Shown here: piece after piece, positions 1 to 64,000 of the stretch | Position numbering within the stretch: the first letter of the stretch is position 1 | How the letters are laid out: the number at the start of each line of letters is the position of its first letter | Origin: Verrucomicrobiaceae bacterium | GTDB taxonomy: Bacteria; Verrucomicrobiota; Verrucomicrobiia; Verrucomicrobiales; V1-33 | NCBI GenBank assembly: GCA_027483175.1 | Contig: JAIXVE010000316.1 | Coordinates: 1,179-65,178, forward strand | Length of the DNA stretch: 64,000 nt | Reading direction: 5' to 3' | The notes under the pieces: model-generated | The model's input: only the letters and a program-made list of their open reading frames with translations | The model's database searches: none | What the model was told of the DNA's origin: nothing | Position numbers and translations under genes: made by a program

Positions 1-1
1 C

Positions 2-178
2 ACCGACCGCCTCGGCGGCGAAATCGCCGACCGCGGCGTCCACTTCGGCGAGGTCTTCGCCACACTCTATCACCAGCTCGGCATCAACCCCAATCAGGTC
101 ACCGTTCCCGACCTCACCGGCCGCCCCCACTACCTCGTCGACGGCTGGCTCCCCATGCCGGAACTCATCTCCGCCTGA
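2..178 (+). CDS. 3' end of a DUF1501-family (sulfatase-like) protein gene; 5' part lies outside the window
   Basis: Frame 2 is open from the window edge to TGA at 176-178. It reads TDRLGGEIADRGVHFGEVFATLYHQLGINPNQVTVPDLTGRPHYLVDGWLPMPELISA, which resembles the conserved C-terminus of DUF1501 proteins. It is absent from the ORF track because it has no in-window start. Confidence 0.55.
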   Translation, partial: TDRLGGEIADRGVHFGEVFATLYHQLGINPNQVTVPDLTGRPHYLVDGWLPMPELISA

Positions 179-206
179 CATTTCCCACTCACCGCACCGG
201 CTCCAC

Positions 207-1556
207 TCAGATCAATCCGTCGATCGTCCCGGTGCTGTCCGCAAACTGCCCGGTCTCCACGCCCATCTTCTGCGCAATCCCCAGCAGCACATTCGCCAAT
301 GGCGGATGCCGCTCCGGATCATGCGCCAGATGCTGCCCGTGCTTCAACCCCCACGCACCGCCCCCCGCCACTAGCAACGGTAGATTCTTCGGCGAATGCT
401 CTCCGCTCGGCCCGCTGTTCATACCCGACCCGTACACCACCATCGTGTGATCCAGCATCGGCCGCCCGCCCTCATCCATCCCCCGCAGCATCCCCAGAAA
501 CCGCGACAATCGCTCCAGATATCCCCGATCCACTCCCGCCAGCCGCTTCAGCATCCCCGGGTCCCCACCATGGTGCGACAACTCATGGTGATTCTCCCCG
601 CCCACCCCGTACCCCCCGGCCTCCCGCGCCCACTCAAACGTAATCACCCGCGTCGCATCCGTCGCAAACGCCAGCAGGCTGATCTCCAGCATCACATCAA
701 GCCACATCGGCCGGTCATGCGCATCCCCCGGCTGACTGTTCAACTGCAACCCCGCCGCCTCCACCTTCGGCTTCGGCACATCAATCCACTCTCCCTGCCG
801 CACCACCCGCCGCTCGGTCTCCCTCACCGATTCCAGATACTCCCCCAGCTTCCCCCGATCCTCCGTTCCCAGCACCTTGCCTAACGCCTTCGCTTCACCC
901 TGCACCGCATCCAGAATGCTCCGCTTCTCCGCCTGCCGCCGCAGGGTCGCCTCCCGCGATTCCGCATCGTCCGGCACAAACAACCGCTCGAACAACCGCT
1001 GCGGGCTGTTCTCCGCAGGCAGCGGCGTCCCGTTCCGATCAAATGCAAGGGTGTGACTGTGCAGCGCCGCACCAGTCCCCGACAGATCACCGATCTCCAG
1101 CGACGGAAACCTCGTCCTCGCCCCGATCCGCTCCGCGATCACCTGATCCACCGACACCGTATTCGTATAATCCTTCCCCGGCACCGCCCGCAGATCCGCT
1201 CCCGTCAGCCACGTGTCCCCACCACTGTGCCCGCCCGTGCACCGCGGATGCCCCAACCCACTCAGCAGACTGAAATGCTCCCGGTGCTCCGCCAGCACCT
1301 CCAGCGTCGGCGACAACCCGTATCCCTTGCCCTTCCCCTCCGGCAGCCACTCCAGAATATTCACCCCGTTAGGAACATAACAGAAAATCACCCTCGGCGT
1401 CGGCGCCGCCCCGGACTTCACCGGCGGCCTCCACGTCGACGGCGCAGCATGCACCGCCCGCGGCAGCATCGCCTCCAGAAACGGCAGCGGCAGCGAAACC
1501 CCAAGGCCGCGCAGCACCGCACGACGGGACATCGGATTTCTCAATAATGGGATCAT
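207..1556 (-). CDS. DUF1552 domain-containing exported protein
   Basis: 449-aa ORF. The Tat-like N-terminus MSRRAVLRGLGVSLPLPFLEAM is typical of DUF1552. ATGA overlap (1553-1556) with the upstream DUF1592-type gene is the canonical pairing. Alternative ATG at 1532. Confidence 0.85.
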   Translation of the reverse strand: MIPLLRNPMSRRAVLRGLGVSLPLPFLEAMLPRAVHAAPSTWRPPVKSGAAPTPRVIFCYVPNGVNILEWLPEGKGKGYGLSPTLEVLAEHREHFSLLSGLGHPRCTGGHSGGDTWLTGADLRAVPGKDYTNTVSVDQVIAERIGARTRFPSLEIGDLSGTGAALHSHTLAFDRNGTPLPAENSPQRLFERLFVPDDAESREATLRRQAEKRSILDAVQGEAKALGKVLGTEDRGKLGEYLESVRETERRVVRQGEWIDVPKPKVEAAGLQLNSQPGDAHDRPMWLDVMLEISLLAFATDATRVITFEWAREAGGYGVGGENHHELSHHGGDPGMLKRLAGVDRGYLERLSRFLGMLRGMDEGGRPMLDHTMVVYGSGMNSGPSGEHSPKNLPLLVAGGGAWGLKHGQHLAHDPERHPPLANVLLGIAQKMGVETGQFADSTGTIDGLI

Positions 1557-4135
1557 CGGGTCATGAACGCGTCAGAGGTGACTATTGCCGTAATCAGCGA
1601 CTTCAGGGTCGACCCCTCACGCCGCATCGTTTCCACAAATCCCCGGATCGCCGCCCGGTCCGCAAACCCCGTCTCCCGGCCCAGCGCATACGTCGTCAGT
1701 TGCGTCGCCAGCGCCTCCATGAACTGCCCGTCCCGCTTAAGCAGTTGCTCCTGCAATCCCTCCACCCCCGCAAACTCCGTCCCGTCAGGCATCTTCGCCG
1801 TCACATCAATCACCGGATCATCCCGCTCAATCCGCCCGTTGTACCCATGCCCCTCACGATCCCGCCACTCCCCCGCCGCATTGAAATTCTCCAGCGCCAG
1901 CCCTAGCGGATCAATCCGGTCGTGGCAGCGCGCACACGAAGCCGCCTCCCGGTGCACCGCCAGCCGCTGCCGCACCGTCGCCTTGTCAATCCCCGGCACC
2001 TTCGGCTGAATCTCCCCCACATTCGCCACCGGCAATCCCGGATCGCTCCCCAGCAGGGTCCGCATCACCCACACCCCGCGCACCACCGGCGATGTCCTCG
2101 TCCCATTCGACGTGATGCAGTGCACCGCCGCCTGCGTCACTAACCCTCCACGCCGCACGCCCTCCGGCACCTCCACCCGCCGGATCGCATCCCCCTTCAC
2201 CCCATCAATCCCGTAATGCCGCGCCAGCCGCTCGTTGATCGTCACAAACTCACTCCGGATAAACCGCCGCACATCATGCCCGCCTCGCAGCACCTCCGCA
2301 AAAAATCCCTCCGCCTCCCTCACCATCGACACCTCAAGATGCCGGTCATACTCAGGATACAGCGTCGCCGACGGCGGATTTGCACCCACCTTCCGCAACC
2401 CTAACCACTGCCCCGCAAAGTTCTCCACCAGCGCCCCGCTCCGCTCATCCGCCAGCATCCGACCCACCTGCTTCCGCAACTCCTCCGGCTCTCCCAGCTT
2501 CCCCGCCCCCGCCAGCCGCGTCAGCTCATCATCAGGCATCGACGACCACAGAAAATACGACAGCCGCGCCGCCAGTTCATAACCATTCAACCGCCGCAAT
2601 CCGCCATCCTCCCCCGCCGGCTCCACCAGATACAGAAAATGCGGCGACGTCAGCACCGCCGTAAGCGGCACTTTGATCGCCTCCACAAACGATCCCTTCT
2701 CCGGGCGGCTCGCCGCAAAAATCCCCGCCATCCGCTCCACTTCCTCCTCCCCCACCGGCCTCCGGTACGCCCTCGCCATAAACCGCCGCAGCACTTCCTT
2801 CGCCTCCTCACCCTCATCCTTCCCTTCCCGCGGCGCCCCACCTAACACCTTCCCCGCCGTCTCCGGCGGCCAGCTCCCAACCACCGGCCCCTCGATCTCT
2901 ATCCAGTCAATCAGCAGCTCCGGCCGCGCAAACTCATCCCGTCCCTGCATCCAGAAATTCTCCAGCAGCTTCGGAATGGCATACGCATACTCCAGCTCCA
3001 CCCCCGCATTCACCGGCGTAAACCACGCCCGCACCTCATACTCCCGCGGCTCGCCCTCCGGCGCATCCACATCCATCTCGCTCACCACCAGCGGCGTCCC
3101 GCCCAGATGCTGCACCAGCTTCATCCGCGGCGGCCCGTACCCGTAACTCCGATCCTCCCGGAAATGCGCCAGATCCCGCTCGTACTGCTCCTCATGCCGC
3201 TTCCGACCCGCCGGATCCTTCGCCGTCTCCTCATCGCGCCGCTTCGCTAGGATCTTCGCCGCCGACGCCACCACCGCCTTCCTTCCCGGCACCCGCCCCG
3301 CCGCCCTAACCCGGATCACATACTCCCCCGCACTCGGCACCGTGAAATCCCGGAACCCCACATGCCGGTCCCACGACTCATGATGCACCACCGTAAACCC
3401 CTTCTCCGTCCGGTTCTCCCCGTCATTCAGCAGAATCCGCTGCCCATCCCGCTCCACCCGATACCGGTCCGCTCCCTCACGATTTTCCTCCGGCTCAAAC
3501 CGCCACCGCATCACCTTCGGTCGCTCCCCTCCCGGCATCGCCCGCTCCAGAATCTCCCGCGCCGCCCCATAATACAACTCCACCTGCATCGGAGACATCG
3601 TTAGCGCCGCCCCGATGTTGTCAAAGCCCCCCGCCGGTGGATCCTCCGGAAACTTGTCCGCAGGCCGGAAATCAACCCCTAGCAGATCCCGGATCGTCCG
3701 GTTGTACTCGGACCGGTTCAACCGCCGCAGCACCACCCGCCCCGACCGCCGCGCCACTTCCGCCGCCGCCAGCTTCTCCTCCAGCCATCCCGCCATCCGC
3801 CCCGCCACTTCAGCACTCGGCTGCGGCTCATCCTCCGGCGGCATCTCATGCCCGCCAATCGCATTCACCACTTCCTTCCACACCGCCGCCACCGCCGGAT
3901 CATCAAACCGATCCGTTAGCGTATCAAGGCGCAGCTTCCCCTTCTGCGCATCCGCCCCGTGACAACTCACACAATACTCCCGCAGCACCGGCTGCACCAA
4001 CTCCCCGAACCCGTCCTCCCCCACCACCGGCCCCGCCACCCACACCGCCAGCAATCCTGACAATACCCGCACTCCCCAGCCCACGCGGCCTCTCATCCCG
4101 CTCCTCCGGTCATCCCGTTGTCTGCTGGCAATCAT
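1553..4135 (-). CDS. DUF1592/DUF1588/DUF1585-family protein with N-terminal cytochrome-c-like CxxCH motif (PSD-type)
   Basis: 860-aa ORF. It has the motifs [46 protein letters not shown] and [19 protein letters not shown] signal-like hydrophobic segment follows M14, which is a possible alternative start. Confidence 0.85.
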
Positions 4136-4279
4136 CCCACCCCGTTACCGCCTCCACGCCCTCCCCGCAAAGCCAATTCCACCTCCCCCGCCGAAACAAA
4201 AACACCCTCCGCAGCGCCAATCGCCGCAGAGGGTGAAATTTGTCAGTCAACGCCCGGCCTTCGCCGCGCCGCCTCCACC

Positions 4280-5758
4280 TCAGGGCAGGTCCGACCGCCC
4301 CATCAGGTACGTGTCGCACGCCTTCGCCGCCCCGCGCCCTTCATTGAACGCCCACACCACAAGGCTCTGCCCGCGACGGCAATCCCCCGCCGCAAACACA
4401 CCCGGCAGGCTCGTCTCATACCGCCCATGCTCAGCCTTCACATTGCTCCGCCCATCCCGCTCCACCCCCAGCGCATCCAGCAGCGGCTGCTCAGGCCCAA
4501 GGAAACCCATCGCCAGCAGCACCAGTTGCGCCGGCAGCACCCGCTCGGTCCCAGCCACCGGCTGCGGCCCGAACTGACCCTGCTCGTTCTTCCGCCACTC
4601 CACATCCACCACATGCACCGCCTTCACATTCCCCTCGCCGTCATCCTCAAAATGCGTCGCCGTCGTCAGGTAAACCCGAGGATCATCCCCGAACTTCGCC
4701 GCCGCTTCCTCCTGCCCGTAATCCATCTTGTACACCTTCGGCCACTCCGGCCACGGATTGTTCGCCGCCCGCTCCATCGGCGGCTTCGCCATGATCTCCA
4801 GCTGCGTCACCGTCGCGCAACCATGCCGCACCGACGTGCCCACACAGTCCGTCCCAGTGTCACCACCACCAATGATCACCACGTCCTTGCCTTCCGCAGA
4901 AATGAATTCCTTCCCGCCATCCAGCACCGCACGCGTGTTCGCCGTCAGGAAATCCATCGCAAAATGAATCCCCTTCAAACCACGACCCGCAATCGGCAGA
5001 TCCCGCGGCTTCGTCGCCCCAGTGCAGATCACCACCGCATCAAAATCCGCCTTCAATTGCTCCGCACTCACATCCGTCCCCACCGTCACCCCGCACCGGA
5101 ACTCCACCCCCTCAGCCTCCAGCAGCGCAATCCGCCGCAGCACCACTTCCTTCTTGTCCAGCTTCATGTTAGGAATGCCGTACATTAGCAGTCCGCCCGG
5201 CCGGTCCGCACGCTCAAACACCGTCACCAGATGCCCGGCTTTGTTCAACTGCGCCGCCGCCGTCAATCCCGCTGGGCCCGAACCAATCACCGCCACCTTC
5301 TTCCCCGTCCGGCTCACCGGCGGCTCCGGCTGCACCCAGCCCTCGTCCCATCCCTTGTCGATAATCGACACCTCGATGTTCTTGATCGTCACCGGCGGAT
5401 TGTTCATCCCCAGCACACACGACCCCTCACACGGCGCAGGACACACCCGCCCTGTAAACTCAGGGAAATTGTTCGTCTTGTGCAGCCGCTCCAGTGCTTC
5501 CTTCCACAACCCGCGGAACACCAGATCATTCCACTCCGGGATCAGATTGTTGATCGGACACCCGCTCGCCATCCCGCTGATCAGATTCCCCGTGTGGCAG
5601 AACGGCACGCCGCAGTCCATGCAGCGCGCCCCCTGCGTCCGCAGCTTCTCGTCAGGCAGATGCAGATGGAATTCCTTCCAGTCCTTGATCCGCTCCATTG
5701 GCTGCCGGTCCGCGGGGATTTCGCGGAGATACTCGATGAATCCTGTCGGTTTTCCCAT
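4280..5758 (-). CDS. gltD: glutamate synthase (NADPH) small subunit
   Basis: 492 aa. Fe-S cysteine clusters ([19 protein letters not shown]) and the dinucleotide fold [11 protein letters not shown]. Located directly downstream of gltB. Confidence 0.95.
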
Positions 5759-5835
5759 GTCAGTCTTTGCTTGGAATTTTTAGTGTGTTAGGCAGGCCCG
5801 GCTCACCGCCGGAACCTTGCGCCCATCTTCTCCGC

Positions 5836-8800
5836 TCAGCCCCCGCCAATCCGGGCCACGTCGCGCGCATTCGCTTCAAACGCCGCATTCAGCGCCTCGT
5901 CTCCCGTCAACCCGTCCTGCTCCGCCTTCCGCAGCGCCTGCAGCACCCGCTTGTAGTCCTTCGGCATCACCTTCACGAACTTCGGCAACATCTCATCCCA
6001 CAGCGCCAGCACCTTGAACGCCTTCTGGCTCTTCGTGCAGTCCGCATGCTTCTTGATCAGCGCATAAAGCTCGTCCGCTTCCGCCTTATCCTCCACCTTC
6101 TCCAGACCCACCATCTGCTGGTTGCAGCGCGTCGCAAAATCCCCGGCTTCATCAAGGATATACGCCACCCCGCCACTCATCCCGGCCGCAAAGTTCCGCC
6201 CCGTCACCCCCAGCACCACCACCCGGCCGCCCGTCATGTACTCGCAGCCGTGGTCACCCACACCTTCCACCACCGCATCCACCCCGGAATTCCGCACCGC
6301 AAAGCGCTCGCCAGCCATCCCGCGCAGGAACAATTCACCACTCGTCGCCCCATACAGCGCCGTGTTCCCAGCGATGATGTTCTCCTCCGCCGCAAACGTC
6401 GACCCAGCCGGCGGATACACAATGATCCGCCCGCCACTCAACCCCTTGCCCACATAATCGTTGGCATCCCCCTCAATCTCCAGCGTCACACCCTTCGGCA
6501 CAAATGCCCCGAAGCTCTGCCCCGCCGTTCCCAGGAACTTCAGATGCACCGTGTCATCCGGCAATCCATACCAGTGACGCTTCGTGATCTCATTCCCCAG
6601 AATCGTCCCCACCACCCGGTTCACATTCCGGATCGGCAGCGTCGCCGTCACCTTCTCCCCACGCTCAATCGCCGGCGCACACAGATCCAGCAGCTTCGTC
6701 ACGTCCATCGATTTCGCGATCCCGTGATCCTGCGCTTCACTGCAGTAACGACCCACTTCAGGCCCCGTCACCGGTTGGTGCAGCAGTCGGCTCAGATCAA
6801 TCCCCTGGGTCTTCCAGTGATCAATCGCCTTGTCAGCTTCCAGCACCTCCGTCCGCCCCACCATCTCCTCAATCGTCCGGAATCCTAGCTGCGCCATCAG
6901 CTCGCGTACTTCCTCAGCAATGAACTTCATGAAGTTCACCGTGTGCTGCGGATCGCCCGTGAACTTCGCACGCAACTCGGGATTCTGCGTAGCCACTCCC
7001 ACCGGACACGTGTTCAAATGACACACGCGCATCATGATGCATCCCAGCGTCACCAGCGGAGCCGTCGCAAACCCGAACTCTTCCGCCCCTAGCAACGCCG
7101 CAATCACCACATCCCGCCCGGTCTTCATCTGACCGTCCGCTTCCACCGCAATGCGGCTCCGCAGGTTGTTCAGCAGCAGGGTCTGATGCGTCTCCGCCAA
7201 CCCTAGCTCCCACGGCAGCCCCGCATGCTTGATCGACGTCTGCGGAGAAGCCCCCGTTCCGCCGTCAAACCCGGAAATCAGCACCACGTCCGCATGCGCC
7301 TTCGCCACCCCGGCCGCAATCGTCCCCACCCCAACCTCGGACACTAGCTTCACACTCACGCGCGCCGCTCGGTTCGCATTCTTCAGATCGTGAATCAGCT
7401 CAGCCAGATCCTCGATCGAATAAATATCATGGTGCGGCGGCGGCGAAATCAATCCCACCCCAGGCGTCGAATGCCTCACCTTCGCAATCCACGGATACAC
7501 CTTCGCTCCAGGCAGCTGCCCACCCTCTCCAGGCTTCGCACCCTGCGCCATCTTGATCTGAATCTCCTTCGCCTGCGTCAGATAAAGGCTCGTCACCCCG
7601 AAACGCCCCGACGCCACCTGCTTGATCGCACTGTTCTTCGAATCCCCGCGCTCGTTCGTCCACGTGTAACGCTCAGGATCCTCACCACCCTCACCAGTAT
7701 TCGACTTCCCGCCAATCCGGTTCATCGCAATCGCCAGCGCTTCATGCGCCTCGCTCGAAATCGACCCGTAACTCATCGCCCCAGTCTTGAAGCGCTTCAT
7801 GATCGACTCCGCCGACTCCACTTCCTCCAGCGGCACCGCCACCGTCGGCTTGAACGCCAGCAACCCGCGCAGCGTGAACTGCTGCCGCGTCTGGTTATTC
7901 ACTCCCTCGGAATACACCTTGAACGCCTCGAAACTCCCCGTCCGCACCGCACGCTGCAACGCGTGAATCGTCTGCGGACTGAACAAGTGCGCCTCACCCT
8001 CACGCCGCCACTGATACTCACCACCAGTGTCCAGCGCCGGACCAGCCACCTCGCGCTCCGGAAAGGCCCGACGATGCCGCACCAGCGCTTCCTCAGCAAT
8101 CACCCCGAGATCCGCTCCCTCAATCCGCGTCGCCGTCCAAGTGAAATACTTGTCCACCAGCGCCTGACTCAACCCCACGGCCTCGAAAATCTGCGCGCCG
8201 CGATAACTCTGCATCGTGCTGATCCCGATCTTCGACGCCACCTTGATCACCCCCTTCGTCGCCGCCTTGATGTAGTTCTTGCACGCCGTCTTGTGATCCA
8301 CGTTCACTAGCAATCCCTGCCGGATCATGTCGTCGAGCGTCTCGAACGCCAGATACGGATTGATCGCCCCGCAACCATAACCAATCAGCGTGCACAGGTG
8401 ATGCACCTCGCGCGGCTCACCGGACTCCAGCACGATGTCCATCTGCGTCCGCGTTCCTTTCCGGATCAGATGGTGATGCAATCCCGACACCGCCAGCAAT
8501 GCCGGAATCGCCGCATGCTCGCGGTCCACGCCACGGTCCGAAAGAATCAGAATGTTCTTCCCAGCCGCCACCAGCGCATCCGCCGCCGCACACAATTCAT
8601 CCATCGCCTTCTCCAATCCGCCCGCACCCAGCGCAGGATCAAACAGGATCGGCAGCGTCGCCGACTGGAACCGCCCCTGCGCCACACTCTTCAGCTTCGC
8701 CAGCTCCTCATTGCTCAGCACCGGCGTCTTCAACTCAATCAAATGACAGCTCTCTGGCTCGGGCTTCAACAGGTTGCCTTCCGCCCCAATCGTCGTCACC

Positions 8801-10419
8801 GAAGACGTCACAATCTCCTCACGAATACAGTCAATCGGCGGATTCGTCACCTGCGCAAACAACTGCTGGAAGTAATCATAGAGCAGCTTCGACCGCGCCG
8901 ACAGAATCGCCAGCGGCGTGTCCGTCCCCATCGATCCAATCGCTTCCACCCCGTCCCGCGCCATCGGCACCAGCAGCATCCGCAGATCCTCAAACGAATA
9001 ACCAAACGCCTGCTGCCGCTGCAGCACGGTCTCATGGTCCGGCACCGCCACCGTACCATCCGCAATGTCCGCAATCTTCACCAGATGCTTGTCCAGATAC
9101 TCACGATAGGGCTTCGCCCCCGCAATCCGCTCCTTGATCTCGTCGTCAGGCACAATCCGCCCCTCCTCCATGTTCACAATGAACATCTTCCCGGGCTGCA
9201 GCCGTCCCTTGATCACCACATCCTCCGGAGCCACCGGCAACACCCCGGCCTCCGACCCCATGATCACCAGATCATCCTTCGTCACATAATAACGCGACGG
9301 CCTCAACCCGTTCCGGTCCAGCGTCGCCCCAATCATCGTCCCATCCGTGAACGCCACCGACGCAGGCCCGTCCCACGGCTCCATGATGCACGAGTGATAC
9401 TCGTAAAACGCCTTCTTCGCCTCGCTCATCGACTCATGCCCGGACCACGGCTCCGGAATCATCATCATCATCGCATGCGGAAGCGACCGCCCGGACAATG
9501 TCAGCAACTCCAGCGTGTTGTCGAAAATCGTCGAGTCCGACCCGTCCACGTTGATCACCGGCTTGATCTTGTGAATGTCCTCACCAAACAACTCCGACGC
9601 CAGCAGCGACTGCCGCGCAATCATCCAGTTGATGTTCCCGCGCAGGGTGTTGATCTCCCCGTTGTGCGCAATGTACCGGTACGGATGCGACCGCTCCCAG
9701 CTCGGGAACGTGTTCGTCGAAAACCGCGAATGCACCAGCGCCAGCGCACTGCTCATCGCAGGATCCCGCAAATCCCGGAAATAAAACCCAACCTGCTCCG
9801 GCGTCAGCATCCCTTTGTAAACCAGCGTCCGGCACGACATGCTCGGCGCATACCAGAACGTGTCGATCTTCGGCACCCGAATCGCATTGTGCGCCACTTT
9901 CCGGATCACATACAGCTTCCGCTCAAACGCCGCATCTTCCTTCAAAGCCGCATTCCGGCTGATGAAAACCTGCAGCACAAACGGCTCGCTCGCCCGCGCC
10001 GACTTCCCAAGCGTCGAATTGTCCGTCGGCACATCGCGCCACCCAATCACCGGACAGCCCTCCGCCACACACACTTCCTCAAACTTCGCCTTCGCCTTCG
10101 CCCGCGCCGCCGCATCCGGCGACGAAAACAAATTCGCCACCCCATACTGCCCAGCCTCCGGCAGAACAAATCCAGCCTCCGCCGCCGCTTTCACCAGAAA
10201 CGCATGCGGCACCTGAATCAGGATCCCCGCTCCATCCCCAGTCCCTTCCTCCACACACGCCCCACGGTGATCCAGATTCTCCAGAATCGTCAGCGCGTTC
10301 GCCACAATGTCGTGCGATTTTCGCCCCTTCATGTGAACGACAAATCCGACGCCGCAGGCGTCATGCTCAAACCTCGGGTCGTAAAGACCTTGCTTCTCGG
10401 GGAATCCTGGGTTGTTCAT
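5836..10419 (-). CDS. gltB: glutamate synthase large subunit
   Basis: 1527 aa, full length. It has an Ntn amidotransferase N-terminus (CGVGFV), a central FMN/3Fe-4S domain and a C-terminal GXGXG beta-helix domain ([10 protein letters not shown]...[14 protein letters not shown]). Confidence 0.97.
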
Positions 10420-10610
10420 TGAGATGGGGTCGCGATCTATATAAGCGCCCTGAACCTCTTCCTCGCGGCTGGAAGGGGGGTTCTACGGGGGCGGGCAGTA
10501 AAGCGGTCTTGTCCGCAGGGTCAAGGCGGCTTTGTACCATTTCTAAGCAGGCTCGGGGCCAGGCACCCCCATGAATTTTTCATCAGAGCCCGCCCAACCC
10601 TCCCCGCCGC

Positions 10611-11651
10611 TCAATGGCTCCGCCGCCCGCGCCCATTCTCCCCGCCCGCCTTCGCCCCCTTCAGCTCCGCAAAAATCAGCCGCCCCGCGCTCGTCTGCAG
10701 CGCCGACCCCACCACCACCGGCACCGTGCTCCCAATCCACTCCCGCGCGTGATTCACCACAATCATCGTCCCGTCCGCAAGATACCCCACCGCCTGATGC
10801 TCGTCCCGTCCCTCCTTCACCAGCGCCAGCTCCACCTCGTCCCCCGCATTCACCGTCAACCGCATCGCCAGCGCCAGTTGATTCAGATTCAACACCGGCA
10901 CCCCCTGCAGCTGCGCCACCCGCCCCAGATTCCCATCGTTCGTCAGCAACCGCGCATCCAGCGCCTTCGCCAGCTGCACCAGCTTCGTGTCCACCATCCG
11001 CTCCTGCGGCTGCTCATCATCGTGCACCGACACCTCCAGCCCCTTCGTCCGCTGCAGTTCCTCCAGACACCCCAATCCCCGCCGCCCTCGCTCCCGCTTC
11101 ACCACATCCGGCAGATCCGCCAGCAAATGCAGCTCATTGATCACAAACCGCGGCACAATCAGCGTCCCATCCAGAAACCCAGTCGCACAAATCCCCGGCA
11201 GCCTCCCGTCAATCAGGATGTTCGTGTCCACCAGCAGCGGCTGTCTCATGATCCCTTCGTTCCGGAACCGCACGTACGGAATGATCAGCGAAAACTCCTG
11301 CCGGTTGCTCCGCAACGCCAGGGCCGTCCCCATATACCCCAACCCAAGATACACCGCCAACTGAAGCACCCCGCCCTTCCCCTCCGCATTCTGCGTCCAC
11401 GGAATGTTGTTCACCAGCCACGCACAGAAAATCCCAATCATCAGCCCGAACGTCCCCGCCGAAAAACTCCGGATCGTCAGGTTCCTCAGCATCACATCCA
11501 CCCCAATCACCCCGCCCGCAAACAACGCCCCCATCACCGCACCAGCCCACGGCGAAAAACTCGTCGCCGCCTGCGCCGCCGACATCCCCAGCAGCACACA
11601 GCAAATCACAAAAACCACTCGGACCGTCTGCAGTAGGGCGCGGGATGGCAT
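10611..11651 (-). CDS. PIN/TRAM domain-containing membrane protein (YacL-like)
   Basis: N-terminal hydrophobic helices, a PIN core (LLVDTNILIDGRL ... TNDGNL) and a C-terminal TRAM-like beta domain. The track start at 11663 is TTG; the first ATG is at 11651. Confidence 0.8.
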   Translation of the reverse strand: MPSRALLQTVRVVFVICCVLLGMSAAQAATSFSPWAGAVMGALFAGGVIGVDVMLRNLTIRSFSAGTFGLMIGIFCAWLVNNIPWTQNAEGKGGVLQLAVYLGLGYMGTALALRSNRQEFSLIIPYVRFRNEGIMRQPLLVDTNILIDGRLPGICATGFLDGTLIVPRFVINELHLLADLPDVVKRERGRRGLGCLEELQRTKGLEVSVHDDEQPQERMVDTKLVQLAKALDARLLTNDGNLGRVAQLQGVPVLNLNQLALAMRLTVNAGDEVELALVKEGRDEHQAVGYLADGTMIVVNHAREWIGSTVPVVVGSALQTSAGRLIFAELKGAKAGGENGRGRRSH

Positions 11652-11733
11652 GGTATGGTTCAATCAATGTCACCAGACCACACCTCCCGCAACCCTCTCT
11701 CAGGCTCACGGTCAGGCGGGCTCAGCTCCCGAC

Positions 11734-13116
11734 TCAGATATGAATCGCGTGCCCGTACGCCACCCCCGTCGCCTCATGAATCGCCTCCGACAGCGTCGGA
11801 TGCGCGTGAATCGTCGCCTCGATCTCGTCCTTCGTCGCCTCCATCGAGATCGCCAATCCCATCTCCGCTATCATCTCGGTCGCTTCCTGACCAATGATGT
11901 GCGCCCCGATCACTTCCCCGTGCGGCTCGCCGAAGATCAGCTTCACAAACCCGTCACTCTCTCCCACCGCCAGCGCCTTGCCGCTCGCCTGGAACGGAAA
12001 CACACCCACACGGTACTTCAAGCCCTTCTCCTTCGCCACACGCTCCGTCACCCCCACACTAGCCACCTGCGGCTGGCAGTACGTGCACCCAGGGAACACA
12101 TCCACCTTCTTCGGCTTGTGCGCCGTGAACATCCCGTCCACCGCCTGAATCGCCTCGAAACTCGCCACGTGCGCCAGCCACGGCGGCCCGATGATGTCCC
12201 CCGCCGCATACACGTCCTTCAGGCTCGTCTGATAACGCGCATCCGTCACCAGATACCCGCGCTCGCTCAGCTTCGGCTGCTGACCTCCCGGCAGCACCGG
12301 CTTCACCCCGATCGCCACCAGACACACGTCCGCCTTCAGCACCTGCTTCACCCCATCCTTGCCCTCCACTTCAATCTCCACACCGCTCCCGGTGTGCTTC
12401 GTCCCCACCACCTTCGTCGACGTCAGGCACTCAATCCCCTGCTTCTTGAAGCTCTTCTCCAGCGCCACACTAACGTCCGTATCTTCCACCGGCAGAATGT
12501 TCGGCTGCATCTCCACCACCGTCACCTTCGTCCCGAACGCGTTGAAAAAATACGCAAACTCAATCCCGATCGCTCCAGCCCCGATCACAATCACTTCCTT
12601 CGGCTGCTTCTCCAGCACCATCGCATCCTTGCTCCCGATCACCACCTTGCCGTCAAACCCAAGCCCGGGCATCTCCCGCGTCGCACACCCCGTCGCAATC
12701 AGAATCTTCTCCCCCTCAATCACACTCTTCGCCCCGTCCTTCGCCGTCACCTCAACCTTCCCGCCACCCAGCAGCGCTCCATTCCCGCGGATGTAATCCA
12801 CTTTGTTCTTCTTGAACAGAAACTCAATCCCCCCAGCCAGCCGGTCACTCACCTTCCGGCTCCGTCCAATGATCTTGCTCCAGTCATACGCCAGATTGTC
12901 AAAACTGAACCCGAACTCCCCAGCCTTGTGCGTCAGCAGATGATACAACTCCGCATTCCGCAGCAGGCTCTTCGTCGGAATACAGCCCCAGTTGAGACAC
13001 GTCCCGCCAGCACGGTCCGCTTCAACACAGGCCACTTTCTTTCCAAGTTGCGTGGCGCGGATGGCGCCAACATAGCCCGCCGGGCCGCCGCCGATGACGA
13101 TGAGGTCGTATTTCAT
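11734..13116 (-). CDS. lpdA: dihydrolipoyl dehydrogenase
   Basis: 460 aa. Motifs: FAD fold VIGGGPAGY, redox disulfide GGTCLNWGCIPTK and C-terminal interface HAHPTLSE. Confidence 0.95.
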   Translation of the reverse strand: MKYDLIVIGGGPAGYVGAIRATQLGKKVACVEADRAGGTCLNWGCIPTKSLLRNAELYHLLTHKAGEFGFSFDNLAYDWSKIIGRSRKVSDRLAGGIEFLFKKNKVDYIRGNGALLGGGKVEVTAKDGAKSVIEGEKILIATGCATREMPGLGFDGKVVIGSKDAMVLEKQPKEVIVIGAGAIGIEFAYFFNAFGTKVTVVEMQPNILPVEDTDVSVALEKSFKKQGIECLTSTKVVGTKHTGSGVEIEVEGKDGVKQVLKADVCLVAIGVKPVLPGGQQPKLSERGYLVTDARYQTSLKDVYAAGDIIGPPWLAHVASFEAIQAVDGMFTAHKPKKVDVFPGCTYCQPQVASVGVTERVAKEKGLKYRVGVFPFQASGKALAVGESDGFVKLIFGEPHGEVIGAHIIGQEATEMIAEMGLAISMEATKDEIEATIHAHPTLSEAIHEATGVAYGHAIHI

Positions 13117-13235
13117 GTGATTTGTCAGTCAAGCCCAGACCCCTGCGGCCAAAGCTCACCTGTCTGATTCCATGACGGCACCGCCCGCGTTTGCAACCGG
13201 CGAAACGCCTCACCCACTCAACCCCACCGCCAACC

Positions 13236-14897
13236 TCACGGCTGCACCCACGACTTCCACACAAACGCCTCAATCCCCACCTGCGTGAACCGCTTCCCTT
13301 CTGGCACCGGCCGCAACCGCAGGATGCACCTCGCCTCGCCCTCCCCGTCCTCATTCACCTCCCCGCGCCGCCGCGCCTGCCGACACTCCGCCAGCAACTG
13401 CCGCGCCACCTCGGAATCCGACTCGCAATACCCATGACAAATCACCCGCTTCTCAGGATCCGTCATCCGAAACGACATGTACCGGAACTTGTCCGGAAAC
13501 GCCCCCTCATACTTGTCCGCAGGACTCACCGTCACCCGAAACTCCCCAGGCCCAGCAGGATTCCCCGTCACAAACTCCGTCCACGACACCTCCGACCACG
13601 ACACCAGATGCTCCCAGTCAATCCGCGGCGCACCACCATCCCGCGGCAGCTCCAGCCACACCTGCCGACCCTTCACCGCATCCGCCTCAATCGTCGTAAA
13701 CGCAAAATCAATCCCCGATCCCTCGAAATTGCTCACCTCCTGCCAGTCCGTCGACACCGTGATCTTCCGCGGCGACAGCAACTGGCTCGCATAATGCCGC
13801 CGCATCCGCTCCACCGTCACCTCCGGATGCCTCACCTCCTTCGCCATCACCTCAATCGTGTCCGCATTGAAAAACCGCGTCAGCGCCGCACTCGCCGCAT
13901 CCACATACTCCCGAGACGGAGCCTCCTCCACCCCGTCACCCGCCGACTTCACCGGCGCACCCCCGAACATCCCCTTCGCAATCATCACCCCCACCCCAGC
14001 CCCCGCCAGCAACAACACCACCACAGCAATCGTCGCCGCCCGCCGAAACGACGCCGGCCGCTCCTCCACATCCCCACTCCCACCCCACTCCCCCACATGC
14101 TCCGGCGACAAATCCGCCTCATGCCTCGGTGAAAACGCCGGCCGCCTCTCCGGTGCCACCCGCGGCCCACGCGCCCTTCCCTCCGGCGCACGGCCCTCCG
14201 CCGCACGGTCGGTCCCCGTAAACAACATCCCCCCGCCCGTCGCAGGCGTCGCCCCCTCCCGCCGCACCGTCGGCAGCGTCACACTGAACTCCGCATCCCC
14301 ACGCGCCGGAATCGGCTCCACCGGCCCGGCCGATACCCCCGCCCGCGCCGCAGCCTCCGCCGCCAGCTCCCCAACCTCATGCCGCGGCGGCGGCAAATGC
14401 CCGCCCTCACGCTTCGGCCTACCCGCCGCCACCTGCTCCCCAGTCGCCAGATCCTCCACCTGCCGCCGCTCCGGCAAAACCGTCTTCGCCCGACGCTCCC
14501 CTTCCTCCACCTCCCCAACTCCCTGCCCAGGTGGCACCGCCATCGCCGCCAGCAACCGCATCGCCTCCCCACTCTCCATCCCGCGCCGCGTCGGCAACGC
14601 CGTCCCCTTCGCCCTCAACGGATCCGCCACCACAGGCTCCACTCCCTCACCCAGCGTCACCGGTCCACTCCGGTTCAACCGAAACACTTTCCGACCCGCC
14701 GCCTCGCCACTCGGCTCCTCCTCCGCCCGCACCCCGCGGACTTCCTCAAAAACCACCGGCCCCACCGCACCACTCAACTCCCGCGGCAACACCAGATGCA
14801 CGCCGCACCCAGGACACAATACTTCCGTCCCCGCATTCTCTTCATCAATCAGCAGCGGGGTCTGGCAACGGGGACAAGGTTGGACAATCTCCGGCAT
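13236..14897 (-). CDS. hypothetical zinc-ribbon / single-pass membrane protein
   Basis: 553 aa. An N-terminal double CxxC (CPRCQ...CPGCG) is followed by a long Pro/Arg/Ala/Glu-rich linker, one TM helix (IAVVVLLLAGAGVGVMIA) and a C-terminal globular region of about 230 aa. No family recognised. Confidence 0.6.
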   Translation of the reverse strand: MPEIVQPCPRCQTPLLIDEENAGTEVLCPGCGVHLVLPRELSGAVGPVVFEEVRGVRAEEEPSGEAAGRKVFRLNRSGPVTLGEGVEPVVADPLRAKGTALPTRRGMESGEAMRLLAAMAVPPGQGVGEVEEGERRAKTVLPERRQVEDLATGEQVAAGRPKREGGHLPPPRHEVGELAAEAAARAGVSAGPVEPIPARGDAEFSVTLPTVRREGATPATGGGMLFTGTDRAAEGRAPEGRARGPRVAPERRPAFSPRHEADLSPEHVGEWGGSGDVEERPASFRRAATIAVVVLLLAGAGVGVMIAKGMFGGAPVKSAGDGVEEAPSREYVDAASAALTRFFNADTIEVMAKEVRHPEVTVERMRRHYASQLLSPRKITVSTDWQEVSNFEGSGIDFAFTTIEADAVKGRQVWLELPRDGGAPRIDWEHLVSWSEVSWTEFVTGNPAGPGEFRVTVSPADKYEGAFPDKFRYMSFRMTDPEKRVICHGYCESDSEVARQLLAECRQARRRGEVNEDGEGEARCILRLRPVPEGKRFTQVGIEAFVWKSWVQP

Positions 14898-15034
14898 GGC
14901 TCTCTCTCGGGTCTCCTCCCCACCTAATGGCCCTTCCCCCCGCCGTCCAGTTCAAATCCCTCCACACCCCCAGCCCAACAATTCCGCTTTTCGCCTTGAG
15001 CCTTCCCATTCTCCTGCGTATCACCCCGCCCCGC

Positions 15035-15109
<75 letters not shown>

Positions 15110-15114
15110 TTCCG

Positions 15115-15142
15115 AAAGGCGCTCTCGAAAGGGAGCGCCTTT
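15115..15142. terminator. perfect 10-bp hairpin between tRNA-Thr and the convergent minus-strand ORF (likely bidirectional terminator)
   Basis: aaaggcgctc-tcgaaagg-gagcgccttt, followed by ccctttg on the + strand. The T-run is short, so confidence is moderate. Confidence 0.5.
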
Positions 15143-15155
15143 CCCTTTGCCCTCC

Positions 15156-15524
15156 TCACCGGCCACTCCCCAGCAGGCTGCCACGCCCCCGCAGGGTCTC
15201 ATAGTCGCGGATCTCCTCATCGTGAATCGCCTGCCACACCGCACGCTCCCGCACCACCCGCTCGTTCGCCTCCTTCACCAGCACCTCCTGCTCCTTCGTC
15301 CGCACCTGCTCCAGCAACGCTCGCGCATCCCGCGCCCGCTCCTCCGCACTGAACACCACCGCCGCCTGCCGCTCCCGCGCCACACTCAATCCCACAATCT
15401 CCTCCCTCAATCGCTCCCGTTCCGCCTCCAATCGCCCTTCATACCCACGATAAACCCAAACCACACTTCCTCCAAACAGCGCAGCCAACCCCAACACCCC
15501 AACCAAGATTTTGATCCGTCTCAA
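15156..15524 (-). CDS. hypothetical membrane-anchored coiled-coil protein
   Basis: 122 aa with a TTG start. N-terminal TM (ILVGVLGLAALFGGSVVWV), then a charged E/R-rich helical region. No family recognised. Confidence 0.45.
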   Translation of the reverse strand: MRRIKILVGVLGLAALFGGSVVWVYRGYEGRLEAERERLREEIVGLSVARERQAAVVFSAEERARDARALLEQVRTKEQEVLVKEANERVVRERAVWQAIHDEEIRDYETLRGRGSLLGSGR

Positions 15525-15664
15525 ATTTTAGAAATACGAACGCCCATCCCATACGGACGCAGAAAAATGAACTTTCCATGAATCCACCGCCGCCTTCCAT
15601 CCCTCCCCCTCGTCCCGCTCCCCCTCATTGACTTCCGCTCCCCCTCCCCTACACTCCCCACATC

Positions 15665-17841
<2,177 letters not shown>

Positions 17842-17880
17842 CAATCGCCACACACATGACAATAATCTGCGCCTTGACTT

Positions 17881-18462
17881 ATGATCCTTCGCCGAATCGA
17901 CTTCCCCAACCTGAATGTCCGGGTTGACCCAGATGCGACAAAGCCAGAAGAGGAAGTCTGCGTTGATCTTCACGTCGGGGACAGCTTCATGGAAGCGGGT
18001 TCAAGCGCTTCATATCCCCTTGATAAACCGTATATGCTGAATCCCGGCGCTTGTATTGTAGTCCGCACCAAAGAGACAATTTCGTTGCCAAACGATGTAT
18101 TTGGAACGCTTTGCGCCAAAGGCTCTTTGGCCGCCCTTGGATTTCTTGTCCCAAACACCAAGGTTGATCCGCTGTTCGCTGGCCCATTGGATATTGCGCT
18201 TTTCAACGCGGGAACTCGTCCGCTAAGCGTCGAAAAGGGGCAGGCTTTCTGTTCGGCTGTTTTTCACAGCTTGCATGGACCCATCTCTCGGATCATACCT
18301 AGAACTGGAATTCATGTGGTTGAATTGAAGCAACAACCTGCTCGGCGCATTCTTCGATCCATATCGAAGCATGTTGAATACTGGAGGGGTGTCTACGGCC
18401 TTCTTGCAGCTTTGCTAGCCATTCTCTACGGAGTCCTTAAAGCATTCGGTAAGATACCATGA
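17881..18462 (+). CDS. dCTP deaminase/dUTPase-fold paralog, predicted catalytically degenerate, with C-terminal transmembrane helix
   Basis: 193 aa. Dcd-like blocks: VDLHVGDSF, LNPGACIVVRTKETISLPNDVFG, KGSLAALGF and VDPLFAGPLDIALFN. It has Ala where E. coli Dcd has Arg115 and Glu138. The C-terminal helix is VYGLLAALLAILYGVLKAF. Low-GC DNA. Confidence 0.7.
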   Translation: MILRRIDFPNLNVRVDPDATKPEEEVCVDLHVGDSFMEAGSSASYPLDKPYMLNPGACIVVRTKETISLPNDVFGTLCAKGSLAALGFLVPNTKVDPLFAGPLDIALFNAGTRPLSVEKGQAFCSAVFHSLHGPISRIIPRTGIHVVELKQQPARRILRSISKHVEYWRGVYGLLAALLAILYGVLKAFGKIP

Positions 18463-18983
18463 TCCTCTCACAACCAGAACTCGTAGATTTCGTATCAAAG
18501 GGGGGCATTCGTCGACCGGATGGCATCTCGCCATCTGTGGATTTGGTTTCTTTGGGGTTACACCTCGGCGGACAGTTTCTTCGCTACAAGGGCGATTTGG
18601 CACCACACATACTCCCCAGCAGCCTTGAAACAAAGGCTGTAAAACTCGAAGCAGATGGATGCGTCAGCTTTCCGCCCGGCTGCTGCCTCCTCGCATCAAC
18701 GTTAGAAGTTGTAGACATGCCTCTTGATTTGATGGGATTTATTCAGACGAAAGGGACGATTGCACGAGGTTTTGTGACCGTTCATTTGTGTGATGGACAG
18801 ATTGACCCAGGTTACAATGGAAGCATCACGCTCGAGCTTGTTAATTTAAGCCAACACTCGTATCGGCTCCGCCCTGGAATAGCAATCGCTCAACTGTTCT
18901 TGCATAAGCTGACCACACCGCTTCTAGTTGGCTATCAAGGACGTTACCAGCAGGCAACGGGACCTACATCAATGCGAGCGTGA
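18459..18983 (+). CDS. dCTP deaminase-family protein (Dcd/dUTPase fold), catalytic residues retained
   Basis: 174 aa: MILSQPEL..., TKGTIARGF, GQIDPGYNGSITLELVN, RPGIAIAQLF and YQGRYQQATGPT match the Dcd signature. ATGA overlap with the upstream paralog. Confidence 0.8.
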   Translation: MILSQPELVDFVSKGGIRRPDGISPSVDLVSLGLHLGGQFLRYKGDLAPHILPSSLETKAVKLEADGCVSFPPGCCLLASTLEVVDMPLDLMGFIQTKGTIARGFVTVHLCDGQIDPGYNGSITLELVNLSQHSYRLRPGIAIAQLFLHKLTTPLLVGYQGRYQQATGPTSMRA

Positions 18984-19228
18984 TGCGCTCATTCCTTGAT
19001 TTCGCCCACTTCGTTGAACTCGTATGCGAAGAAGAGTTCCGGGTCTATCGTAGCAACGCGTCAATTTTGGATGCGGATCGCTCAGGGCACAGATTTATTC
19101 CTCCCGATCTGAGCATCCTTCAAAAAGCGAATGCCTTCAACACGCAGAGATTGAAGCCTCACTTAAACGAGATAGTTGCCACTTTCTCCCCAATCGCCCC
19201 CTCACCATCGTTATCGCGGATAACCTAA
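18980..19228 (+). CDS. small hypothetical protein (82 aa), third gene of the Dcd-fold cassette
   Basis: Its start (GTG 18980 or ATG 18983) overlaps the stop codon of the preceding gene, and it has the same low-GC composition. No recognisable motif. Confidence 0.45.
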   Translation: MMRSFLDFAHFVELVCEEEFRVYRSNASILDADRSGHRFIPPDLSILQKANAFNTQRLKPHLNEIVATFSPIAPSPSLSRIT

Positions 19229-19311
19229 CCAGCTAAAGCACTCGACAAACAAAACGTCCTCCAGCCCCGGCATTCCTCCCCTTGCAAACGCGACGCCTCC
19301 AACCCTAAAGT

Positions 19312-20490
19312 ATGCGCGGAATGAAGAAGCGAGCCACCAAGAAGCCTCCACCGCTGGCCAAAGCCAAACCAGAATCGTTGTCTTCCCTCCTCACCGAAGT
19401 CCGCCACCTCATCCAGAGCGCCCGGCGCAGCGTCTCCACCGTCGTCGACACCTTCCAGGTGATGACCAACTTCGAAATCGGCCGCCGCATCGTCGAGCAC
19501 GAGCAGAAAGGCGCGAAGCGTGCGGCGTATGGCGCGGAGTTGTTGAAGGAGCTTTCAGCGAGGCTCACGGAGGAGTTTGGGAGAGGGTTCTCCGAGGACA
19601 ACTTGTCCAACATGCGACGCTTCTTCCTGACCTGGAGGGACCGTGTGGCTCAGATTTCCGAGACAGCGTCTGGGAAATTGGTCGGAGCCGAGATTCTTCA
19701 GACTGTATCTGAAAAATCCGAGACACGGTCTCGGAAATCGGTCCCCATCTCAATTCGCCAGACGCCGGCTGGAAAACCTCCCTTCACCCTCAGTTGGTCG
19801 CACTACGTCGTGCTCATGACCATCAAGGACCCGGACGAACGCAGCTTCTACGAGATTGAATCCCACCAGGCAGACTGGGATGTCCGCGAACTCAAGCGCC
19901 AGAAAGCCTCCTGCCTCTACGAGCGCCTCGCCCTCAGCCGGGACAAGGAAGGCATCCGCAAACTCGCCAAGGAAGGCCAGGTCATCATCAAGCCGGAGGA
20001 CTTGCTGAAGGAGCCCCTCGTGCTCGAGTTCCTCGGCCTCGACTCACAGTCCAGCTACTCCGAGACCGACCTCGAGCAGGCCATCATCAACCGCCTCGAG
20101 CACTTCCTCCTCGAACTCGGCAAAGGCTTCCTCTTCGAGGCCCGCCAGAAGCGCTTCACCTTCGATGAAGACCACTACTTCGTCGATTTGGTCTTCTACA
20201 ACCGACTCCTCCGCTGCTACGTCATCATCGACCTCAAGCTCGACAAGCTCACCCATCAGGACCTCGGCCAGATGCAGATGTACGTGAACTACTACGACCG
20301 CGAAGTGAAACTCCCTGACGAAAACCCCACCATCGGCCTCCTCCTCTGCAAATCCGCCAAAAAAACCATCGTCGAACTCACCCTGCCCAAAGACGCCAAC
20401 ATCCATGCAAAGGCGTATCAGCTCTACCTCCCCTCCAAGGAACTGCTCAAGCGGAAGCTCGACGAATGGAGCGCCGCCGCTTCCCGCTAA
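19312..20490 (+). CDS. DUF1016 / YhcG-family PDDEXK nuclease-domain protein
   Basis: 392 aa. N-terminal helical DUF1016 region (RAAYGAELLKELSARLTEEFGRGFSEDNLSNMRRFF) and a C-terminal PDDEXK core (DLVFYNRLLRCYVIIDLKLDKLTHQDLGQMQMYVNYY). Confidence 0.85.
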   Translation: MRGMKKRATKKPPPLAKAKPESLSSLLTEVRHLIQSARRSVSTVVDTFQVMTNFEIGRRIVEHEQKGAKRAAYGAELLKELSARLTEEFGRGFSEDNLSNMRRFFLTWRDRVAQISETASGKLVGAEILQTVSEKSETRSRKSVPISIRQTPAGKPPFTLSWSHYVVLMTIKDPDERSFYEIESHQADWDVRELKRQKASCLYERLALSRDKEGIRKLAKEGQVIIKPEDLLKEPLVLEFLGLDSQSSYSETDLEQAIINRLEHFLLELGKGFLFEARQKRFTFDEDHYFVDLVFYNRLLRCYVIIDLKLDKLTHQDLGQMQMYVNYYDREVKLPDENPTIGLLLCKSAKKTIVELTLPKDANIHAKAYQLYLPSKELLKRKLDEWSAAASR

Positions 20491-20524
20491 GGAAACGGGG
20501 TCGGGCTGCAACTGTCTGACAAAA
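20491..20524 (+). repeat. about 34-nt direct repeat, copy 1 (immediately 3' of yhcG-like gene)
   Basis: ggaaacggggtcgggctgcaactgtctgacaaaa aligns with 22705-22737 at roughly 30 of 36 aligned positions, with one indel each way. Confidence 0.55.
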
Positions 20525-20578
20525 CATCGCCCTGTCCTTCTCGGCGGCTCCAACTCTCAGCATAAGATGCGTCCTGAA

Positions 20579-21631
20579 TCAATTCAGGGCTGCAATCAAC
20601 TCACTCATCAACTCGGACGCCTTTCGGTGTCGGATGAGCGGTGCAGCTTGTCCGGCATAGAGTGGCAGTAGAGACGAGTCGCCAAGCCGCACTCCTTCTG
20701 TTTTCACAGACTGGTTGAAGGAGGCTTGCAGCGGGAAAGGCAAGGCGGGTGAATGACTATTCTCCAGTTCATCCAGCAAAGGAGTGCTCATGAAGCGAGC
20801 GAGCCTCCCGGTAAAGCGACGGCTCAACTGCGTGCGAGCCGCTGCAGGAGTAAACAAGGCCTCGCGGTGCGGTGGAGGGCAGTTCGATTCCTCGCAGGCG
20901 AGAAAAGCAGTCCCGACCTGCACCGCATCCGCGCCGAGTTGGAAGGCCGCCCGAATGCCGCGGACTTCCGCGATGCCCCCCGCGGCAATCACCGGCTTGC
21001 GGGTGACATTTCGCACCTGCGGCACGAGCGCCAGCGTGCCCGTGAGCGATTGCTCGGCAGACCTCAGAAAGCTCGGGCGATGTCCACCAGCCTCCGAACC
21101 CGTCGCAACAATCATGTCCACGCCAGCCTCATCCAGCGCGGCAGCTTCTTCCTGCGTCGTGGCGGTTCCAACAGTCACAATGCCGCTTCGAGTGCACTCA
21201 CGCAGGATCTCGACATCCGGAATGCCGAACACAAAACTGAACACGGCCGGCCGTGTTTCGAGAATCACCTCAACCTGCTCCTCAAAGCTGAAATCATCCG
21301 GCGGCTCCATGGGCGGGGCTTCGATACCAAGACGTTCATAAATCGCACCAAACTGCCGCAAACCGGCCTCATGATGCGCGGCTGTCATTTCCTCCGCACC
21401 CGGATCATATCGCGAGACCCACAGGTTAATGTTGAAGGGCTTGGAGGTCGCCGATTGCAGATCGCGAATCACCTCCCGCATCTGGGTCGGAGACAGATGA
21501 TGCGCTCCGAAGGAGCCGAGGCCGCCCGCATTCGACACCGCCGCCGCAAGCTTCACAGACGACAACCCGCCGCCGAACGGTCCCTGAATGATGGGATGCT
21601 CGATGCCTAGGCGGGAGGTGAACGCATTCAT
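20579..21631 (-). CDS. nitronate monooxygenase (NMO / 2-nitropropane dioxygenase family)
   Basis: MNAFTSRLGIEHPIIQGPFGGGLS..., AAGGIA and a TIM-barrel FMN pattern. The track start at 21697 overlaps the upstream gene; the ATG at 21631 follows the upstream stop by 2 nt. Confidence 0.9.
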   Translation of the reverse strand: MNAFTSRLGIEHPIIQGPFGGGLSSVKLAAAVSNAGGLGSFGAHHLSPTQMREVIRDLQSATSKPFNINLWVSRYDPGAEEMTAAHHEAGLRQFGAIYERLGIEAPPMEPPDDFSFEEQVEVILETRPAVFSFVFGIPDVEILRECTRSGIVTVGTATTQEEAAALDEAGVDMIVATGSEAGGHRPSFLRSAEQSLTGTLALVPQVRNVTRKPVIAAGGIAEVRGIRAAFQLGADAVQVGTAFLACEESNCPPPHREALFTPAAARTQLSRRFTGRLARFMSTPLLDELENSHSPALPFPLQASFNQSVKTEGVRLGDSSLLPLYAGQAAPLIRHRKASELMSELIAALN

Positions 21632-21633
21632 AC

Positions 21634-22242
21634 TCAGACGGGGAACTGGTTCTCGATCACCGTTTCGCTCACGTCGAGGCGATCCCCTCGCGGCCATGGC
21701 TCCTGCAAGCTTTTGCCAATCGCGATCATGAAGCTGATCGCGTGGTCGTCGGGCAGACGGATGATTTCCGAGACCGCCTCAGGGTCGAATCCCACCATCG
21801 GGCAGGTCTCGTAACCAAGCCCCCTCGCCGCTAGCATCAGCGTCATGCCGCCCAGCGCAGTGGAACGCATCGCCTCATCGCGGATGAGCTGATCCTTTCC
21901 TGCATAGAAGCCTTTCAAGGCAGGCACCAGAATGTCCTGAACCGGCTGCGGCGCATGACTCCAGTAACGCTCCGGCTGATGCTCATGCGCCCTCAAATCC
22001 GCGCACATCACAACCAGCAGCGACGCGTCCGTCACCTGTGCCTGATCCCAGGCCACAGCGCGGATCTGTTTGCGCAGCTCCGGATCGCGCACGAGCACAA
22101 AGCGGTAGTTCTGCATGTTAAAGGACGATGGCGCGAGCCGGGCAAGCTCCAGAAGCTTGTCCACCTCAGCCTGTGGCATGACATGGGCAGAATCAAAGTG
22201 CTTGATGGAACGACGGGTTTCGATGGCTTCGAGGATATTCAT
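21634..22242 (-). CDS. nitroreductase family protein
   Basis: 202 aa: MNILEAIETRRSIKHF..., PSSFNMQNYRFVLV. Typical NfsB/FRase-like fold signature. Confidence 0.9.
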   Translation of the reverse strand: MNILEAIETRRSIKHFDSAHVMPQAEVDKLLELARLAPSSFNMQNYRFVLVRDPELRKQIRAVAWDQAQVTDASLLVVMCADLRAHEHQPERYWSHAPQPVQDILVPALKGFYAGKDQLIRDEAMRSTALGGMTLMLAARGLGYETCPMVGFDPEAVSEIIRLPDDHAISFMIAIGKSLQEPWPRGDRLDVSETVIENQFPV

Positions 22243-22346
22243 GGGATGAAGCCAGAAGTGTGTTCTCCCGGTTACTTTTGTAAACCGTCAGCGTTGCCGA
22301 TGGCGCTGAATCCGGTATCCAATCAGTAACCACCACGCCCCTTGCC

Positions 22347-22697
22347 ATGGTCCCCCGCCGCAAAAGCAAAGTCAGTCCACCACCACCGGCTTGTCCGCTG
22401 AAACTCTGCATGAGCTTCCTCGGAGGTGCCTGGACTCCGAACATCATCTGGTACCTCAGCGGCGGCCCTCGCCGCTTCACCGAGCTGAAAAACGATCTCG
22501 TGGGCATATCGGCCAAAATGCTCACCCAGCGCCTGCGCCACCTCGTCGAGATCGGCGTGGTCGATCGTCACGAACAGCCCACCTCACCTCCAACGGTCGA
22601 ATACTCGCTCACCGAAATCGGCTGCGAACTCAAACCGGCGATCGAAGCCATCGTCCGCGTTGGCGAAAAACTGAAGCGCCTGGAGAAGCAAGTCTAG
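22347..22697 (+). CDS. HxlR-family transcriptional regulator
   Basis: 116 aa: CPLKLCMSFLGGAWTPNIIWYLSGGPRRFTELKNDLVGISAKMLTQRLRHLVEIGVV...VEYSLTEIG. Divergent from the nitroreductase/NMO pair. Confidence 0.9.
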   Translation: MVPRRKSKVSPPPPACPLKLCMSFLGGAWTPNIIWYLSGGPRRFTELKNDLVGISAKMLTQRLRHLVEIGVVDRHEQPTSPPTVEYSLTEIGCELKPAIEAIVRVGEKLKRLEKQV

Positions 22698-22704
22698 GCT
22701 AGCG

Positions 22705-22737
22705 GGAAACAGGGGCAGGCAGCAACTGCCTGACAAA
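22705..22737 (+). repeat. about 34-nt direct repeat, copy 2 (immediately 3' of hxlR)
   Basis: ggaaacaggggcaggcagcaactgcctgacaaa. It contains the local palindrome caggcag-caa-ctgcctg. Homologous to 20491-20524. Confidence 0.55.
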
Positions 22738-22896
22738 TCACCTTCCTCGCTCCCGTGGGTGAATCAGCGAAGCGAAGGAACCTGAACCGAGCCCCGAATG
22801 CACCCTCCAGCCCCTTCCCGGGCGTCCCGGCGGTCCCTCGGTCGCGGTGAGTGTTCATCCTTCCTGCACTTGAACCCCGACCATCGCTGTGCCCCA

Positions 22897-23325
22897 CAAT
22901 TCGCCTTCCCCGAAGCCTTCCCCGACCGTGAGATTGTGCAGACACTGTCTGCACAACTGAGCTGGAGCCATTTTACCGCCATCGTTCCCCTGGATGATGC
23001 GCTGAAACGCGACTTCTACGCCGAGATGTGCCGCCTGGAGAACTGGAGCTACCGCACCCTGCGCGACAAGATCGGCTCCATGCTCTACGAGCGCACCGCG
23101 ATCTCCAAAAAGCCGGACAAGCTCATCAAACAGGAACTCGCCGCCCTGCGCAGCGAGGACAAACTGACGCCAGACCTCGTCTTTCGCGATCCCTACATCC
23201 TCGACTTCCTCGGGCTGAAGGACACCTATGCCGAGAAGGACGTGGAGGCGGCGATCCTGCGCGAGGTGGAGAGCTTCATCCTCGAACTCGGCGTCGGCTT
23301 TGCCTTCCTGGAGCGCCAGAAGCGG
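22897..23325 (+). pseudogene. truncated DUF1016/YhcG paralog (middle segment only)
   Basis: FAFPEAFPDREIVQTLSAQLSWSHF...FLGLKDTYAEKDVEAAILREVESFILELGVGFAFLERQKR aligns with the middle of the intact copy at 19312-20490. It lacks both the N-terminal helical region and the PDDEXK core, and homology stops 47 nt before the phd-like start. Confidence 0.65.
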
Positions 23326-23372
23326 AAGGCACAGGTGTTTGCATCACGGCCTGCATGCGTTACACTCCGAGC

Positions 23373-23579
23373 ATGAGCAAGACCGCCAAAGCACCCGAGA
23401 TCATCACCCGGCGCGGCAAACCCATTTCGGTGATCCTCCCCATCAAGGACTATCAGGCATTGCTTGATCGACTCGAAGACGCTGAGGATGCGGCCTGTCT
23501 CAAAAAAGCCCGCGCAAAGCCCCAATCCTTCCGCCCGCTGAACGAATACCTCGCCGCCCATGGAAAAGCCCGGATATGA
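23373..23579 (+). CDS. type II antitoxin, Phd/YefM-like
   Basis: 68 aa: MSKTAKAPEIITRRGKPISVILPIKDYQALLDRLEDAEDAACL.... It overlaps the relE-like gene by 20 nt. Confidence 0.8.
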   Translation: MSKTAKAPEIITRRGKPISVILPIKDYQALLDRLEDAEDAACLKKARAKPQSFRPLNEYLAAHGKARI

Positions 23580-23826
23580 GGTTCTCATCGAGCGCGCTGC
23601 CGAAAGAGACCTCCGCCGGCTGCCCACCGATGTCCATGACAGGGTAGTCGCTGCCATCATTCCCCTCGCCACCAATCCCCGGCCCCCGGGCTCGAAGAAG
23701 CTCACCGGCACTTCGAACGACTGGCGCATCCGTGTCGGCGACTACCGGGTACTCTACGACATCTCCGACAAAGTTCGCATCGTCCGCGTCTACCGGGTAC
23801 GACATCGCCGCGACGCTTACCTGTGA
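23560..23826 (+). CDS. type II toxin, RelE/ParE family
   Basis: 88 aa: YEVLIERAAERDLRRLP...KKLTGTSNDWRIRVGDYRVLYDISDKVRIVRVYRVRHRRDAY. Confidence 0.85.
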   Translation: MEKPGYEVLIERAAERDLRRLPTDVHDRVVAAIIPLATNPRPPGSKKLTGTSNDWRIRVGDYRVLYDISDKVRIVRVYRVRHRRDAYL

Positions 23827-24278
23827 AACCGCCTCAGTGAGCTGGGAAGAGTAGCCCCTCGGCTCCGCTTCCCCCGCGAATATCAGTCACGGCCTCAGGC
23901 ATGATCCAGGAAAAGTCCTTTCTTCGATGCGGCACCTGGTCCAGTGCCCGCTGATGGGCGGCCACGCCTGCGTTTTGCACGGCGCAGCGGAACGCAATGC
24001 CGCGCCAGCGGAAATCTGATCGCGAAGCCGAACCACGTAGCCGAAGGCAATTTACCAGAGATACCGATTTCGCAATACTACCCAGCGAGGCCAACGCCGA
24101 AAGATTCACCATGGCCATGCAGGACCTCGCAGGCAAGCGCCTTCGCCATCGCAGAGCCCTCCCCTGCTCACACCGCGCCCATCCACGCCTGCGGATTCCC
24201 CCGCTCGCGTCTGGACAGACCGGCCACCCCATCCTTAAATCGCCCCGGATCAGCCGCCACCCTGCTCTCCCTGCGCCC

Positions 24279-27101
24279 ATGCCGCCCTCCAAACTCGACC
24301 ATCTCCTCAGCAAAAAGCCCTCCCCGGCGCCTAACAGCAAGAAGGCCAAAAAAGCCCGCGCTGCCGACGAAATCCAACTCCCCGCCGACGGCGACTGGCG
24401 CACCACCGACGAAGACGAAATCAATCGCCGCCGCCTCCGTGCCCGCGAGGAACCCATGCAGGTCACCAACCTCGCACCAGAGTTCCCCATCTTCTCCGAC
24501 TTCCGCGTCTCCTCGGCCAGCGCCCAATCCTACACCGTCCAGATCCATGATGTCACCAGGCGTCAATTCGCCTGCTCCTGCATGGACTTCCGCATCAACG
24601 GTCTCGGCACCTGCAAACACGTCGAAGCCGTCCTCTGGCAACTCCAGAAACGCCATGGCAAAATTTGGCAGGATGCCGTGGAACAGGGATCGCCCCGCGC
24701 GGAAATCATGCGCCACCCCTCCCTCCCGACGCTCATCGCGGGCGGAAACCGCAAACGCTTGCCCGCCAAAGCCAAGCCCCTGTTCGCCAAAGACGGCACG
24801 CTGTCCTCCGACGTCGCCCCCGAAGACGCCTTCCGCATTCTCGCCCCGCTCCATGGCCACGCCATGCGCGTCTCCCTCGTCATTCCTCCATGGCTGGAAC
24901 GCCGCCGCCTCGCCGACGAACGCATCACCCTCCGGCGCGACTACGAGCAGTCCATCGTTAGCGGCACCGAACCACCCCAGGTCACCCTCATGCCGCTCTA
25001 TCCCTATCAGCGCGACGGCATGCTCCACCTCGCCTTCACCGGACGCGCCATGCTCGCCGACGAAATGGGCCTCGGCAAAACCGTCCAGGCCATCGCCGCC
25101 TGCGCACTCCTCCACCGTCTCGGCAAGGCCTCCCGTGTCCTCGTCATCTCCCCCGCATCCCTGAAATCAGAATGGGAAGACCAGATCCGCAAGTTCACCA
25201 CGCTCGACTATCAGATCGTCTACGGCAGCCGCCGCCAGCGCACTCCGCACTACTCCCGGAACGCTCCCATGTTCACCCTCATGAACTACGAGCAGGTCCG
25301 CACCGATGTCCTCGACATCAACGACCGTCTCGCCCCCGATATCGTCGTCCTCGATGAAGCCCAGCGCATCAAGAACTGGGCCTCTAACACCGCACGCTCC
25401 ATCAAGCTCCTCCGCAGTCCCTACGCCTTCATCCTCTCCGGCACCCCGCTCGAAAACCGCATCGACGAACTCTACTCCCTCGTCGACTTCCTCGACCCCG
25501 AGGTCTTCGGCCCTCTCTTCCGCTTCAATCGCGACTTCTACAAGCTCGACGACAAAGGCCGCCCCGAAGCCTGCACCAATCTCCGCGAGCTCCACGAACG
25601 CGTCCGCCCGCTCATGCTCCGCCGCCGGAAATCCGATGTCGAAAACGAACTCCCCGGCCGCACCGACGAAACCCGCTTCGTCCCCATGAGCGCTCAACAG
25701 GCCGCCGCCTACGAAGAACCAAAACTCCAGGCCGCCCAGATCGCTAACATGGCCAAAAAGCGACCTCTCCGTAAAGAGGAATTCGACCGGCTCATGCTCA
25801 ATCTCGCCAAAATGCGCATGATCTGCGACACGGTCTTCATCCTCGACCACGAATCCCGCGAATGCCCGAAACTCCTCGAACTGCGCAGCATCCTCGAAGA
25901 CTGTCTCTCCGAACCAGAGGTCAAGGTCATCATCTTCTCCGAATGGCTCCGCATGCTCCTGCTCGTCCAGGGGCTCCTCAAGGAAATGAACATCGGCTAC
26001 GCGCTCCACACCGGCCAGCTCCCCCAGAAACGCCGCCGCGCAGAACTCATCGCCTTTAAAGAGGACCCCGCCACCCGCGTCCTCCTCTGCACCGAAAGCG
26101 GCGGCACCGGCCTCAATCTCCAGAACGCTAGCGTCGTCATCAACTGCGACTTGCCATGGAACCCCGCCAGACTCGAACAACGCATCGCCCGCGCATGGCG
26201 CAAACACCAGAAACGCGCCGTCACCGTCATCAATCTCGTCACCGAAAAATCCATCGAACACGGCATGCTCGAAACCCTCGCCATGAAACAGGGCCTCTCC
26301 GACGGTGTCCTCGATCTCCGTGGCAATCTCGACCACATCAATCTCAAATCCGGCGGCCAGTCATTCCTCAACCGCCTCCAGCTCATCCTCACCCCAGCCT
26401 CCCCCATCCCGCGCGACACCAAACCACCCGCCCCGCCCGACCGCCCCCAGGCCATCGCCCACGAATGCCAGCAACTCCTCGGCAATCACTTCGTCTCCTG
26501 CCACGAACGCTTCGCCACCGACGCCCCCGGCAGCACGGTCACCGTCGTCGTCGACCGCGACGCCGATGCATGGCGCCCACGCATCGAAGCCCTCCATCAA
26601 CGGCTCTTCGCCGACAATCCCTCTCACGATCCCACCCGTCTCCTCGTCCTCGATCGCGCCACCCTAACCGCTCTCGACGCCCTCCAGGCCGCCGGCCTCA
26701 TCCAGCGCACCGAACGCGCCAGCCGCCCGCTCGACGGCCTCACCCCCGCCTCACCACCGCCCATCACCCTCACCGAAGCAGAAATCCAGCACCTCGCCGA
26801 CCTCACCCCGAAACTCCAGCACCGCCTCAAGGTCGCCAAAGCCCTCATCGCCGCCGACCTCCAGTCCGACGCCGCCACACCCCTAACCGACGCCCTCTCC
26901 CTCGCCTGCGAAATCCTCTGCACCAGACAACGCACCGCCCCACCCTCATCCCCCAGCGACCTCTCCCTCCGCCCATGGCTCGATCTCTGGTCCCCTCCAG
27001 CCCGCAACGCCCTCCTCTCCCCCACCCCCAACCCAGACCCAGACCCCGCCACCCAATCCCTCCTCCTCTCCGAATGCCAGCGCATCCTCGATGCCCCCTA
27101 A
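24279..27101 (+). CDS. SNF2-family helicase with N-terminal SWIM zinc finger
   Basis: SWIM motif FACSCMDFRINGLGTCKHVEAV; SNF2_N motifs LADEMGLGKTVQAIA, VLDEAQRIKN and LSGTPLENRIDELYSL; helicase-C motifs LLCTESGGTGLNLQNASVVINCDLPWNPARLEQRIARAWR. There is a poorly conserved C-terminal tail of about 260 aa. The track start at 23997 was rejected in favour of MPPSKLDHLL at 24279. Confidence 0.9.
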   Translation: MPPSKLDHLLSKKPSPAPNSKKAKKARAADEIQLPADGDWRTTDEDEINRRRLRAREEPMQVTNLAPEFPIFSDFRVSSASAQSYTVQIHDVTRRQFACSCMDFRINGLGTCKHVEAVLWQLQKRHGKIWQDAVEQGSPRAEIMRHPSLPTLIAGGNRKRLPAKAKPLFAKDGTLSSDVAPEDAFRILAPLHGHAMRVSLVIPPWLERRRLADERITLRRDYEQSIVSGTEPPQVTLMPLYPYQRDGMLHLAFTGRAMLADEMGLGKTVQAIAACALLHRLGKASRVLVISPASLKSEWEDQIRKFTTLDYQIVYGSRRQRTPHYSRNAPMFTLMNYEQVRTDVLDINDRLAPDIVVLDEAQRIKNWASNTARSIKLLRSPYAFILSGTPLENRIDELYSLVDFLDPEVFGPLFRFNRDFYKLDDKGRPEACTNLRELHERVRPLMLRRRKSDVENELPGRTDETRFVPMSAQQAAAYEEPKLQAAQIANMAKKRPLRKEEFDRLMLNLAKMRMICDTVFILDHESRECPKLLELRSILEDCLSEPEVKVIIFSEWLRMLLLVQGLLKEMNIGYALHTGQLPQKRRRAELIAFKEDPATRVLLCTESGGTGLNLQNASVVINCDLPWNPARLEQRIARAWRKHQKRAVTVINLVTEKSIEHGMLETLAMKQGLSDGVLDLRGNLDHINLKSGGQSFLNRLQLILTPASPIPRDTKPPAPPDRPQAIAHECQQLLGNHFVSCHERFATDAPGSTVTVVVDRDADAWRPRIEALHQRLFADNPSHDPTRLLVLDRATLTALDALQAAGLIQRTERASRPLDGLTPASPPPITLTEAEIQHLADLTPKLQHRLKVAKALIAADLQSDAATPLTDALSLACEILCTRQRTAPPSSPSDLSLRPWLDLWSPPARNALLSPTPNPDPDPATQSLLLSECQRILDAP

Positions 27102-27628
27102 CTCCACCCCTCCGCCAACCGTAGGCCCCATCACTCCCACCCGCCATCTCGGTCACCATGGCAGCCGTGCCCATATCGGTCCCATAGGCCCTATCTGTCC
27201 TATCTCTCCCCTGTCCCACCCCATCGCCTTCACCAAGCCTCCCAACCCCTCCCCAGCACCCTGCCCCATCCGTCCCCCGCTCCCCCCATCAACCCGCACT
27301 GGACGGAACCCCGCACTTAGCTATCATCCCCCAGCCGCTGCCCTCATGACCGACCGAATCGCCCCCTTTAGCTGGCCACCACTCCGTCGTTGCAGAGTTC
27401 AGCTAGCTTGAGCACCATCTCGCACCTCCGGCACCGGAGGGCCGCAAACCCACAACCATTCCGTCGGCAAGACCCGCCCACCCAGTCCAAAGTCGAATCC
27501 AGTTGCTTCACGAGGACGGCCTCTTCGAACACCTCACCTCACAGGACCACGAATCCGCGTAGATCGAATCAGCCTCATTCCGCTCGGCTGGCGCTTGCCG
27601 AATCCCCCATTTCGTGCACGTTTCGTGC

Positions 27629-27868
27629 ATGGCCACAAAGACCATCACCTTGGAACTCGATGCCTACGAGAAACTCCGTCACGCCAAGCGCGCAGGCGAG
27701 TCCTTCACGGAAGTGGTGCGTCGTGCCGTCTGGCTGGATGCTCCGGCGACCGGCGAATCCCTGCGGACCTATTTCCGGAACGGCGGCAGTGGCACCAGTG
27801 ACAAGTACCTGGATGCAGTCGAAGACGCCGCAAGGCAGGACCCCATTCCCGATGATCCATGGGCCTGA
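27629..27868 (+). CDS. putative VapB-type antitoxin
   Basis: 79 aa: MATKTITLELDAYEKLRHAKRAGESFTEVVRRAV.... It overlaps the PIN toxin start by 10 nt. A GTG at 27614 is an alternative start. Confidence 0.7.
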   Translation: MATKTITLELDAYEKLRHAKRAGESFTEVVRRAVWLDAPATGESLRTYFRNGGSGTSDKYLDAVEDAARQDPIPDDPWA

Positions 27869-28251
27869 TCCTCGACACCAATTTCATCATCGTGGCCGAA
27901 CGTGAGGCCAAGCGCGGCATCACCACCACAATCGACCGCTTCTTTGCCTCAAGGACCAGAGAGACCTTCTACATCACGTTCACTGTGGCCGGAGAATTGG
28001 CGTGCGGGCAATCCGCGAGCCCGAAGCGCGACTGGGAGCGCCTTTGCCGCCCTTACCCGATCCTCCCCTGGTCCAGCGAAGTCTCCTGGCAGTACGGCGA
28101 GATCTACCGGACGCTCGCAGCCAAAGGACAACTGATCGGATCCAATGACATGTGGATCGCCGCCACCGCGTTGGTGCACGGCATGGGCATCGTCACCAAC
28201 AATGTGGCCGAATTCAGTCGCGTGCCGGGCCTGCCAGTCGTGTCCTATTGA
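27859..28251 (+). CDS. vapC: PIN-domain toxin VapC
   Basis: 130 aa: MGLILDTNFIIVAERE...SNDMWIAATALVHGMGIVTNNVAEF, with conserved acidic PIN residues. Confidence 0.85.
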   Translation: MGLILDTNFIIVAEREAKRGITTTIDRFFASRTRETFYITFTVAGELACGQSASPKRDWERLCRPYPILPWSSEVSWQYGEIYRTLAAKGQLIGSNDMWIAATALVHGMGIVTNNVAEFSRVPGLPVVSY

Positions 28252-28259
28252 TTCGCTCC

Positions 28260-28985
28260 ATGAACCCTACCCTCTGCATTCTCGGCGGCTGCAACGGAGC
28301 AGGGAAAACCACCCTCGCACGCGAACTCCTGCCTCGCCTCGGCCTGATGCGTTTCCTGAATGCGGACGAGATTGCGAGGGGCCTCTCGCCGCTCGACCCC
28401 ACGCTCAGTGCATTCCGGGCGGGGCGGCTGGTCCTCGAGGAGGCGAGGGCACTCATTGCTGCGAAGGGAAGCTTTGCCATTGAGAGCACACTCAGCGGCA
28501 AGGCTCAGGCGGGGCTAATCCGGGAGGCGAAGGCAAGTGGGTACCGTGTGCTGCTCCACTACATCGTCATCGGTTCGGCGACGCAGGCGGTGGACCGCGT
28601 CGCCCTGCGCGTGAAACTCGGTGGCCATCACGTGCCTGAGGACGACATCCGCCGCCGTTATGAGCGCAGCCGCCAGCATTTCCTTGAGGATTACCTCCCC
28701 CTTGCCGATGAGTGGGGCCTGTGGGAAAATCACTCACCACCCGCGGTGCAGATCGCCGACAGCAAGACCCACACGATCGACCAGCTTCACGCCATGCTCA
28801 CCTCCAACAACCCTCAAGAGACACCTCCTCGCGAGATGTCCGAGATGTCGAAAATCGTGCTCGAAGCCAGCCGCGTGGCCACCGAGAAAATGCTCGACTA
28901 CTACAAGCGCATGGGCATCAAGGTCACCCCGCAGATGACCCTCGCCCCGGAGAAACCGAAACGCGTGCGCCGGAACACGAAGTGA
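28260..28985 (+). CDS. zeta-toxin-like / COG4185-type P-loop ATPase with C-terminal extension
   Basis: Walker A LGGCNGAGKTTLA, then FLNADEIARGL and HHVPEDDIRRRYERS. The product is 241 aa, about 50-60 aa longer than I expect for this family. The track start at 28152 overlaps vapC and was rejected. Confidence 0.75.
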   Translation: MNPTLCILGGCNGAGKTTLARELLPRLGLMRFLNADEIARGLSPLDPTLSAFRAGRLVLEEARALIAAKGSFAIESTLSGKAQAGLIREAKASGYRVLLHYIVIGSATQAVDRVALRVKLGGHHVPEDDIRRRYERSRQHFLEDYLPLADEWGLWENHSPPAVQIADSKTHTIDQLHAMLTSNNPQETPPREMSEMSKIVLEASRVATEKMLDYYKRMGIKVTPQMTLAPEKPKRVRRNTK

Positions 28986-29117
28986 AGTCACTGGCGGGAA
29001 GCCGGCCGGTGCCCACATCAGTGGCATAGCCAATAGGTTCGTCGATACCCCTTGCCGGTCACTACACCGCCGCAGAATCGATCGAGTTGCCTTCACGGAT
29101 CCAGCCCAAACCGCGCT

Positions 29118-29155
29118 CATACGTCCCATTTGACGCACGTCATGAGGGACGTATG
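29118..29155. promoter_or_regulatory. nested palindrome immediately upstream of the ATPase gene pair (candidate operator or 5'-UTR hairpin)
   Basis: catacgtccc (29118-29127) pairs perfectly with gggacgtatg (29146-29155). The inner pair is tgacg-ca-cgtca (29131-29142). It ends 8 nt before the ATG at 29163. Confidence 0.35.
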
Positions 29156-29162
29156 TTCATCC

Positions 29163-30332
29163 ATGAAAGCAAACCCCGGAGGCCAAATCGACCTCAACGC
29201 AGTCCTCGGACGCGACCGGCTCATCCAGAACATCTGGGAAATCGTCCAGCAGCAAAGCATGGTGATCACCGCCGAACGCCGTATCGGCAAAACCACGGTC
29301 ATGAAGAAAATGGCGGCCGAACCTCAACGGGGTTGGCTTCCAGTATATCAGGACCTGGAAAGCTGCCACTCGGCCGCCGAATTCTCGATGGCGGTCTACA
29401 AGCAGGTGCATCACTTCCTCAGCGGAAAGAGCAAATTGGCCAGACGATCCAAGGAGTTTCTAGGATCCCTTGGGGGAATCGAACTTGGCGGCACCATCAA
29501 ACTGCCGGAAAAGGCGGCCACTCCTTGGAAGGAGGTTCTGACCAAGGCGATCGAGGATCTGATGCACGAGAACGATGAGGGCACCAAACTGCTGTTCCTG
29601 TGGGATGAGTTGCCGTTCATGCTGATGAACATCCGCGACGGCGAAGGCGAACAGACCGCCATGCAGGTGCTTGATCATCTGCGGTGGCTGCGTCAGACGC
29701 ACAGCGGGCTTCGCATGGTCATCACGGGCTCCGTCGGCCTTCACCATGTCCTCACTTCCCTCAAGGAAAAAAGCTACGCCAACTCTCCAGTCAATGACAT
29801 GGCGACGGTGGATGTCCCTCCCTTGGCACCAAACGACGCCGTCAGCCTGGCTCTTTTGTTGATTGACGGGGAATCCCTGCCGTCATCTGACAAACCCGCG
29901 GCAGCAGCAGCCATTGCCCGGGAAGCAGATTGCTTCGCCTTCTACATCCACCACATTGTCAGGGGCCTGAAAATCATGGAATGGGACGCCAGTCCTGAAA
30001 ATGTCGCCAAGGTGGTCGCCTCGCATCTGATCGATGCCAACGACCCATGGGAGTTGCTCCACTATCGCGAGCGGATTGCCACCTATTACCAGAACCACCA
30101 GAAGGAAGTCTCCCTGATTCTGGATGAACTGGCAGCTCAGAACGAGCAAGCCTCGGTGGCCGAATTGTTGGCCATGCTCAAGGGCGCAAGCCAGTTTGAC
30201 GACCGAGACCGGCTCCTTCGCCTTCTCAACCTGATGGAGCGTGATCACTACCTGAAACGGGACGAGTCTGGAGCATATCGCTTCCGCTTCCCGCTGATCC
30301 GCCGCTGGTGGAAACTCAACCGCGGCCTGTAA
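29163..30332 (+). CDS. P-loop ATPase (archaeal-ATPase/STAND-like) with C-terminal winged-helix-like region
   Basis: 389 aa. Walker A ITAERRIGKTTV, Walker B LLFLWDELP, and a C-terminal LLRLLNLMERDHYLKRDESGAYRFRFPLIRRWW. Composition is lower in GC than the core genes. Confidence 0.75.
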   Translation: MKANPGGQIDLNAVLGRDRLIQNIWEIVQQQSMVITAERRIGKTTVMKKMAAEPQRGWLPVYQDLESCHSAAEFSMAVYKQVHHFLSGKSKLARRSKEFLGSLGGIELGGTIKLPEKAATPWKEVLTKAIEDLMHENDEGTKLLFLWDELPFMLMNIRDGEGEQTAMQVLDHLRWLRQTHSGLRMVITGSVGLHHVLTSLKEKSYANSPVNDMATVDVPPLAPNDAVSLALLLIDGESLPSSDKPAAAAAIAREADCFAFYIHHIVRGLKIMEWDASPENVAKVVASHLIDANDPWELLHYRERIATYYQNHQKEVSLILDELAAQNEQASVAELLAMLKGASQFDDRDRLLRLLNLMERDHYLKRDESGAYRFRFPLIRRWWKLNRGL

Positions 30333-30334
30333 CC

Positions 30335-32560
30335 ATGCAGCCGTCACACCCCGCAGAGAGTCCCCACAGTGGCAAAACCATCTGGGTCTTCACCCCCAGC
30401 CGCACCGACCCGAAGGACCTCGAGTTCATTCTCGTCCAAAGGCAAAGCCTCCTGCGGGACGCCGTCGAGCGGGTGCAGGAAAGCGCGCTGACAAACCACA
30501 AGCACCACCTCCTCTTCGTGGGTCCGCGCGGCTGTGGGAAAACCCACCTCGTCACGCTCATCGTCAGCCGACTCGCTGAAGACGAGTCTCTCACAAACCA
30601 TCTGCGCATCGCATGGCTGAATGAAGACGAAACCTGCACGACCCTCATCGAGCTTCTTTTGAAGATCCACGCGGCTCTGGAGAAGCGCTACCCAGCTGAA
30701 TTCCACGCAGACATGCTCAGTCCCGCGTTTGACCTCAAACAGGACGCCGCCTTGGAATTCGTCTCGAAGCATCTCCTCTCTGCTCTCGGTTCTCGCACTC
30801 TCCTGGTCGTGACCGAAAACCTCGACGCCATCTTCGAGGGGCTCGGCGATTCCGGACAAAAACAGCTGCGATCCTTCATCCAAGAAAACCCCCGCCTCTC
30901 CATCGTCGCCACCGCCCAACGGCTCGTCGAAGACCTCTCCAATCGGAACAGTCCCTTCTTCGGTTTCTTCCAGACAGAACATCTTAAGCCGCTCACGGTC
31001 ACGCAGGCCACCGAACTCCTCCAGAACATCGCCCGTCTTCAGAACAAGGACTCTGTCGTAGATTTCCTCACCACCAGCCAGGGACGCTCCAGAGTCCGGG
31101 CCATCCATCATCTCTCAGGGGGCAATCACCGGATCTACATCGTCCTCTCGCAGTTCATCACTCGCGACAGTGTGGATGCTCTCTTGGAGCCGTTCATGAA
31201 AATGGTCGACGAACTCACACCCTATTACCAGGAACGCATTCGCTGGTTGCCGCCGCTGCAGCGAAAGATTGTCGAGTATCTCTGCACCTGCGAAGGCACC
31301 GTGCCAGTGAAAGATATCGCCAAGCGACTCTTCGCTACTCCGCAGACCATCTCCAGCCAGCTTCAGGACCTCCGGGAAAAGGGCTACGTCGAGGCCAATC
31401 AACGCGGTCGCGAGTCCCTCTACGAGATCAGCGAACCTTTAATGCGCATCTGCGTCGAAGTGAAGGACAATCAGCGTCTGCAACCACTCCGCCTGCTCGT
31501 AGATTTCCTCCGAGTCTGGTATGACGATCAGGACCTCAAACTTCGTCTCAACACACTCGAACCTGCCTCCGCATCCTTCTCCTATCTGCAATCTGCCATC
31601 CAAAAGAACCGCACCGATGGCAACCTCAGAAAGCAGATCCTTCTGGACCATCTCGAATTGTCACTTCCGGAGGAGCATCCCTCAGTGGTTCGCGAGGGGA
31701 TGGTTAATGGTTTGAAGAATGCTCCAGAAGAATTGCTTATGGCCTTGCAAAGCATGAGCGAGAAAATGCCAGCCGAGGCGGTCCTTTCTCTCAATCAAGC
31801 CATCGCTGAAGAAGCCACGCCCGCGACCAAGGTTGGCCTCCTGCTCGTTCGCGCGATGATTCATTCAGAATTGGAAGACCGAGCCAAAGAAATCGCCGAC
31901 TACACGGCTGTGATCGACCTTCCCGGCGCACCGGCCAAGCACGTCGCAAAAGCGCTCCTCAATCGCGGCCTCGCCCATCTAAGTGATGGACGGAAAAAAG
32001 AATCAAGATCGGACTTTGAAACACTTATTCGCCTTCGACAGACTCCTGTAGAAACCATAGTCTATGCGCACCTCTTCATTGCCGAAAACCACTTCAGCGA
32101 GGGCCAATGGAGCGAAGGCTTCCAATCCCTTGAGGCTAGTTTCGATCGCGGCGCGAAAGCTCAGCCCGCATATCGCGGAAATCCTGCCGGTTTGATCGGC
32201 GTGATCTTCTCCGCTGGTCTGAACCCAGAGGGCCGTCGCAGCAAAGTGGCCGAGTTCCTCCGTCTCTATCAGAAGCATCAGGCGCTGCCCGCCTTGGGTG
32301 CGGCCGTCATTCAACACATCGGCAGCATCTACCGCTCCGGCGAGCCTTTTCCATCCTCGGACAATCTCGAAGGCTGGAGATCAGCATGGGAACAAGCCTC
32401 GGAAGGCGTTCCTGACCTTCGCCTTTCCATCCGCCTGCTCAACACGTCGATCGCATTCCTCAAAACGGGAGGAAAGGACCGCTCGATCCTGCTGAACCTC
32501 GCATCCACTGAGCGCTCCATCGTCGAGCAAGCCTTTGGCCTCGATAGAGAGCCTCGTTGA
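30335..32560 (+). CDS. STAND/ORC-like P-loop ATPase with winged-helix (MarR-like) domain and C-terminal TPR-like helical repeats
   Basis: 741 aa. Walker A FVGPRGCGKTHLV, Walker B LLVVTENLD, wHTH RKIVEYLCTCEGTVPVKDIAKRLFATPQTISSQLQDLREKGYVEA, and a C-terminal helical repeat region of about 300 aa. Its ATG lies 2 nt after the stop of the preceding ATPase gene. Confidence 0.75.
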   Translation: MQPSHPAESPHSGKTIWVFTPSRTDPKDLEFILVQRQSLLRDAVERVQESALTNHKHHLLFVGPRGCGKTHLVTLIVSRLAEDESLTNHLRIAWLNEDETCTTLIELLLKIHAALEKRYPAEFHADMLSPAFDLKQDAALEFVSKHLLSALGSRTLLVVTENLDAIFEGLGDSGQKQLRSFIQENPRLSIVATAQRLVEDLSNRNSPFFGFFQTEHLKPLTVTQATELLQNIARLQNKDSVVDFLTTSQGRSRVRAIHHLSGGNHRIYIVLSQFITRDSVDALLEPFMKMVDELTPYYQERIRWLPPLQRKIVEYLCTCEGTVPVKDIAKRLFATPQTISSQLQDLREKGYVEANQRGRESLYEISEPLMRICVEVKDNQRLQPLRLLVDFLRVWYDDQDLKLRLNTLEPASASFSYLQSAIQKNRTDGNLRKQILLDHLELSLPEEHPSVVREGMVNGLKNAPEELLMALQSMSEKMPAEAVLSLNQAIAEEATPATKVGLLLVRAMIHSELEDRAKEIADYTAVIDLPGAPAKHVAKALLNRGLAHLSDGRKKESRSDFETLIRLRQTPVETIVYAHLFIAENHFSEGQWSEGFQSLEASFDRGAKAQPAYRGNPAGLIGVIFSAGLNPEGRRSKVAEFLRLYQKHQALPALGAAVIQHIGSIYRSGEPFPSSDNLEGWRSAWEQASEGVPDLRLSIRLLNTSIAFLKTGGKDRSILLNLASTERSIVEQAFGLDREPR

Positions 32561-32630
32561 ATACCGGACTTTCCCATGAATCTATCCGCAGCACTCCACG
32601 TAATCCCGCCCGGCTGACGACACGCACCAC

Positions 32631-34541
32631 ATGACCACTCCCGGAACCACCCGCCGCAGCCTCGCGCTCACCGCCCTCCTCGCCTTCATCTGCGCGCCCT
32701 CTGCACCCGCCGACCCCAATCCCCCCACCGCCCACGCCGACGCCCGCAAAGCCTTCCTCAACGGCGTCACCCCCTTCGTGAACGCCTACTGCACCGAGTG
32801 CCACAGCGACCGGAAATCCAAAGGCGGCCTCAATTACCAGTCCGCCCTCAAGGACCCCGGCAGCTCCGCCTCCCGCAAACGCTGGAAACAGGCGCTCGCC
32901 AACGTCAAAGCCCACGACATGCCCCCGAAGGAAGCCGATCGCCAGCCCACCGACGACGAACGGCAGCAATTCCTCGACTGGATCGGCAAACTCAAATTCC
33001 TCAGCGCCAAAGACCCGGGCCTCTTCGTCATCCGCCGGCTCACCAAAACCGAGTACGGCAACACGCTCCACGACCTCTTCGGCGTCGACCCTTCCATCGC
33101 CCGCGATCTCCCTGACGAAGTCTCCGGCGCCGGTTACCTCAATACCCTCTCTCCTCTCCAATCCGAACAATACCTCGCCATCGCCACACAAGTCCTCGAC
33201 AAGGCCATTCCCCCCGGCGGCACACCATCCGCCGAGTGGCTGCAGCCATGGTTCACCACTCCGCCTGCCGATGGCACCGACCCCAAATCCGCGGCCACGC
33301 TGGCCGCTCGCTCGCTCGCCCGGAAAGCCTTTCGTCGTCCGCCTTCCGACGCCGAAATCCAGACCCTCCTCGCCGTCTTCGATCTCGGCCTCGCTAACAA
33401 CCTCAGCTACCAGGATGCGCTCCGCCTCATGCTCAAAGCCATCCTCGTTTCCCCCTCCTTCCTCTTCATCACCCCAGCCAGCGCCGCCCCTCAAGGCCAG
33501 TCCATCATCCCCCTCGACGACCATCAGCTCGCCTCCCGTCTTTCCTATCTGCTCTGGGCCACCATGCCCGACGCCGAACTCTCCGCCCTCGCCGACAGCG
33601 GCCAGCTCCACCAGCCCGAAACCCTAGCCACCCAAACCCGCCGTCTCCTCGCCGACCCGCGCTCCCGCGCCCTCTTCGACGGCTTCGGCACTCAATGGCT
33701 CGGCCTCGGCGACCTCAAATCTAAAACCTTCGACCCCGCCAAATTCCCACAGGTGTCCGCCGATCTGCGCGACGCCATGATCGACGAAGCCCGGCTCTTC
33801 TTCGACAGCATCGTCCGCGAAAACCTCAGCGTCATCCGCTTCATCAACAGCGACTTCACGTTCCTCAACGCACCCCTCGCCGCCCTCTACGGCATGGAAT
33901 CCTCCGTCACCGGCCCGGAAATGCGCCGCGTATCCCTCACCGACCCCAACCGCGGCGGCATCCTCGGCATGCCCGCCGTCCTCGCCGCCACTTCCTTCCC
34001 TAACCGCACCAGCCCCGTCCGCCGCGGGGTCTTCGTCCTCGAACAGGTCCTCGGCGAACACGTCCCGCCCGCCCCGCCTAACGTCCCCGCCCTCGATAAG
34101 CAGGACCCCTCCAAAGTCGCCTCCCTCACCCTCCGCCAGCGCACCGAACTCCACCGGACCAACGCCGTCTGCGCCAACTGCCACAACATCCTCGACCCCA
34201 TCGGCTTCGGCCTCGAAAACTTCGACGCCATCGGCCGCTGGCGCTCTCAGGACGACTCCGGCGGCCCCATCGACGCCACCGGCGACCTCCCCGGCAACCA
34301 CCACTTCTCCTCCCCGCGCGACCTCAAATCCATCATCGCCACCAGAACCAGGGACATCGCCCGCAACCTCACCGAAAAACTCCTCGCCTACGCCCTCTGC
34401 CGCCAACTCGACGGCTACGACGAAATCATCGTCGACCAACTCATGGACTCCATCGCCAAAGACGACTTCCGCATGCAGTCCCTCATCACCGCCATCGTCA
34501 CCAGCTACCCCTTCACCCATCGCCGCATCACCGACGACTGA
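32631..34541 (+). CDS. DUF1592/DUF1588/DUF1585-family protein with CxxCH motif (PSD-type), no DUF1552 partner
   Basis: 636 aa. Signal peptide, [46 protein letters not shown] and [18 protein letters not shown]. Confidence 0.85.
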
Positions 34542-34715
34542 CAGCCCGCTCCGTTCATCCCACCCCGGCTTCAATCCCTGCGCAATTTCTCATTCGCCCG
34601 CCATTCTATGCGTGCAACATACGTGCAATGTAAGCTCCATTCCGCCGCCTTCTGATCCATTTCTGCTCGGTTTCCGACACTTTTCCGAACCCTTCCGCGC
34701 CCCTTCCCGGGCACC

Positions 34716-34748
34716 AAAAAACCCCTGCAAGTCATTGACTTACAGGGG
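34716..34748 (-). terminator. Rho-independent terminator downstream of tRNA-fMet
   Basis: On the minus strand: cccctgtaagtca-a-tgacttgcagggg (13-bp stem, one mismatch) followed by tttttt (the + strand a-run at 34716-34721). Confidence 0.65.
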
Positions 34749-34755
34749 TTTGAAA

Positions 34756-34832
<77 letters not shown>

Positions 34833-34944
34833 TCTCTGTCCTAGTCGCTGGCATGGGGAATGCAACTGGTTTTCCCAAATTGCTCGCGATTCATCCCTTG
34901 GAAGGAAACGGAACAGTGACTTGACCCGCCAGACGCCCCCACAG

Positions 34945-36459
34945 ATGGGTCAATCCATGCACGTTCTCCGGTTCGCTCTCGCCGCGGCTCTGCTCGCCGG
35001 ACCTCCAGCCGCCTCCGCCGCCGCTCCTCCCGCTCGGGTCCGCTTCGCCACCTTCAACGCCTCGCTCAACCGCACCGCGTTCGGCCAGCTCTTCACCGAC
35101 CTCGTCTCGCCCGGCGCAGCCACCACCGGCGTCGCCCAAGCCAAACGCATCGCCGAGATCATCCAGCGCAACGCCCCGGACATCCTCCTCATCAACGAAT
35201 TCGACTGGGACCCGCAGCGCGACTTCCACGGCCGCACCGTCCTCGATCTCTTCCACGACAACTACCTCGCCGTCTCCCAGAACGGCCAACCCGCCATCTC
35301 CTTCCCCTACCGCTACACCGCCACCCCTAACACCGGCTTCTCCCCCTACGACACCAACGAAGACGGCTCGCCCGACTCCTCTCCACCCGCGCCCTCTTCC
35401 CCGGACTTCCTCGACTTCGACAACTCCGGCACCGCCGTCACCACCCCGGGCTCCGAAGCCTACGGCAACGACGCCTTCGGCTTCGGCGAATTCCGCGGCA
35501 AGTACGGCATGGCCGTCTACTCCCGCTTCCCCATCGCCACCGCCTCCATCCGCCAGTTCCGCCGTCTCCTCTGGAACGCCATGCCCGGTGCCCGCCTTCC
35601 TGACAACTCTTCCTCCCCAGCCCCCGCCGACTGGTATTCGCCCGCCGAACTCGCCGTCTTCCGTCTCTCCTCCAAAAGCCACTGGGACGTCCCCATCGAC
35701 CTCGGCGGCGGCCACCTCGTCCACTTCCTCGTCGCCCACCCCACCCCCCCGGTCTTCGACGGCGCAGAAGACCGCAACGGCCGCCGCAACACCGACGAAA
35801 TCCGCTTCTGGGCCGACTACATCGACCCCGCCCGCTCCTCATGGATCACCGACGACACCGGCAACCGCGGCGGCCTCGCCCGCGGCGATCGCTTCGTCAT
35901 CGCCGGCGACTGCAACGCCGATCCCGCCAAAGGAGACAGCTTCCCCGGAGCCGCCCAGCAACTCACCACCCACCCGCTCATCATCAACTCCCCCATCCCC
36001 TCGGCCTCACGTTACTCTAACAACACCACCAACACCGCCGACTTCGCCCAGGACCTCCGCGTCGATTACGTCCTCCCCTCTCGCTCCGGCCTCTCCATCC
36101 TCGATAGCGCCATCTTCTGGCCCCTCAGCCCCCACCCCCAGGCCTCCCTCGTCACCACCGCCAACGCCAGCGACCACAAACTCGTCTGGCTCGACGTCCG
36201 CCCCGACGTCTCCCTCGACGCCGCTGTCCAGAACTTCACCGCCTCATGGACCGGCAGCGCCATCCGCATCACGTTCTCCGGCACCCCCGGCCACCTCTAC
36301 TCTCTCCAGGAATCCTCCAACCCCGCCTCCTCCCCATGGCTCCCCGTCCCCGGAGCCGACCCCGTCCCACTCAATCCGGACTTCTCCGCCTCCATCGACA
36401 TCCCTCCCACCCCTCCAGGCCGCCGCTCCTTCCGCCTCGCCATCTCCTTCGCACCGTAA
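34945..36459 (+). CDS. endonuclease/exonuclease/phosphatase (EEP) family secreted protein
   Basis: Signal peptide, then FATFNASLNR...ILLINEFD...SDHKLVWLDV (EEP catalytic blocks), plus a C-terminal beta-rich extension. The track start at 34921 is TTG; in-frame ATGs lie at 34945 and 34957. Confidence 0.8.
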   Translation: MGQSMHVLRFALAAALLAGPPAASAAAPPARVRFATFNASLNRTAFGQLFTDLVSPGAATTGVAQAKRIAEIIQRNAPDILLINEFDWDPQRDFHGRTVLDLFHDNYLAVSQNGQPAISFPYRYTATPNTGFSPYDTNEDGSPDSSPPAPSSPDFLDFDNSGTAVTTPGSEAYGNDAFGFGEFRGKYGMAVYSRFPIATASIRQFRRLLWNAMPGARLPDNSSSPAPADWYSPAELAVFRLSSKSHWDVPIDLGGGHLVHFLVAHPTPPVFDGAEDRNGRRNTDEIRFWADYIDPARSSWITDDTGNRGGLARGDRFVIAGDCNADPAKGDSFPGAAQQLTTHPLIINSPIPSASRYSNNTTNTADFAQDLRVDYVLPSRSGLSILDSAIFWPLSPHPQASLVTTANASDHKLVWLDVRPDVSLDAAVQNFTASWTGSAIRITFSGTPGHLYSLQESSNPASSPWLPVPGADPVPLNPDFSASIDIPPTPPGRRSFRLAISFAP

Positions 36460-36561
36460 ACAATTCAAACCCGACCAATCCGATCAGGAATCGGGAGAAT
36501 TCGCTTGCGCACCGTCTCGACGGTCGTAGGCATGCCGGAAACGTCTCCAACCCTTTCCGCC

Positions 36562-37479
36562 ATGTCCACCTTCCACCGCTACCAGATCAGTCACCTCCAG
36601 CAGTTGGAATCGGAAGCCATCTACGTCCTCCGCGAAACCGCCGCCCAGTTCCGCAACCCCGCCCTCCTCTTCTCCGGCGGTAAAGACTCCATCGTCATGG
36701 CATGGCTCGCCCGCAAAGCCTTCCACCCGGCCCGCATGCCGTTCGCCCTCCTCCACGTCGACACCGGTCACAACTTCCCCGAAGCCATCACCTACCGCGA
36801 CGACTTCGTCACGCTCATCGGAGCCCGCCTCGTCGTCGCCCTCGTCCAGGACAGCATCAACCAGAGCCGCGTCGCCGAAGAAAAAGGCCCGCGCGCCAGC
36901 CGCAATAAACTCCAGACCGTCACGCTCCTCGACGCCATCGCCGACAACAAATTCGACGCCTGCCTCGGTGGCGGCCGCCGCGACGAAGAAAAAGCCCGCG
37001 CCAAAGAACGCTTCTTCAGCCACCGCAACGACTTCGGACAGTGGGACCCCAAAAACCAGCGCCCCGAACTCTGGAACCTCTTCAACGGCCGCAAACACGA
37101 GGGCGAACACTTCCGCGTCTTCCCGCTCTCTAACTGGACCGAAATGGACATCTGGCAGTACATCCAGCAGGAAAACATCCCTCTCCCTTCACTCTACTTC
37201 TCCCACCAGCGCCGCGTCTTCCGCCGCGACGGTTCATGGCTCGACGCAGAAACCGGCTTCGCCAACCCGCAGCCCGACGAACCCATCGAAACCCGCACCA
37301 TCCGCTTCCGCACCGTCGGCGATGTCACCTGCACCGGAGCCGTCGAATCCACCGCCTCCTCCCTCGACGACATCGTTGCCGAAGTCGCCGCCGCCCGCCA
37401 GACCGAACGCGGCACCCGCGCCGACGACCAACGCAGCGAAAGCGCCATGGAGGACCGCAAAAAGGAAGGCTACTTCTGA
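36562..37479 (+). CDS. cysD: sulfate adenylyltransferase subunit 2
   Basis: LQQLESEAIYVLRETAAQF...LFSGGKDSIVM (PAPS-reductase-like PP-loop) and FRVFPLSNWTEMDIWQYI. The start at MSTFHRY gives about 305 aa. Confidence 0.93.
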   Translation: MSTFHRYQISHLQQLESEAIYVLRETAAQFRNPALLFSGGKDSIVMAWLARKAFHPARMPFALLHVDTGHNFPEAITYRDDFVTLIGARLVVALVQDSINQSRVAEEKGPRASRNKLQTVTLLDAIADNKFDACLGGGRRDEEKARAKERFFSHRNDFGQWDPKNQRPELWNLFNGRKHEGEHFRVFPLSNWTEMDIWQYIQQENIPLPSLYFSHQRRVFRRDGSWLDAETGFANPQPDEPIETRTIRFRTVGDVTCTGAVESTASSLDDIVAEVAAARQTERGTRADDQRSESAMEDRKKEGYF

Positions 37480-37530
37480 CCCGCAGCGTCCTAGCCACCC
37501 CACACCTCTAGCATTCTCCCTCCCAACGCC

Positions 37531-38775
37531 ATGGACCTTCTCCGCTTCACCACCGCCGGCTCCGTCGACGACGGCAAATCCACGCTCATCGGCCGTCTCC
37601 TCTACGATTCCAAATCCATCTTCGAAGACCAGCTCGCCGCCGTCGAACGCTTCTCCCAGAAACGCGGCGACGCCCGCGTCGACCTCGCACTCCTCACCGA
37701 TGGCCTCCGCGCCGAACGCGAACAAGGCATCACCATCGATGTCGCCTACCGCTACTTCGCCACCCCGCGCCGCAAATTCATCATCGCGGACACCCCCGGC
37801 CATATCCAGTACACCCGGAACATGGTCACCGGCGCCAGCACCGCCAACCTCGCCATCATCCTCATCGACGCCCGCAAAGGTGTCATCGAACAAACCTGCC
37901 GCCACGCCTTCCTAGCCAATCTCCTCCGCATCCAGCACGTCGTCCTCGCCGTCAATAAAATGGACCTCGTCGACTACAGCGAGGAAACCTACGAACGCAT
38001 CAAGGCCGACTTCAGCGACTTCGCCAGCCGTCTCGAAAACCTCGTCGAGATGACCTTCATCCCCATCAGCGCTCTCAACGGCGACAACGTCGTCGATAAA
38101 TCCGACGCCATGCCATGGTACAAGGGGCCCACGCTCCTCTATCACCTCGAAACCGTCTACGTCCGCCCAGGCGAAAACCACGTCGAAGCCCGCTTCCCAG
38201 TCCAGACCGTCATCCGTCCCCACAGCGACGAATGGCACGACTTCCGCGGCTACGCCGGCCGCGTCGCCGGCGGTGTCTTCAAACCCGGCGACGCCGTCGT
38301 CGCCCTCCCCTCAGGCTTCCAGTCACGCATCAAATCCGTCCACTCCGCCGACGGCGATCTCCAGGAAGCCTTCGCCCCACTCTCCGTCACCCTCACCCTT
38401 GAGGACGAGATCGACATCTCCCGCGGCGACATGATCGTCAAACCCAACAACCCTCCAGAAACCGGTCAGGACCTCGAAGCCATGATCTGCTGGTTCAGCG
38501 AACGCCCGCTCAGCACCCGCGCCCGCTTCGCCCTCCGCCACACCACCCGCGAGGTCGCCGCCATCGTCAAAGACGTCCGCTACAAGGTCAATATCAATAC
38601 CCTTCACAAAATCGAAGACGACCTCGTCTTCCGCATGAACGACATCGGCCGCATCGCCATCCGCACCTCCGCGCCGCTCATGTTCGACAGCTACGCGAAA
38701 AACCGCATCACCGGCAGCTTCATCCTCATCGACGAAGCCACCAATGAAACGGTCGCCGCGGGCATGATCATCTGA
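37531..38775 (+). CDS. cysN: sulfate adenylyltransferase subunit 1 (GTPase), no fused APS kinase domain
   Basis: 414 aa. GTPase motifs GSVDDGKST, DTPGH and NKMD, plus EF-Tu-like beta-barrel domains. Confidence 0.93.
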   Translation: MDLLRFTTAGSVDDGKSTLIGRLLYDSKSIFEDQLAAVERFSQKRGDARVDLALLTDGLRAEREQGITIDVAYRYFATPRRKFIIADTPGHIQYTRNMVTGASTANLAIILIDARKGVIEQTCRHAFLANLLRIQHVVLAVNKMDLVDYSEETYERIKADFSDFASRLENLVEMTFIPISALNGDNVVDKSDAMPWYKGPTLLYHLETVYVRPGENHVEARFPVQTVIRPHSDEWHDFRGYAGRVAGGVFKPGDAVVALPSGFQSRIKSVHSADGDLQEAFAPLSVTLTLEDEIDISRGDMIVKPNNPPETGQDLEAMICWFSERPLSTRARFALRHTTREVAAIVKDVRYKVNINTLHKIEDDLVFRMNDIGRIAIRTSAPLMFDSYAKNRITGSFILIDEATNETVAAGMII

Positions 38776-38800
38776 CCATCCCCTTCAGTTCTCTGACAAC

Positions 38801-39406
38801 TCAGCGCCGGCGCCGCCGCAGCAGCACCAACGCGCCTGTCAAAGCCACCACCGCAGCCGTCGCCGGCTCCGGCACCGCCCCAACGTTGATCGTCGCACCG
38901 ATCACCGTCTCATACGCATAACGCATCACAAGGCCGCCCGTCACGTCGTCATTCAGCGAGACCTGAATCCATCCATACTGCGCCCCGCCTCCCGTCGGAT
39001 TCATCGAAAAGCCCAGATACACCGGGCTTCCCGCCGTAATCTGCCCTGGCCCCGCCCCGAGGTGACTCGTGCTCGCACTCGGCCCGCTCACATACGTCAG
39101 CAATGGCCCCACCGGACTGTCAAACGGCAGCGCCACCACCTGATCCGCCCCCGTCACCGCCGGAAACAATCCGTCGCCATTCACCACATCCACCCCGGCA
39201 AAATCCATGCTGATCCACGGAGCCGCAGGATTGCCGTAGAAATCAGCCGGCTGGCTGTTCACTACCGCACCGCTCACCACATTCAGATACACCCCGGCAA
39301 AATTGTACGGGATCGGTATGTTCGCATCACCACTGTAAACAATGGCCGCGGACACAGGGCTGGCCGCAAGGGCCGCAAGGCAGATCAGAGAACGAAGGCT
39401 TTTCAT
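38801..39406 (-). CDS. PEP-CTERM sorting-domain secreted protein
   Basis: Signal peptide MKSLRSLICLAALAASPVSA and a C-terminal VPEPATAAVVALTGALVLLRRRRR (PEP motif, TM, basic tail). An alternative upstream ATG at 39457 would overlap (ATGA) the stop of the giant gene. Confidence 0.8.
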   Translation of the reverse strand: MKSLRSLICLAALAASPVSAAIVYSGDANIPIPYNFAGVYLNVVSGAVVNSQPADFYGNPAAPWISMDFAGVDVVNGDGLFPAVTGADQVVALPFDSPVGPLLTYVSGPSASTSHLGAGPGQITAGSPVYLGFSMNPTGGGAQYGWIQVSLNDDVTGGLVMRYAYETVIGATINVGAVPEPATAAVVALTGALVLLRRRRR

Positions 39407-39453
39407 GGCTGTTACCGGATTCGGTGTAAGGGTTCGGAATTCGCTCGTCACTC

Positions 39454-42400
39454 TCATGGCATCGTCACCATCAGGCGGGCAAACTGGGCCTTTCGCCCGT
39501 TGATGAACCGGATGTACGGCACACTCACCACCTGGTGCGTCCCGTCATCCGCTAGAATCTCCGGCACCGCCGTCGAGGACCTCCACGTCACCAGATCCGC
39601 ACTGAACTGCGGGGTGTAAATCAGCCCGGCCGCCTCATGATCCTTCCGACGGATGAACACAAACCGGAAATCAACACTATTAGGCACCCGCTCGACTCCC
39701 GTGATCGGCTGCCCGGTCGATCCAATGCTCCCATTGCCCGCAAAGGTCCCGAGATAGGACAGAACCCCAGTACCGCTCCCCGAACTCGAAGGATTCGTCC
39801 CGAACGCGAACTCAAACAAATTGCTCACGCTGTCGCCGTCGGAATCACCCAGGTTGCTCTGCTCACCGCTCCCGTCCGGATTCCCGAAGTACGTCTGCCT
39901 CCACAGCTCCACTGGGCTGAACCGCACCGTGTCCACCGCACGCACCGGCAACTGCTGAATCCGCTGGTCCTCCGCCATCGGCGTGTCCGCCGCATTGTAC
40001 GCCAGCGTCCGCGTCCCGTGCCGCATCGTCAGGTAATCGCCAAACGCCTTCTGCTCACCCAGCGAACTCGCAGGAACCACCCCGGCCGCCGTGAAATCCA
40101 GATTCCGCGCCACCTCCGCACCCAAAACGCCGCCCGTCAGCAGGAAGCGGAAATTCCCCGTCTCCGGATTCACAATCTGATTCGCAGGCGTCGCCGCAGG
40201 ATCCAGATATTTGATAGGGTACCCATCCCCGCCGTTCGCCGTGAAGTTCAGCGCCACCATCGGAATGCTCGCAGGCGCTCCTGGCAGAATCACCCCGTCC
40301 CTCACAATCTCCGACACAATCGCACCAATGTCATTCACCAGCACCACCGACCGCACCTTCGGCGTCAGCGATCGGTTGATCGAGAACCGGATGTTCCCCA
40401 CCTGCGGGAACCCGCCATTCCCCGACGCTAGGCCCGCCGCATACTCAAGGATCCCCACCAACCCCTTCGGCGTCGCGTCAAACACCATCAGCCGGTTGTC
40501 AAACCGCAGCGCATTCTCAATGTCCAGCAGCGAGACCGCTCCCTCAGGCTTGCCCGTCAGCGGATTCGCCAGCGGCGGAATCTTCGTCCCGTCCGCAGCC
40601 ACCGCACCCAGCGAAGCCCGCAACCCGCCGCCGTTCTTCAGCGAAACCACCGCCGCTGCCGTCGGCAGTCCCAGCGCCACTCGCGCCGCCGCCGCATTCG
40701 CATCCGCCGTGATATTCCCCAGATTCACTTCCTGCGCCCGCCCAAACACCCGGTCACCCTCAAGATACACCTTCGTGAACCCGAAGACCGTGCTGTCCTT
40801 GCTCACCACCACCGCATTCAGCGCATCCACAATCGCCTTCACACGCGTCGCCACCGGACTCGCCGCCACAATCTGCGCTGCCGTCTGCCCATTCCCCACC
40901 ACCGATTCAAGAACCGCCGGAGCCGCCGCATACGCCCCGTTCACCACCGGATTCAGCGATCCCGTCAGCAACTCGCCATTCGCATCAAAATCCACCACCA
41001 GTCGCCCAAGGTACGAATACTCCGTGTCCGTCGTCACAATCAGCGTCGGCTTCCCGTCAAGACCCTGCGTCACAATCGGATAGCTGTCGGCAATGAAATC
41101 AGCATCGTGCCCGTTGAACCCGACCGCCACATCGGTCGCATCCCCCATCCGCTCGTGCCCGCCGCCAGCCACCATCACGTCCACACCCGTCAGCAGTGGA
41201 GCCAGATCCTTGTTCCGCTGCAGCGTATCCAGCTGGTCAATCATCACGATCTTGTTCACCCCGATCGCCCGCAGCGCATCCACCGCAGTCTGCACATACG
41301 CCGCCACTTCCTGCAGGTCGCTCGTCGCCACATTGGCGTCATCCATCGGACGAGTCCCGTTAGGCGATGACTTCACCAGCAGTTCCCACGTCGTCGCTCC
41401 CACAAACCCGATCTTCTGACCAGCCACCGTCTTCACCGCAAACGGAGCAATCCGCCCCCGCTGACTCGTCACCTCGTCACCGCGGAAGTTGTTCGCCGCC
41501 GGCCCACCCAGCGTCACATCCGCCAGACTCCGCAGTGAACTGTCCGCCGCAAAATCAAGGTTCGCCGTGATCAGCGGAAACTGCGCGCCAACCCACGCCG
41601 AAGCACCCGATCCACTCGCTGCAATCGCTCCCTGCAACACTGGCGACCCAAGATCAAATTCATGGTTCCCCAGCGCCGACGCCGTCGTCCCGAACGCGTT
41701 CATGATCGCAATGTCCGGCCGCGCCAGCGCCGTCGTCCCGATCCCTGGCACCGCATTCAATGAAGGATCAGCTCCCGCCGTCAGCCATGGCCCGGGAATG
41801 AAGCTGTCTCCCTCGCCCAGCACCACCGTCGGATACTCGTTGTCAAACCGGTCAATCATCGCCCCCATAATCGGCGCCGTCTGAATCCCCAGCAGCCCGG
41901 ACTCGCCGTAGTAGTGCAGAATCTGCAGCTGCATCGCCGGTGCCGTCGGCATCAGGCTGAACACCGACAGCGTGAACGACACTTCGCTCGCCACTAGCAG
42001 CAGCGGCTGTCCATTCGGGCTGTCCGCCGCAGGCACCACCAGCATCCCCTCAGGATTCAAATCCCCGCGCCGCGACACCGCCGTTACAAAACTCACCGCC
42101 GCAGGATCCGTCACATCAAACACAAACACCGCATGCGCCCGCTCCAGCCCGATGAACGCATAACTCCGCCCGCCCAGCGTCGCCACCGACACGCCTTCCG
42201 GCTCAATCGACTTGTTATCGCTCCGGCTGTCATCCCACAGCGATGGGTAATACTGCGCCACAATCCGGTCGAGCACGTCACCACTGTCAAACACCCGGCG
42301 TCCCTCCGAATCCAGAATCGAGAACGACCGCCCACCATACGACAGGATCCGGTCGATGTCCCCGTCCCCGTCCAGATCTCCCCTCAATCCCGGCACGTTC

Positions 42401-45400
42401 GAAACCGTCAACCGACCCAGTTGATCGTTCCCCTTCAATCCAGTCCCCGCACCCGCCGACCCCGAACCACCAATCGTCCCCTCGGTCGGAAACACCGTGT
42501 TATCCAGATCATAAACCGCCGTCGTCACCGGCACCCCGCCCACATTCACCGTCGTCGTCGCATTCACCGTCGTCGTCTCCGCAGGCACCATGAAATCATT
42601 CCGGTCATCCCCTTCGTTCGCCGTCACATAATACGTCGCCCCACCCGTCTGATAGGCCGCAATCGCATCCGGCATGAACATCCCGAACGCCGGCAGGCCA
42701 GACTTCAATTCGATCGCCTGACCGTTCCCGCTCCCGTCACGATCCGAGAAATCTCCAGTCACCCGCGCATAATTCTTCAACCCCAGTGGCTTCACCGCCG
42801 TGATCGTCGCCGTCGCAATGTCCAGCGTCGCAATCGCATTCGCTTCCTGCAGGGTCACCATCGCCCGCAGCCCATCCGGCGAGATCGCGATGTATTCAGG
42901 CTCCAGATCCCTCGAAGCCGCACGCCCCGGGAACACCCGCACGCCCGCCGCACGAAGCGCACTTTCCTGCCCGTCAAACGCCCCAAACCCTGCCGTCACC
43001 ACCGGCGGCGACGCAAACCCGCCACTCACATCAATGATGCTCACCGATCCAGCCGGATCAGCATCCGCCGGAGCCGGAGCAGGTGCCACCACCGGCCCAG
43101 CCATCTCCCCTTCGTTCGCCACCAGAACCTTCGTCCCGTCCGGCGTGAAAATCAGTTGGTCAGGCACCGCGCCCACCGTCACCGATCCCAGCAACGCTCC
43201 CGTCGCCGGTGCAAAGAACGCCACCGTGCCGGGCAATGTCTTGTCAGGACTCGCAATCAGCGTCGCCGCCAGCACGCCATTCTTCACCACCACATGCGAC
43301 ACATCCTTCGTCGTCAGTCCCAGCGCCGTTGGATCAATCGGAGCCAACCGCACCGGCGCACCCGGATTCGTCAGGTCGATCACCTGAATCCCCGCATTCG
43401 ATGCACTGAACGCCCGCTTCGACGCAGGATCAAAGGCCGGAATCTCCGCCCCGCCCACTCCCGTCGCCGTCCCGTTGTCACTCACGACCACCGATCCCGC
43501 TAGCACCGCCGTCAGCGCATTGCTAGGTGCTGCCGCCACCGCCGGAGCCGCCGTCACCGTCACCGTGAAACTCACCTGTTCCGTACCAACCGTGTACGTC
43601 AGCACATTCGCCCCCTCCGCCGCCAGCGCAGGATCAAACACCCCGCCCTCAACCCCAGCACCCGCAAACACCCCGCCAACCGGACTCGCGCCAGTCACCG
43701 TCGCCAGCGCCAGCGGTGAACCGTCAGCCCGCACACTCAATCCCGCCGTCGCCGCGGCATTCAATCTCACGTTCACCGTCAGTTCATGCACCGTCAGGGT
43801 CTGCGACACCTCGCTCGCCACCAGCAGCAGCGCCTTCCCAGTCGGACTGTCCCCGGGAGCCACAAACGCCATCCCTTCAGGATTCAGATCCCCAGTCCGC
43901 CGCAACCCGCCCGTGAAACTCACCGCCGCAGGATTCGTCACGTCAAACACCAGCACCATGTGCGACCGCTCCAACCCAAGAAACGCATACGTCTGCGCCC
44001 CAATCGTCGCCACCGTCACACCCTCAGGCTCCGGCCCCTTGTTATCGCTCCGCCCATCATCGAAATTCGCCAGAAACTGCGAAGCCATGATGTTCTCCAG
44101 CATGTCGCCACTGTCGAAAACGATATCGCCAGCCGCATTCAGAATCGACAACGACCGCCCGCCGTAACTCAGGATCTCATCAATGTCCCCATCGCCATCC
44201 GTATCCCCGCGGATCCCCGGCACATTCGAAACCGTCAATCTCCCAAGACTCGCTAGGTTCTTCAACGCCGCCTCGTTCGGAAACACCGTGTCGTCCAGGT
44301 CATACGCCACATTACCCACCGTCGTCGTCTCCGCAGGCACAATGAAATCATTCCGGTCATCCCCTTCATTCGCCGTCACATAATAAGTCGCGCCACCCGA
44401 CCGGTACGCCGCCACCGCATCCGGCATGTACAAACCATACACCGGTTGCCCCGACCGTGGATTCACCAGCGCTACCCCACCCGCTCCGTCCCGGTCACTG
44501 AAATCATACTCGCCCGTCGCGAAGTTCTTCTTCCCTAGCGCCTTGATGCTCGTGAACGTCGCCGTGTCAAGATCAAGCACCGCCACCGCATTCGCCTCCT
44601 GCAGGGTCACCATCGCCGTCTTGCTGTCCGCACTCACCGCAAAATACTCAGGCTCAAGGTCCCGCGACGGCACACCCCCGGGGAACAACCGAACCCCGCT
44701 AGCCACCAGCGTCGCCGCCTGCGCATCAAAGGCCGTGAAATCCGCCGTCGTCACCAAAGGACTCGCAAACCCGCCCGCCACATCCACAATGCTCACCCCG
44801 CCCTTCGTCAGGTCATCCACCACATTCCCAGCCGTCTCGCCTTCGTTCGCCACCAGCAGCTTCGTCCCATCCGGCGTGAACGCAATGTGGTCAGGATTCG
44901 GCCCCGTCACCGCTGTGCCCAGCAGCGCACCCGTCGCCGCATCCAGAAACACCACGTACCCCGCATCCGTCTTCGGCACCGAGATCACCCCAGCCGCCAG
45001 CACCGCAGGCCCGCCCCCTGTCGCCTTCCTCACCGTCACCGACGACACATCGTTGCTCGTCAACCCCGGCACCCCGAGACTCGCCGGAGCAATCACCGAC
45101 ACAAACGCAGGTGCCGCAGGATTCGATAGGTCGATCACCTGAATCCCCGTGTTCGATGACGTGAACGCCCGCTTCGACGCCGGATCAAACGCCGGAATCT
45201 CCGCCCCTCCCGTCAGCGGAGCCACATCAAGATCGATGAATCCCTTCACCGTCCCACTCAGCACTCCCGTCGCTGGAAACCTCGACGGCACAAAATCATC
45301 ATTCACAATCGTCCCAGTCCCCACCGCAGTCCCCAGCACCGTCGCCCCCGTCGTATTCACAATCCCGGAAAGCGTCAGGATCACCGTCTCAGCCGCCTCA

Positions 45401-46374
45401 ATCACCGTATCGCCATTCACCGTCACCGTAACCGTCTGCGACGCCGCTCCACCCGCCGCAAAATTCAGCGTCCCAGCCGCAATCGCCACATAATCCGTCC
45501 CCGATGCCGCCGTGCCGCTGAACGCATAATTCACCGCAAACGCCCTATCCGTCACCGTCCGGCTCACCGTGAACACCAGTGACGCCGTCCCGCTGTTCCC
45601 TTCCGTCACCGACGCATTCGCCACACTCACCGGATACCCAACCGCAATCACAAAATCCGTGCTCACCGACCCCGGCGGCACCCAGTTGTCCGTCGCCGTA
45701 AGTCTCACCGTGTACCGCCCGATGTCCGCCACCGTCGGCGTCCCGCTGAAGGTCCGCGTCCCGGCATTGAAACTCAGCCACGCCGGCAGCGCCGATCCGT
45801 CACTCAGCGTCGCCCCGTAAGTCAGTGGATGCCCGTCCGCGTCCGCAAAGGTATTCGCAGGAAACGCATACGAAAACGCCACCGTCACCGGCGCATTCCG
45901 CTCGCTGATCGCCGTCGCCACCGTCGGCGCACGGTTCGCATCGTCGTTCTGGATCGTCCCCACTCCCCGCGCATCCGCCAGACTCGCCGCCCCACCCGTC
46001 ACCACCAGATCCGTCAGATCCACAAACAATGTCTCATCCGCCTCCGCCAGCACATCCCCTTTCACTGTCACCTTCACTGTCTCGCTCAGCGACCCTCCCG
46101 CCGCAAATGTCAGGGTCCCGCTCCCCGCCGTGTAATCCCCTGGCTGCACCGCCGTCCCGTTCACCGTCGCCCACTTCACCGTGAAATCCGCCTCGTTCAC
46201 ACTCCGCGTCACCGTGAAACTCAGATCCACCGTCCCGCTGTTCCCCTCCGCAATGCTCACGTCACTGATCGATACCGCGTCGTCCGCGGCAACCTGTCCC
46301 GCCATCATCACCCCGCCCGCCATCAGGCCGGCCATAACCCGCAGGACCCTATTTGATCTCAGTCGCTTATTCAT
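39454..46374 (-). CDS. giant secreted multidomain protein: Calx-beta x2, cadherin-like Ig, duplicated choice-of-anchor-I (phytase-like) modules, metallophosphatase/5'-nucleotidase, C-terminal Ca-binding-like module
   Basis: 2306 aa. Calx-beta blocks (SISDVSIAEGNSGTVDLSFTV...GDYTA.SGTLTF). Dystroglycan-type Ig (LPAWLSFNAGTRTFSGTP). Two modules of about 520 aa sharing GGAEIPAFDPASKRAF, TPDGTK.LVANEGE, SRDLEPEY, GATYYVTANEGDDRNDF, LGRLTVSNVPG.RGD.DGDGDID and SDNK..EPEG. 5'-nucleotidase blocks (GNHEFDLG, NGGGLRASL). Confidence 0.85.
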   Translation of the reverse strand: MNKRLRSNRVLRVMAGLMAGGVMMAGQVAADDAVSISDVSIAEGNSGTVDLSFTVTRSVNEADFTVKWATVNGTAVQPGDYTAGSGTLTFAAGGSLSETVKVTVKGDVLAEADETLFVDLTDLVVTGGAASLADARGVGTIQNDDANRAPTVATAISERNAPVTVAFSYAFPANTFADADGHPLTYGATLSDGSALPAWLSFNAGTRTFSGTPTVADIGRYTVRLTATDNWVPPGSVSTDFVIAVGYPVSVANASVTEGNSGTASLVFTVSRTVTDRAFAVNYAFSGTAASGTDYVAIAAGTLNFAAGGAASQTVTVTVNGDTVIEAAETVILTLSGIVNTTGATVLGTAVGTGTIVNDDFVPSRFPATGVLSGTVKGFIDLDVAPLTGGAEIPAFDPASKRAFTSSNTGIQVIDLSNPAAPAFVSVIAPASLGVPGLTSNDVSSVTVRKATGGGPAVLAAGVISVPKTDAGYVVFLDAATGALLGTAVTGPNPDHIAFTPDGTKLLVANEGETAGNVVDDLTKGGVSIVDVAGGFASPLVTTADFTAFDAQAATLVASGVRLFPGGVPSRDLEPEYFAVSADSKTAMVTLQEANAVAVLDLDTATFTSIKALGKKNFATGEYDFSDRDGAGGVALVNPRSGQPVYGLYMPDAVAAYRSGGATYYVTANEGDDRNDFIVPAETTTVGNVAYDLDDTVFPNEAALKNLASLGRLTVSNVPGIRGDTDGDGDIDEILSYGGRSLSILNAAGDIVFDSGDMLENIMASQFLANFDDGRSDNKGPEPEGVTVATIGAQTYAFLGLERSHMVLVFDVTNPAAVSFTGGLRRTGDLNPEGMAFVAPGDSPTGKALLLVASEVSQTLTVHELTVNVRLNAAATAGLSVRADGSPLALATVTGASPVGGVFAGAGVEGGVFDPALAAEGANVLTYTVGTEQVSFTVTVTAAPAVAAAPSNALTAVLAGSVVVSDNGTATGVGGAEIPAFDPASKRAFSASNAGIQVIDLTNPGAPVRLAPIDPTALGLTTKDVSHVVVKNGVLAATLIASPDKTLPGTVAFFAPATGALLGSVTVGAVPDQLIFTPDGTKVLVANEGEMAGPVVAPAPAPADADPAGSVSIIDVSGGFASPPVVTAGFGAFDGQESALRAAGVRVFPGRAASRDLEPEYIAISPDGLRAMVTLQEANAIATLDIATATITAVKPLGLKNYARVTGDFSDRDGSGNGQAIELKSGLPAFGMFMPDAIAAYQTGGATYYVTANEGDDRNDFMVPAETTTVNATTTVNVGGVPVTTAVYDLDNTVFPTEGTIGGSGSAGAGTGLKGNDQLGRLTVSNVPGLRGDLDGDGDIDRILSYGGRSFSILDSEGRRVFDSGDVLDRIVAQYYPSLWDDSRSDNKSIEPEGVSVATLGGRSYAFIGLERAHAVFVFDVTDPAAVSFVTAVSRRGDLNPEGMLVVPAADSPNGQPLLLVASEVSFTLSVFSLMPTAPAMQLQILHYYGESGLLGIQTAPIMGAMIDRFDNEYPTVVLGEGDSFIPGPWLTAGADPSLNAVPGIGTTALARPDIAIMNAFGTTASALGNHEFDLGSPVLQGAIAASGSGASAWVGAQFPLITANLDFAADSSLRSLADVTLGGPAANNFRGDEVTSQRGRIAPFAVKTVAGQKIGFVGATTWELLVKSSPNGTRPMDDANVATSDLQEVAAYVQTAVDALRAIGVNKIVMIDQLDTLQRNKDLAPLLTGVDVMVAGGGHERMGDATDVAVGFNGHDADFIADSYPIVTQGLDGKPTLIVTTDTEYSYLGRLVVDFDANGELLTGSLNPVVNGAYAAAPAVLESVVGNGQTAAQIVAASPVATRVKAIVDALNAVVVSKDSTVFGFTKVYLEGDRVFGRAQEVNLGNITADANAAAARVALGLPTAAAVVSLKNGGGLRASLGAVAADGTKIPPLANPLTGKPEGAVSLLDIENALRFDNRLMVFDATPKGLVGILEYAAGLASGNGGFPQVGNIRFSINRSLTPKVRSVVLVNDIGAIVSEIVRDGVILPGAPASIPMVALNFTANGGDGYPIKYLDPAATPANQIVNPETGNFRFLLTGGVLGAEVARNLDFTAAGVVPASSLGEQKAFGDYLTMRHGTRTLAYNAADTPMAEDQRIQQLPVRAVDTVRFSPVELWRQTYFGNPDGSGEQSNLGDSDGDSVSNLFEFAFGTNPSSSGSGTGVLSYLGTFAGNGSIGSTGQPITGVERVPNSVDFRFVFIRRKDHEAAGLIYTPQFSADLVTWRSSTAVPEILADDGTHQVVSVPYIRFINGRKAQFARLMVTMP

Positions 46375-46675
46375 ATCGTTTGGAAATTGGTGCCGCCCCC
46401 TTTTATTTCAGTGAGGCGGCCCGCATCATGTATTCGTACCATTCACCGACAATGTTTTTAAGGTGCCGAAACAGCCACATTAGATGCCTATCTTCCGGAA
46501 CCGTCGGCCGACCCGCACAACTCCGTGTCAATTCCGACCCCCGCCTCTCCAGTTTTCAATTCCCCATTTCCAGTTTTCCTCCCCCCCGCCCGTACGCGCA
46601 CAGGCAGTTGACGCCGCTCCTCCCCGTCTGCTATGGCACCGACGGCTCAATCATCCGCCAACCCACCTTACCCCC

Positions 46676-47722
46676 ATGCACCCCGCGTTCCGCATCGCCC
46701 TCTTCTGCTGCGCCCTCCAGCCCGTCGTCGCCCACGACGGCGGTCTCCTCCAGCACGCCACCAAACCTCTCCGCCGCTCGCTCGCCGAAGCACCCTTCCC
46801 AGTCGTCACCGGCTCCGGTTCCCTCGCCTACCAGACCGTCCCAGGCTGGGGCGCCGTCCCCGGCACCGTCAACATCGGCCCCACCCACGGCGGCGTCGTC
46901 GTCGACAAGGCCGGCCACATCTACGTCAGCTCCGATGGCAATGAAGGTCTCTTCGTCTTCAAACCCGATGGCGCCCTCGTCAAAAAAATCGCCCCCGAGT
47001 TCTCCGGCATCCACGGGCTCATGATCCGCGAAGAAGACGGCAAGGAATTCATCTACGCCGCTCACCTCCGCTCCAAACACGTCGTCAAACTCGACCTCGA
47101 CGGCAAGGCCATCCTCAAACTCGGCTACCCCAAGGAAGCCAACGCCTACCCGGACGGCAACGGCTACGCCCCCACCGGCGTCACCGTCGGCCCAGACGGC
47201 GCCATCTTCGTCGCCGACGGCTACGGCAAATCCCTCATCCACAAGTACGACGCCTCCGGCAAGTACCTCAAATCCTTCGGCGGCAAAGGCAACACCGACG
47301 GCAAATTCGAAACCTGCCACGGCATCGCCCTCGACACCCGCGGCCCCAAACCGCTCCTCCTCGTCTGCGACCGCGAAAACCGCCGTCTCGTCCACATGGA
47401 CCTCGAAGGCAACTTCGTCGCCGTCATCACCAAGGACCTCCGCCGCCCCTGCGCCGCCACCATCCACGGTGATCACGTCGCCATCGCTGAACTCGAAGCC
47501 CGCGTCACCATCATCGACAAAACCAATCAGCCCGTCGCCTTCCTCGGCGACAACCCTGACAAAAGCCTCTGGGCCAAATTCCCAGCCGCTCAGTCCGAAT
47601 GGAAAGACGGGCTATTCACCGCCCCACACGGTCTCTCCTACGACAAAGACGGCAACCTCTACGTCCAGGACTGGAACCAGACCGGCCGCATCACCAAAAT
47701 GGTGAAACAAGCCGCTCAGTGA
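46676..47722 (+). CDS. NHL-repeat / six-bladed beta-propeller protein (peptidyl-hydroxyglycine lyase-like)
   Basis: Signal-like MHPAFRIALFCCALQPVVA, then repeated propeller blades (PTGVTVGPDGAIFVADGY; HGIALD; PHGLSYDKDGNLYVQDWN). The track start at 46484 was rejected. Confidence 0.7.
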   Translation: MHPAFRIALFCCALQPVVAHDGGLLQHATKPLRRSLAEAPFPVVTGSGSLAYQTVPGWGAVPGTVNIGPTHGGVVVDKAGHIYVSSDGNEGLFVFKPDGALVKKIAPEFSGIHGLMIREEDGKEFIYAAHLRSKHVVKLDLDGKAILKLGYPKEANAYPDGNGYAPTGVTVGPDGAIFVADGYGKSLIHKYDASGKYLKSFGGKGNTDGKFETCHGIALDTRGPKPLLLVCDRENRRLVHMDLEGNFVAVITKDLRRPCAATIHGDHVAIAELEARVTIIDKTNQPVAFLGDNPDKSLWAKFPAAQSEWKDGLFTAPHGLSYDKDGNLYVQDWNQTGRITKMVKQAAQ

Positions 47723-49644
47723 CCTCCACCTCCCATCCCTCTCGCGCCGCCGTCCCACCATGGGGCGGCGGCGCTTTTCTTTGGCTCTTCAAACCCCTCT
47801 CTCTTCTCGCGTTCCTAGCACTCCCCGCCTTAGCCGACCAACCATGGTCCTTCGACCCATCCCTCTCCCCCTCCCCCATCCGCAACGCCGCCTCTGGCCC
47901 GTTCCTCATCCGCGGCACCGCGCCCTCTTCCGCCGCCTCCTGCACAGTCTCCGTCACGCTCTCCACCACCGGCACTTCCTTCTCCGCCCCAGCCACCATC
48001 ACCGACGGCACCTTCTCTCTCCGCTACCCTGACAACTTCCCTGGTGCCCCGCCCCTCACCCCCGCCCTCCTCTACCTCGACGTCCTCTCCAATCCCAACG
48101 CCATCCCCGACGCCGAAGCCCTCCTCGTCATCCACGGCCCCACGCCGCCAGACCTCCCGCTCCCGTTCTCCGACGACGCCATCGACGCCTCCGACCGCCG
48201 CGACCAAAACGCCGCTCAGTTCCCGCTCCACCGCGCTCTCACTAACCACTTCCTCCACAGCCGCGCCGCCTCCCTCATGGGCCTCCGCCGCCCGGACTTC
48301 GATCTCGCCCAAGCGGACGACCTGACATGGTTCCGCAACCACGCCGCCCTCTACGACTTCGATCACCGCGACCGCGACTGGTCCACCCCTCTCGGCCACC
48401 GCCCCGCCCGCGGCTTCTGGCAGGCCGTCTGGAACCGCTGGTTCAATCCCTCCAACAACCACCCATGGGACGGCAATCCCGCCAACACTTCTCCTGACAA
48501 CTTCCGCCCCTACACGTTCACCAACGACGCCGCTGACCTCGCCGTCCTCTACGCCATGCTCCGCCGCGCCTCCCCAGCCGCCCCGGACCACCGCGACGGT
48601 CTCCTCCGCGAGGTCATGGAAAACCTCCTCGCCCTCCAGCACCGCTCCCCTGACAATTTCGCCCTGCCCGACGCCTCCGGCCGCCGCGAACACTACTCGG
48701 CAGGCGCTTTCCGCTACGGCATGTTCGAATCCGGTGAATGGCTCACCGAAGGCACCGGCTGGTTCGCCAACCCACGCTTCCGCGACTTCGCACACGGCGG
48801 GGTCTTCAACGGCCGCGCCGTCTGGGCCCTCGGCGAGGTCCTCGCCGCCGACCCCCAATCCCCTCTCGCCCCGCGCCTCCGCGACGCCCTCGCCCTCACA
48901 CTCCGCTTCTGCCTCCACGACGGTCTCGCCCACCGTTACACGTCCCTCACTCCTTCCGGTCTCCCGCTCTGGAATCACCCAGGCGAACACGGCTACCTCC
49001 TCCTCGGCCTCACCGCCGCCTGCCGCTCCATCCCGGACTTCCCCATCGCCCTCCATCCGGCAAAACCCCCACGCCCGCTCCGCGACATCACCGCCGACGC
49101 CCTCGACGCCCTCACCGAATCCGCCTCCCCCGACGGCTCATGGACCGACTACGCCAACGTCAACGCCGTCAACATCGCCGCCCTCGCCTCCGGCACGCTC
49201 GCCCTCCCCTCCCACCCGCACGCCCCCGCATGGCGCTCCGCCGCCCTCAAAGCCACCTCCCTCTGGCTCTCCCTTTCCTCACAACCCGATGACGCCGCCG
49301 TCTTCGGCCCGCTCTTCGGCGACCGCCGCGGCAATTCCATGACGTTCCGCCACACCAACGCTCCCGCCCACGCCGACCTCTACGTCAGCGGCCACTGGCT
49401 CCACGCCCTCGCCATCGCACACCGCGCCACCAGTCTCCCCGCCGCTCTCGACCGCGCCAACGCCCTCATCGCCACTCTCTGCGGCCACAATCCCCTCCAC
49501 GTCCGCCTCCTCAGCGAAATCGGTTCCATCAGCAACCGCATCACCGCCCCCGCCAGCCCCGGCCTCCCACCACGCCTCGCATGGGACGCCTACCCGGAAT
49601 CCACCGCCTTCTTCCAAATCGGTCTCCTCCACCTCCTGCCATGA
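47719..49644 (+). CDS. hypothetical secreted protein
   Basis: The long ORF is in frame with a GTG at 47719 that overlaps (GTGA) the stop of the upstream gene. The hydrophobic segment FLWLFKPLSLLAFLALPALA looks like a signal peptide. No family recognised. Confidence 0.5.
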   Translation: MTSTSHPSRAAVPPWGGGAFLWLFKPLSLLAFLALPALADQPWSFDPSLSPSPIRNAASGPFLIRGTAPSSAASCTVSVTLSTTGTSFSAPATITDGTFSLRYPDNFPGAPPLTPALLYLDVLSNPNAIPDAEALLVIHGPTPPDLPLPFSDDAIDASDRRDQNAAQFPLHRALTNHFLHSRAASLMGLRRPDFDLAQADDLTWFRNHAALYDFDHRDRDWSTPLGHRPARGFWQAVWNRWFNPSNNHPWDGNPANTSPDNFRPYTFTNDAADLAVLYAMLRRASPAAPDHRDGLLREVMENLLALQHRSPDNFALPDASGRREHYSAGAFRYGMFESGEWLTEGTGWFANPRFRDFAHGGVFNGRAVWALGEVLAADPQSPLAPRLRDALALTLRFCLHDGLAHRYTSLTPSGLPLWNHPGEHGYLLLGLTAACRSIPDFPIALHPAKPPRPLRDITADALDALTESASPDGSWTDYANVNAVNIAALASGTLALPSHPHAPAWRSAALKATSLWLSLSSQPDDAAVFGPLFGDRRGNSMTFRHTNAPAHADLYVSGHWLHALAIAHRATSLPAALDRANALIATLCGHNPLHVRLLSEIGSISNRITAPASPGLPPRLAWDAYPESTAFFQIGLLHLLP

Positions 49645-49700
49645 TCGCCACCCCTCATGCGGCATTGGCAAACCCGCCGGACGTGCTTTGATGCGCCCCC

Positions 49701-51011
49701 ATGGAACAAGGGCATCTCGTGCTGGCCGGCGGCGCTGCGATCTTCGCAGTCGCCTCCCTCTTTGCTGGCCACCGCGCCAATAAACGCCGGCGGCTCCTCA
49801 CCGCTCTGCCCACGTCCTCCGTCCAGGGGGTCTTCATCGGTCTCGTCGAACTCAAAGGCTCCGCCGAAACCGAACGCCCCTTCACCTCGTGGCTCGCCAA
49901 CCAGTCCTGCGTCCTCTACTCATGGCGCGTCGACGAACACTGGCGCCGCGTCGTCCAGGAATCCTACACCGATCAGAACGGCCGCCGCCAGACCCGCACC
50001 CGTGTCGAAACCGGCGTCGTCACCGTCGCCAGCGGCGGCGAATCCGCTTCCTTCTACCTCCGCGATGACTCCGGCGTCATCCTCATCAACCCCGACGGCG
50101 CTGAAATCCGGCCGCTCAGTCTCGTTCAGATCACCTGCGGGCCCTCCCATCCTTTCTACTACGACCGCGGCCCCGGCGGAGCCATCCCTAACACCACCAT
50201 GACCCGCACGTTCGTGGAAACCGGGATCCCTCTCCACACCCAGCTCTTCGTCGTCGGCGAAGCCCGCGAACGCACCGACATCGTCGCCCCAGAAATCCAC
50301 GCCGCCCCCAAAGCACCCCTCTACCTCCTCACCACCGAATCCGAAGAACAGGTCCTCAGCCGCTACGGCTGGTCCCGCTCCGGCTGGGGCATCGGCGGGC
50401 TCTTCGCCTCAGGCCTCGCCGGCTGGGCCCCCTTCCTGAACGACTCCGGCAACCAGGGCCTCGTCACCGCCCTCATCGCCGCCGCCGTCTACGCCTCCCT
50501 CTGGCTCCTCAGCTGGACCATCCTCATCTACAATAGCCTCGTCGACTCCAGACACCGCGTCCGTCAGGGCTGGTCGCTCCTCGAAGTCCAGCTCAAACGC
50601 CGCGCCGACCTCATCCCCCAGCTTGTCGCCATCGTCGACGGCCTCAAGTCCCACGAACGCGACGTCCAGGAAACCCTCGCCGCCCTCCGCAACCAGCTCG
50701 CCGCCACCCCCGACGGTCAGCAAGGCCCCGACTTCGCAGGCGTCGCCTCACAAATCGTCCGGCTCTCCGAACACTACCCCTCACTCTCCGCCACCCCCGC
50801 CTTCGCTCAGCTCCAATCCCAGCTCATCGAAACGGAACAGCGCATCGCCCTCGCCCGCGCCTACTTCAACGACGCCGCGTCCGCCTACAACACCGCCATC
50901 GAAGTCTTCCCGGACCGGCTCTTCGCCTCCCTCGGCGGCTTCCGACGCATGCCCCTCCTCGAAGCCCACGACTTCGAACGCGCCAACGTCCACGTCCAGC
51001 TCGCGTCCTGA
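49701..51011 (+). CDS. GIDE-domain / LemA-domain fusion membrane protein
   Basis: 436 aa. An N-terminal TM is followed by a GIDE-like region (TSSVQGVFIGLVELKGSAE...), two central TM helices, and a C-terminal LemA domain (RHRVRQGWSLLEVQLKRRADLIPQLV...IALARAYFNDAASAYNTAIEVFPDRLFA). Confidence 0.8.
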   Translation: MEQGHLVLAGGAAIFAVASLFAGHRANKRRRLLTALPTSSVQGVFIGLVELKGSAETERPFTSWLANQSCVLYSWRVDEHWRRVVQESYTDQNGRRQTRTRVETGVVTVASGGESASFYLRDDSGVILINPDGAEIRPLSLVQITCGPSHPFYYDRGPGGAIPNTTMTRTFVETGIPLHTQLFVVGEARERTDIVAPEIHAAPKAPLYLLTTESEEQVLSRYGWSRSGWGIGGLFASGLAGWAPFLNDSGNQGLVTALIAAAVYASLWLLSWTILIYNSLVDSRHRVRQGWSLLEVQLKRRADLIPQLVAIVDGLKSHERDVQETLAALRNQLAATPDGQQGPDFAGVASQIVRLSEHYPSLSATPAFAQLQSQLIETEQRIALARAYFNDAASAYNTAIEVFPDRLFASLGGFRRMPLLEAHDFERANVHVQLAS

Positions 51012-51023
51012 CAAATCCCCTCC

Positions 51024-52508
51024 TCACCCGCTGAACGGCAGCACCACCGACAGCAGCTTCGTCACCACCAGCCCGATCACTGACAGAATCGTCAGCAGCA
51101 CCGTCCACGTCCGCAGGGTCTCCCGCTCCGTAAACCCGCTCAGCCGCGACACCACCCAGAACCCGCTGTCATTCATCCACGAACACCCGTACGCCCCGAA
51201 CCCGATCGCCAGAAACAGGTACATCGGATGATAACTCAAGGTCGTCGCCGCCATCAGCGGATAAATCATCGCCGACGTCGTCTGCATCGCCACCGTCGCA
51301 CTACCCTGCGCTATCCGCAGCACCAGCGCCACCACCCACGACAGCAATAGCAAATCCACACTCCGCCCCGCCACCACGTGCCGGATCGCGTCCCCCACGC
51401 CCGCATTCCTCAGCATCAGCCCGAACGCCCCGCCTGCCGCCGTGATCAGAATAATCACCCCGGCCGTCTCCAGCGGCGGCCCCATCAGATCACTCACCGC
51501 CTCCATTCCTAACTTCTTCTGCCTCATCAGCAGCACAATGCTCAGCAACCCGCCGATCATCAGCGCAATGTTCTTGTTCCCGATGAACTCGAACACCTGA
51601 TACCCGCCCGCAAACCACCCAGCCTCCACCCCGCCACTCCCCGCAAACTGCGCCCACGCCTTCCCATTCACGAACGCATGCCGCGTGATCTCGAAAAACG
51701 ACGCCGCACTGATCAGCAGAATCGGCACCACCACCGGCGCAATCGACGCCAGAAACGACGGCAGTTCGCTCTCCGGCCGATCCACCAGCGCCCGTAACCC
51801 GCTCAACGGCGCATTCGGAGTCTCCCGCAACGGCACCGGATTCGCCGCCGCAATCCGCTTCATCACAAACCAACCCAACCCCACCGGCACCATCCCCACC
51901 AGAATCCCCGCAAACAGCGACACCCCCGCATCCAACCGCAGATTCTCCGCCACCATCAACGGCCCCGGATGCGGCACCGTCATCGAATGCGTCGTCACCC
52001 CTGCCCCGCAGATCGCCAGCACATAAAGCACAAAACTCCCGCCCGTCCGCAGCGCCAGCGCCATCGCAATCGGCACCATCAGCATGAACATCGTGTCGAA
52101 GAAGATCGGAATCGATAGAAAATACGTCGCCGTCAGCAGCGCCAGCCCCGCACGCTTCTCCCCAGTCACCGCCAGAAACCGCCGCACCACCTTGTCCGCC
52201 GCCCCGCTCTGCATCATGCACATCCCTATCAAGGTCGCCATCCCCACCACAATCGACAGCTTCCCCGCCGTCGTCCCGAATTCCTCCGTGCACAACTCCA
52301 CCGCCCGCAGCAGCTTTCCCTTCCCCGGCGCCTTCGGATCCGCAGGCAGACTCGCCGCCATCACTCCAGCTAACAAGGCCGCCAGTATCAGCGCCAGAAA
52401 CGCATGCAGCCGCAGCTTCGAGATCGCCACGATCACGAAGGCCACACACACAACCAGTACAACGAATGGCCACCACACAGGTGCCGTAAATGCTATCAGG
52501 GGGAGCAT
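51024..52508 (-). CDS. GntP-family (gluconate:H+ symporter-like) permease
   Basis: About 494 aa and polytopic. Typical GntP blocks (LGMCMMQSGAADKV..., IPIFFDTMFML, HSMTVPHPGP). The start is taken at MLPLIAF (ATG 52508). Confidence 0.85.
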   Translation of the reverse strand: MLPLIAFTAPVWWPFVVLVVCVAFVIVAISKLRLHAFLALILAALLAGVMAASLPADPKAPGKGKLLRAVELCTEEFGTTAGKLSIVVGMATLIGMCMMQSGAADKVVRRFLAVTGEKRAGLALLTATYFLSIPIFFDTMFMLMVPIAMALALRTGGSFVLYVLAICGAGVTTHSMTVPHPGPLMVAENLRLDAGVSLFAGILVGMVPVGLGWFVMKRIAAANPVPLRETPNAPLSGLRALVDRPESELPSFLASIAPVVVPILLISAASFFEITRHAFVNGKAWAQFAGSGGVEAGWFAGGYQVFEFIGNKNIALMIGGLLSIVLLMRQKKLGMEAVSDLMGPPLETAGVIILITAAGGAFGLMLRNAGVGDAIRHVVAGRSVDLLLLSWVVALVLRIAQGSATVAMQTTSAMIYPLMAATTLSYHPMYLFLAIGFGAYGCSWMNDSGFWVVSRLSGFTERETLRTWTVLLTILSVIGLVVTKLLSVVLPFSG

Positions 52509-52627
52509 GCCGCCGTCATAGGGAATCCCGTCCCACACGGCAATCAGTTTTCCTCGCCCCCTCATCCTCCGGAGCCACGTCAGGGATTTGTCTTGGCACA
52601 ACACCCCCCGGTTCCCATGCTCTCCCC

Positions 52628-55600
52628 ATGAAGCTCCCCTTCAAACTCCGGCTCCTCCTCGCCGTCTGCGCCGCATCCCTCGCACCCTCCTCCCAAGCAG
52701 CCATCAGCGGCGTCGAGGTCCTCGTCGGCGGCCGCTCCAACCTCAGCGGCGAAGGCACGCTCATCCAAGCCACCAACCTCGGCACCACCACGTCCGTCAA
52801 CGTCCCCGGCGTCGGCACGTTCACCGGTGACACCGGCACCGACGGCATCGCAGGCATCGCCTCCATCGCCACCACCGGCGGCGGCACGCTCAACGCCGCT
52901 GACATCGGCAGCGCCATCGACCCGCTCTTCTTCACCGAAACATGGAACAGCGGCGGCACCGGCATGCGCGTCACCATCACCCTCCCGGACGCCGGCGACT
53001 TCCTTGTCGAATTCCTCCACGGCGAAGCCCGCAACTGCTGCACCGGCCGCTTCAGCACCGCCACACTCTCCGACGCCTCCGGCACCGTCCCCGTCCCCGA
53101 ATTCACCATCGGAAACGGCATCGCCAATCAGAACCCGCCCGCCGACGCCGATTGGGTCATCATCCGCGCCGCCGTCCAAGGAGTCTCCACCTTCACCTAC
53201 ACCGTCCCCAACGGCGTCGGCCGCGGCACGTCCATCATGGGCTTCCAGATCCGCCGCACCACCTTCAACCCCACCGATTCCTCACCCTTCATCCGCGAAT
53301 TCTCCGCCGCAGGCAACACCACCTACAAAGACGAAAACGGCGACTCCCCGGACTGGATCGAAATCTACAACCCCACCGCGAACCCAGTAGATCTCTCCGG
53401 CTGGCACCTGACTAACAACACCCTCTCTCCCGACCTCTGGTCGTTCCCCGCCGTCATCATCCCGCGCGGCGCGTCCCTCGTCGTCTTCGCCTCCGGCAAA
53501 AACCGCGCCGTCTCCGGCTCACCCCTCCACACCAGCTTCCGCCTCCCCGCCTCCGGCAGCTACCTCGCCCTCACAAACCCTGACAACTCCACCGCCCACG
53601 CCTTCGCTCCCTACCCACCCCAACGCGACGGCTTCTCCTACGGCCTCGCCGGATTCGCCCGATCCGCTCCCTCAGCCTTCTTCTTCCCCGCATCCCCAGG
53701 CACCGCCAACGGCATCCCGCTTTCTGCACCACTCCCCGCACCGGTCTTCTCCGTCAAAAAAGCCGTCTTCACCGTCTCTCAAGCCGTCTCCCTCTCCACC
53801 ACCGCCCCCGGCGGCATCATCCGCTTCACCACCGACGGGTCCATCCCCTCCGCCACCTCCACGCTCTACTCCGCCCCTCTCACCCTAACGGCCACCACCC
53901 AGATCCGCGCCCGCGCCTTCGACCCAATCTCCGGCGGCGGCGGCGAGGTCGACTCGGCCTTCTTCACCCGAATCGACTCCACCTCTAACCTCTCCGGCAT
54001 CGCCGCTCCCGCCGCCTTCTCCTCCAATCTCCCCGTCCTCATCATCGAAAACTTCAACGGCGGAGCCATCCCCGGCACCAGTCAGCCGCTCCAGTTCTCC
54101 CAGCTCGCCGTCTTCGAACCAGATCCCCTCACCGGCCGCACGTCCCTCAACCGCACGCCTGACAAAGCCATCCGCGCCGGCCTTCGCATCCGCGGCCAAT
54201 CCAGCTCCGGCTTCCCCAAAAAACAATACCGGCTCGAAACATGGTCCGAAGCCAACGCCGATAAGGACGAATCCCTCCTCGGTCTCCCCGCCGACTCGGA
54301 CTGGGTCCTCAGCGCCCCCTACGCCGACGAATCCCTCCTCCGCAACCCGCTCGTCTTCGGCCTCGGCGGCGACTTCAACCTCAAAGCCCCCAACACCCGC
54401 TACTGCGAGGTCTTCCTCAACACCAACGGCGGCCCCATCGGCAGCGCCGACTACGCCGGGGTCTACATCCTCACAGAATCCATCAAGATCGGCGCAAACC
54501 GTCTCCCGCTCGCCAATGTCAGCGACTTCCCTGACAACGACGGCGGCTTCATCGTCCGCCACGAAGCCAGCGCCGCCTCCAAAACCCGCATCACCGGCTG
54601 GACGTTCGCGGAAATCCACGACCCAACCACCACCACCGCCCAGTCCACGTTCATCAGCTCATGGATCAATGGCTTCAACTCCGCCCTCCGCTCCCCCACC
54701 GCCTTCAATCCCACCACCGGCTACGCCGCATGGGCCGACCCAGCCTCCTTCGCCTCCATGGCCGTCCTCACCGAATTCGTCCGCTCCCAGGACGGCTACG
54801 TCCGCAGCGCCTACTTCCACAAGGACCGCGGCGGTAAACTCATCGCCGGCCCGCTCTGGGACTACGACCTCACCTTCGGGGTCTCCTGCTGCTTCAATTC
54901 CCACCTCACCGGCGTCGACCCCACCACCGGCTCGGGCTGGCAGTATAACAACGGCTACAACCGCGGCGCCCGCGAAAACGGTCTCGCCGACAACGCCCAC
55001 GGCTCCACCATGGCCCGGCTCGACTGGACGCGTCTCATGATGGCCGACCCCGCCTTCAGACAGCGCTTCACCGATTCCTATCAACTCCTCCGCCGCGGCC
55101 CGCTCTCCAACTCCGCCTTCGCCGCACGCATCGACGCCCTCGCCATCCAGCTCAGCGACAATAACAACGCCACCGATTCCCCGCAGCGCCGCAACTTCCT
55201 CAAATGGGGCACGCTCGGCTCCGCCACCACCGGCTTCCAGACCTACCTCCCGCTCAATCTCCGCAACGGCTCGGAAACATGGGCCGCTCACGTCGATTAC
55301 GTCAAATCATGGGCCGCCCAGCGCACCGCATGGATGGATTCCCAATTCATCCCCATGCCCGTCGCCTCCACCCCTGATGGCGTCGTCCCCCCGGGCACCC
55401 GCATCGCCCTAACCGCCATCAATGACATCTACGTCACCCTCGACGGCTCCGACCCGCGCCGCCCCGACGGCTCACCGTCCCCCTCTGCCACGCTCCTCTC
55501 TCCCGTCCCCGGCGGCCCGCCCCCATCCATCCTCATCAACACCTCCGCCCACGTCGTCGCCCGCTCCCGCAACGCCACCACCTCCACATGGAGCGCCCCG

Positions 55601-56566
55601 CTCCACCTCTGGTACCTCGTCGGCAACCCGGCCACTCCCACCTCTCTCATCGTCTCCGAACTCCACTACCACCCCGCCAATCCCTCCCCCGCCGAACAAC
55701 TTCCTGACAACTCCCTGACCGACGGCGACTTCGAATTCATCGAACTCAGAAACATCAGCGCCACCACGCTCGACCTCTCCGGCGCATCCTTCACCGACGG
55801 CATCGCCTTCACCTTCCCCGCCGGCTCCATCCTGCCCCCCGGCAACGTCGTCGTCCTCGTCTCCAATCCCATCGCCTTCGCCCGCCGCTACGGCCCCGCC
55901 TCCCTCATCACCGGTCAGTACTCGGGCCGCCTCGACAACTCCGGCGACCGTCTCGAACTCCGCTACCCGTTCGGCGACCCTATCCTCACTTTCTCATGGA
56001 ACGACTCATGGCACACGCCAACCGACGGCCCCGGCTTCTCCATGGTCGCCCGTCCCTCCGCCATCCCAGTCGATCCTAATCTTCCCGGATCATGGGCCAT
56101 CAGCCCGGAATCAGGCGGTTCCCCAGGCACCATCACCCCAGGCTTCTCCCTCACCTACTCCAGCTGGCGTCACTCCCACTTCAGCCTCGCCGACATTGCC
56201 GCCGGTGGCCTCGCCGACCAATTCGACGACCCGGACCGCGACGGGCTCTCCAATTTCCTCGAATACGCCTGCGCCACCCACCCGCGTCTCGCCACGCCCC
56301 ACTCGGACCTCCCCTCCGCCGTTCTCTCCCCCACCCCCGGCGATTCCCTCCTCACTCTCAGCGTCCGCCGCCCCCAGCGGGTCCTCGATGTCGCCTACTC
56401 CGCCGAGTTCTCCACAGACGCCAACACATGGAACTCGGACGGCGTCATCCCCACCGAAGCCCTCCCCAATCCCGACGGCACCGAATCTCTCTTCTTCTCC
56501 CACCCCTCTCCCCTCACCAACCAGCGTGCCCGCTTCGCCCGACTCAGGGTCTCCGCCACGCCCTGA
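52628..56566 (+). CDS. CotH kinase-family secreted protein with two lamin-tail (LTD) domains and a Fn3/chitobiase-like segment
   Basis: Signal MKLPFKLRLLLAVCAASLAPSSQA. LTD blocks (PDWIEIYNPTANPVDLSGWHLTNN; FEFIELRNISATTLDLSGASFTDGIAF). CotH core (KKQYRLETW..., YCEVFLNTNGG...YAGVYILTE). C-terminal DDPDRDGLSNFLEYA module. Confidence 0.85.
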   Translation: MKLPFKLRLLLAVCAASLAPSSQAAISGVEVLVGGRSNLSGEGTLIQATNLGTTTSVNVPGVGTFTGDTGTDGIAGIASIATTGGGTLNAADIGSAIDPLFFTETWNSGGTGMRVTITLPDAGDFLVEFLHGEARNCCTGRFSTATLSDASGTVPVPEFTIGNGIANQNPPADADWVIIRAAVQGVSTFTYTVPNGVGRGTSIMGFQIRRTTFNPTDSSPFIREFSAAGNTTYKDENGDSPDWIEIYNPTANPVDLSGWHLTNNTLSPDLWSFPAVIIPRGASLVVFASGKNRAVSGSPLHTSFRLPASGSYLALTNPDNSTAHAFAPYPPQRDGFSYGLAGFARSAPSAFFFPASPGTANGIPLSAPLPAPVFSVKKAVFTVSQAVSLSTTAPGGIIRFTTDGSIPSATSTLYSAPLTLTATTQIRARAFDPISGGGGEVDSAFFTRIDSTSNLSGIAAPAAFSSNLPVLIIENFNGGAIPGTSQPLQFSQLAVFEPDPLTGRTSLNRTPDKAIRAGLRIRGQSSSGFPKKQYRLETWSEANADKDESLLGLPADSDWVLSAPYADESLLRNPLVFGLGGDFNLKAPNTRYCEVFLNTNGGPIGSADYAGVYILTESIKIGANRLPLANVSDFPDNDGGFIVRHEASAASKTRITGWTFAEIHDPTTTTAQSTFISSWINGFNSALRSPTAFNPTTGYAAWADPASFASMAVLTEFVRSQDGYVRSAYFHKDRGGKLIAGPLWDYDLTFGVSCCFNSHLTGVDPTTGSGWQYNNGYNRGARENGLADNAHGSTMARLDWTRLMMADPAFRQRFTDSYQLLRRGPLSNSAFAARIDALAIQLSDNNNATDSPQRRNFLKWGTLGSATTGFQTYLPLNLRNGSETWAAHVDYVKSWAAQRTAWMDSQFIPMPVASTPDGVVPPGTRIALTAINDIYVTLDGSDPRRPDGSPSPSATLLSPVPGGPPPSILINTSAHVVARSRNATTSTWSAPLHLWYLVGNPATPTSLIVSELHYHPANPSPAEQLPDNSLTDGDFEFIELRNISATTLDLSGASFTDGIAFTFPAGSILPPGNVVVLVSNPIAFARRYGPASLITGQYSGRLDNSGDRLELRYPFGDPILTFSWNDSWHTPTDGPGFSMVARPSAIPVDPNLPGSWAISPESGGSPGTITPGFSLTYSSWRHSHFSLADIAAGGLADQFDDPDRDGLSNFLEYACATHPRLATPHSDLPSAVLSPTPGDSLLTLSVRRPQRVLDVAYSAEFSTDANTWNSDGVIPTEALPNPDGTESLFFSHPSPLTNQRARFARLRVSATP

Positions 56567-56649
56567 CATCTTTTCCCCACTCCGCCGCTTCCACCAAACG
56601 CGGACCGCACCTGTCTTGCATCCACCGCCTCCTCCGCGGACGCTCACCC

Positions 56650-58431
56650 ATGCCCTCATCCTCCCGCGCTCACCTCCCGCGGCTCGCCGCCGTCTCCCTC
56701 ATCACCCTAACTTCCGCATGGGTCCTCCGCGCCAAAGTCGATTCCCCCGGCCCGCGCACCGCCGAAAACACATGGCGCGCCGAACACCGCATCGTCGACC
56801 TCCACATGCACATCGATGCCTCCCCGGAACGCTTCGACCGCGCCGTGCGCATCATGGACAAATCAGGCATCGGCATCGGCGTCAATCTCAGCGGCGGCAC
56901 CGTCACCACTCCCGCCGACGGCTCACCCTCACCCTTCGCCAGAACCAAGCTCCTCGCCGATACCCGCCACCCAGGTCGCTTCGTCCACTACATGAACCTC
57001 GACTACGCCGGCTGGGATAACCCCGACTTCTCCTCCAAAGCCGCCGCCCAGATCGAAGAAGGCCACCGCCTCGGAGCCGCCGGCCTCAAGGAATACAAAC
57101 GCCTCGGCCTCTACCTCCGCGACTCCAAAGACTCCCTCATCGCCATCGACGACCCCAAACTCGACGCCGTCTGGGCCAAATGCGGCAACCTCAACATGCC
57201 CGTCTCCATCCACGTCGCCGACCCCCGCGCCTTCTGGCTCGCCTTCGATGACAAAAACGAACGCTGGAAGGAACTCAAGGACCACCGCTCATGGTGGTTC
57301 GGCGACCCCGCCAAATTCCCCCCGCGCGAACAACTCCTCGAGGCCCTCAACCGCGTCATCGCCCGCCACCCCAAAACCACTTTCGTCTGCGTCCACTTCG
57401 CGAACAACGCCGAAGACCTCGCATGGGTCGACCGCATGCTCGACGCCCATCCCAACATGATGGCCGACCTCGCCGCTCGCATCCCCGAAGTCGGCCGCCA
57501 CGACCCCGCCGAGGTCCGCCGCGTCTTCACCAAACACGCCAACCGCATCTTCTTCGCCTCCGACTTCATGGTCTACGACCGCCTCATCCTCGGCTCCGCA
57601 GGCGACGACGAACGCCCCACCGACGACGACGGAGCCGCCTTCTACGACAAATGCTGGCGCTGGATCGAAACCAGCGACCGCGACTGGGCCCACATGACTC
57701 CCATCCAGGGCGACTGGAAAATCAACTCGATCTCCCTCCCTCCAGATGTTAGCCGCAAAATCTACTTCGACAACGCCACGAAGCTCCTCGCCGCTTCCCT
57801 CCCGCTCCCCGTCATGAAGGCCGCTCACGCCGCCAGCGTCCCCGAAGGCACAGACTTCTCCCACCCCGCATGGGCCAAGGCCATCCCCGTCCGCATGGAA
57901 TACTCCTCCTCCAACGCCGCCGCCCACCCAGCCCTCAGCACCACCGTCCGCGCCCTCTGGACCAATTCCCACCTCCATCTCGCCTACGAGTGCCCCTTCA
58001 CCACCCTGACAACGTTCGGCGGCCCCCACACCTCCGAACGCATCGGGCTCTGGGATAAAGACGTCGTCGAAGCCTTCATCGCCCCGGACCCCGCCAAGCC
58101 CAACTCCTACTCCGAATACGAATGGTCACCCGACGGCGGCTGGCTCGACCTCACCGTCACCCCTGACAAAAAAGACTTCGCATGGAACAGCGGCATGTCC
58201 TCCACCGTCAACATCGACCAATCCGCAAAAATCTGGCGCCTCGCCGTCTCCATCCCCCTCGCCTCCATCTCCCCAACCCCACCCACCCCAGCCACCCGCT
58301 GGAAAATCAACCTCTTCCGCCACGACACGGCCTCCCACACCGGCCTCGCCCTCAGCCCCACCCTCACCAACACCTTCCACACCCCCTCCCGCTTCGCCTC
58401 CCTCCAATTCCTCCCACCCACTACCAACTAA
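56650..58431 (+). CDS. amidohydrolase-family (TIM-barrel metal hydrolase) protein fused to a carbohydrate-binding family 9-like domain
   Basis: 593 aa. Signal/TM, then HRIVDLHMHID...; PVSIHVAD; VCVHFAN (amidohydrolase_2-like). The C-terminal roughly 190 aa carry CBM9/DOMON-like blocks (LWTNSHLHLAYECPF, VVEAFIAPDP, YSEYEWSPDG, WKINLFRHD). Confidence 0.75.
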   Translation: MPSSSRAHLPRLAAVSLITLTSAWVLRAKVDSPGPRTAENTWRAEHRIVDLHMHIDASPERFDRAVRIMDKSGIGIGVNLSGGTVTTPADGSPSPFARTKLLADTRHPGRFVHYMNLDYAGWDNPDFSSKAAAQIEEGHRLGAAGLKEYKRLGLYLRDSKDSLIAIDDPKLDAVWAKCGNLNMPVSIHVADPRAFWLAFDDKNERWKELKDHRSWWFGDPAKFPPREQLLEALNRVIARHPKTTFVCVHFANNAEDLAWVDRMLDAHPNMMADLAARIPEVGRHDPAEVRRVFTKHANRIFFASDFMVYDRLILGSAGDDERPTDDDGAAFYDKCWRWIETSDRDWAHMTPIQGDWKINSISLPPDVSRKIYFDNATKLLAASLPLPVMKAAHAASVPEGTDFSHPAWAKAIPVRMEYSSSNAAAHPALSTTVRALWTNSHLHLAYECPFTTLTTFGGPHTSERIGLWDKDVVEAFIAPDPAKPNSYSEYEWSPDGGWLDLTVTPDKKDFAWNSGMSSTVNIDQSAKIWRLAVSIPLASISPTPPTPATRWKINLFRHDTASHTGLALSPTLTNTFHTPSRFASLQFLPPTTN

Positions 58432-58454
58432 CCACGAATCCCGCCCATCCCTAG

Positions 58455-58510
58455 CACCCCTCCAGGGGTGCCGGCCTGTAACCGGGGGTTGAGCGAAGCG
58501 ACACCACCGG
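58455..58510 (+). repeat. REP-like double-hairpin element, copy A
   Basis: cacccc-tcca-ggggtg, followed by ccggcctgtaaccgggggttgagcgaagcgacaccaccgg. Homologous to 63507-63561 and 63648-63693. Confidence 0.7.
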
Positions 58511-58563
58511 ATGACGCGCCCACCCTTCGCGCCTTCGCGTACGCCCGCTCTCCCTACACGCCA

Positions 58564-58591
58564 TTCTCACTTCTCACTTCTCACTTCTCAC
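58564..58591 (+). repeat. heptanucleotide tandem array (TTCTCAC)x4
   Basis: Four perfect units preceded by acacgccattc. It overlaps the stop codon of the minus-strand transporter gene. Confidence 0.85.
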
Positions 58592-59859
58592 TTCCCTACT
58601 CCCCCCACCCTTCGGGGGAATCGCCTCCCACACACCCACGCCGAAATCACGAGCATCACAAACGCCGCCACCAGAAGCGACACCGCGATGTCCGCAAAGA
58701 ATCCCGAAAACTGCTCCCGCCCCGGAAACAGACCTCTCCCTATCATCACCCCGACATACCCCAGATACCCGATCGCATCCGCAAGATACATCAGAAACCC
58801 AAGATTCCCCCGCTCCCGGGTCAGCGCAATGAACCGCTCGAAAATCGTCGTGTGCACCGCCACATACGGCACATACAATCCAACCCCTAACAGCACCATG
58901 TAGGCGAACGGCGGCACCATTCCCCGGCCGTGCCCCCACAACGCCAGCAATCCCACCCCAAGCCCGGCAAGCGACAGCCCCAGCCCCGTGAAAAAGGCCC
59001 GGCGGTTGTCCTTCACCAGCACCAGGGCCCCGTTCGCCGCCACCACCACCAGCGTAACCCACAGCTCGGATTGTGTGAACACCGCCGGCTGCGACGCATA
59101 CCCGAGCCCGGCCCAGATCTCCGGCGCAAAATCCGCCCGCAGGCTCCGCAGCACCGTGATCAGCAGATACGCCACCACAATCCCCGCAAGCCCGACCCCG
59201 TGCCGCCGCATCACCGCCAACCGCTCCGCCCCAGTCATCGGCGTCCGCCTCGAACGTGCCGCCTCATCGCTCTCCGTCGGCGGCGGAATCTTCCTTAGCA
59301 TCCACACAAACACCAGCAGCGGCACCAGAAATACCAACCCCGCCGCAAACGGCATCCAGCGCTCCGGCACTCCACCCTGCAACAGTAGCGACCCGGCCGA
59401 CTTCGATACTCCGTCCGCAAGGATGAAACTGGCACACAACCCAGCCACAAATACCTCCGTCATACACCGCCCCTCCACAAATCCGAGCACCAGCCCGAAA
59501 ACCATTCCTAACGCGAGGCCGTTGACAAACAGACACACCGCATCCAGCGGCGCAGGCACCAGCGCAAACACCAGCAGCACCGCGTGCGCGATCCCAATCA
59601 ACCCCAGCAGCGCCCGCGCTCGTCCCGCTGCCTCCATCTCCGCAATCACTTTGATCCCGATGAACTTCGACACCATGTAGCCCATCACCTGCGCCGTCAC
59701 CAGCCACGCCTTCGCCCCCGCACCACCATACCCGGCAGCCGTGAACGGCTTCCGGAATCCATACATGCACGCATACGTCCCGAACGCCGCCACCACACAC
59801 CACATCGTCAGAAACCATGGCCGCGCCATCCACCGCGTGAGCCTCAGGTCGTCACTCAT
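58588..59859 (-). CDS. MFS-like polytopic membrane transporter (possibly DUF5690 family), last gene of phosphonate operon
   Basis: 423 aa with about 12 predicted hydrophobic helices. ATGA overlap with the upstream HD gene. The family name is from memory of annotations in similar clusters. Confidence 0.7.
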   Translation of the reverse strand: MSDDLRLTRWMARPWFLTMWCVVAAFGTYACMYGFRKPFTAAGYGGAGAKAWLVTAQVMGYMVSKFIGIKVIAEMEAAGRARALLGLIGIAHAVLLVFALVPAPLDAVCLFVNGLALGMVFGLVLGFVEGRCMTEVFVAGLCASFILADGVSKSAGSLLLQGGVPERWMPFAAGLVFLVPLLVFVWMLRKIPPPTESDEAARSRRTPMTGAERLAVMRRHGVGLAGIVVAYLLITVLRSLRADFAPEIWAGLGYASQPAVFTQSELWVTLVVVAANGALVLVKDNRRAFFTGLGLSLAGLGVGLLALWGHGRGMVPPFAYMVLLGVGLYVPYVAVHTTIFERFIALTRERGNLGFLMYLADAIGYLGYVGVMIGRGLFPGREQFSGFFADIAVSLLVAAFVMLVISAWVCGRRFPRRVGGVGK

Positions 59860-60410
59860 GCCCTAGCAATCACAAGCGTTTTCAGCAGCGGCACGAATGC
59901 CTCAAGCCCCGGCGTCACCATCCCCGCCACCTTCCCCATGTCGTCATACCGCCGCACCCGCACCGCGACATCAAAATGCCGCTCCCGTTCAAACTCTCCC
60001 GCCTCCTCCTCGTTCATCGGCCCACCCTGCAGCTGCAGGCTCCTTCGCGACGCCTCCGACAACCCGTCACCATACCCCGCCTCCTTCCAGCACAGATAAC
60101 GCTTCGCCGCCACATGCAGCCGGCACGCATCCGCAATCTCCTCGACAAACAGGCCCTTCAGCTTCTCATAGCCGATGTCCTCATGCCGCGCATCCACTCC
60201 TTCATCCGCAATGCGTTCGCCAAGGCGATGACACAGATGCCCGTAATCATGCAGCAGCGCCGCCGCCACCACCTCCTGCCGCTCACCCGCCTCCTCCGCA
60301 AACACCGCACACTGCAACGCATGCTCCAATTCAGTCACATCCTCTCCGTAATGCAGGTGCCCGTGCTCGCGATACGTTCGCAGCACTTCATCAAGGGTCG
60401 TCGGTTTCAT
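59856..60410 (-). CDS. HD-domain phosphohydrolase/oxygenase, phosphonate-operon-associated (PhnZ-like)
   Basis: About 184 aa: HYGEDVTELEHALQCAVFAEEAG...AALLHDYGHL...RLHVAAKRYL. The first ATG is at 60410; the track start at 60419 is GTG. Confidence 0.8.
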   Translation of the reverse strand: MKPTTLDEVLRTYREHGHLHYGEDVTELEHALQCAVFAEEAGERQEVVAAALLHDYGHLCHRLGERIADEGVDARHEDIGYEKLKGLFVEEIADACRLHVAAKRYLCWKEAGYGDGLSEASRRSLQLQGGPMNEEEAGEFERERHFDVAVRVRRYDDMGKVAGMVTPGLEAFVPLLKTLVIARA

Positions 60411-60473
60411 CCAACCCACCCTTGATCCTCGAATGCCTCACGAAAGCACTTTAAGGCAACAACTCCGTGACAT

Positions 60474-61499
60474 TCACCCCTGCATCGATACCGCCACCCT
60501 CGCCCATCGACGCGTCGCCGACAGCGCAAATCCTTCCCCCAGCCGCTCCAGCGGCAGCGACGGACTCACCAGACTCCCCCACGGCAGCTCCGATCGCTTC
60601 AGAAATGCCACCGCTCGTTCCAGATGCCGCGGCGCATAGTTGTGAAACCCGCGCAGCACCACACAGCCGCGCACAATCGCCTCGCCCGTAATCCCCAGCT
60701 CCGATTCAGGATGCACCATCCCGACAAAATGATAGTGCCCGCCCGGTCGCAGCATCCTCAACCCATCCCTCACCACCGAAGGCACGCCCGCCGCCTCAAT
60801 CACCAGATCCGCACTCTTCGCACGCACGTCTGCACTCAGCACCGCCTCGCCCCCGAACTCCGCCACCCGCGCTAGCCGTTCCTCATCCGTATCCACCACC
60901 ATCACCCGCCCCACCCCTGCCTCCCTCAACAGCGCACAACCATGCAGGCCCAGCAATCCCGCCCCCTGCACCACCGCCACCCGGCACACTCCCGGCAACT
61001 GCTCGGTAACATTCGCCATCGTCGCCAGCGAACAATTCGCCGACGCCGCCACCGCATCATCAATCCCCTCATCCACCTCAACAAGATGCGTGCCCGCACG
61101 GAGCACAATGTGCGTCGCATAACTCCCGTGCAGCCCGCTTCCCTCATGCACCGTCGCATGCCCATACTTGAATACCTTCGCGCACTTCTGCGGTAGATCC
61201 CACTCCCCGCACGCCTCGCATTGCCCGCAACTGTCCGCAGAACTCCACGTCACCCGCCTCCCCATCCACCTCTCACGACCCGCTCCCGCCGCCACCACCC
61301 GCCCCACACCCTCATGCCCCAGCACACACGGCGTCGGTTCCACTCGCCTCCCGGCGTACGTATGCAGATCCGATCCGCAGATCGTCGCCATCGCAATCTC
61401 CACCACCAACTCACCCGCCCCAAGCACCTCCGGCACCGGCAGCTCCACCAACCGGATCGGCTCACCCGCCCTATCAAAGATCGCCGCCCGCGCCCTCAT
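60474..61499 (-). CDS. zinc-binding alcohol dehydrogenase family protein (phosphonate-catabolism-associated)
   Basis: MDR signature GHEGVG, structural-zinc cysteines CGQCEACGE and the Rossmann GAGLLGL. ATGA overlap of the ATG (61499) with the phnX stop. Confidence 0.85.
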   Translation of the reverse strand: MRARAAIFDRAGEPIRLVELPVPEVLGAGELVVEIAMATICGSDLHTYAGRRVEPTPCVLGHEGVGRVVAAGAGRERWMGRRVTWSSADSCGQCEACGEWDLPQKCAKVFKYGHATVHEGSGLHGSYATHIVLRAGTHLVEVDEGIDDAVAASANCSLATMANVTEQLPGVCRVAVVQGAGLLGLHGCALLREAGVGRVMVVDTDEERLARVAEFGGEAVLSADVRAKSADLVIEAAGVPSVVRDGLRMLRPGGHYHFVGMVHPESELGITGEAIVRGCVVLRGFHNYAPRHLERAVAFLKRSELPWGSLVSPSLPLERLGEGFALSATRRWARVAVSMQG

Positions 61500-62275
61500 G
61501 CCCCTCGCGCTTCCAGCCATGCCGGCAGTTCCGCTACACTCTTCAGCACCACGTCCGCTCCAGACTCCAGCAGCCGCTGCTCGGCCTTCCAGATCCGCCC
61601 CTGCCGTTCCTCCGCCGACAACGCATCAAGGGCCTCACGCCCCAATCCCACCTCGTTCCCGCACTCGCTCAACCCGATGCACATCATGCCCGCATTGCGC
61701 CCCTCCTTCATGTCGGCCGGCGTATCGCCAACCTTGATCGTACCAGCCATCGGATAAACCCCTAGCCGCTCCGCAATCCGGAAACACGCCCACGGCGCTG
61801 GCCTTCCCTGCGAAACTTCATCCGCACACACAATCACCTCAGGCACCACACCCGACGCCCGAGCCACCGGCTCCAGCACATCCATCATCGCCCGCGTGTA
61901 CCCCGTCGTGCTCCCGATCCTAACTCCGCGCTCCCGCAACCAATCCATCGCCTCCACCACCCCCGGAATCGCCGCCCCGTACACCGGCAGCTCCGCAGGC
62001 AGCAACGCTGCAAAATCATCGTAAATCACCTGCACCAGCGCCTCGTCAGGCTCACGACCCAATTGCCGCCGCACCCTCTCCGCCACCTCCGGATAATGCA
62101 GAATCTCGCGCACATGGTCCCGCTTGTGCGATCCCATCGGCCCCCGCGCCGTCTCATCGCTGATCGGCAGCCCCGCGTTCTCAAACGCCCGGCAGAACGC
62201 CGCCAGCGGCGCACAGCACCCGAAATCCACTAGCGTTCCGGCCCAGTCGAAAATAATCAGTTCAGGCAGTTTCAT
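61496..62275 (-). CDS. phnX: phosphonoacetaldehyde hydrolase (phosphonatase)
   Basis: IIFDWAGTLVDFGCCAPL...ARGPMGSHKRDHV...GSTTGYTR...GRPAPW...VGDTPADMKEGRNAGM matches the HAD-type PhnX, including the Schiff-base Lys region. ATGA overlap of the ATG (62275) with the upstream stop. Confidence 0.9.
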   Translation of the reverse strand: MKLPELIIFDWAGTLVDFGCCAPLAAFCRAFENAGLPISDETARGPMGSHKRDHVREILHYPEVAERVRRQLGREPDEALVQVIYDDFAALLPAELPVYGAAIPGVVEAMDWLRERGVRIGSTTGYTRAMMDVLEPVARASGVVPEVIVCADEVSQGRPAPWACFRIAERLGVYPMAGTIKVGDTPADMKEGRNAGMMCIGLSECGNEVGLGREALDALSAEERQGRIWKAEQRLLESGADVVLKSVAELPAWLEARGA

Positions 62276-63393
62276 GTGTTCCATGATTGAATTGTTCTCA
62301 TCGCCAGCCCCCAGCTCAGCGTCATCCCCAGCCCTCCCATCGCCGTCACCATCGTCACCCGCTCCCGCGGCTCAAGCACCACCTGCGTCTGCCCTATCCG
62401 ACTCTTCAGATACGTCCCCTGCCAGCGCATCGCGATGCGCAGATCAGGAATCACCGCAAAGTCCCTCAGCGCCCCCAGAATCAACTCGTCCACCTCCGGC
62501 CGGCTCCCCACCGGAAGATCCATGCCGTACTCGTGCGAATCCCCTAGCGTCAGCGTCCCGTCGTGATGCTGCGCCGCGATCACATGCACTCCCCACCGAT
62601 GATGCTCCGGAAGTTCCGCCTCCAGCCGACTCCGCAGCTTCGCCGTGCTCGGACAATCCCGGAACGCCGGATAATGACACAGCGTCAGGTCACTCACAAA
62701 AATCGCCCCGAGATCAAATCCCCCCGGCTGCGGCACCGTCCGCATCATCTGCAACCGGCACGGCTGAATCTGCGCCGCCTCCAGTTCCTGCGGAAAAAAC
62801 AACCGCATCTCCTCACCCGCAGCAATCACCAGCCGATCAAACCCGAACGTCCGCCCATCCGCCGTCTCCACCCGGTCCTCATGCACCCTCACCACAGGCA
62901 CTCCAAAATGAAGCTCCACCCCCAGCCCACGCGCATATTCAGTCAATGCCGGAATCGCCGTCGGCGTGTGCACCACCGCTTCCTCCCGACTCAGCAGCGC
63001 CCCGCGCAATCCGTCAGGATTCGCCGCCGGAAAACGCCCCACCACTTCCCCGGCCTCCAGCAACTCAAAATCCCCGCGCCCCCCGCCAAACTCGTTCAGC
63101 ACCCCCCACGCTTCCTCCCGGTACGCCAGACTCAAAGATCCCTGCCCACTGATCCAGATCCCAGCCGCAGCCGCAATCTCCTTCCAGCGCTTCACCCCGT
63201 ACAACGCCTGGTCCCGCTCCGGCCCAAACGCACACCCGATCGGCCACAACGTTCCAAAATTCCGCACCGACGCACCCAGCGCCCGACCATCCCGCTCCAG
63301 CACCGTCACCTCATACCCAGCCTCCCGCGCCGTCACCGCATGCGCCAACCCAATCACTCCCGCACCAATGATGAGAACTCGCTGTGTCGCCAT
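62272..63393 (-). CDS. FAD-dependent oxidoreductase (DAO family; phosphonate-cluster type, TIGR03364-like from memory)
   Basis: MATQRVLIIGAGVIGLAHAVTAREAGYEVTVLERD is a Rossmann FAD motif at the N-terminus; the product is about 373 aa. The track ORF extends to 63759 through repeat DNA, and that extension was rejected. Confidence 0.85.
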   Translation of the reverse strand: MATQRVLIIGAGVIGLAHAVTAREAGYEVTVLERDGRALGASVRNFGTLWPIGCAFGPERDQALYGVKRWKEIAAAAGIWISGQGSLSLAYREEAWGVLNEFGGGRGDFELLEAGEVVGRFPAANPDGLRGALLSREEAVVHTPTAIPALTEYARGLGVELHFGVPVVRVHEDRVETADGRTFGFDRLVIAAGEEMRLFFPQELEAAQIQPCRLQMMRTVPQPGGFDLGAIFVSDLTLCHYPAFRDCPSTAKLRSRLEAELPEHHRWGVHVIAAQHHDGTLTLGDSHEYGMDLPVGSRPEVDELILGALRDFAVIPDLRIAMRWQGTYLKSRIGQTQVVLEPRERVTMVTAMGGLGMTLSWGLAMRTIQSWNT

Positions 63394-63506
63394 GAAAGTA
63401 GGTTTGCCTCCCCACCTGTGCCCCGCCTCCCGCCATTGTCCAGCGCCGAACACCCCGAACCCCAATCCGCCCCAGCAACACAACCAGTTCCCCGTCCCCC
63501 CACACG

Positions 63507-63561
63507 CATCCCGCAGGGATGCCGGCCTGTAACCGGTGGTTGAGCAACGCAACACCACCGG
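63507..63561 (+). repeat. REP-like double-hairpin element, copy B
   Basis: catccc-gca-gggatg, then ccggcctgtaa-ccggtggt-tgagcaacgcaac-accaccgg (8-bp stem). Confidence 0.7.
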
Positions 63562-63647
63562 CTTGCCGCCCCCAACCCACCACAAATCCCCCCATCGCCC
63601 CCCCGCTCCCGCGACACCACCGGTTCCGGCCCACAACCCACCACACG

Positions 63648-63693
63648 CATCCCTCAGGGATGCCGGATGGTAGCCGGTGGCGAAAGCCACCGG
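63648..63693 (+). repeat. REP-like double-hairpin element, copy C
   Basis: catccc-tca-gggatg, then ccggatggtag-ccggtgg-cgaaag-ccaccgg (7-bp stem). It is preceded by the same ccacacgcat leader as copy B. Confidence 0.7.
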
Positions 63694-63797
63694 TCTAGCA
63701 AACAAATTGAACCCCGCCCCGGCAGGGGCGGCGGACCCAATAACCTCCTGCGCCTCCACTCATGCCAATGTCGTCCACCCACTCTCCCGACACGCCA

Positions 63798-63867
63798 TTC
63801 CCACTTCCCACTTCCCACTTCCCACTTCCCACTTCTCACTTCTCACTTCTCACTTCCCACTTCCCAC
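63798..63867 (+). repeat. heptanucleotide tandem array (TTCCCAC)x5-(TTCTCAC)x3-(TTCCCAC)x2
   Basis: Ten contiguous 7-nt units counted by hand. It is preceded by acacgccattc as at 58553-58563 and followed by the stop codon of a minus-strand partial ORF. Confidence 0.85.
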
Positions 63868-63871
63868 TTCC

Positions 63872-64000
63872 CTAACTCGGCTCCAGCGCCCAGAGCGCCA
63901 GCGTACAAGCCCATGCTTCCTCCAGCGACATCGACTTCATCTCATGCCCCGGCCCCCATGAGTCAGTGTAATAAATCCGCGAATTCGCCCCGTCATACCC
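63872..64000 (-). CDS. possible 3' end of a minus-strand gene continuing beyond the window
   Basis: The minus frame is open from the window edge to TAG (63874-63872). It reads GYDGANSRIYYTDSWGPGHEMKSMSLEEAWACTLALWALEPS. There is no family assignment, and the fragment is too short to be sure it is coding. Confidence 0.3.
   Translation of the reverse strand, partial: GYDGANSRIYYTDSWGPGHEMKSMSLEEAWACTLALWALEPS

Follow-up and report, generated by a model that had tools for sequence, protein, structure and literature searches.

What is the role of two small overlapping genes, lying just 3' of thiC and both coding for proteins with the fold of dCTP deaminase (Dcd) and dUTPase, one of them apparently active and the other not? 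A preliminary description of this locus, which belongs to a 64-kb stretch of DNA (hereafter, the window), proposed a foreign cassette of three genes acting on the nucleotide pool in defence. The ORF map does contain the three ORFs, chained by overlapping stop and start codons (ATGA at 18459-18462 between ORF1 and ORF2; GTGATG at 18980-18985 between ORF2 and ORF3). The unit, however, is made up of two genes, not three: gene A (ORF1, 193 aa, positions 17881-18462, forward strand) and gene B (ORF2, 174 aa, 18459-18983, forward strand). ORF3 (82 aa, GTG start, 18980-19228, forward strand) matched no family and, when about 190 related loci were searched by tblastn, matched only the identical contig L001, on which the gene caller left it uncalled; its G+C content by codon position is unlike that of the genome and unlike that of the cassette. 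It is probably not a gene, nor a part of the cassette. The sequence 3' of B in the window was likewise searched for traces of the Nudix and peptidase-like genes that accompany the cassette elsewhere, and none were found; no Dcd-fold ORF other than A and B is present in the 64 kb.

The drop in composition after thiC is real: G+C content is 0.498 over positions 18001-19000, against about 0.60-0.65 in the surroundings. The foreign segment stands out as a block of low G+C content and low skew at positions 17881-19300 (no strand assigned; its downstream limit of about 19300, taken from the ORF map, is only approximate), with a G+C content of 0.50 vs. 0.63 in the rest of the window and a GC skew of -0.04 vs. 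-0.3 to -0.45. Third codon positions have a G+C content of 0.49 in A and 0.47 in B, compared to 0.79 in thiC and 0.80 in the downstream DUF1016 gene, the latter being native-like. Two overlapping sigma-70-like promoter matches (GTGACA-17-AATAAT and ATGACA-18-TATGAT, each 10/12; 17838-17885, forward strand) lie in the 39 nt that separate A from thiC; they represent weak evidence, two such sites against the 1.1 expected in this region not being significant alone. The terminator scan of the locus gave hits at chance level only, and neither att-like direct repeats nor terminal inverted repeats were found around the cassette.

Profile searches, which the preliminary description had recommended, assigned both proteins to the Pfam DCD family (PF22769; 8e-13 for A and 1e-23 for B), and their fold is shared with E. 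coli Dcd and the bifunctional enzymes of M. tuberculosis and M. jannaschii (Foldseek probability 1.00 to the E. coli and M. tuberculosis enzymes). B is a full-length dCTP deaminase-type protein that exceeds the cut-off of the NCBIfam dCTP_deam model TIGR02274 (101.9 vs. 92.8 bits), a value not reached by the more divergent Pantoea B (L036; 84.4 bits). The catalytic pair is intact, as had been proposed: Arg103 (codon 18765-18767) and Glu126 (18834-18836) correspond to Arg115 and Glu138 of E. coli Dcd, and B keeps, like housekeeping Dcds, the equivalent of Asp128 and the C-terminal Y..RYQ..GPT arm. Arg103, Glu126, Lys98, Gly99, Asp112, Gln114, and Tyr163 are invariant in B from all the 111 loci compared (see below). 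The AlphaFold2 model of B (pLDDT 95.7) matched in Foldseek the M. tuberculosis bifunctional dCTP deaminase-dUTPase with a TM-score of 0.90 and 31% identity. B also has the IAQL motif of bifunctional dCTP deaminase-dUTPases. In contrast with housekeeping Dcds, the position of Ser111 of the E. coli enzyme is occupied in B by an invariant Gly (K-G-T), and an invariant Asp-Gly-Gln (CDGQ-type) loop, which could confer a different substrate, replaces the canonical T-A-H-R or T-A-G-F. Since Ser111 is changed to Gly and His121 varies across the B family, substrate and activity are not certain; B is most likely an enzyme deaminating dCTP to dUTP or dUMP.

In the HMMER alignment, A carries Ala at both catalytic positions (Ala85, codon 18133-18135, for Arg115; Ala106, codon 18196-18198, for Glu138), in agreement with the preliminary description. 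The best PDB sequence match of its profile is 1xs4, the E138A mutant of Dcd; the TIGR02274 score is 65.1 bits, under the cut-off of 92.8, and Ser111 is a Gly here too (K-G-S). The AlphaFold2 model (pLDDT 84.7) matched E. coli Dcd and archaeal dUTPases in Foldseek. A has lost the C-terminal lid arm, and its allosteric loop is shortened; it has, instead, a linker and, at the C-terminus, a membrane anchor. The hydrophobic helix noticed at the C-terminus is borne out by both hydropathy and structure: residues 171-189 (VYGLLAALLAILYGVLKAF; 18391-18447, forward strand) have a mean Kyte-Doolittle value of 2.02, and the AlphaFold2 model places a helix at 169-188, preceded by a basic helix (154-167) and a low-confidence linker (145-153, pLDDT < 50). 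Neither the family search nor the model revealed a DNA-binding or autoregulatory domain.

The qualification of A as catalytically dead stands for deamination, both Glu and Arg being absent, and does not extend beyond it, since A retains the Asp used by dUTPases (motif III); the P-loop-like motif V and the C-terminal arm are missing, a transmembrane helix standing in their stead, and the scores with dut models are far under their cut-offs. The A family comprises 267 clusters (50% identity, E<=1e-10) among 1.84 billion representatives. None of the best 149 representatives has Glu or Arg at the catalytic positions, 136 of them keep the equivalent of Asp128, and 128 possess the C-terminal hydrophobic helix (80 out of 98 loci when the threshold is strict), which is conserved across the family although its sequence drifts. 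With invariant motifs and an added helix conserved in at least seven phyla, A is under purifying selection. Among its best sequence and structure matches are archaeal Dcd-like dUTPases (Thermococcus pacificus dUTPase, 8y1w; P45, 9ln0), in which, likewise, the deaminase Glu is missing and the Asp present; these are, however, soluble homotrimers with an R-S-S phosphate motif, whereas A has K-G-S, no equivalent of Arg115, no C-terminal arm, and a transmembrane helix.

The association between A and B is not restricted to this window. In a sample of 111 non-redundant loci, A lies directly 5' of B in 98; the remaining 13 include 10 cut by contig ends and three decayed or partial ones. The two genes are coupled in the window by the ATGA stop/start overlap read from the sequence (18459-18462, forward strand), and among about 94 measured junctions 39 have a 4-nt overlap and 10 a 1-nt overlap, the others being mostly within 20 nt. 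A second dead paralog, C, is added in 28 of the 111 loci; it keeps R-S-T..R and the C-terminal arm, while Asp and Glu are absent. Thus organized, the unit differs from housekeeping Dcd, a homotrimer encoded by a single conserved gene, in that the gene for B is accompanied by those for one or two deaminase-dead paralogs, including a membrane-anchored one. Members can be recognized by simple rules (QTKG[ST][IL]AR and DGQ[IV][DE]PG in B; the lack of Glu/Arg plus a transmembrane helix in A). A genome scan with patterns of the close A family (PNTK[VI]DP[LM]F and EEVCVDL[HRS]V) did not retrieve any match; the B alignment used as query finds cassette loci where these patterns failed. A fixed third partner was ruled out by neighbour clustering, the Nudix, dUTPase, and peptidase-like genes being optional.

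The hosts belong to Verrucomicrobiota, Planctomycetota, Myxococcota, Acidobacteriota, Bacillota, and Alpha-, Beta-, and Gammaproteobacteria, and the distribution is sporadic over at least seven phyla. The foreign composition of the window locus recurs across the family, which is also mobile: where 3 kb or more of flanking DNA could be compared (77 loci), the cassette had the lower G+C content in 75 (median difference -0.085), and one cassette directly adjoins the phage-type integrase of an integrase-bearing element, the identical B protein occurring on 21 contigs. Moreover, a cassette is flanked by IS3 copies in L034, an IS is inserted between A and B in L033, and B is broken in L038 and L137. 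Sporadic occurrence and foreign composition also separate the cassette from housekeeping Dcd. Searches of plasmid and phage proteins retrieved only canonical dcd (identity <=42%, mostly <36%) and no cassette, and just three of the best 80 IMG/VR matches were A-B cassettes; the unit is rare on sequenced phages and plasmids, and a phage origin is unsupported. Queried at the DNA level with the three-gene version from Pantoea, 5,426 E. coli genomes gave no match. The cassette is a self-contained, horizontally mobile module of two to three core genes encoding Dcd-fold paralogs, plus optional accessory genes. Synteny with thiC, which the preliminary description would have read as the mark of a resident gene, was found in part: the pair adjoins thiC in three related genomes; on the other hand, the genes downstream differ among them, and the close relative L004 carries the cassette at another site. 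At this shared site the divergence of the pair resembles that of ThiC, which fits a long vertical retention and counts against a mobile defence system.

Genes of defence type lie within two or three genes of the cassette in about 11 of the 18 individually annotated loci, in a sample that is small, partly opportunistic, and without a matched background. They code for a TIR protein (L004), an NsnA/GmrSD-like protein and an ATPase (L007), TIR and restriction-modification proteins (L011), a NucC-like nuclease (L017), an IetA-like ATPase and a subtilase (L032), PRTase_III-A (L035), Lamassu (L039), and a type II restriction-modification system together with an NsnA-like protein (L145); L029 has a weak 2TM-effector-like match, and in L030 gene sizes and aggregate matches point to a likely type I restriction-modification system. 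A common GHKL ATPase family near four cassettes (622-625 aa) was refuted, these genes including one LmuB, one GHKL ATPase, and one Sll1717-type P-loop protein. In the window, counted among the loci with a defence-type neighbour, the cassette is followed by a DUF1016/YhcG PD-(D/E)xK nuclease gene (19312-20490, forward strand; PF17761 and PF06250; PADLOC PDC-S02, 3e-139), a neighbour only, whose proximity is not conserved elsewhere. The defence island described at this locus retains this nuclease, a SNF2 helicase, a Zeta-toxin-like protein, and an AAA_16+wHTH+TPR ATPase, but it is not contiguous, housekeeping genes (nitronate monooxygenase, nitroreductase, and HxlR) being interspersed.

Deamination of dCTP is a proven anti-phage strategy, in which the host dUTPase converts dUTP to dUMP. 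The known defensive enzymes (Tal et al.; AvcD) starve phage DNA synthesis through the chemistry that is proposed here for B, and they too occur near other defence genes. As the preliminary description stated, their design is different: a zinc-dependent cytidine-deaminase domain and an N-terminal kinase-like (P-loop) domain, the latter required for defence, are joined in one polypeptide, and both are missing from A and B. Toxin-antitoxin-like control exists in AvcID, where it is exerted by an RNA antitoxin (PMC10511110); in these systems, nothing corresponds to a membrane-anchored pseudoenzyme partner. The PADLOC dCTP-deaminase models did not match A or B at E<=1, and no description of the A-B pair was found in PADLOC, NCBIfam, or the full-text literature searched, consistent with the claim of an undescribed design. 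The absence of any match to A, B, or C in the known defence libraries counts against a defensive role. The dUTPase domain that DefensePredictor singled out is part of another system, with a MazG-C kinase and aGPT-Pplase.

Beyond the fold, the residue patterns, the strict pairing and coupling of A with B, the mobility, and the neighbourhoods, all of which the data show, we infer an enzymatic activity, mixed trimers, a trigger, and an anti-phage effect, and propose that the cassette is a mobile conflict module depleting dCTP, in which pseudoenzyme paralogs regulate B within mixed trimers; we consider this reading to stand an even chance of being correct. DCD trimers have inter-subunit active sites and loops that switch in concert (PMC4827122). 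A, made together with B, would enter mixed trimers at the inner membrane, joined by C where it is encoded; as Dcd active sites lie in inter-subunit clefts and the allosteric loops act in concert, such trimers would have incomplete or locked-off sites. A trigger, e.g., phage infection, would cause A to be lost or rearranged and B to be freed; B would then drain dCTP and starve DNA replication, leading to a nucleotide-depletion defence or abortive infection with a toxin-antitoxin-like logic, while dUTP would be cleared by host or co-encoded dUTPase or Nudix enzymes. A bolder version, which we put forward only tentatively, is that of a new anti-phage class, in which a metabolic enzyme that is normally a homotrimer would work as obligate heterotrimers of a live paralog and one or two dead ones (A-B; C-A-B, where the motif losses are complementary), only certain inter-subunit sites could be complete, and the tail-anchored pseudoenzyme would make the on/off state of the enzyme depend on what happens at the inner membrane; the Asp-Gly-Gln loop of B might in this case act on phage-modified deoxycytidine nucleotides.

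The main competing explanation, rather unlikely in our opinion, is an accessory nucleotide-metabolism ("house-cleaning") module, whose heteromeric Dcd would make dUMP for dTTP or remove a non-canonical deoxycytidine nucleotide together with a dUTPase or Nudix enzyme. It is kept alive by the genes recurrently found nearby: a TM1382-type Nudix in 18 loci (directly 3' in many), a canonical dut in at least nine from several lineages, where it adjoins the cassette or is fused into its operon (Marinomonas has the cassette between coaBC and dut), a ribonucleotide reductase large subunit adjacent in two (L007 and L022), and a HAD hydrolase inside the cassette of L023. That B passes the NCBI dCTP deaminase threshold, and that its invariant loop may indicate another substrate, also fits. 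Nevertheless, the sporadic spread, with about 267 A-family clusters in so large a set of representatives, the consistent G+C deficit, the carriage by an integrase-bearing element, the IS disruptions and pseudogenes, and the frequent defence-gene neighbours all argue against it, and it is not obvious what a metabolic module would gain from a membrane anchor and from one or two dead paralogs. Furthermore, Gammaproteobacteria harboring the cassette normally already own dcd and dut.

A plain toxin-antitoxin or addiction module, B being a dCTP-draining toxin and A a labile pseudoenzyme antitoxin stabilizing islands or mobile elements with no dedicated phage sensing, appears improbable. The likeness to type II systems is evident in the two small coupled genes, with the presumed neutralizer first and a stop/start overlap, and in their mobile, island-borne, and often decayed condition, including the location in variable regions and on the integrase-bearing element. 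We know of no such pair, though, in which neutralization takes place via mixed trimers; the presumed antitoxin is here a paralog of the toxin, with a conserved membrane anchor and lacking any DNA-binding or autoregulatory domain, the versions with three paralogs or extended by Nudix and dUTPase genes are unusual for toxin-antitoxin pairs, and the cassette is rare on plasmids. In favour of this explanation, the dCTP/dCMP deaminase AvcD is itself reported to be the toxin of a toxin-antitoxin pair (PMC10511110).

The roles might also be reversed, the mixed trimer being a nucleotide sensor and the helix of A acting as effector; when the dCTP/dUTP pool shifts, or in the presence of phage-modified dCTP, the trimers would rearrange and their helices, once clustered, would harm the membrane. 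Abortive-infection systems commonly employ membrane effectors with a single helix, the helix of A persists despite its sequence drift, and A and C share a short dUTPase-like loop and parts of the nucleotide-binding motifs. We nonetheless hold this scenario to be very doubtful: the invariance of the catalytic residues of B speaks for selection on catalysis, beyond mere binding, the co-encoded dUTPase and Nudix enzymes suggest that the handling of the product matters, and one helix from each subunit makes for a weak pore. Lastly, that ORF2 is a housekeeping dcd and ORF1 a decaying tandem duplicate is hardly credible: the dCTP_deam equivalog score, the sole Dcd-fold pair of the window, and the position next to thiC in three related genomes would agree with it, but A is clearly under selection and not decaying, third-position G+C in both genes is about 0.3 under that of the neighbouring genes, the pair also occurs in lineages normally having a canonical dcd, and B is pseudogenized in some carriers. 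Unlike a single-copy gene conserved vertically within lineages, the cassette shows sporadic spread, the G+C deficit in 75/77 loci, and IS/pseudogene decay.

Current pipelines label B as "dCTP deaminase" and A as "dUTPase", "deoxycytidine triphosphate deaminase", or "hypothetical"; such labels hide the cassette loci from defence finders and may lead metabolic reconstructions astray. Being small and well defined by sequence rules, the family lends itself directly to testing. If the dCTP-depleting module proposed here is confirmed, bacteria would have arrived twice at nucleotide-pool depletion by dCTP deamination, here starting from the unrelated Dcd/dUTPase fold and under a new control principle, whereby dead paralogs, one of them tethered to the membrane, poison or gate the inter-subunit sites of a trimer. 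It would represent a simple conversion of a housekeeping enzyme into a switchable weapon, as well as a tractable model of regulation by pseudoenzymes.

All three frames of the low-G+C cassette proposed in the preliminary description were found where it had placed them on the + strand, i.e., ORF1 (17881-18462, 193 aa; hereafter A), ORF2 (18459-18983, 174 aa; B) and ORF3 (18980-19228, 82 aa, with a GTG start), and both junctions, ATGA and GTGATG, are present in the sequence. The G+C content of the region 18001-19000 is 0.498, versus 0.60-0.65 in its surroundings, and the GC skew shrinks there to -0.04; at third codon positions, G+C is 0.49 in ORF1 and 0.47 in ORF2, versus 0.79 in thiC and 0.80 in the downstream DUF1016 gene. 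The third-position and skew contrasts therefore delimit a foreign-looking block that consists essentially of ORF1 and ORF2. The membership of ORF3 did not hold: it has no match in the Pfam, NCBIfam or PADLOC models and no tblastn match in any related cassette locus, it is absent from the gene calls on the identical contig L001, and its codon-position composition is atypical. The unit in the window is thus one of two genes.

Nearly throughout the window (1-64000), the GC skew of the + strand is extremely negative (-0.3 to -0.45); it relaxes to values from -0.04 to -0.19 where foreign-looking genes lie, in two regions (contrast at 17000-24000 and 28000-32000). This skew probably reflects the C-ending codon usage of the + strand genes, and it could help to tell native from foreign genes in this genome. 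The strongly negative region also contains, on the - strand at 39454-46374, an open frame of 2306 aa overlapping many + strand ORFs, which may be one giant gene or else an antisense frame that is spurious.

Both proteins match the Pfam DCD family PF22769 (8e-13 for ORF1 and 1e-23 for ORF2); on the NCBI dCTP_deam equivalog, ORF2 scores 101.9 bits, above the cut-off of 92.8, and ORF1 65.1, below it. Neither is matched by PADLOC. The AlphaFold2 model of ORF1 (pLDDT 84.7) comprises a beta-barrel (residues 1-130), a linker (pLDDT < 50 at 145-153) and two helices, the first basic (154-167) and the second hydrophobic (169-188), and that of ORF2 has a pLDDT of 95.7; Foldseek assigned the Dcd/dUTPase fold to both, with a TM-score of 0.90 between ORF2 and the Mycobacterium tuberculosis DCD-DUT, the bifunctional enzyme with which ORF2 also aligns over its full length. 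ORF2 retains Arg103, Glu126 and the C-terminal arm Y..RYQ..GPT. The closest solved relative of the ORF1-family profile is Escherichia coli Dcd, and its top match is 1xs4, the crystallised inactive E138A mutant of that enzyme; in the profile alignment, Ala85 and Ala106 of ORF1 correspond to Arg115 and Glu138 of E. coli Dcd, respectively. The equivalent of Ser111 is Gly in both ORFs. The Asp used by dUTPases is retained in ORF1, and its best matches include archaeal Dcd-like dUTPases, from which the Glu is likewise missing. Hence, of the claim that ORF1 is catalytically dead, the loss of deaminase activity is shown at the level of sequence by Ala85 and Ala106; its complete inertness is unproven, given the retained dUTPase-type Asp. 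A has the catalytic signature of neither a Dcd nor a dUTPase, and B carries most of the sequence features of Dcd/DCD-DUT enzymes, departing from them at Ser111 and in not being a conserved housekeeping gene.

Among 5.8 billion sequences, A and B have few close homologues, which form 26 and 45 clusters, respectively, at 90% identity; on the contigs of these homologues A and B are always both encoded, as neighbours. When one genome per species was scanned by pattern, 24 loci were retrieved, from Bacillota, Myxococcota, Planctomycetota, Acidobacteriota and Alpha-, Beta- and Gammaproteobacteria, and a metagenome scan added 80 more. The 111 deduplicated loci comprise 70 with the order A-B, 28 in which a third Dcd-fold paralog precedes them (C-A-B) and 13 with B only; in ten of the latter a contig end lies within 400 nt, and the other three are decayed or partial. 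The C-A-B carriers include L024, L029, L030, L032-L034 and L036 (8521-10336 in the last), together with about 21 metagenome loci.

The survey of the genes neighbouring these loci disclosed no universal third gene; the recurrent optional partners are all involved in nucleotide handling. A Nudix protein of about 200 aa, of the uncharacterised TM1382 family (PDB 3e57, E=1e-44), occurs in 18 loci, usually directly downstream, and a canonical dUTPase in at least nine. The dut gene is fused into the operon in L028, L160 and L190 (confirmed) and L184 (probable), lies upstream of the cassette in L131 and L134, and in three Marinomonas species (L019, L020, L038) the cassette sits between coaBC and dut. 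A further protein of 184-192 aa, with invariant Cys and His and a DPGP motif, possibly a cysteine peptidase, follows the Nudix gene in 7/8 of its loci and B directly in L023, which also has a HAD hydrolase inside the cassette. Nudix and/or peptidase-like genes lie downstream in L039 (10487-11646), L016 (10525-11175), L161-L164, L180, L140 and L023 (9276-9830). No NCBIfam model exists for either protein, and Pfam returned a single weak NUDIX match for the former and none for the latter. Moreover, a gene for the ribonucleotide reductase large subunit (1090 aa) precedes the cassette in Luteolibacter luteus (L007, 4314-9238) and in a Methylococcaceae MAG (L022, 5182-8454). The cassette belongs to a broader family of two or three core genes plus optional accessory ones, in which dUTPase and Nudix genes are strongly associated with the core. 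These partners would also suit an accessory nucleotide-metabolism or house-cleaning module, a reading that we consider possible if rather unlikely, the loci being mobile.

Across the family, B keeps Lys98, Gly99, Arg103 (=Arg115), Asp112, Gln114, Glu126 (=Glu138) and Tyr163 in 111/111 loci, with Asp (50 loci) or Glu (60) at the position of Asp128. The exhaustive profile search for A (1.84 billion representatives) yielded 267 clusters (50% identity, E<=1e-10); among the best 149 of these, none has Glu at the Glu138 position or Arg at the Arg115 position, and 136 retain the Asp. C displays the canonical R-S-T..R motif in 27-28 of 28 sequences, along with the C-terminal arm; Pro occupies the Asp position in 21/28, and the Glu position is Gly, Ala, Ser or Asn. 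At the allosteric-loop site of Dcd, the loop is two residues shorter in both A and C. Thus, complementary parts of the active site have been lost among the paralogs, and B has lost none. The stop of A and the start of B overlap by 4 nt at 39 junctions and by 1 nt at 10, and most others are at most 20 nt apart; such coupling is compatible with a plain toxin-antitoxin pair, which the third paralog and the accessory genes make an unlikely description. A hydrophobic 19-mer at the C-terminus of A is found in 128 of the same 149 clusters and, at the same strict threshold, in 80/98 A proteins of the locus set; nine exceptions inspected have a weaker helix (five) or a truncated A (four). This helix would also fit a sensor with a membrane effector, which, with an intact deaminase site in B, appears improbable.

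The cassette has a lower G+C than its flanks in 31/31 first-round loci and, overall, in 75/77 of those flanked by 3 kb or more (median -0.085). L011-L014 constitute a small integrative element, which carries an integrase and genes for replication; in the integrase-bearing element the cassette directly adjoins the phage-type integrase, and an identical B protein occurs on 21 contigs. IS3-type OrfA/OrfB copies on both sides of C-A-B in an Erwiniaceae genome (L034, 5707-7624 and 10607-11718) give a composite-transposon-like layout, and in Stutzerimonas stutzeri UBA2301 (L033) an IS lies between A and B (1618-2598). Marinomonas rhodophyticola (L038) and L137 carry a broken B, and L002 has a frameshift in its accessory Nudix gene. 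The A-B pair follows thiC in the window, L002 and L005 (identities of 81-84% for ThiC, 77-78% for A and 68-71% for B); the three loci differ in their downstream genes, thiC and A are separated by two additional ORFs in L005, and in L004, a close relative, the cassette is beside an ABC transporter. This placement looks like an old insertion or a variable-region hotspot, not a conserved metabolic operon, and a housekeeping dcd with a decaying duplicate is highly improbable. The cassette is essentially absent from the sequenced plasmids, phages and E. coli genomes searched, and of the best 80 matches on viral contigs only 3 are cassettes, one adjoining Lamassu.

As regards the defence island that the cassette was said to head, the window does contain a DUF1016 nuclease, a SNF2 helicase and AAA ATPases, together with a truncated second DUF1016 copy and a Zeta-toxin-like protein; the island is patchy, with ordinary genes interleaved. 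Within the DUF1016/PDC-S02 coding sequence, 40 nt are imperfectly repeated in direct orientation, with inverted arms of 23 nt (19644-19743), and the truncated copy (192 aa, 22798-23376) lies 2.3 kb downstream of the first. In about 11 of the 18 loci annotated gene by gene, a small sample with no matched background, a defence-type gene lies within two to three genes, which is suggestive: PDC-S02/DUF1016 (window), TIR proteins (L004 and, with restriction-modification genes, L011), an NsnA/GmrSD-like protein with an ATPase (L. luteus), PRTase_III-A (L035), LmuA/LmuB (L039), a NucC-like nuclease (L017), type II restriction-modification with an NsnA-like protein (L145), an IetA-like ATPase with a subtilase (L032), a weak 2TM-effector-like match (L029) and a likely type I restriction-modification system (L030, judged by the sizes of its genes and by aggregate matches rather than gene by gene). 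Other downstream neighbours are a GHKL ATPase (L005) and eCIS-type genes (L008). In L032, a Xanthomonas MAG, the AAA ATPase and subtilase, both parts of the Iet defence system, flank the cassette (7006-8586 and 10860-12560), which looks as if inserted into that system or beside it.

Deamination of dCTP is a proven anti-phage mechanism, in which host dUTPase turns the product into dUMP. We give roughly even chances to the cassette being a conflict or defence module that acts in this way; a role in defence is a well-motivated hypothesis, not a result. Enzymes of the Dcd family form homotrimers whose three active sites lie in the clefts between subunits, and their allosteric loops switch jointly via a central channel (PMC4827122). 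A, plus C where present, would co-assemble with B, and interfaces with a dead subunit would lack Glu, Arg or Asp; a short-looped dead subunit could keep the trimer in its off state, and A, through its tail anchor, would attach the complex to the inner membrane. Once a trigger removed or rearranged A, B would be active, dCTP would be drained, and Dut or Nudix would clear the resulting dUTP. The mixed-trimer brake, which we infer, is the part of the defence reading that we hold most likely, and also the least tested.

The published defensive dCTP deaminases combine a zinc cytidine-deaminase domain with a kinase domain, and neither A nor B belongs to that family. A, B, C and the accessory proteins all lack a model in NCBIfam release 20.0, in which anti-phage families derived from DefensePredictor are already included, and no description of the cassette was found in the full-text literature, a scope outside which most subscription-journal papers fall, so that an earlier mention is possible. 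The find made in the preliminary description is real and unusual, and its reading largely correct. As read here, the cassette would represent nucleotide-pool depletion by dCTP deamination from a different fold, with a new regulatory architecture.

What the first reader, a model, noticed from the sequence alone, without database searches (positions are those of the whole stretch)
29118..32560. Tightly coupled pair of STAND-like P-loop ATPases (389 aa, and 741 aa with wHTH and TPR) with no recognisable effector domain
Two consecutive + strand genes are separated by only 2 nt (TAA 30330-30332, ATG 30335) and are preceded by a nested palindrome. Both have clear Walker A/B motifs (ITAERRIGKTTV / LLFLWDELP; FVGPRGCGKTHLV / LLVVTENLD). 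The second adds a MarR-like winged helix (RKIVEYLCTCEGTVPVKDIAKRLFATPQTISSQLQDLREKGYVEA) and about 300 aa of TPR-like helical repeats. That is the sensor layout of bacterial NLR/Avs-type STAND NTPases, but I cannot see a nuclease, TIR, SIR2, protease or pore-forming effector in either protein. The DNA is visibly less GC-rich than the core genes: hand counts give 34/60 at line 31441 and 24/60 at line 31981. The pair closes the accessory island, just after vapBC and a zeta-like toxin. A two-ATPase sensor module lacking an effector does not match any named system I recognise.
Basis: partly seen in the sequence, partly recalled or inferred. Interest (0 to 1): 0.72.

Follow-up and report, generated by a model that had tools for sequence, protein, structure and literature searches.

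The report
Self-regulated two-ATPase sensor cassette
Two overlapping genes for NLR-like/ORC-like ATPases form a widespread, horizontally moving, uncharacterised cassette that carries its own strongly conserved promoter-operator but no recognisable killing enzyme; it is a good but unproven candidate for a new bacterial conflict or defence module.

Summary
Gene A (29163-30332, 389 aa) and gene B (30335-32560, 741 aa) are real, 2 nt apart, and lower in GC and GC skew than their flanks.

- **Obligate pair.** In 80 species-level genomes from at least eight phyla, A lies directly upstream of B in 77, usually with an ATGA overlap. Their divergence is correlated (r=0.91). No third gene is conserved.
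- **Folds.** A resembles archaeal PF01637 ATPases and ORC/Cdc6: canonical Walker A/B plus a C-terminal winged helix. B resembles the STAND-TPR protein PH0952. It has an NTPase domain, a helical domain and a MarR/ArsR-like winged helix. After these come an arm, 1-14 near-identical 37-aa TPR units (one here) and a conserved helical C-terminal domain. B's Walker B is non-canonical (h-E-N-L-D).
- **No effector.** No nuclease, TIR, SIR2, protease or pore domain is present. Pfam, NCBIfam and PADLOC name no system.
- **New finding.** It has three ACGTACGT boxes at 16-bp spacing over the -35 and -10, and it places the ATG at the predicted transcription start.

The best reading is an autorepressed, mobile sensor module. 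A conflict or defence role is plausible but unproven, because few neighbours are defence genes. I class it as a new variant of a known kind.

The parts
29117..29157 (+). Promoter-operator of the A-B operon. Three 8-bp boxes lie at 16-bp spacing: TCATACGT 29117-29124, ACGCACGT 29133-29140 and ACGTATGT 29149-29156. The family consensus for a box is ACGTACGT. The boxes overlap -35 TTGACG (29130-29135) and -10 TATGTT (29152-29157). The -10 ends 5 nt before ATG 29163, so the predicted mRNA is leaderless.
   Evidence: An inverted repeat is present and the promoter scan finds TTGACG-16-TATGTT. TTGACRYRCGT is unique in the window, against 0.19 expected. It occurs once per locus, upstream of A, in 44 of 85 loci. 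The consensus and information content come from 38 sites. In a metagenome scan with 22 specified bases, 33 of 49 hits have an A and/or B relative detected on the contig.
29163..30332 (+). Gene A: a 389-aa AAA+ ATPase with a C-terminal winged helix. It has Walker A AERRIGKTT (nt 29271-29297), Walker B LLFLWDE (nt 29589-29609), a conserved beta-hairpin insert at about residues 104-115, a helical lid, and a wHTH at about residues 330-389 (nt 30150-30329).
   Evidence: ORF and start. Pfam gives only sub-threshold AAA_22, AAA_14 and ATPase_2 matches. The AF2 model has pLDDT 75. The top Foldseek matches are 2qen and 2fna, followed by ORC/Cdc6 and plant NLR NB-ARC. The family has 2376 representatives at 50% identity, nearly all 380-405 aa.
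30335..32560 (+). Gene B: a 741-aa STAND-like NTPase. It has Walker A GPRGCGKT (nt 30521-30544) and a non-canonical Walker B LLVVTENLD (nt 30800-30826). GGNHRIY is invariant. The MarR/ArsR-like winged helix covers residues 308-353 (nt 31256-31393) and the arm covers about residues 385-475. There is a single 37-aa TPR unit at residues 520-556 (nt 31892-32002) and a conserved helical C-terminal domain at about residues 575-741 (nt 32057-32557).
   Evidence: ORF. Pfam HTH_24 is above its cut-off. Alignment A1. The AF2 model has pLDDT 78. The top Foldseek match is 6mfv, followed by Orc1/Cdc6 and RFC. Repeat counts and motif counts.
30329..30337 (+). A-B junction: TAA 30330-30332, a 2-nt gap, then ATG 30335. 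In most relatives the genes overlap by 4 nt (ATGA). This implies translational coupling.

Best explanation
A and B form a self-contained, horizontally transferred, autoregulated two-gene module of AAA+/STAND-type NTPases.

Shown:
- The two genes are almost always together and are translationally coupled.
- They co-diverge.
- They carry their own conserved promoter overlapped by an array of palindromic ACGTACGT boxes.
- They have no enzymatic effector and no conserved third gene.

Inferred mechanism:
- B is the sensor and switch. Its MarR/ArsR-like winged helix binds the box array as dimers or oligomers and represses the operon.
- B's TPR array and conserved C-terminal domain receive a protein or ligand cue.
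- B's degenerate Walker B makes it a slow nucleotide switch rather than a motor.
- On activation B changes nucleotide state, leaves or remodels the operator, and assembles with A.
- A, the catalytically canonical ATPase with its own winged helix, provides the output: ATP-driven binding or remodelling of DNA or a protein target, and/or a burst of A-B expression.

Most likely biological role: a conflict or defence (abortive-infection-like or anti-mobile-element) module.
For: **Pairing.** A is found upstream of B on the same strand in 77 of 80 species genomes. ATGA overlaps are common, and A and B identities correlate at r=0.91. A pair at 23-25% identity on a Moraxella plasmid has the same layout.

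**No third gene.**

**Operator.** The same operator precedes cassettes whose proteins are only 26-35% identical. The Moraxella pair has a different palindrome in the same position. That fits a binder encoded in the cassette and co-evolving with its site.

**B as the binder.**
- Variants that lack A or carry only a remnant of it keep the operator (L019, L098, L110, L115).
- B's recognition helix [QN]T[IV]xxQL is conserved in 18 of 76 columns across operator-sharing cassettes, against 7 of 65 columns for A's winged helix.
- B's wHTH scores above the Pfam cut-off.

**Folds.**. PH0952 is itself a predicted transcription-factor STAND (PMC6468293).

**Accessory, mobile character.**
- Relatives of B occur in 142 of 185,579 species genomes, spread over many phyla.
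- Identity between phyla reaches 60-75%.
- Flanking genes differ in every species.
- Composition is atypical in the window.
- A is reduced to fragments in 5 of the 80 genome loci and in the metagenomic relative L001.

**Conflict link.**
- The window island holds vapBC and a zeta-like gene, a YhcG nuclease, dCTP-deaminase-like genes and an SNF2 helicase.
- A close relative has a TOTE primase-helicase beside the pair.
- The Moraxella pair sits next to QatD and a methylase.
- An A-like module is fused at the effector position of the vWA component of a VMAP-MoxR ternary conflict system (PMC7159879).
- TPR units vary from 1 to 14 near-identical copies.
Against: - No experiment exists, and no relative has a known function.
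- Among the two nearest genes on each side of the pair, 2 of 127 nearest neighbours and a handful of 108 second neighbours hit PADLOC models. Most neighbours are housekeeping genes, so classic defence-island enrichment is not evident.
- No effector domain is present, so the output step is speculative.
- No relatives were found on phages or in IMG/VR.
- Operator binding by B rather than A is inferred, not shown.
- The B model has low confidence across the winged helix (pLDDT below 50 for residues 277-380).
- The TPR repeats are near-identical rather than hypervariable. This resembles concerted expansion more than target-driven diversification.
Confidence: 0.45

Rival explanations
1. This is a STAND-type signal-transducing transcription factor, working like MalT or PH0952. 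B senses a small molecule or protein through its TPR and C-terminal domain, oligomerises with ATP, and activates or represses its own operon plus unlinked genes carrying ACGTACGT boxes. A is a co-regulator or ATP-dependent recycling partner. It has no role in conflict.
For: The best structural match is PH0952, a predicted transcription-factor STAND with an ArsR-type DNA-binding domain. B has a bona fide MarR/ArsR-like wHTH. A conserved operator overlaps the promoter. There is no effector. Neighbours are mostly housekeeping genes.
Against: No target operon is conserved next to the pair in any lineage. In 85 loci (about 1.4 Mb) the box motif is almost only at the pair's own promoter, and it occurs once in the 64-kb window. 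The distribution is patchy and driven by horizontal transfer, at 0.08% of species. A is reduced to fragments in several loci. Neither is typical of a physiological regulator.
Confidence: 0.25
2. This is a selfish addiction or maintenance module. It is an autorepressed two-gene cassette that persists because its loss or dilution releases a harmful activity, such as unregulated DNA binding or ATP consumption by A. It need not sense invaders.
For: It is a tightly autoregulated bicistronic cassette with its operator over the promoter, which is the standard design of toxin-antitoxin and restriction-modification controllers. It lies beside vapBC and zeta-like genes in the window. It is spread by horizontal transfer without any recombinase of its own.
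Against: Both proteins are large, multi-domain and highly conserved, and B has a sensor-like TPR and C-terminal region. This is much more elaborate than known addiction modules. Neither protein has a toxin-like domain.
Confidence: 0.12
3. This is a replication initiator or loader pair of a small integrated element. ORC/Cdc6-like A and B would bind the 16-bp-spaced repeats as iterons of an origin.
For: Orc1/Cdc6 and ORC subunits are among the top structural matches for both proteins, including the DNA-bound Orc1/Cdc6 heterodimer 2qby. Repeated boxes lie in an AT-rich stretch directly upstream of the gene, as at archaeal origins.
Against: The boxes coincide exactly with a sigma-70 -35/-10 pair at fixed register to the ATG. 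The cassette sits between housekeeping genes with no helicase, primase, integrase or partition genes conserved nearby. None were found on phages, and only very distant relatives on plasmids. The TPR sensor is unexplained.
Confidence: 0.07
4. This is a transposition helper or target-selector ATPase pair, like TnsC, MuB, IstB or TniB.
For: A's model has lower-ranked matches to TnsC and MuB filaments. There are weak sub-threshold IstB (B) and TniB (A-family relative P0292) matches at the P-loop.
Against: No transposase is conserved beside the pair. No terminal inverted repeats or target duplications flank it in the window. The sequence matches are P-loop only.
Confidence: 0.03

Closest known systems
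PH0952 of Pyrococcus horikoshii (PDB 6mfv), a MalT-related STAND ATPase with a TPR sensor (PMC6468293)
   Same: The order of domains is the same as in B: nucleotide-binding domain, helical domain, winged helix, arm, then TPR sensor. It is the best Foldseek match, aligned over 735 columns at E 8e-10. It is predicted to act on DNA through an ArsR-type fold.
   Different: PH0952 has a separate N-terminal ArsR effector domain, whereas B has none and its NOD winged helix itself looks ArsR/MarR-like. PH0952 is not paired with a second ATPase. Sequence identity is 13% and TM-scores are low (0.21/0.24) because the domains are arranged differently. B has E-N-L-D in place of a canonical Walker B, and it has a GGNHR motif.
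Archaeal PF01637 (ATPase_2) proteins PAB2304 (2qen) and SSO1545 (2fna)
   Same: These are the best structural matches to A: full length, TM 0.56-0.66, E about 2.5e-9. Both are an AAA+ core plus helical lid plus C-terminal winged helix of about 350-390 aa, and both are of unknown function.
   Different: The Pfam ATPase_2 match is far below threshold (13.4 against 33.2 bits). Identity is 14-15%. A lacks the DUF234 domain often attached to this family, which has been classed as PD-(D/E)XK (PMC3424549). A has a conserved beta-hairpin insert and is always coupled to B.
Orc1/Cdc6 initiators, for example the 2qby heterodimer on origin DNA
   Same: AAA+ plus winged helix in both A and B. B has a sensor-2-like GGNHR motif. 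Two paralogous subunits are encoded together, and repeated DNA boxes lie upstream of the gene.
   Different: The boxes form a promoter-operator, not an origin. There is no replicon context. B has a 350-aa TPR and helical extension. Sequence models do not match (ORC-CDC6-like at E 0.008, P-loop only).
Antiviral STAND (Avs) and bacterial NLR-like defence proteins
   Same: An NTPase followed by a helical-repeat sensor, sporadic horizontally transferred distribution, and occasional location beside other defence genes.
   Different: Avs proteins are single polypeptides with an N-terminal effector such as a nuclease, protease, SIR2 or TIR domain. Here there is no effector, a second ATPase is obligatory, and no Avs, NACHT or NB-ARC model matches. 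The sensor is short, with near-identical repeats.
MoxR-vWA-VMAP ternary conflict systems (Kaur et al. 2020, PMC7159879)
   Same: One relative of A (P0347) is fused to the C-terminus of the vWA component (SAV_2336 N-terminal domain). This is the slot those authors assign to effector or variable domains. It lies in an operon with VMAP-C and a MoxR-type ATPase.
   Different: The window has no MoxR, vWA or VMAP genes. The fusion is the only protein with a large extra N-terminal region among the 150 representatives listed, and B is absent there.

Membership tests
STAND NTPases (Leipe et al. 2004 definition) | NOD core: P-loop NBD, then helical domain, then winged-helix domain | tested here: met
   The B model has an NBD at about residues 20-215, a helical domain at about 222-300 and a wHTH at about 305-375. 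The top Foldseek match is the STAND PH0952. The A model has the same three modules, and plant NLR NB-ARC domains are among its matches.
STAND NTPases (Leipe et al. 2004 definition) | C-terminal repeat (TPR, WD40 or LRR) sensor | tested here: met
   B has an arm plus TPR-type repeats, numbering 1-14 across homologues. A has none.
STAND NTPases (Leipe et al. 2004 definition) | STAND-type sequence signatures or family HMMs (NACHT, NB-ARC, nSTAND; Walker B hhhhDD; GxP in the helical domain) | tested here: inconclusive
   NACHT E 0.019, NPHP3_N E 0.0019 and AAA_16 E 3e-5 are all below their cut-offs. B has hhhh[T/A/V]ENLD and GGNHRIY with an Arg, as in ORC/Cdc6 sensor 2. A has CFPFY where GxP would be expected.
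STAND NTPases (Leipe et al. 2004 definition) | An effector domain at one end of the protein | tested here: not met
   No domain other than P-loop, wHTH and TPR is found. B residues 1-12 are disordered, and A aligns end to end with effector-less ATPases.
Avs (antiviral STAND) defence proteins | Match to Avs family models | tested here: not met
   NCBIfam Avs2 gives E 0.098 over 39 residues at the P-loop. PADLOC has no Avs hit.
Avs (antiviral STAND) defence proteins | Activation by a phage protein, and protection from phage | not testable with these tools
   This needs phage challenge and co-expression screens.
Any named anti-phage system in PADLOC-DB 2.0 or among the NCBIfam anti-phage models | HMM hits to the system's proteins in the right gene arrangement | tested here: not met
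   Only wHTH-only hits (Csa3, CasR, CARF3 HTH regions) and P-loop-only hits (PifA, mad8, IetA, PtuA, PDC-S01) appear at weak E-values. The distant Moraxella pair is likewise unassigned.
Pfam ATPase_2 (PF01637) / DUF234 archaeal ATPases | Sequence match above the gathering score | tested here: not met
   A scores 13.4 bits and B 16.6 bits against a cut-off of 33.2. There is no DUF234 match.
Pfam ATPase_2 (PF01637) / DUF234 archaeal ATPases | Fold of solved members (2qen, 2fna) | tested here: met
   These are the top two Foldseek matches of A, at TM 0.56-0.66 over 381-383 columns.
Orc1/Cdc6 replication initiators | AAA+ initiator fold with a C-terminal DNA-binding winged helix | tested here: met
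   ORC/Cdc6 chains are among the next-best matches for both models, after 6mfv for B and after 2qen/2fna for A.
Orc1/Cdc6 replication initiators | Association with an origin or replicon | tested here: not met
   The cassette lies between unrelated chromosomal genes in each species, with no replication genes conserved nearby. The repeats coincide with -35 and -10.
MalT/LAL-type STAND transcription factors | A separate DNA-binding effector domain (LuxR-type or ArsR-type) | tested here: not met
   The only HTH in B is the one at the NOD winged-helix position, residues 308-353.
MalT/LAL-type STAND transcription factors | Specific operator sites at regulated promoters | tested here: inconclusive
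   A conserved box array exists at the pair's own promoter. Binding was not tested, and no other targets were seen in the DNA held.
MoxR-vWA-VMAP ternary conflict systems | Adjacent MoxR ATPase, vWA protein and VMAP genes | tested here: not met
   These are absent from the window and from the conserved neighbourhood. They are present only around the fused relative P0347.

The most novel reading that the evidence does not exclude
The A-B cassette is a previously unnamed, widespread class of effector-less NLR-like immune module. A degenerate-Walker-B STAND sensor uses its own NOD winged helix both to repress the operon on an array of ACGTACGT boxes and, once triggered through its expandable TPR array, to recruit a dedicated catalytic AAA+ partner. 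The output would be ATP-driven DNA or protein remodelling, or a transcriptional burst, rather than a nuclease, NADase or protease.
Probability: 0.25. Interest if true: 0.8.

Novelty: new variant of a known kind. Interest (0 to 1): 0.58.

Why it matters
Known bacterial STAND/NLR-like systems couple a sensor to an enzymatic killing domain. This pair has none. It is nevertheless abundant: more than 1000 protein clusters at 90% identity for each gene, and 2376 A-family representatives at 50% identity. It is strongly conserved and moves between phyla together with its own operator. If it is a conflict system, it would define a different output logic, namely two cooperating ATPases with DNA binding. 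It would also provide a compact, portable autoregulatory switch whose cis-element is already defined. If it is a regulator instead, it would be an unusual mobile STAND transcription factor. In either case the conserved operator makes the first experiments straightforward: footprinting, reporter fusions and trigger screens.

Tried and rejected
- **Third component or hidden effector.** All-against-all clustering of ORFs within 10 kb in 82 loci gave only A, B and shadow ORFs inside them. Pfam scans of nearest neighbours gave no family in more than 3 of 127 proteins.
- **Sequence search of PDB.** This gave only TPR matches for B and nothing for A.
- **Paralogy of A and the B core.** hhalign gives a colinear 307-column alignment but only E 0.007 and probability 5%. 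This is suggestive, not established.
- **Phage carriage.** There was no tblastn hit in 50,697 phage records and no relative in IMG/VR. BFVD gave only generic clamp-loader folds.
- **Plasmids.** Only distant relatives at 20-28% identity were found.
- **Mobile-element ends.** No convincing direct or inverted repeats flank the cassette in the window.
- **Literature.**
  - Searches for COG1672, DUF234 and PF01637 yielded only the PD-(D/E)XK assignment of DUF234.
  - The supplements held for the 2026 STAND survey contain none of the three accessions tried.
  - The MADS preprint did not clarify mad8.
- **P0347's long N-terminus.** I first suspected a gene-calling artefact. It is a genuine SAV_2336/vWA domain.
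- **Operator in other contexts.** Of 49 metagenome hits, 13 show no A or B relative. Several of these are at contig ends or carry divergent A starts. One lies upstream of an unrelated nSTAND5-TPR gene, and one beside zorC/zorD-like genes. I did not pursue these further.

Full report
**1. What is in the sequence**

The window carries two adjacent + strand genes.

- Gene A is in frame from TTG 29052. All 120 listed homologues begin at the equivalent of ATG 29163 with MKANPGGQID, so A spans 29163-30332 and encodes 389 aa.
- Gene B starts at ATG 30335, two bases after A's TAA, and ends at 32560 (741 aa).
- GC over 29-32 kb is 0.555-0.586, against about 0.60-0.65 on either side.
- The strongly negative GC skew of this genome (-0.3 to -0.45 on the coding strand) drops to between -0.06 and -0.17 here. 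The pair therefore looks compositionally foreign.
- Upstream lie vapB (VAPB_antitox), vapC (PIN) and a Zeta_toxin/AAA_33 gene.
- Further upstream are an SNF2 helicase, a YhcG/DUF1016 nuclease and a truncated second copy of it, and two dCTP-deaminase-like genes in the lowest-GC segment. All of these follow thiC.
- Downstream is a DUF1592-family gene and a tRNA-Met.
- The window is 93-97% identical to Verrucomicrobiales MAG contigs.

**2. The proteins**

Profile libraries give no family assignment above threshold except B's winged helix.

- B's winged helix matches Pfam HTH_24 at residues 308-353 (31.9 bits against a 21.9 cut-off) and NCBIfam ArsR/SmtB at E 8e-10.
- Every other hit is a sub-threshold P-loop or TPR match.
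- PADLOC and the NCBIfam anti-phage models return only wHTH-only or P-loop-only noise.

Protein A:
- It has a canonical Walker A (AERRIGKTT) and Walker B (LLFLWDE), conserved in 114-117 of 120 homologues. Most of the 150 distant representatives keep them too.
- Its AlphaFold model (pLDDT 75) aligns end to end with the archaeal PF01637 ATPases 2qen and 2fna (TM 0.56-0.66). The next matches are ORC/Cdc6, plant NLR NB-ARC modules, TnsC and MuB.
- Its C-terminal 120 aa are a helical lid plus a winged helix, not a hidden effector.

Protein B:
- It has Walker A GPRGCGKT.
- Its Walker B is h-h-h-h-[T/A/V/I/M]-E-N-L-D, so one of the two canonical acidic residues is missing.
- It has an invariant GGNHRIY, which resembles the ORC/Cdc6 sensor-2 motif.
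- Its model (pLDDT 78, low across the winged helix) is best matched by the STAND-TPR protein PH0952 (6mfv, E 8e-10, 735 aligned columns). Orc1/Cdc6, ORC4 and RFC follow.
- PH0952 has the order NBD, HD, WHD, arm, TPR and is a predicted transcription factor (PMC6468293).

Alignment of 25 diverse B homologues shows four regions:
- a very conserved N-terminal stretch of 435 aa;
- a linker;
- a variable number of 37-38-aa TPR units;
- a conserved helical C-terminal domain of about 170 aa.

Across 121 sequences the unit count runs from 1 to 14. Protein length follows 713 + 37n (r=0.98). The window's B has a single unit at residues 520-556. In one homologue 13 units are nearly identical to one another, which indicates recent tandem expansion.

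A profile-profile comparison aligns A with the N-terminal half of B colinearly, motif for motif. Its statistics are weak (E 0.007, probability 5%).

**3. The pair is a unit**

- Each protein has more than 1000 homologous clusters at 90% identity.
- The A family has 2376 representatives at 50% identity (522 at E ≤ 1e-30). Almost all are 380-405 aa.
- A profile scan of one genome per species found B relatives in 142 of 185,579 species. They span Verrucomicrobiota, Planctomycetota, Beta- and Gammaproteobacteria, Acidobacteriota, Binatia, Kuenenia, Entotheonella and Myxococcales.
- In 77 of the 80 loci retrieved, A lies immediately upstream of B on the same strand. Of the other three, two have no A and one is cut by a contig end.
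- In 5 of the 80 loci, and in the metagenomic relative L001, only fragments of A remain.
- A's stop and B's start usually overlap as ATGA. Identity of A and of B to the window proteins correlates at r=0.91 over 60 loci.
- A pair only 23-25% identical, with the same sizes and an 11-nt overlap, lies on Moraxella osloensis plasmid pNP7-2. Its neighbours are QatD, a dUTPase and an N6-methylase.
- Clustering all flanking ORFs finds no third conserved gene.
- The nearest neighbours are diverse, mostly housekeeping genes, with no Pfam family in more than 3 of 127 proteins.
- Only 2 of 127 nearest neighbours and a handful of 108 second neighbours match PADLOC models.

Within the window's own clade the pair sits at the same site, but the cassettes around it differ. 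One relative has a TOTE primase-helicase between the SNF2 gene and the pair. Another has vapBC and the zeta-like gene downstream of the pair instead of upstream.

**4. The palindrome is a conserved promoter-operator**

Aligning the 120 nt upstream of A from many loci reveals a motif conserved across phyla. Its consensus is A.aTACGTt.ataTTGACGTACGTtaaattTgACGTAT.

- It comprises three, and sometimes four, 8-bp ACGTACGT palindromes at exactly 16-bp spacing.
- The middle box overlaps a TTGACG -35. The last box overlaps the -10 (TATAAT or TATGTT).
- In the window the boxes are at 29117-29124, 29133-29140 and 29149-29156.
- The promoter scan independently reports TTGACG, a 16-nt spacer and TATGTT at 29130-29157.
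- TTGACRYRCGT occurs once in the 64-kb window, against 0.19 expected.
- It occurs once per locus in 44 of 85 loci, almost always 30-110 nt upstream of A.
- In 24 of 38 aligned sites the ATG lies 33-37 nt from the start of the -35. This puts it at the expected transcription start, so I infer a leaderless mRNA. In the remaining sites the motif is further upstream and a Shine-Dalgarno sequence is present.

A metagenome scan with 22 specified bases, where about 0.06 chance matches are expected, returned 49 sites.
- 33 have an A and/or B relative detected on the contig. In the contigs examined these follow the site. They include cassettes only 26-35% identical to the window proteins.
- Three more have a B relative but no detectable A.
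- Several sites with no detected relative are contig ends or very divergent A starts.

The distant Moraxella pair has a different perfect palindrome (AACTATAAAATTATAGTT, twice) flanking its own promoter. The design is therefore conserved while the site and its binder have co-diverged. This implies that a cassette-encoded protein binds the operator and represses the operon.

B is the better candidate for that protein:
- Variants that lack A or keep only a remnant of it retain the operator (L019, L098, L110, L115).
- B's winged helix is a recognisable MarR/ArsR type.
- B's recognition helix ([QN]T[IV]xxQL) is much better conserved among operator-sharing cassettes than A's. The counts are 18 of 76 columns against 7 of 65 at the 80% level.

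**5. How it most likely works**

Shown: an obligate, translationally coupled, co-diverging pair with its own conserved operator over the promoter. It has no enzymatic effector and no third gene, and its distribution is sporadic and driven by horizontal transfer.

Inferred:
- B acts as sensor and switch, and as autorepressor through its winged helix.
- Its TPR array and C-terminal domain receive the cue.
- Its degenerate Walker B suits slow switching rather than motor activity.
- A, with intact catalytic motifs and its own winged helix, supplies the ATP-driven output after assembling with B.

The biological role is uncertain.

Evidence for a conflict or defence role:
- The cassette is accessory and mobile.
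- It decays in some genomes.
- The window island contains toxin-antitoxin and nuclease genes.
- There are occasional defence neighbours: TOTE, Qat plus a methylase, and MADS-like genes.
- One relative, P0347, has an A-like module fused at the effector slot of the vWA component of a VMAP-MoxR ternary conflict system (PMC7159879).

Evidence against:
- Defence-gene enrichment among neighbours is weak.
- No effector is present.

Rivals:
- The main rival is a MalT/PH0952-like signal-transducing transcription factor. It is weakened by the lack of any conserved target operon or additional box arrays in the DNA available, and by the patchy distribution.
- Addiction-module, replication-initiator and transposition-helper readings are less likely. 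The reasons are given under the rival explanations.

**6. Comparison with known systems, and novelty**

- By fold, B works like a STAND with a TPR sensor, and A like an archaeal PF01637 or ORC-type ATPase.
- Membership of Avs, NACHT or NB-ARC, of any PADLOC or NCBIfam system, of PF01637 by sequence, or of true ORC/Cdc6 initiators is not met or is inconclusive (see the membership table).
- Public records call these proteins 'hypothetical', 'AAA family ATPase', 'tetratricopeptide repeat protein' or 'MarR family regulator'.
- A 2026 survey describes 589 prokaryotic STAND clades. This family may lie among them, but I could not map it.
- I therefore class the cassette as a new variant of a known kind. 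It is an effector-less, two-ATPase, self-operated STAND/AAA+ module.

**7. Verdict**

The finding is not ordinary housekeeping, and it is not a known named system. Its function remains unproven.

Interest is 0.58. The operator now gives concrete, cheap experiments to settle the question.

Noticed in passing
window 17881-18983: Two tandem, overlapping dCTP-deaminase-like (Pfam DCD/dUTPase) genes of 193 and 174 aa lie directly after thiC, in the lowest-GC kilobase of the window (GC 0.50). Nucleotide-depleting deaminases are a known anti-phage theme, but these are short stand-alone genes.
   Followed up: partly
window 19312-20490 and 22798-23376: A full YhcG/DUF1016 PDDEXK nuclease gene and a truncated second copy bracket two minus-strand genes, a nitronate monooxygenase and a nitroreductase (20579-22242). 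This looks like an insertion into, or duplication of, the nuclease gene. In relative L001 the DUF1016 gene abuts a truncated A directly.
   Followed up: partly
window 24136-34541 compared with L003, L004 and L005: Close relatives (92-97% nt identity) share the backbone SNF2 gene, A-B pair, DUF1592 gene, but differ in what lies between. L003 has about 4.4 kb carrying a TOTE AEP primase-helicase-DUF559 gene in place of vapBC and the zeta-like gene. L004 has an extra 3.2 kb. In L005 the vapBC and zeta-like genes lie downstream of the pair, and about 85 bp of the DUF1592 gene start (window 32599-32684) is present twice, flanking the inserted block. This is a local hotspot for cassette shuffling.
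   Followed up: partly
window 1-64000: The + strand has a very strong negative GC skew (-0.3 to -0.45) along almost the whole window, and nearly all long ORFs are on the + strand. Only 17-24 kb and 28-32 kb deviate. The bias produces many long spurious Pro/Arg/Ser-rich ORFs in other frames.
   Followed up: no
L125 4649-4683 and 4853-8128 (metagenome contig Ga0181520_10003803): An exact copy of the A-B operator lies 170 nt upstream of an unrelated 1092-aa nSTAND_NTPase5 plus TPR_10/TPR_12 protein, with no A or B nearby. It is either a remnant or a case of the same operator controlling a different STAND gene.
   Followed up: partly
L113 8145-8179 (also L127): An operator copy without A or B lies between zorC/zorD-like genes (EH_Signature domain protein plus SNF2 helicase) and a group II intron reverse transcriptase. 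This may be a scar of a lost cassette in a Zorya-type defence locus.
   Followed up: partly
L086 851-885 (IMG/VR contig IMGVR_UViG_3300008448_000127): This is the only viral-contig match to the 22-base operator pattern. It is followed by a short low-complexity ORF, not by A or B.
   Followed up: partly
L087 692-5857 (JGI metagenome contig Ga0654655_010498): An operon of a VMAP-C protein, a MoxR-type AAA_5 ATPase, and a 932-aa fusion of the SAV_2336/vWA N-terminal domain with an A-like ATPase-wHTH module. No B gene is detected.
   Followed up: yes
L085 4573-4642 (Moraxella osloensis plasmid pNP7-2): The distant A-B-like pair has its own operator design. Two copies of the perfect palindrome AACTATAAAATTATAGTT flank TTGACT...TAATAT. 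The locus also holds qatD, a QueC-like gene, a protein kinase, a dUTPase and an N6-methylase.
   Followed up: partly
alignment sets A3 and A4 (neighbours of the pair in L003-L082): In one or a few loci the pair is flanked by genes matching the MADS models mad2, mad3 and mad6. B itself has a weak P-loop-region match to mad8 (E 0.0012). I could not identify which locus, because the searches were exhausted.
   Followed up: no
window 27101-27613: A 500-bp C-rich, apparently non-coding stretch lies between the SNF2 gene and vapB. In L003 and L005 homology to the window breaks off inside it, at about 27280-27300. It may therefore mark a recombination boundary of the variable region.
   Followed up: no
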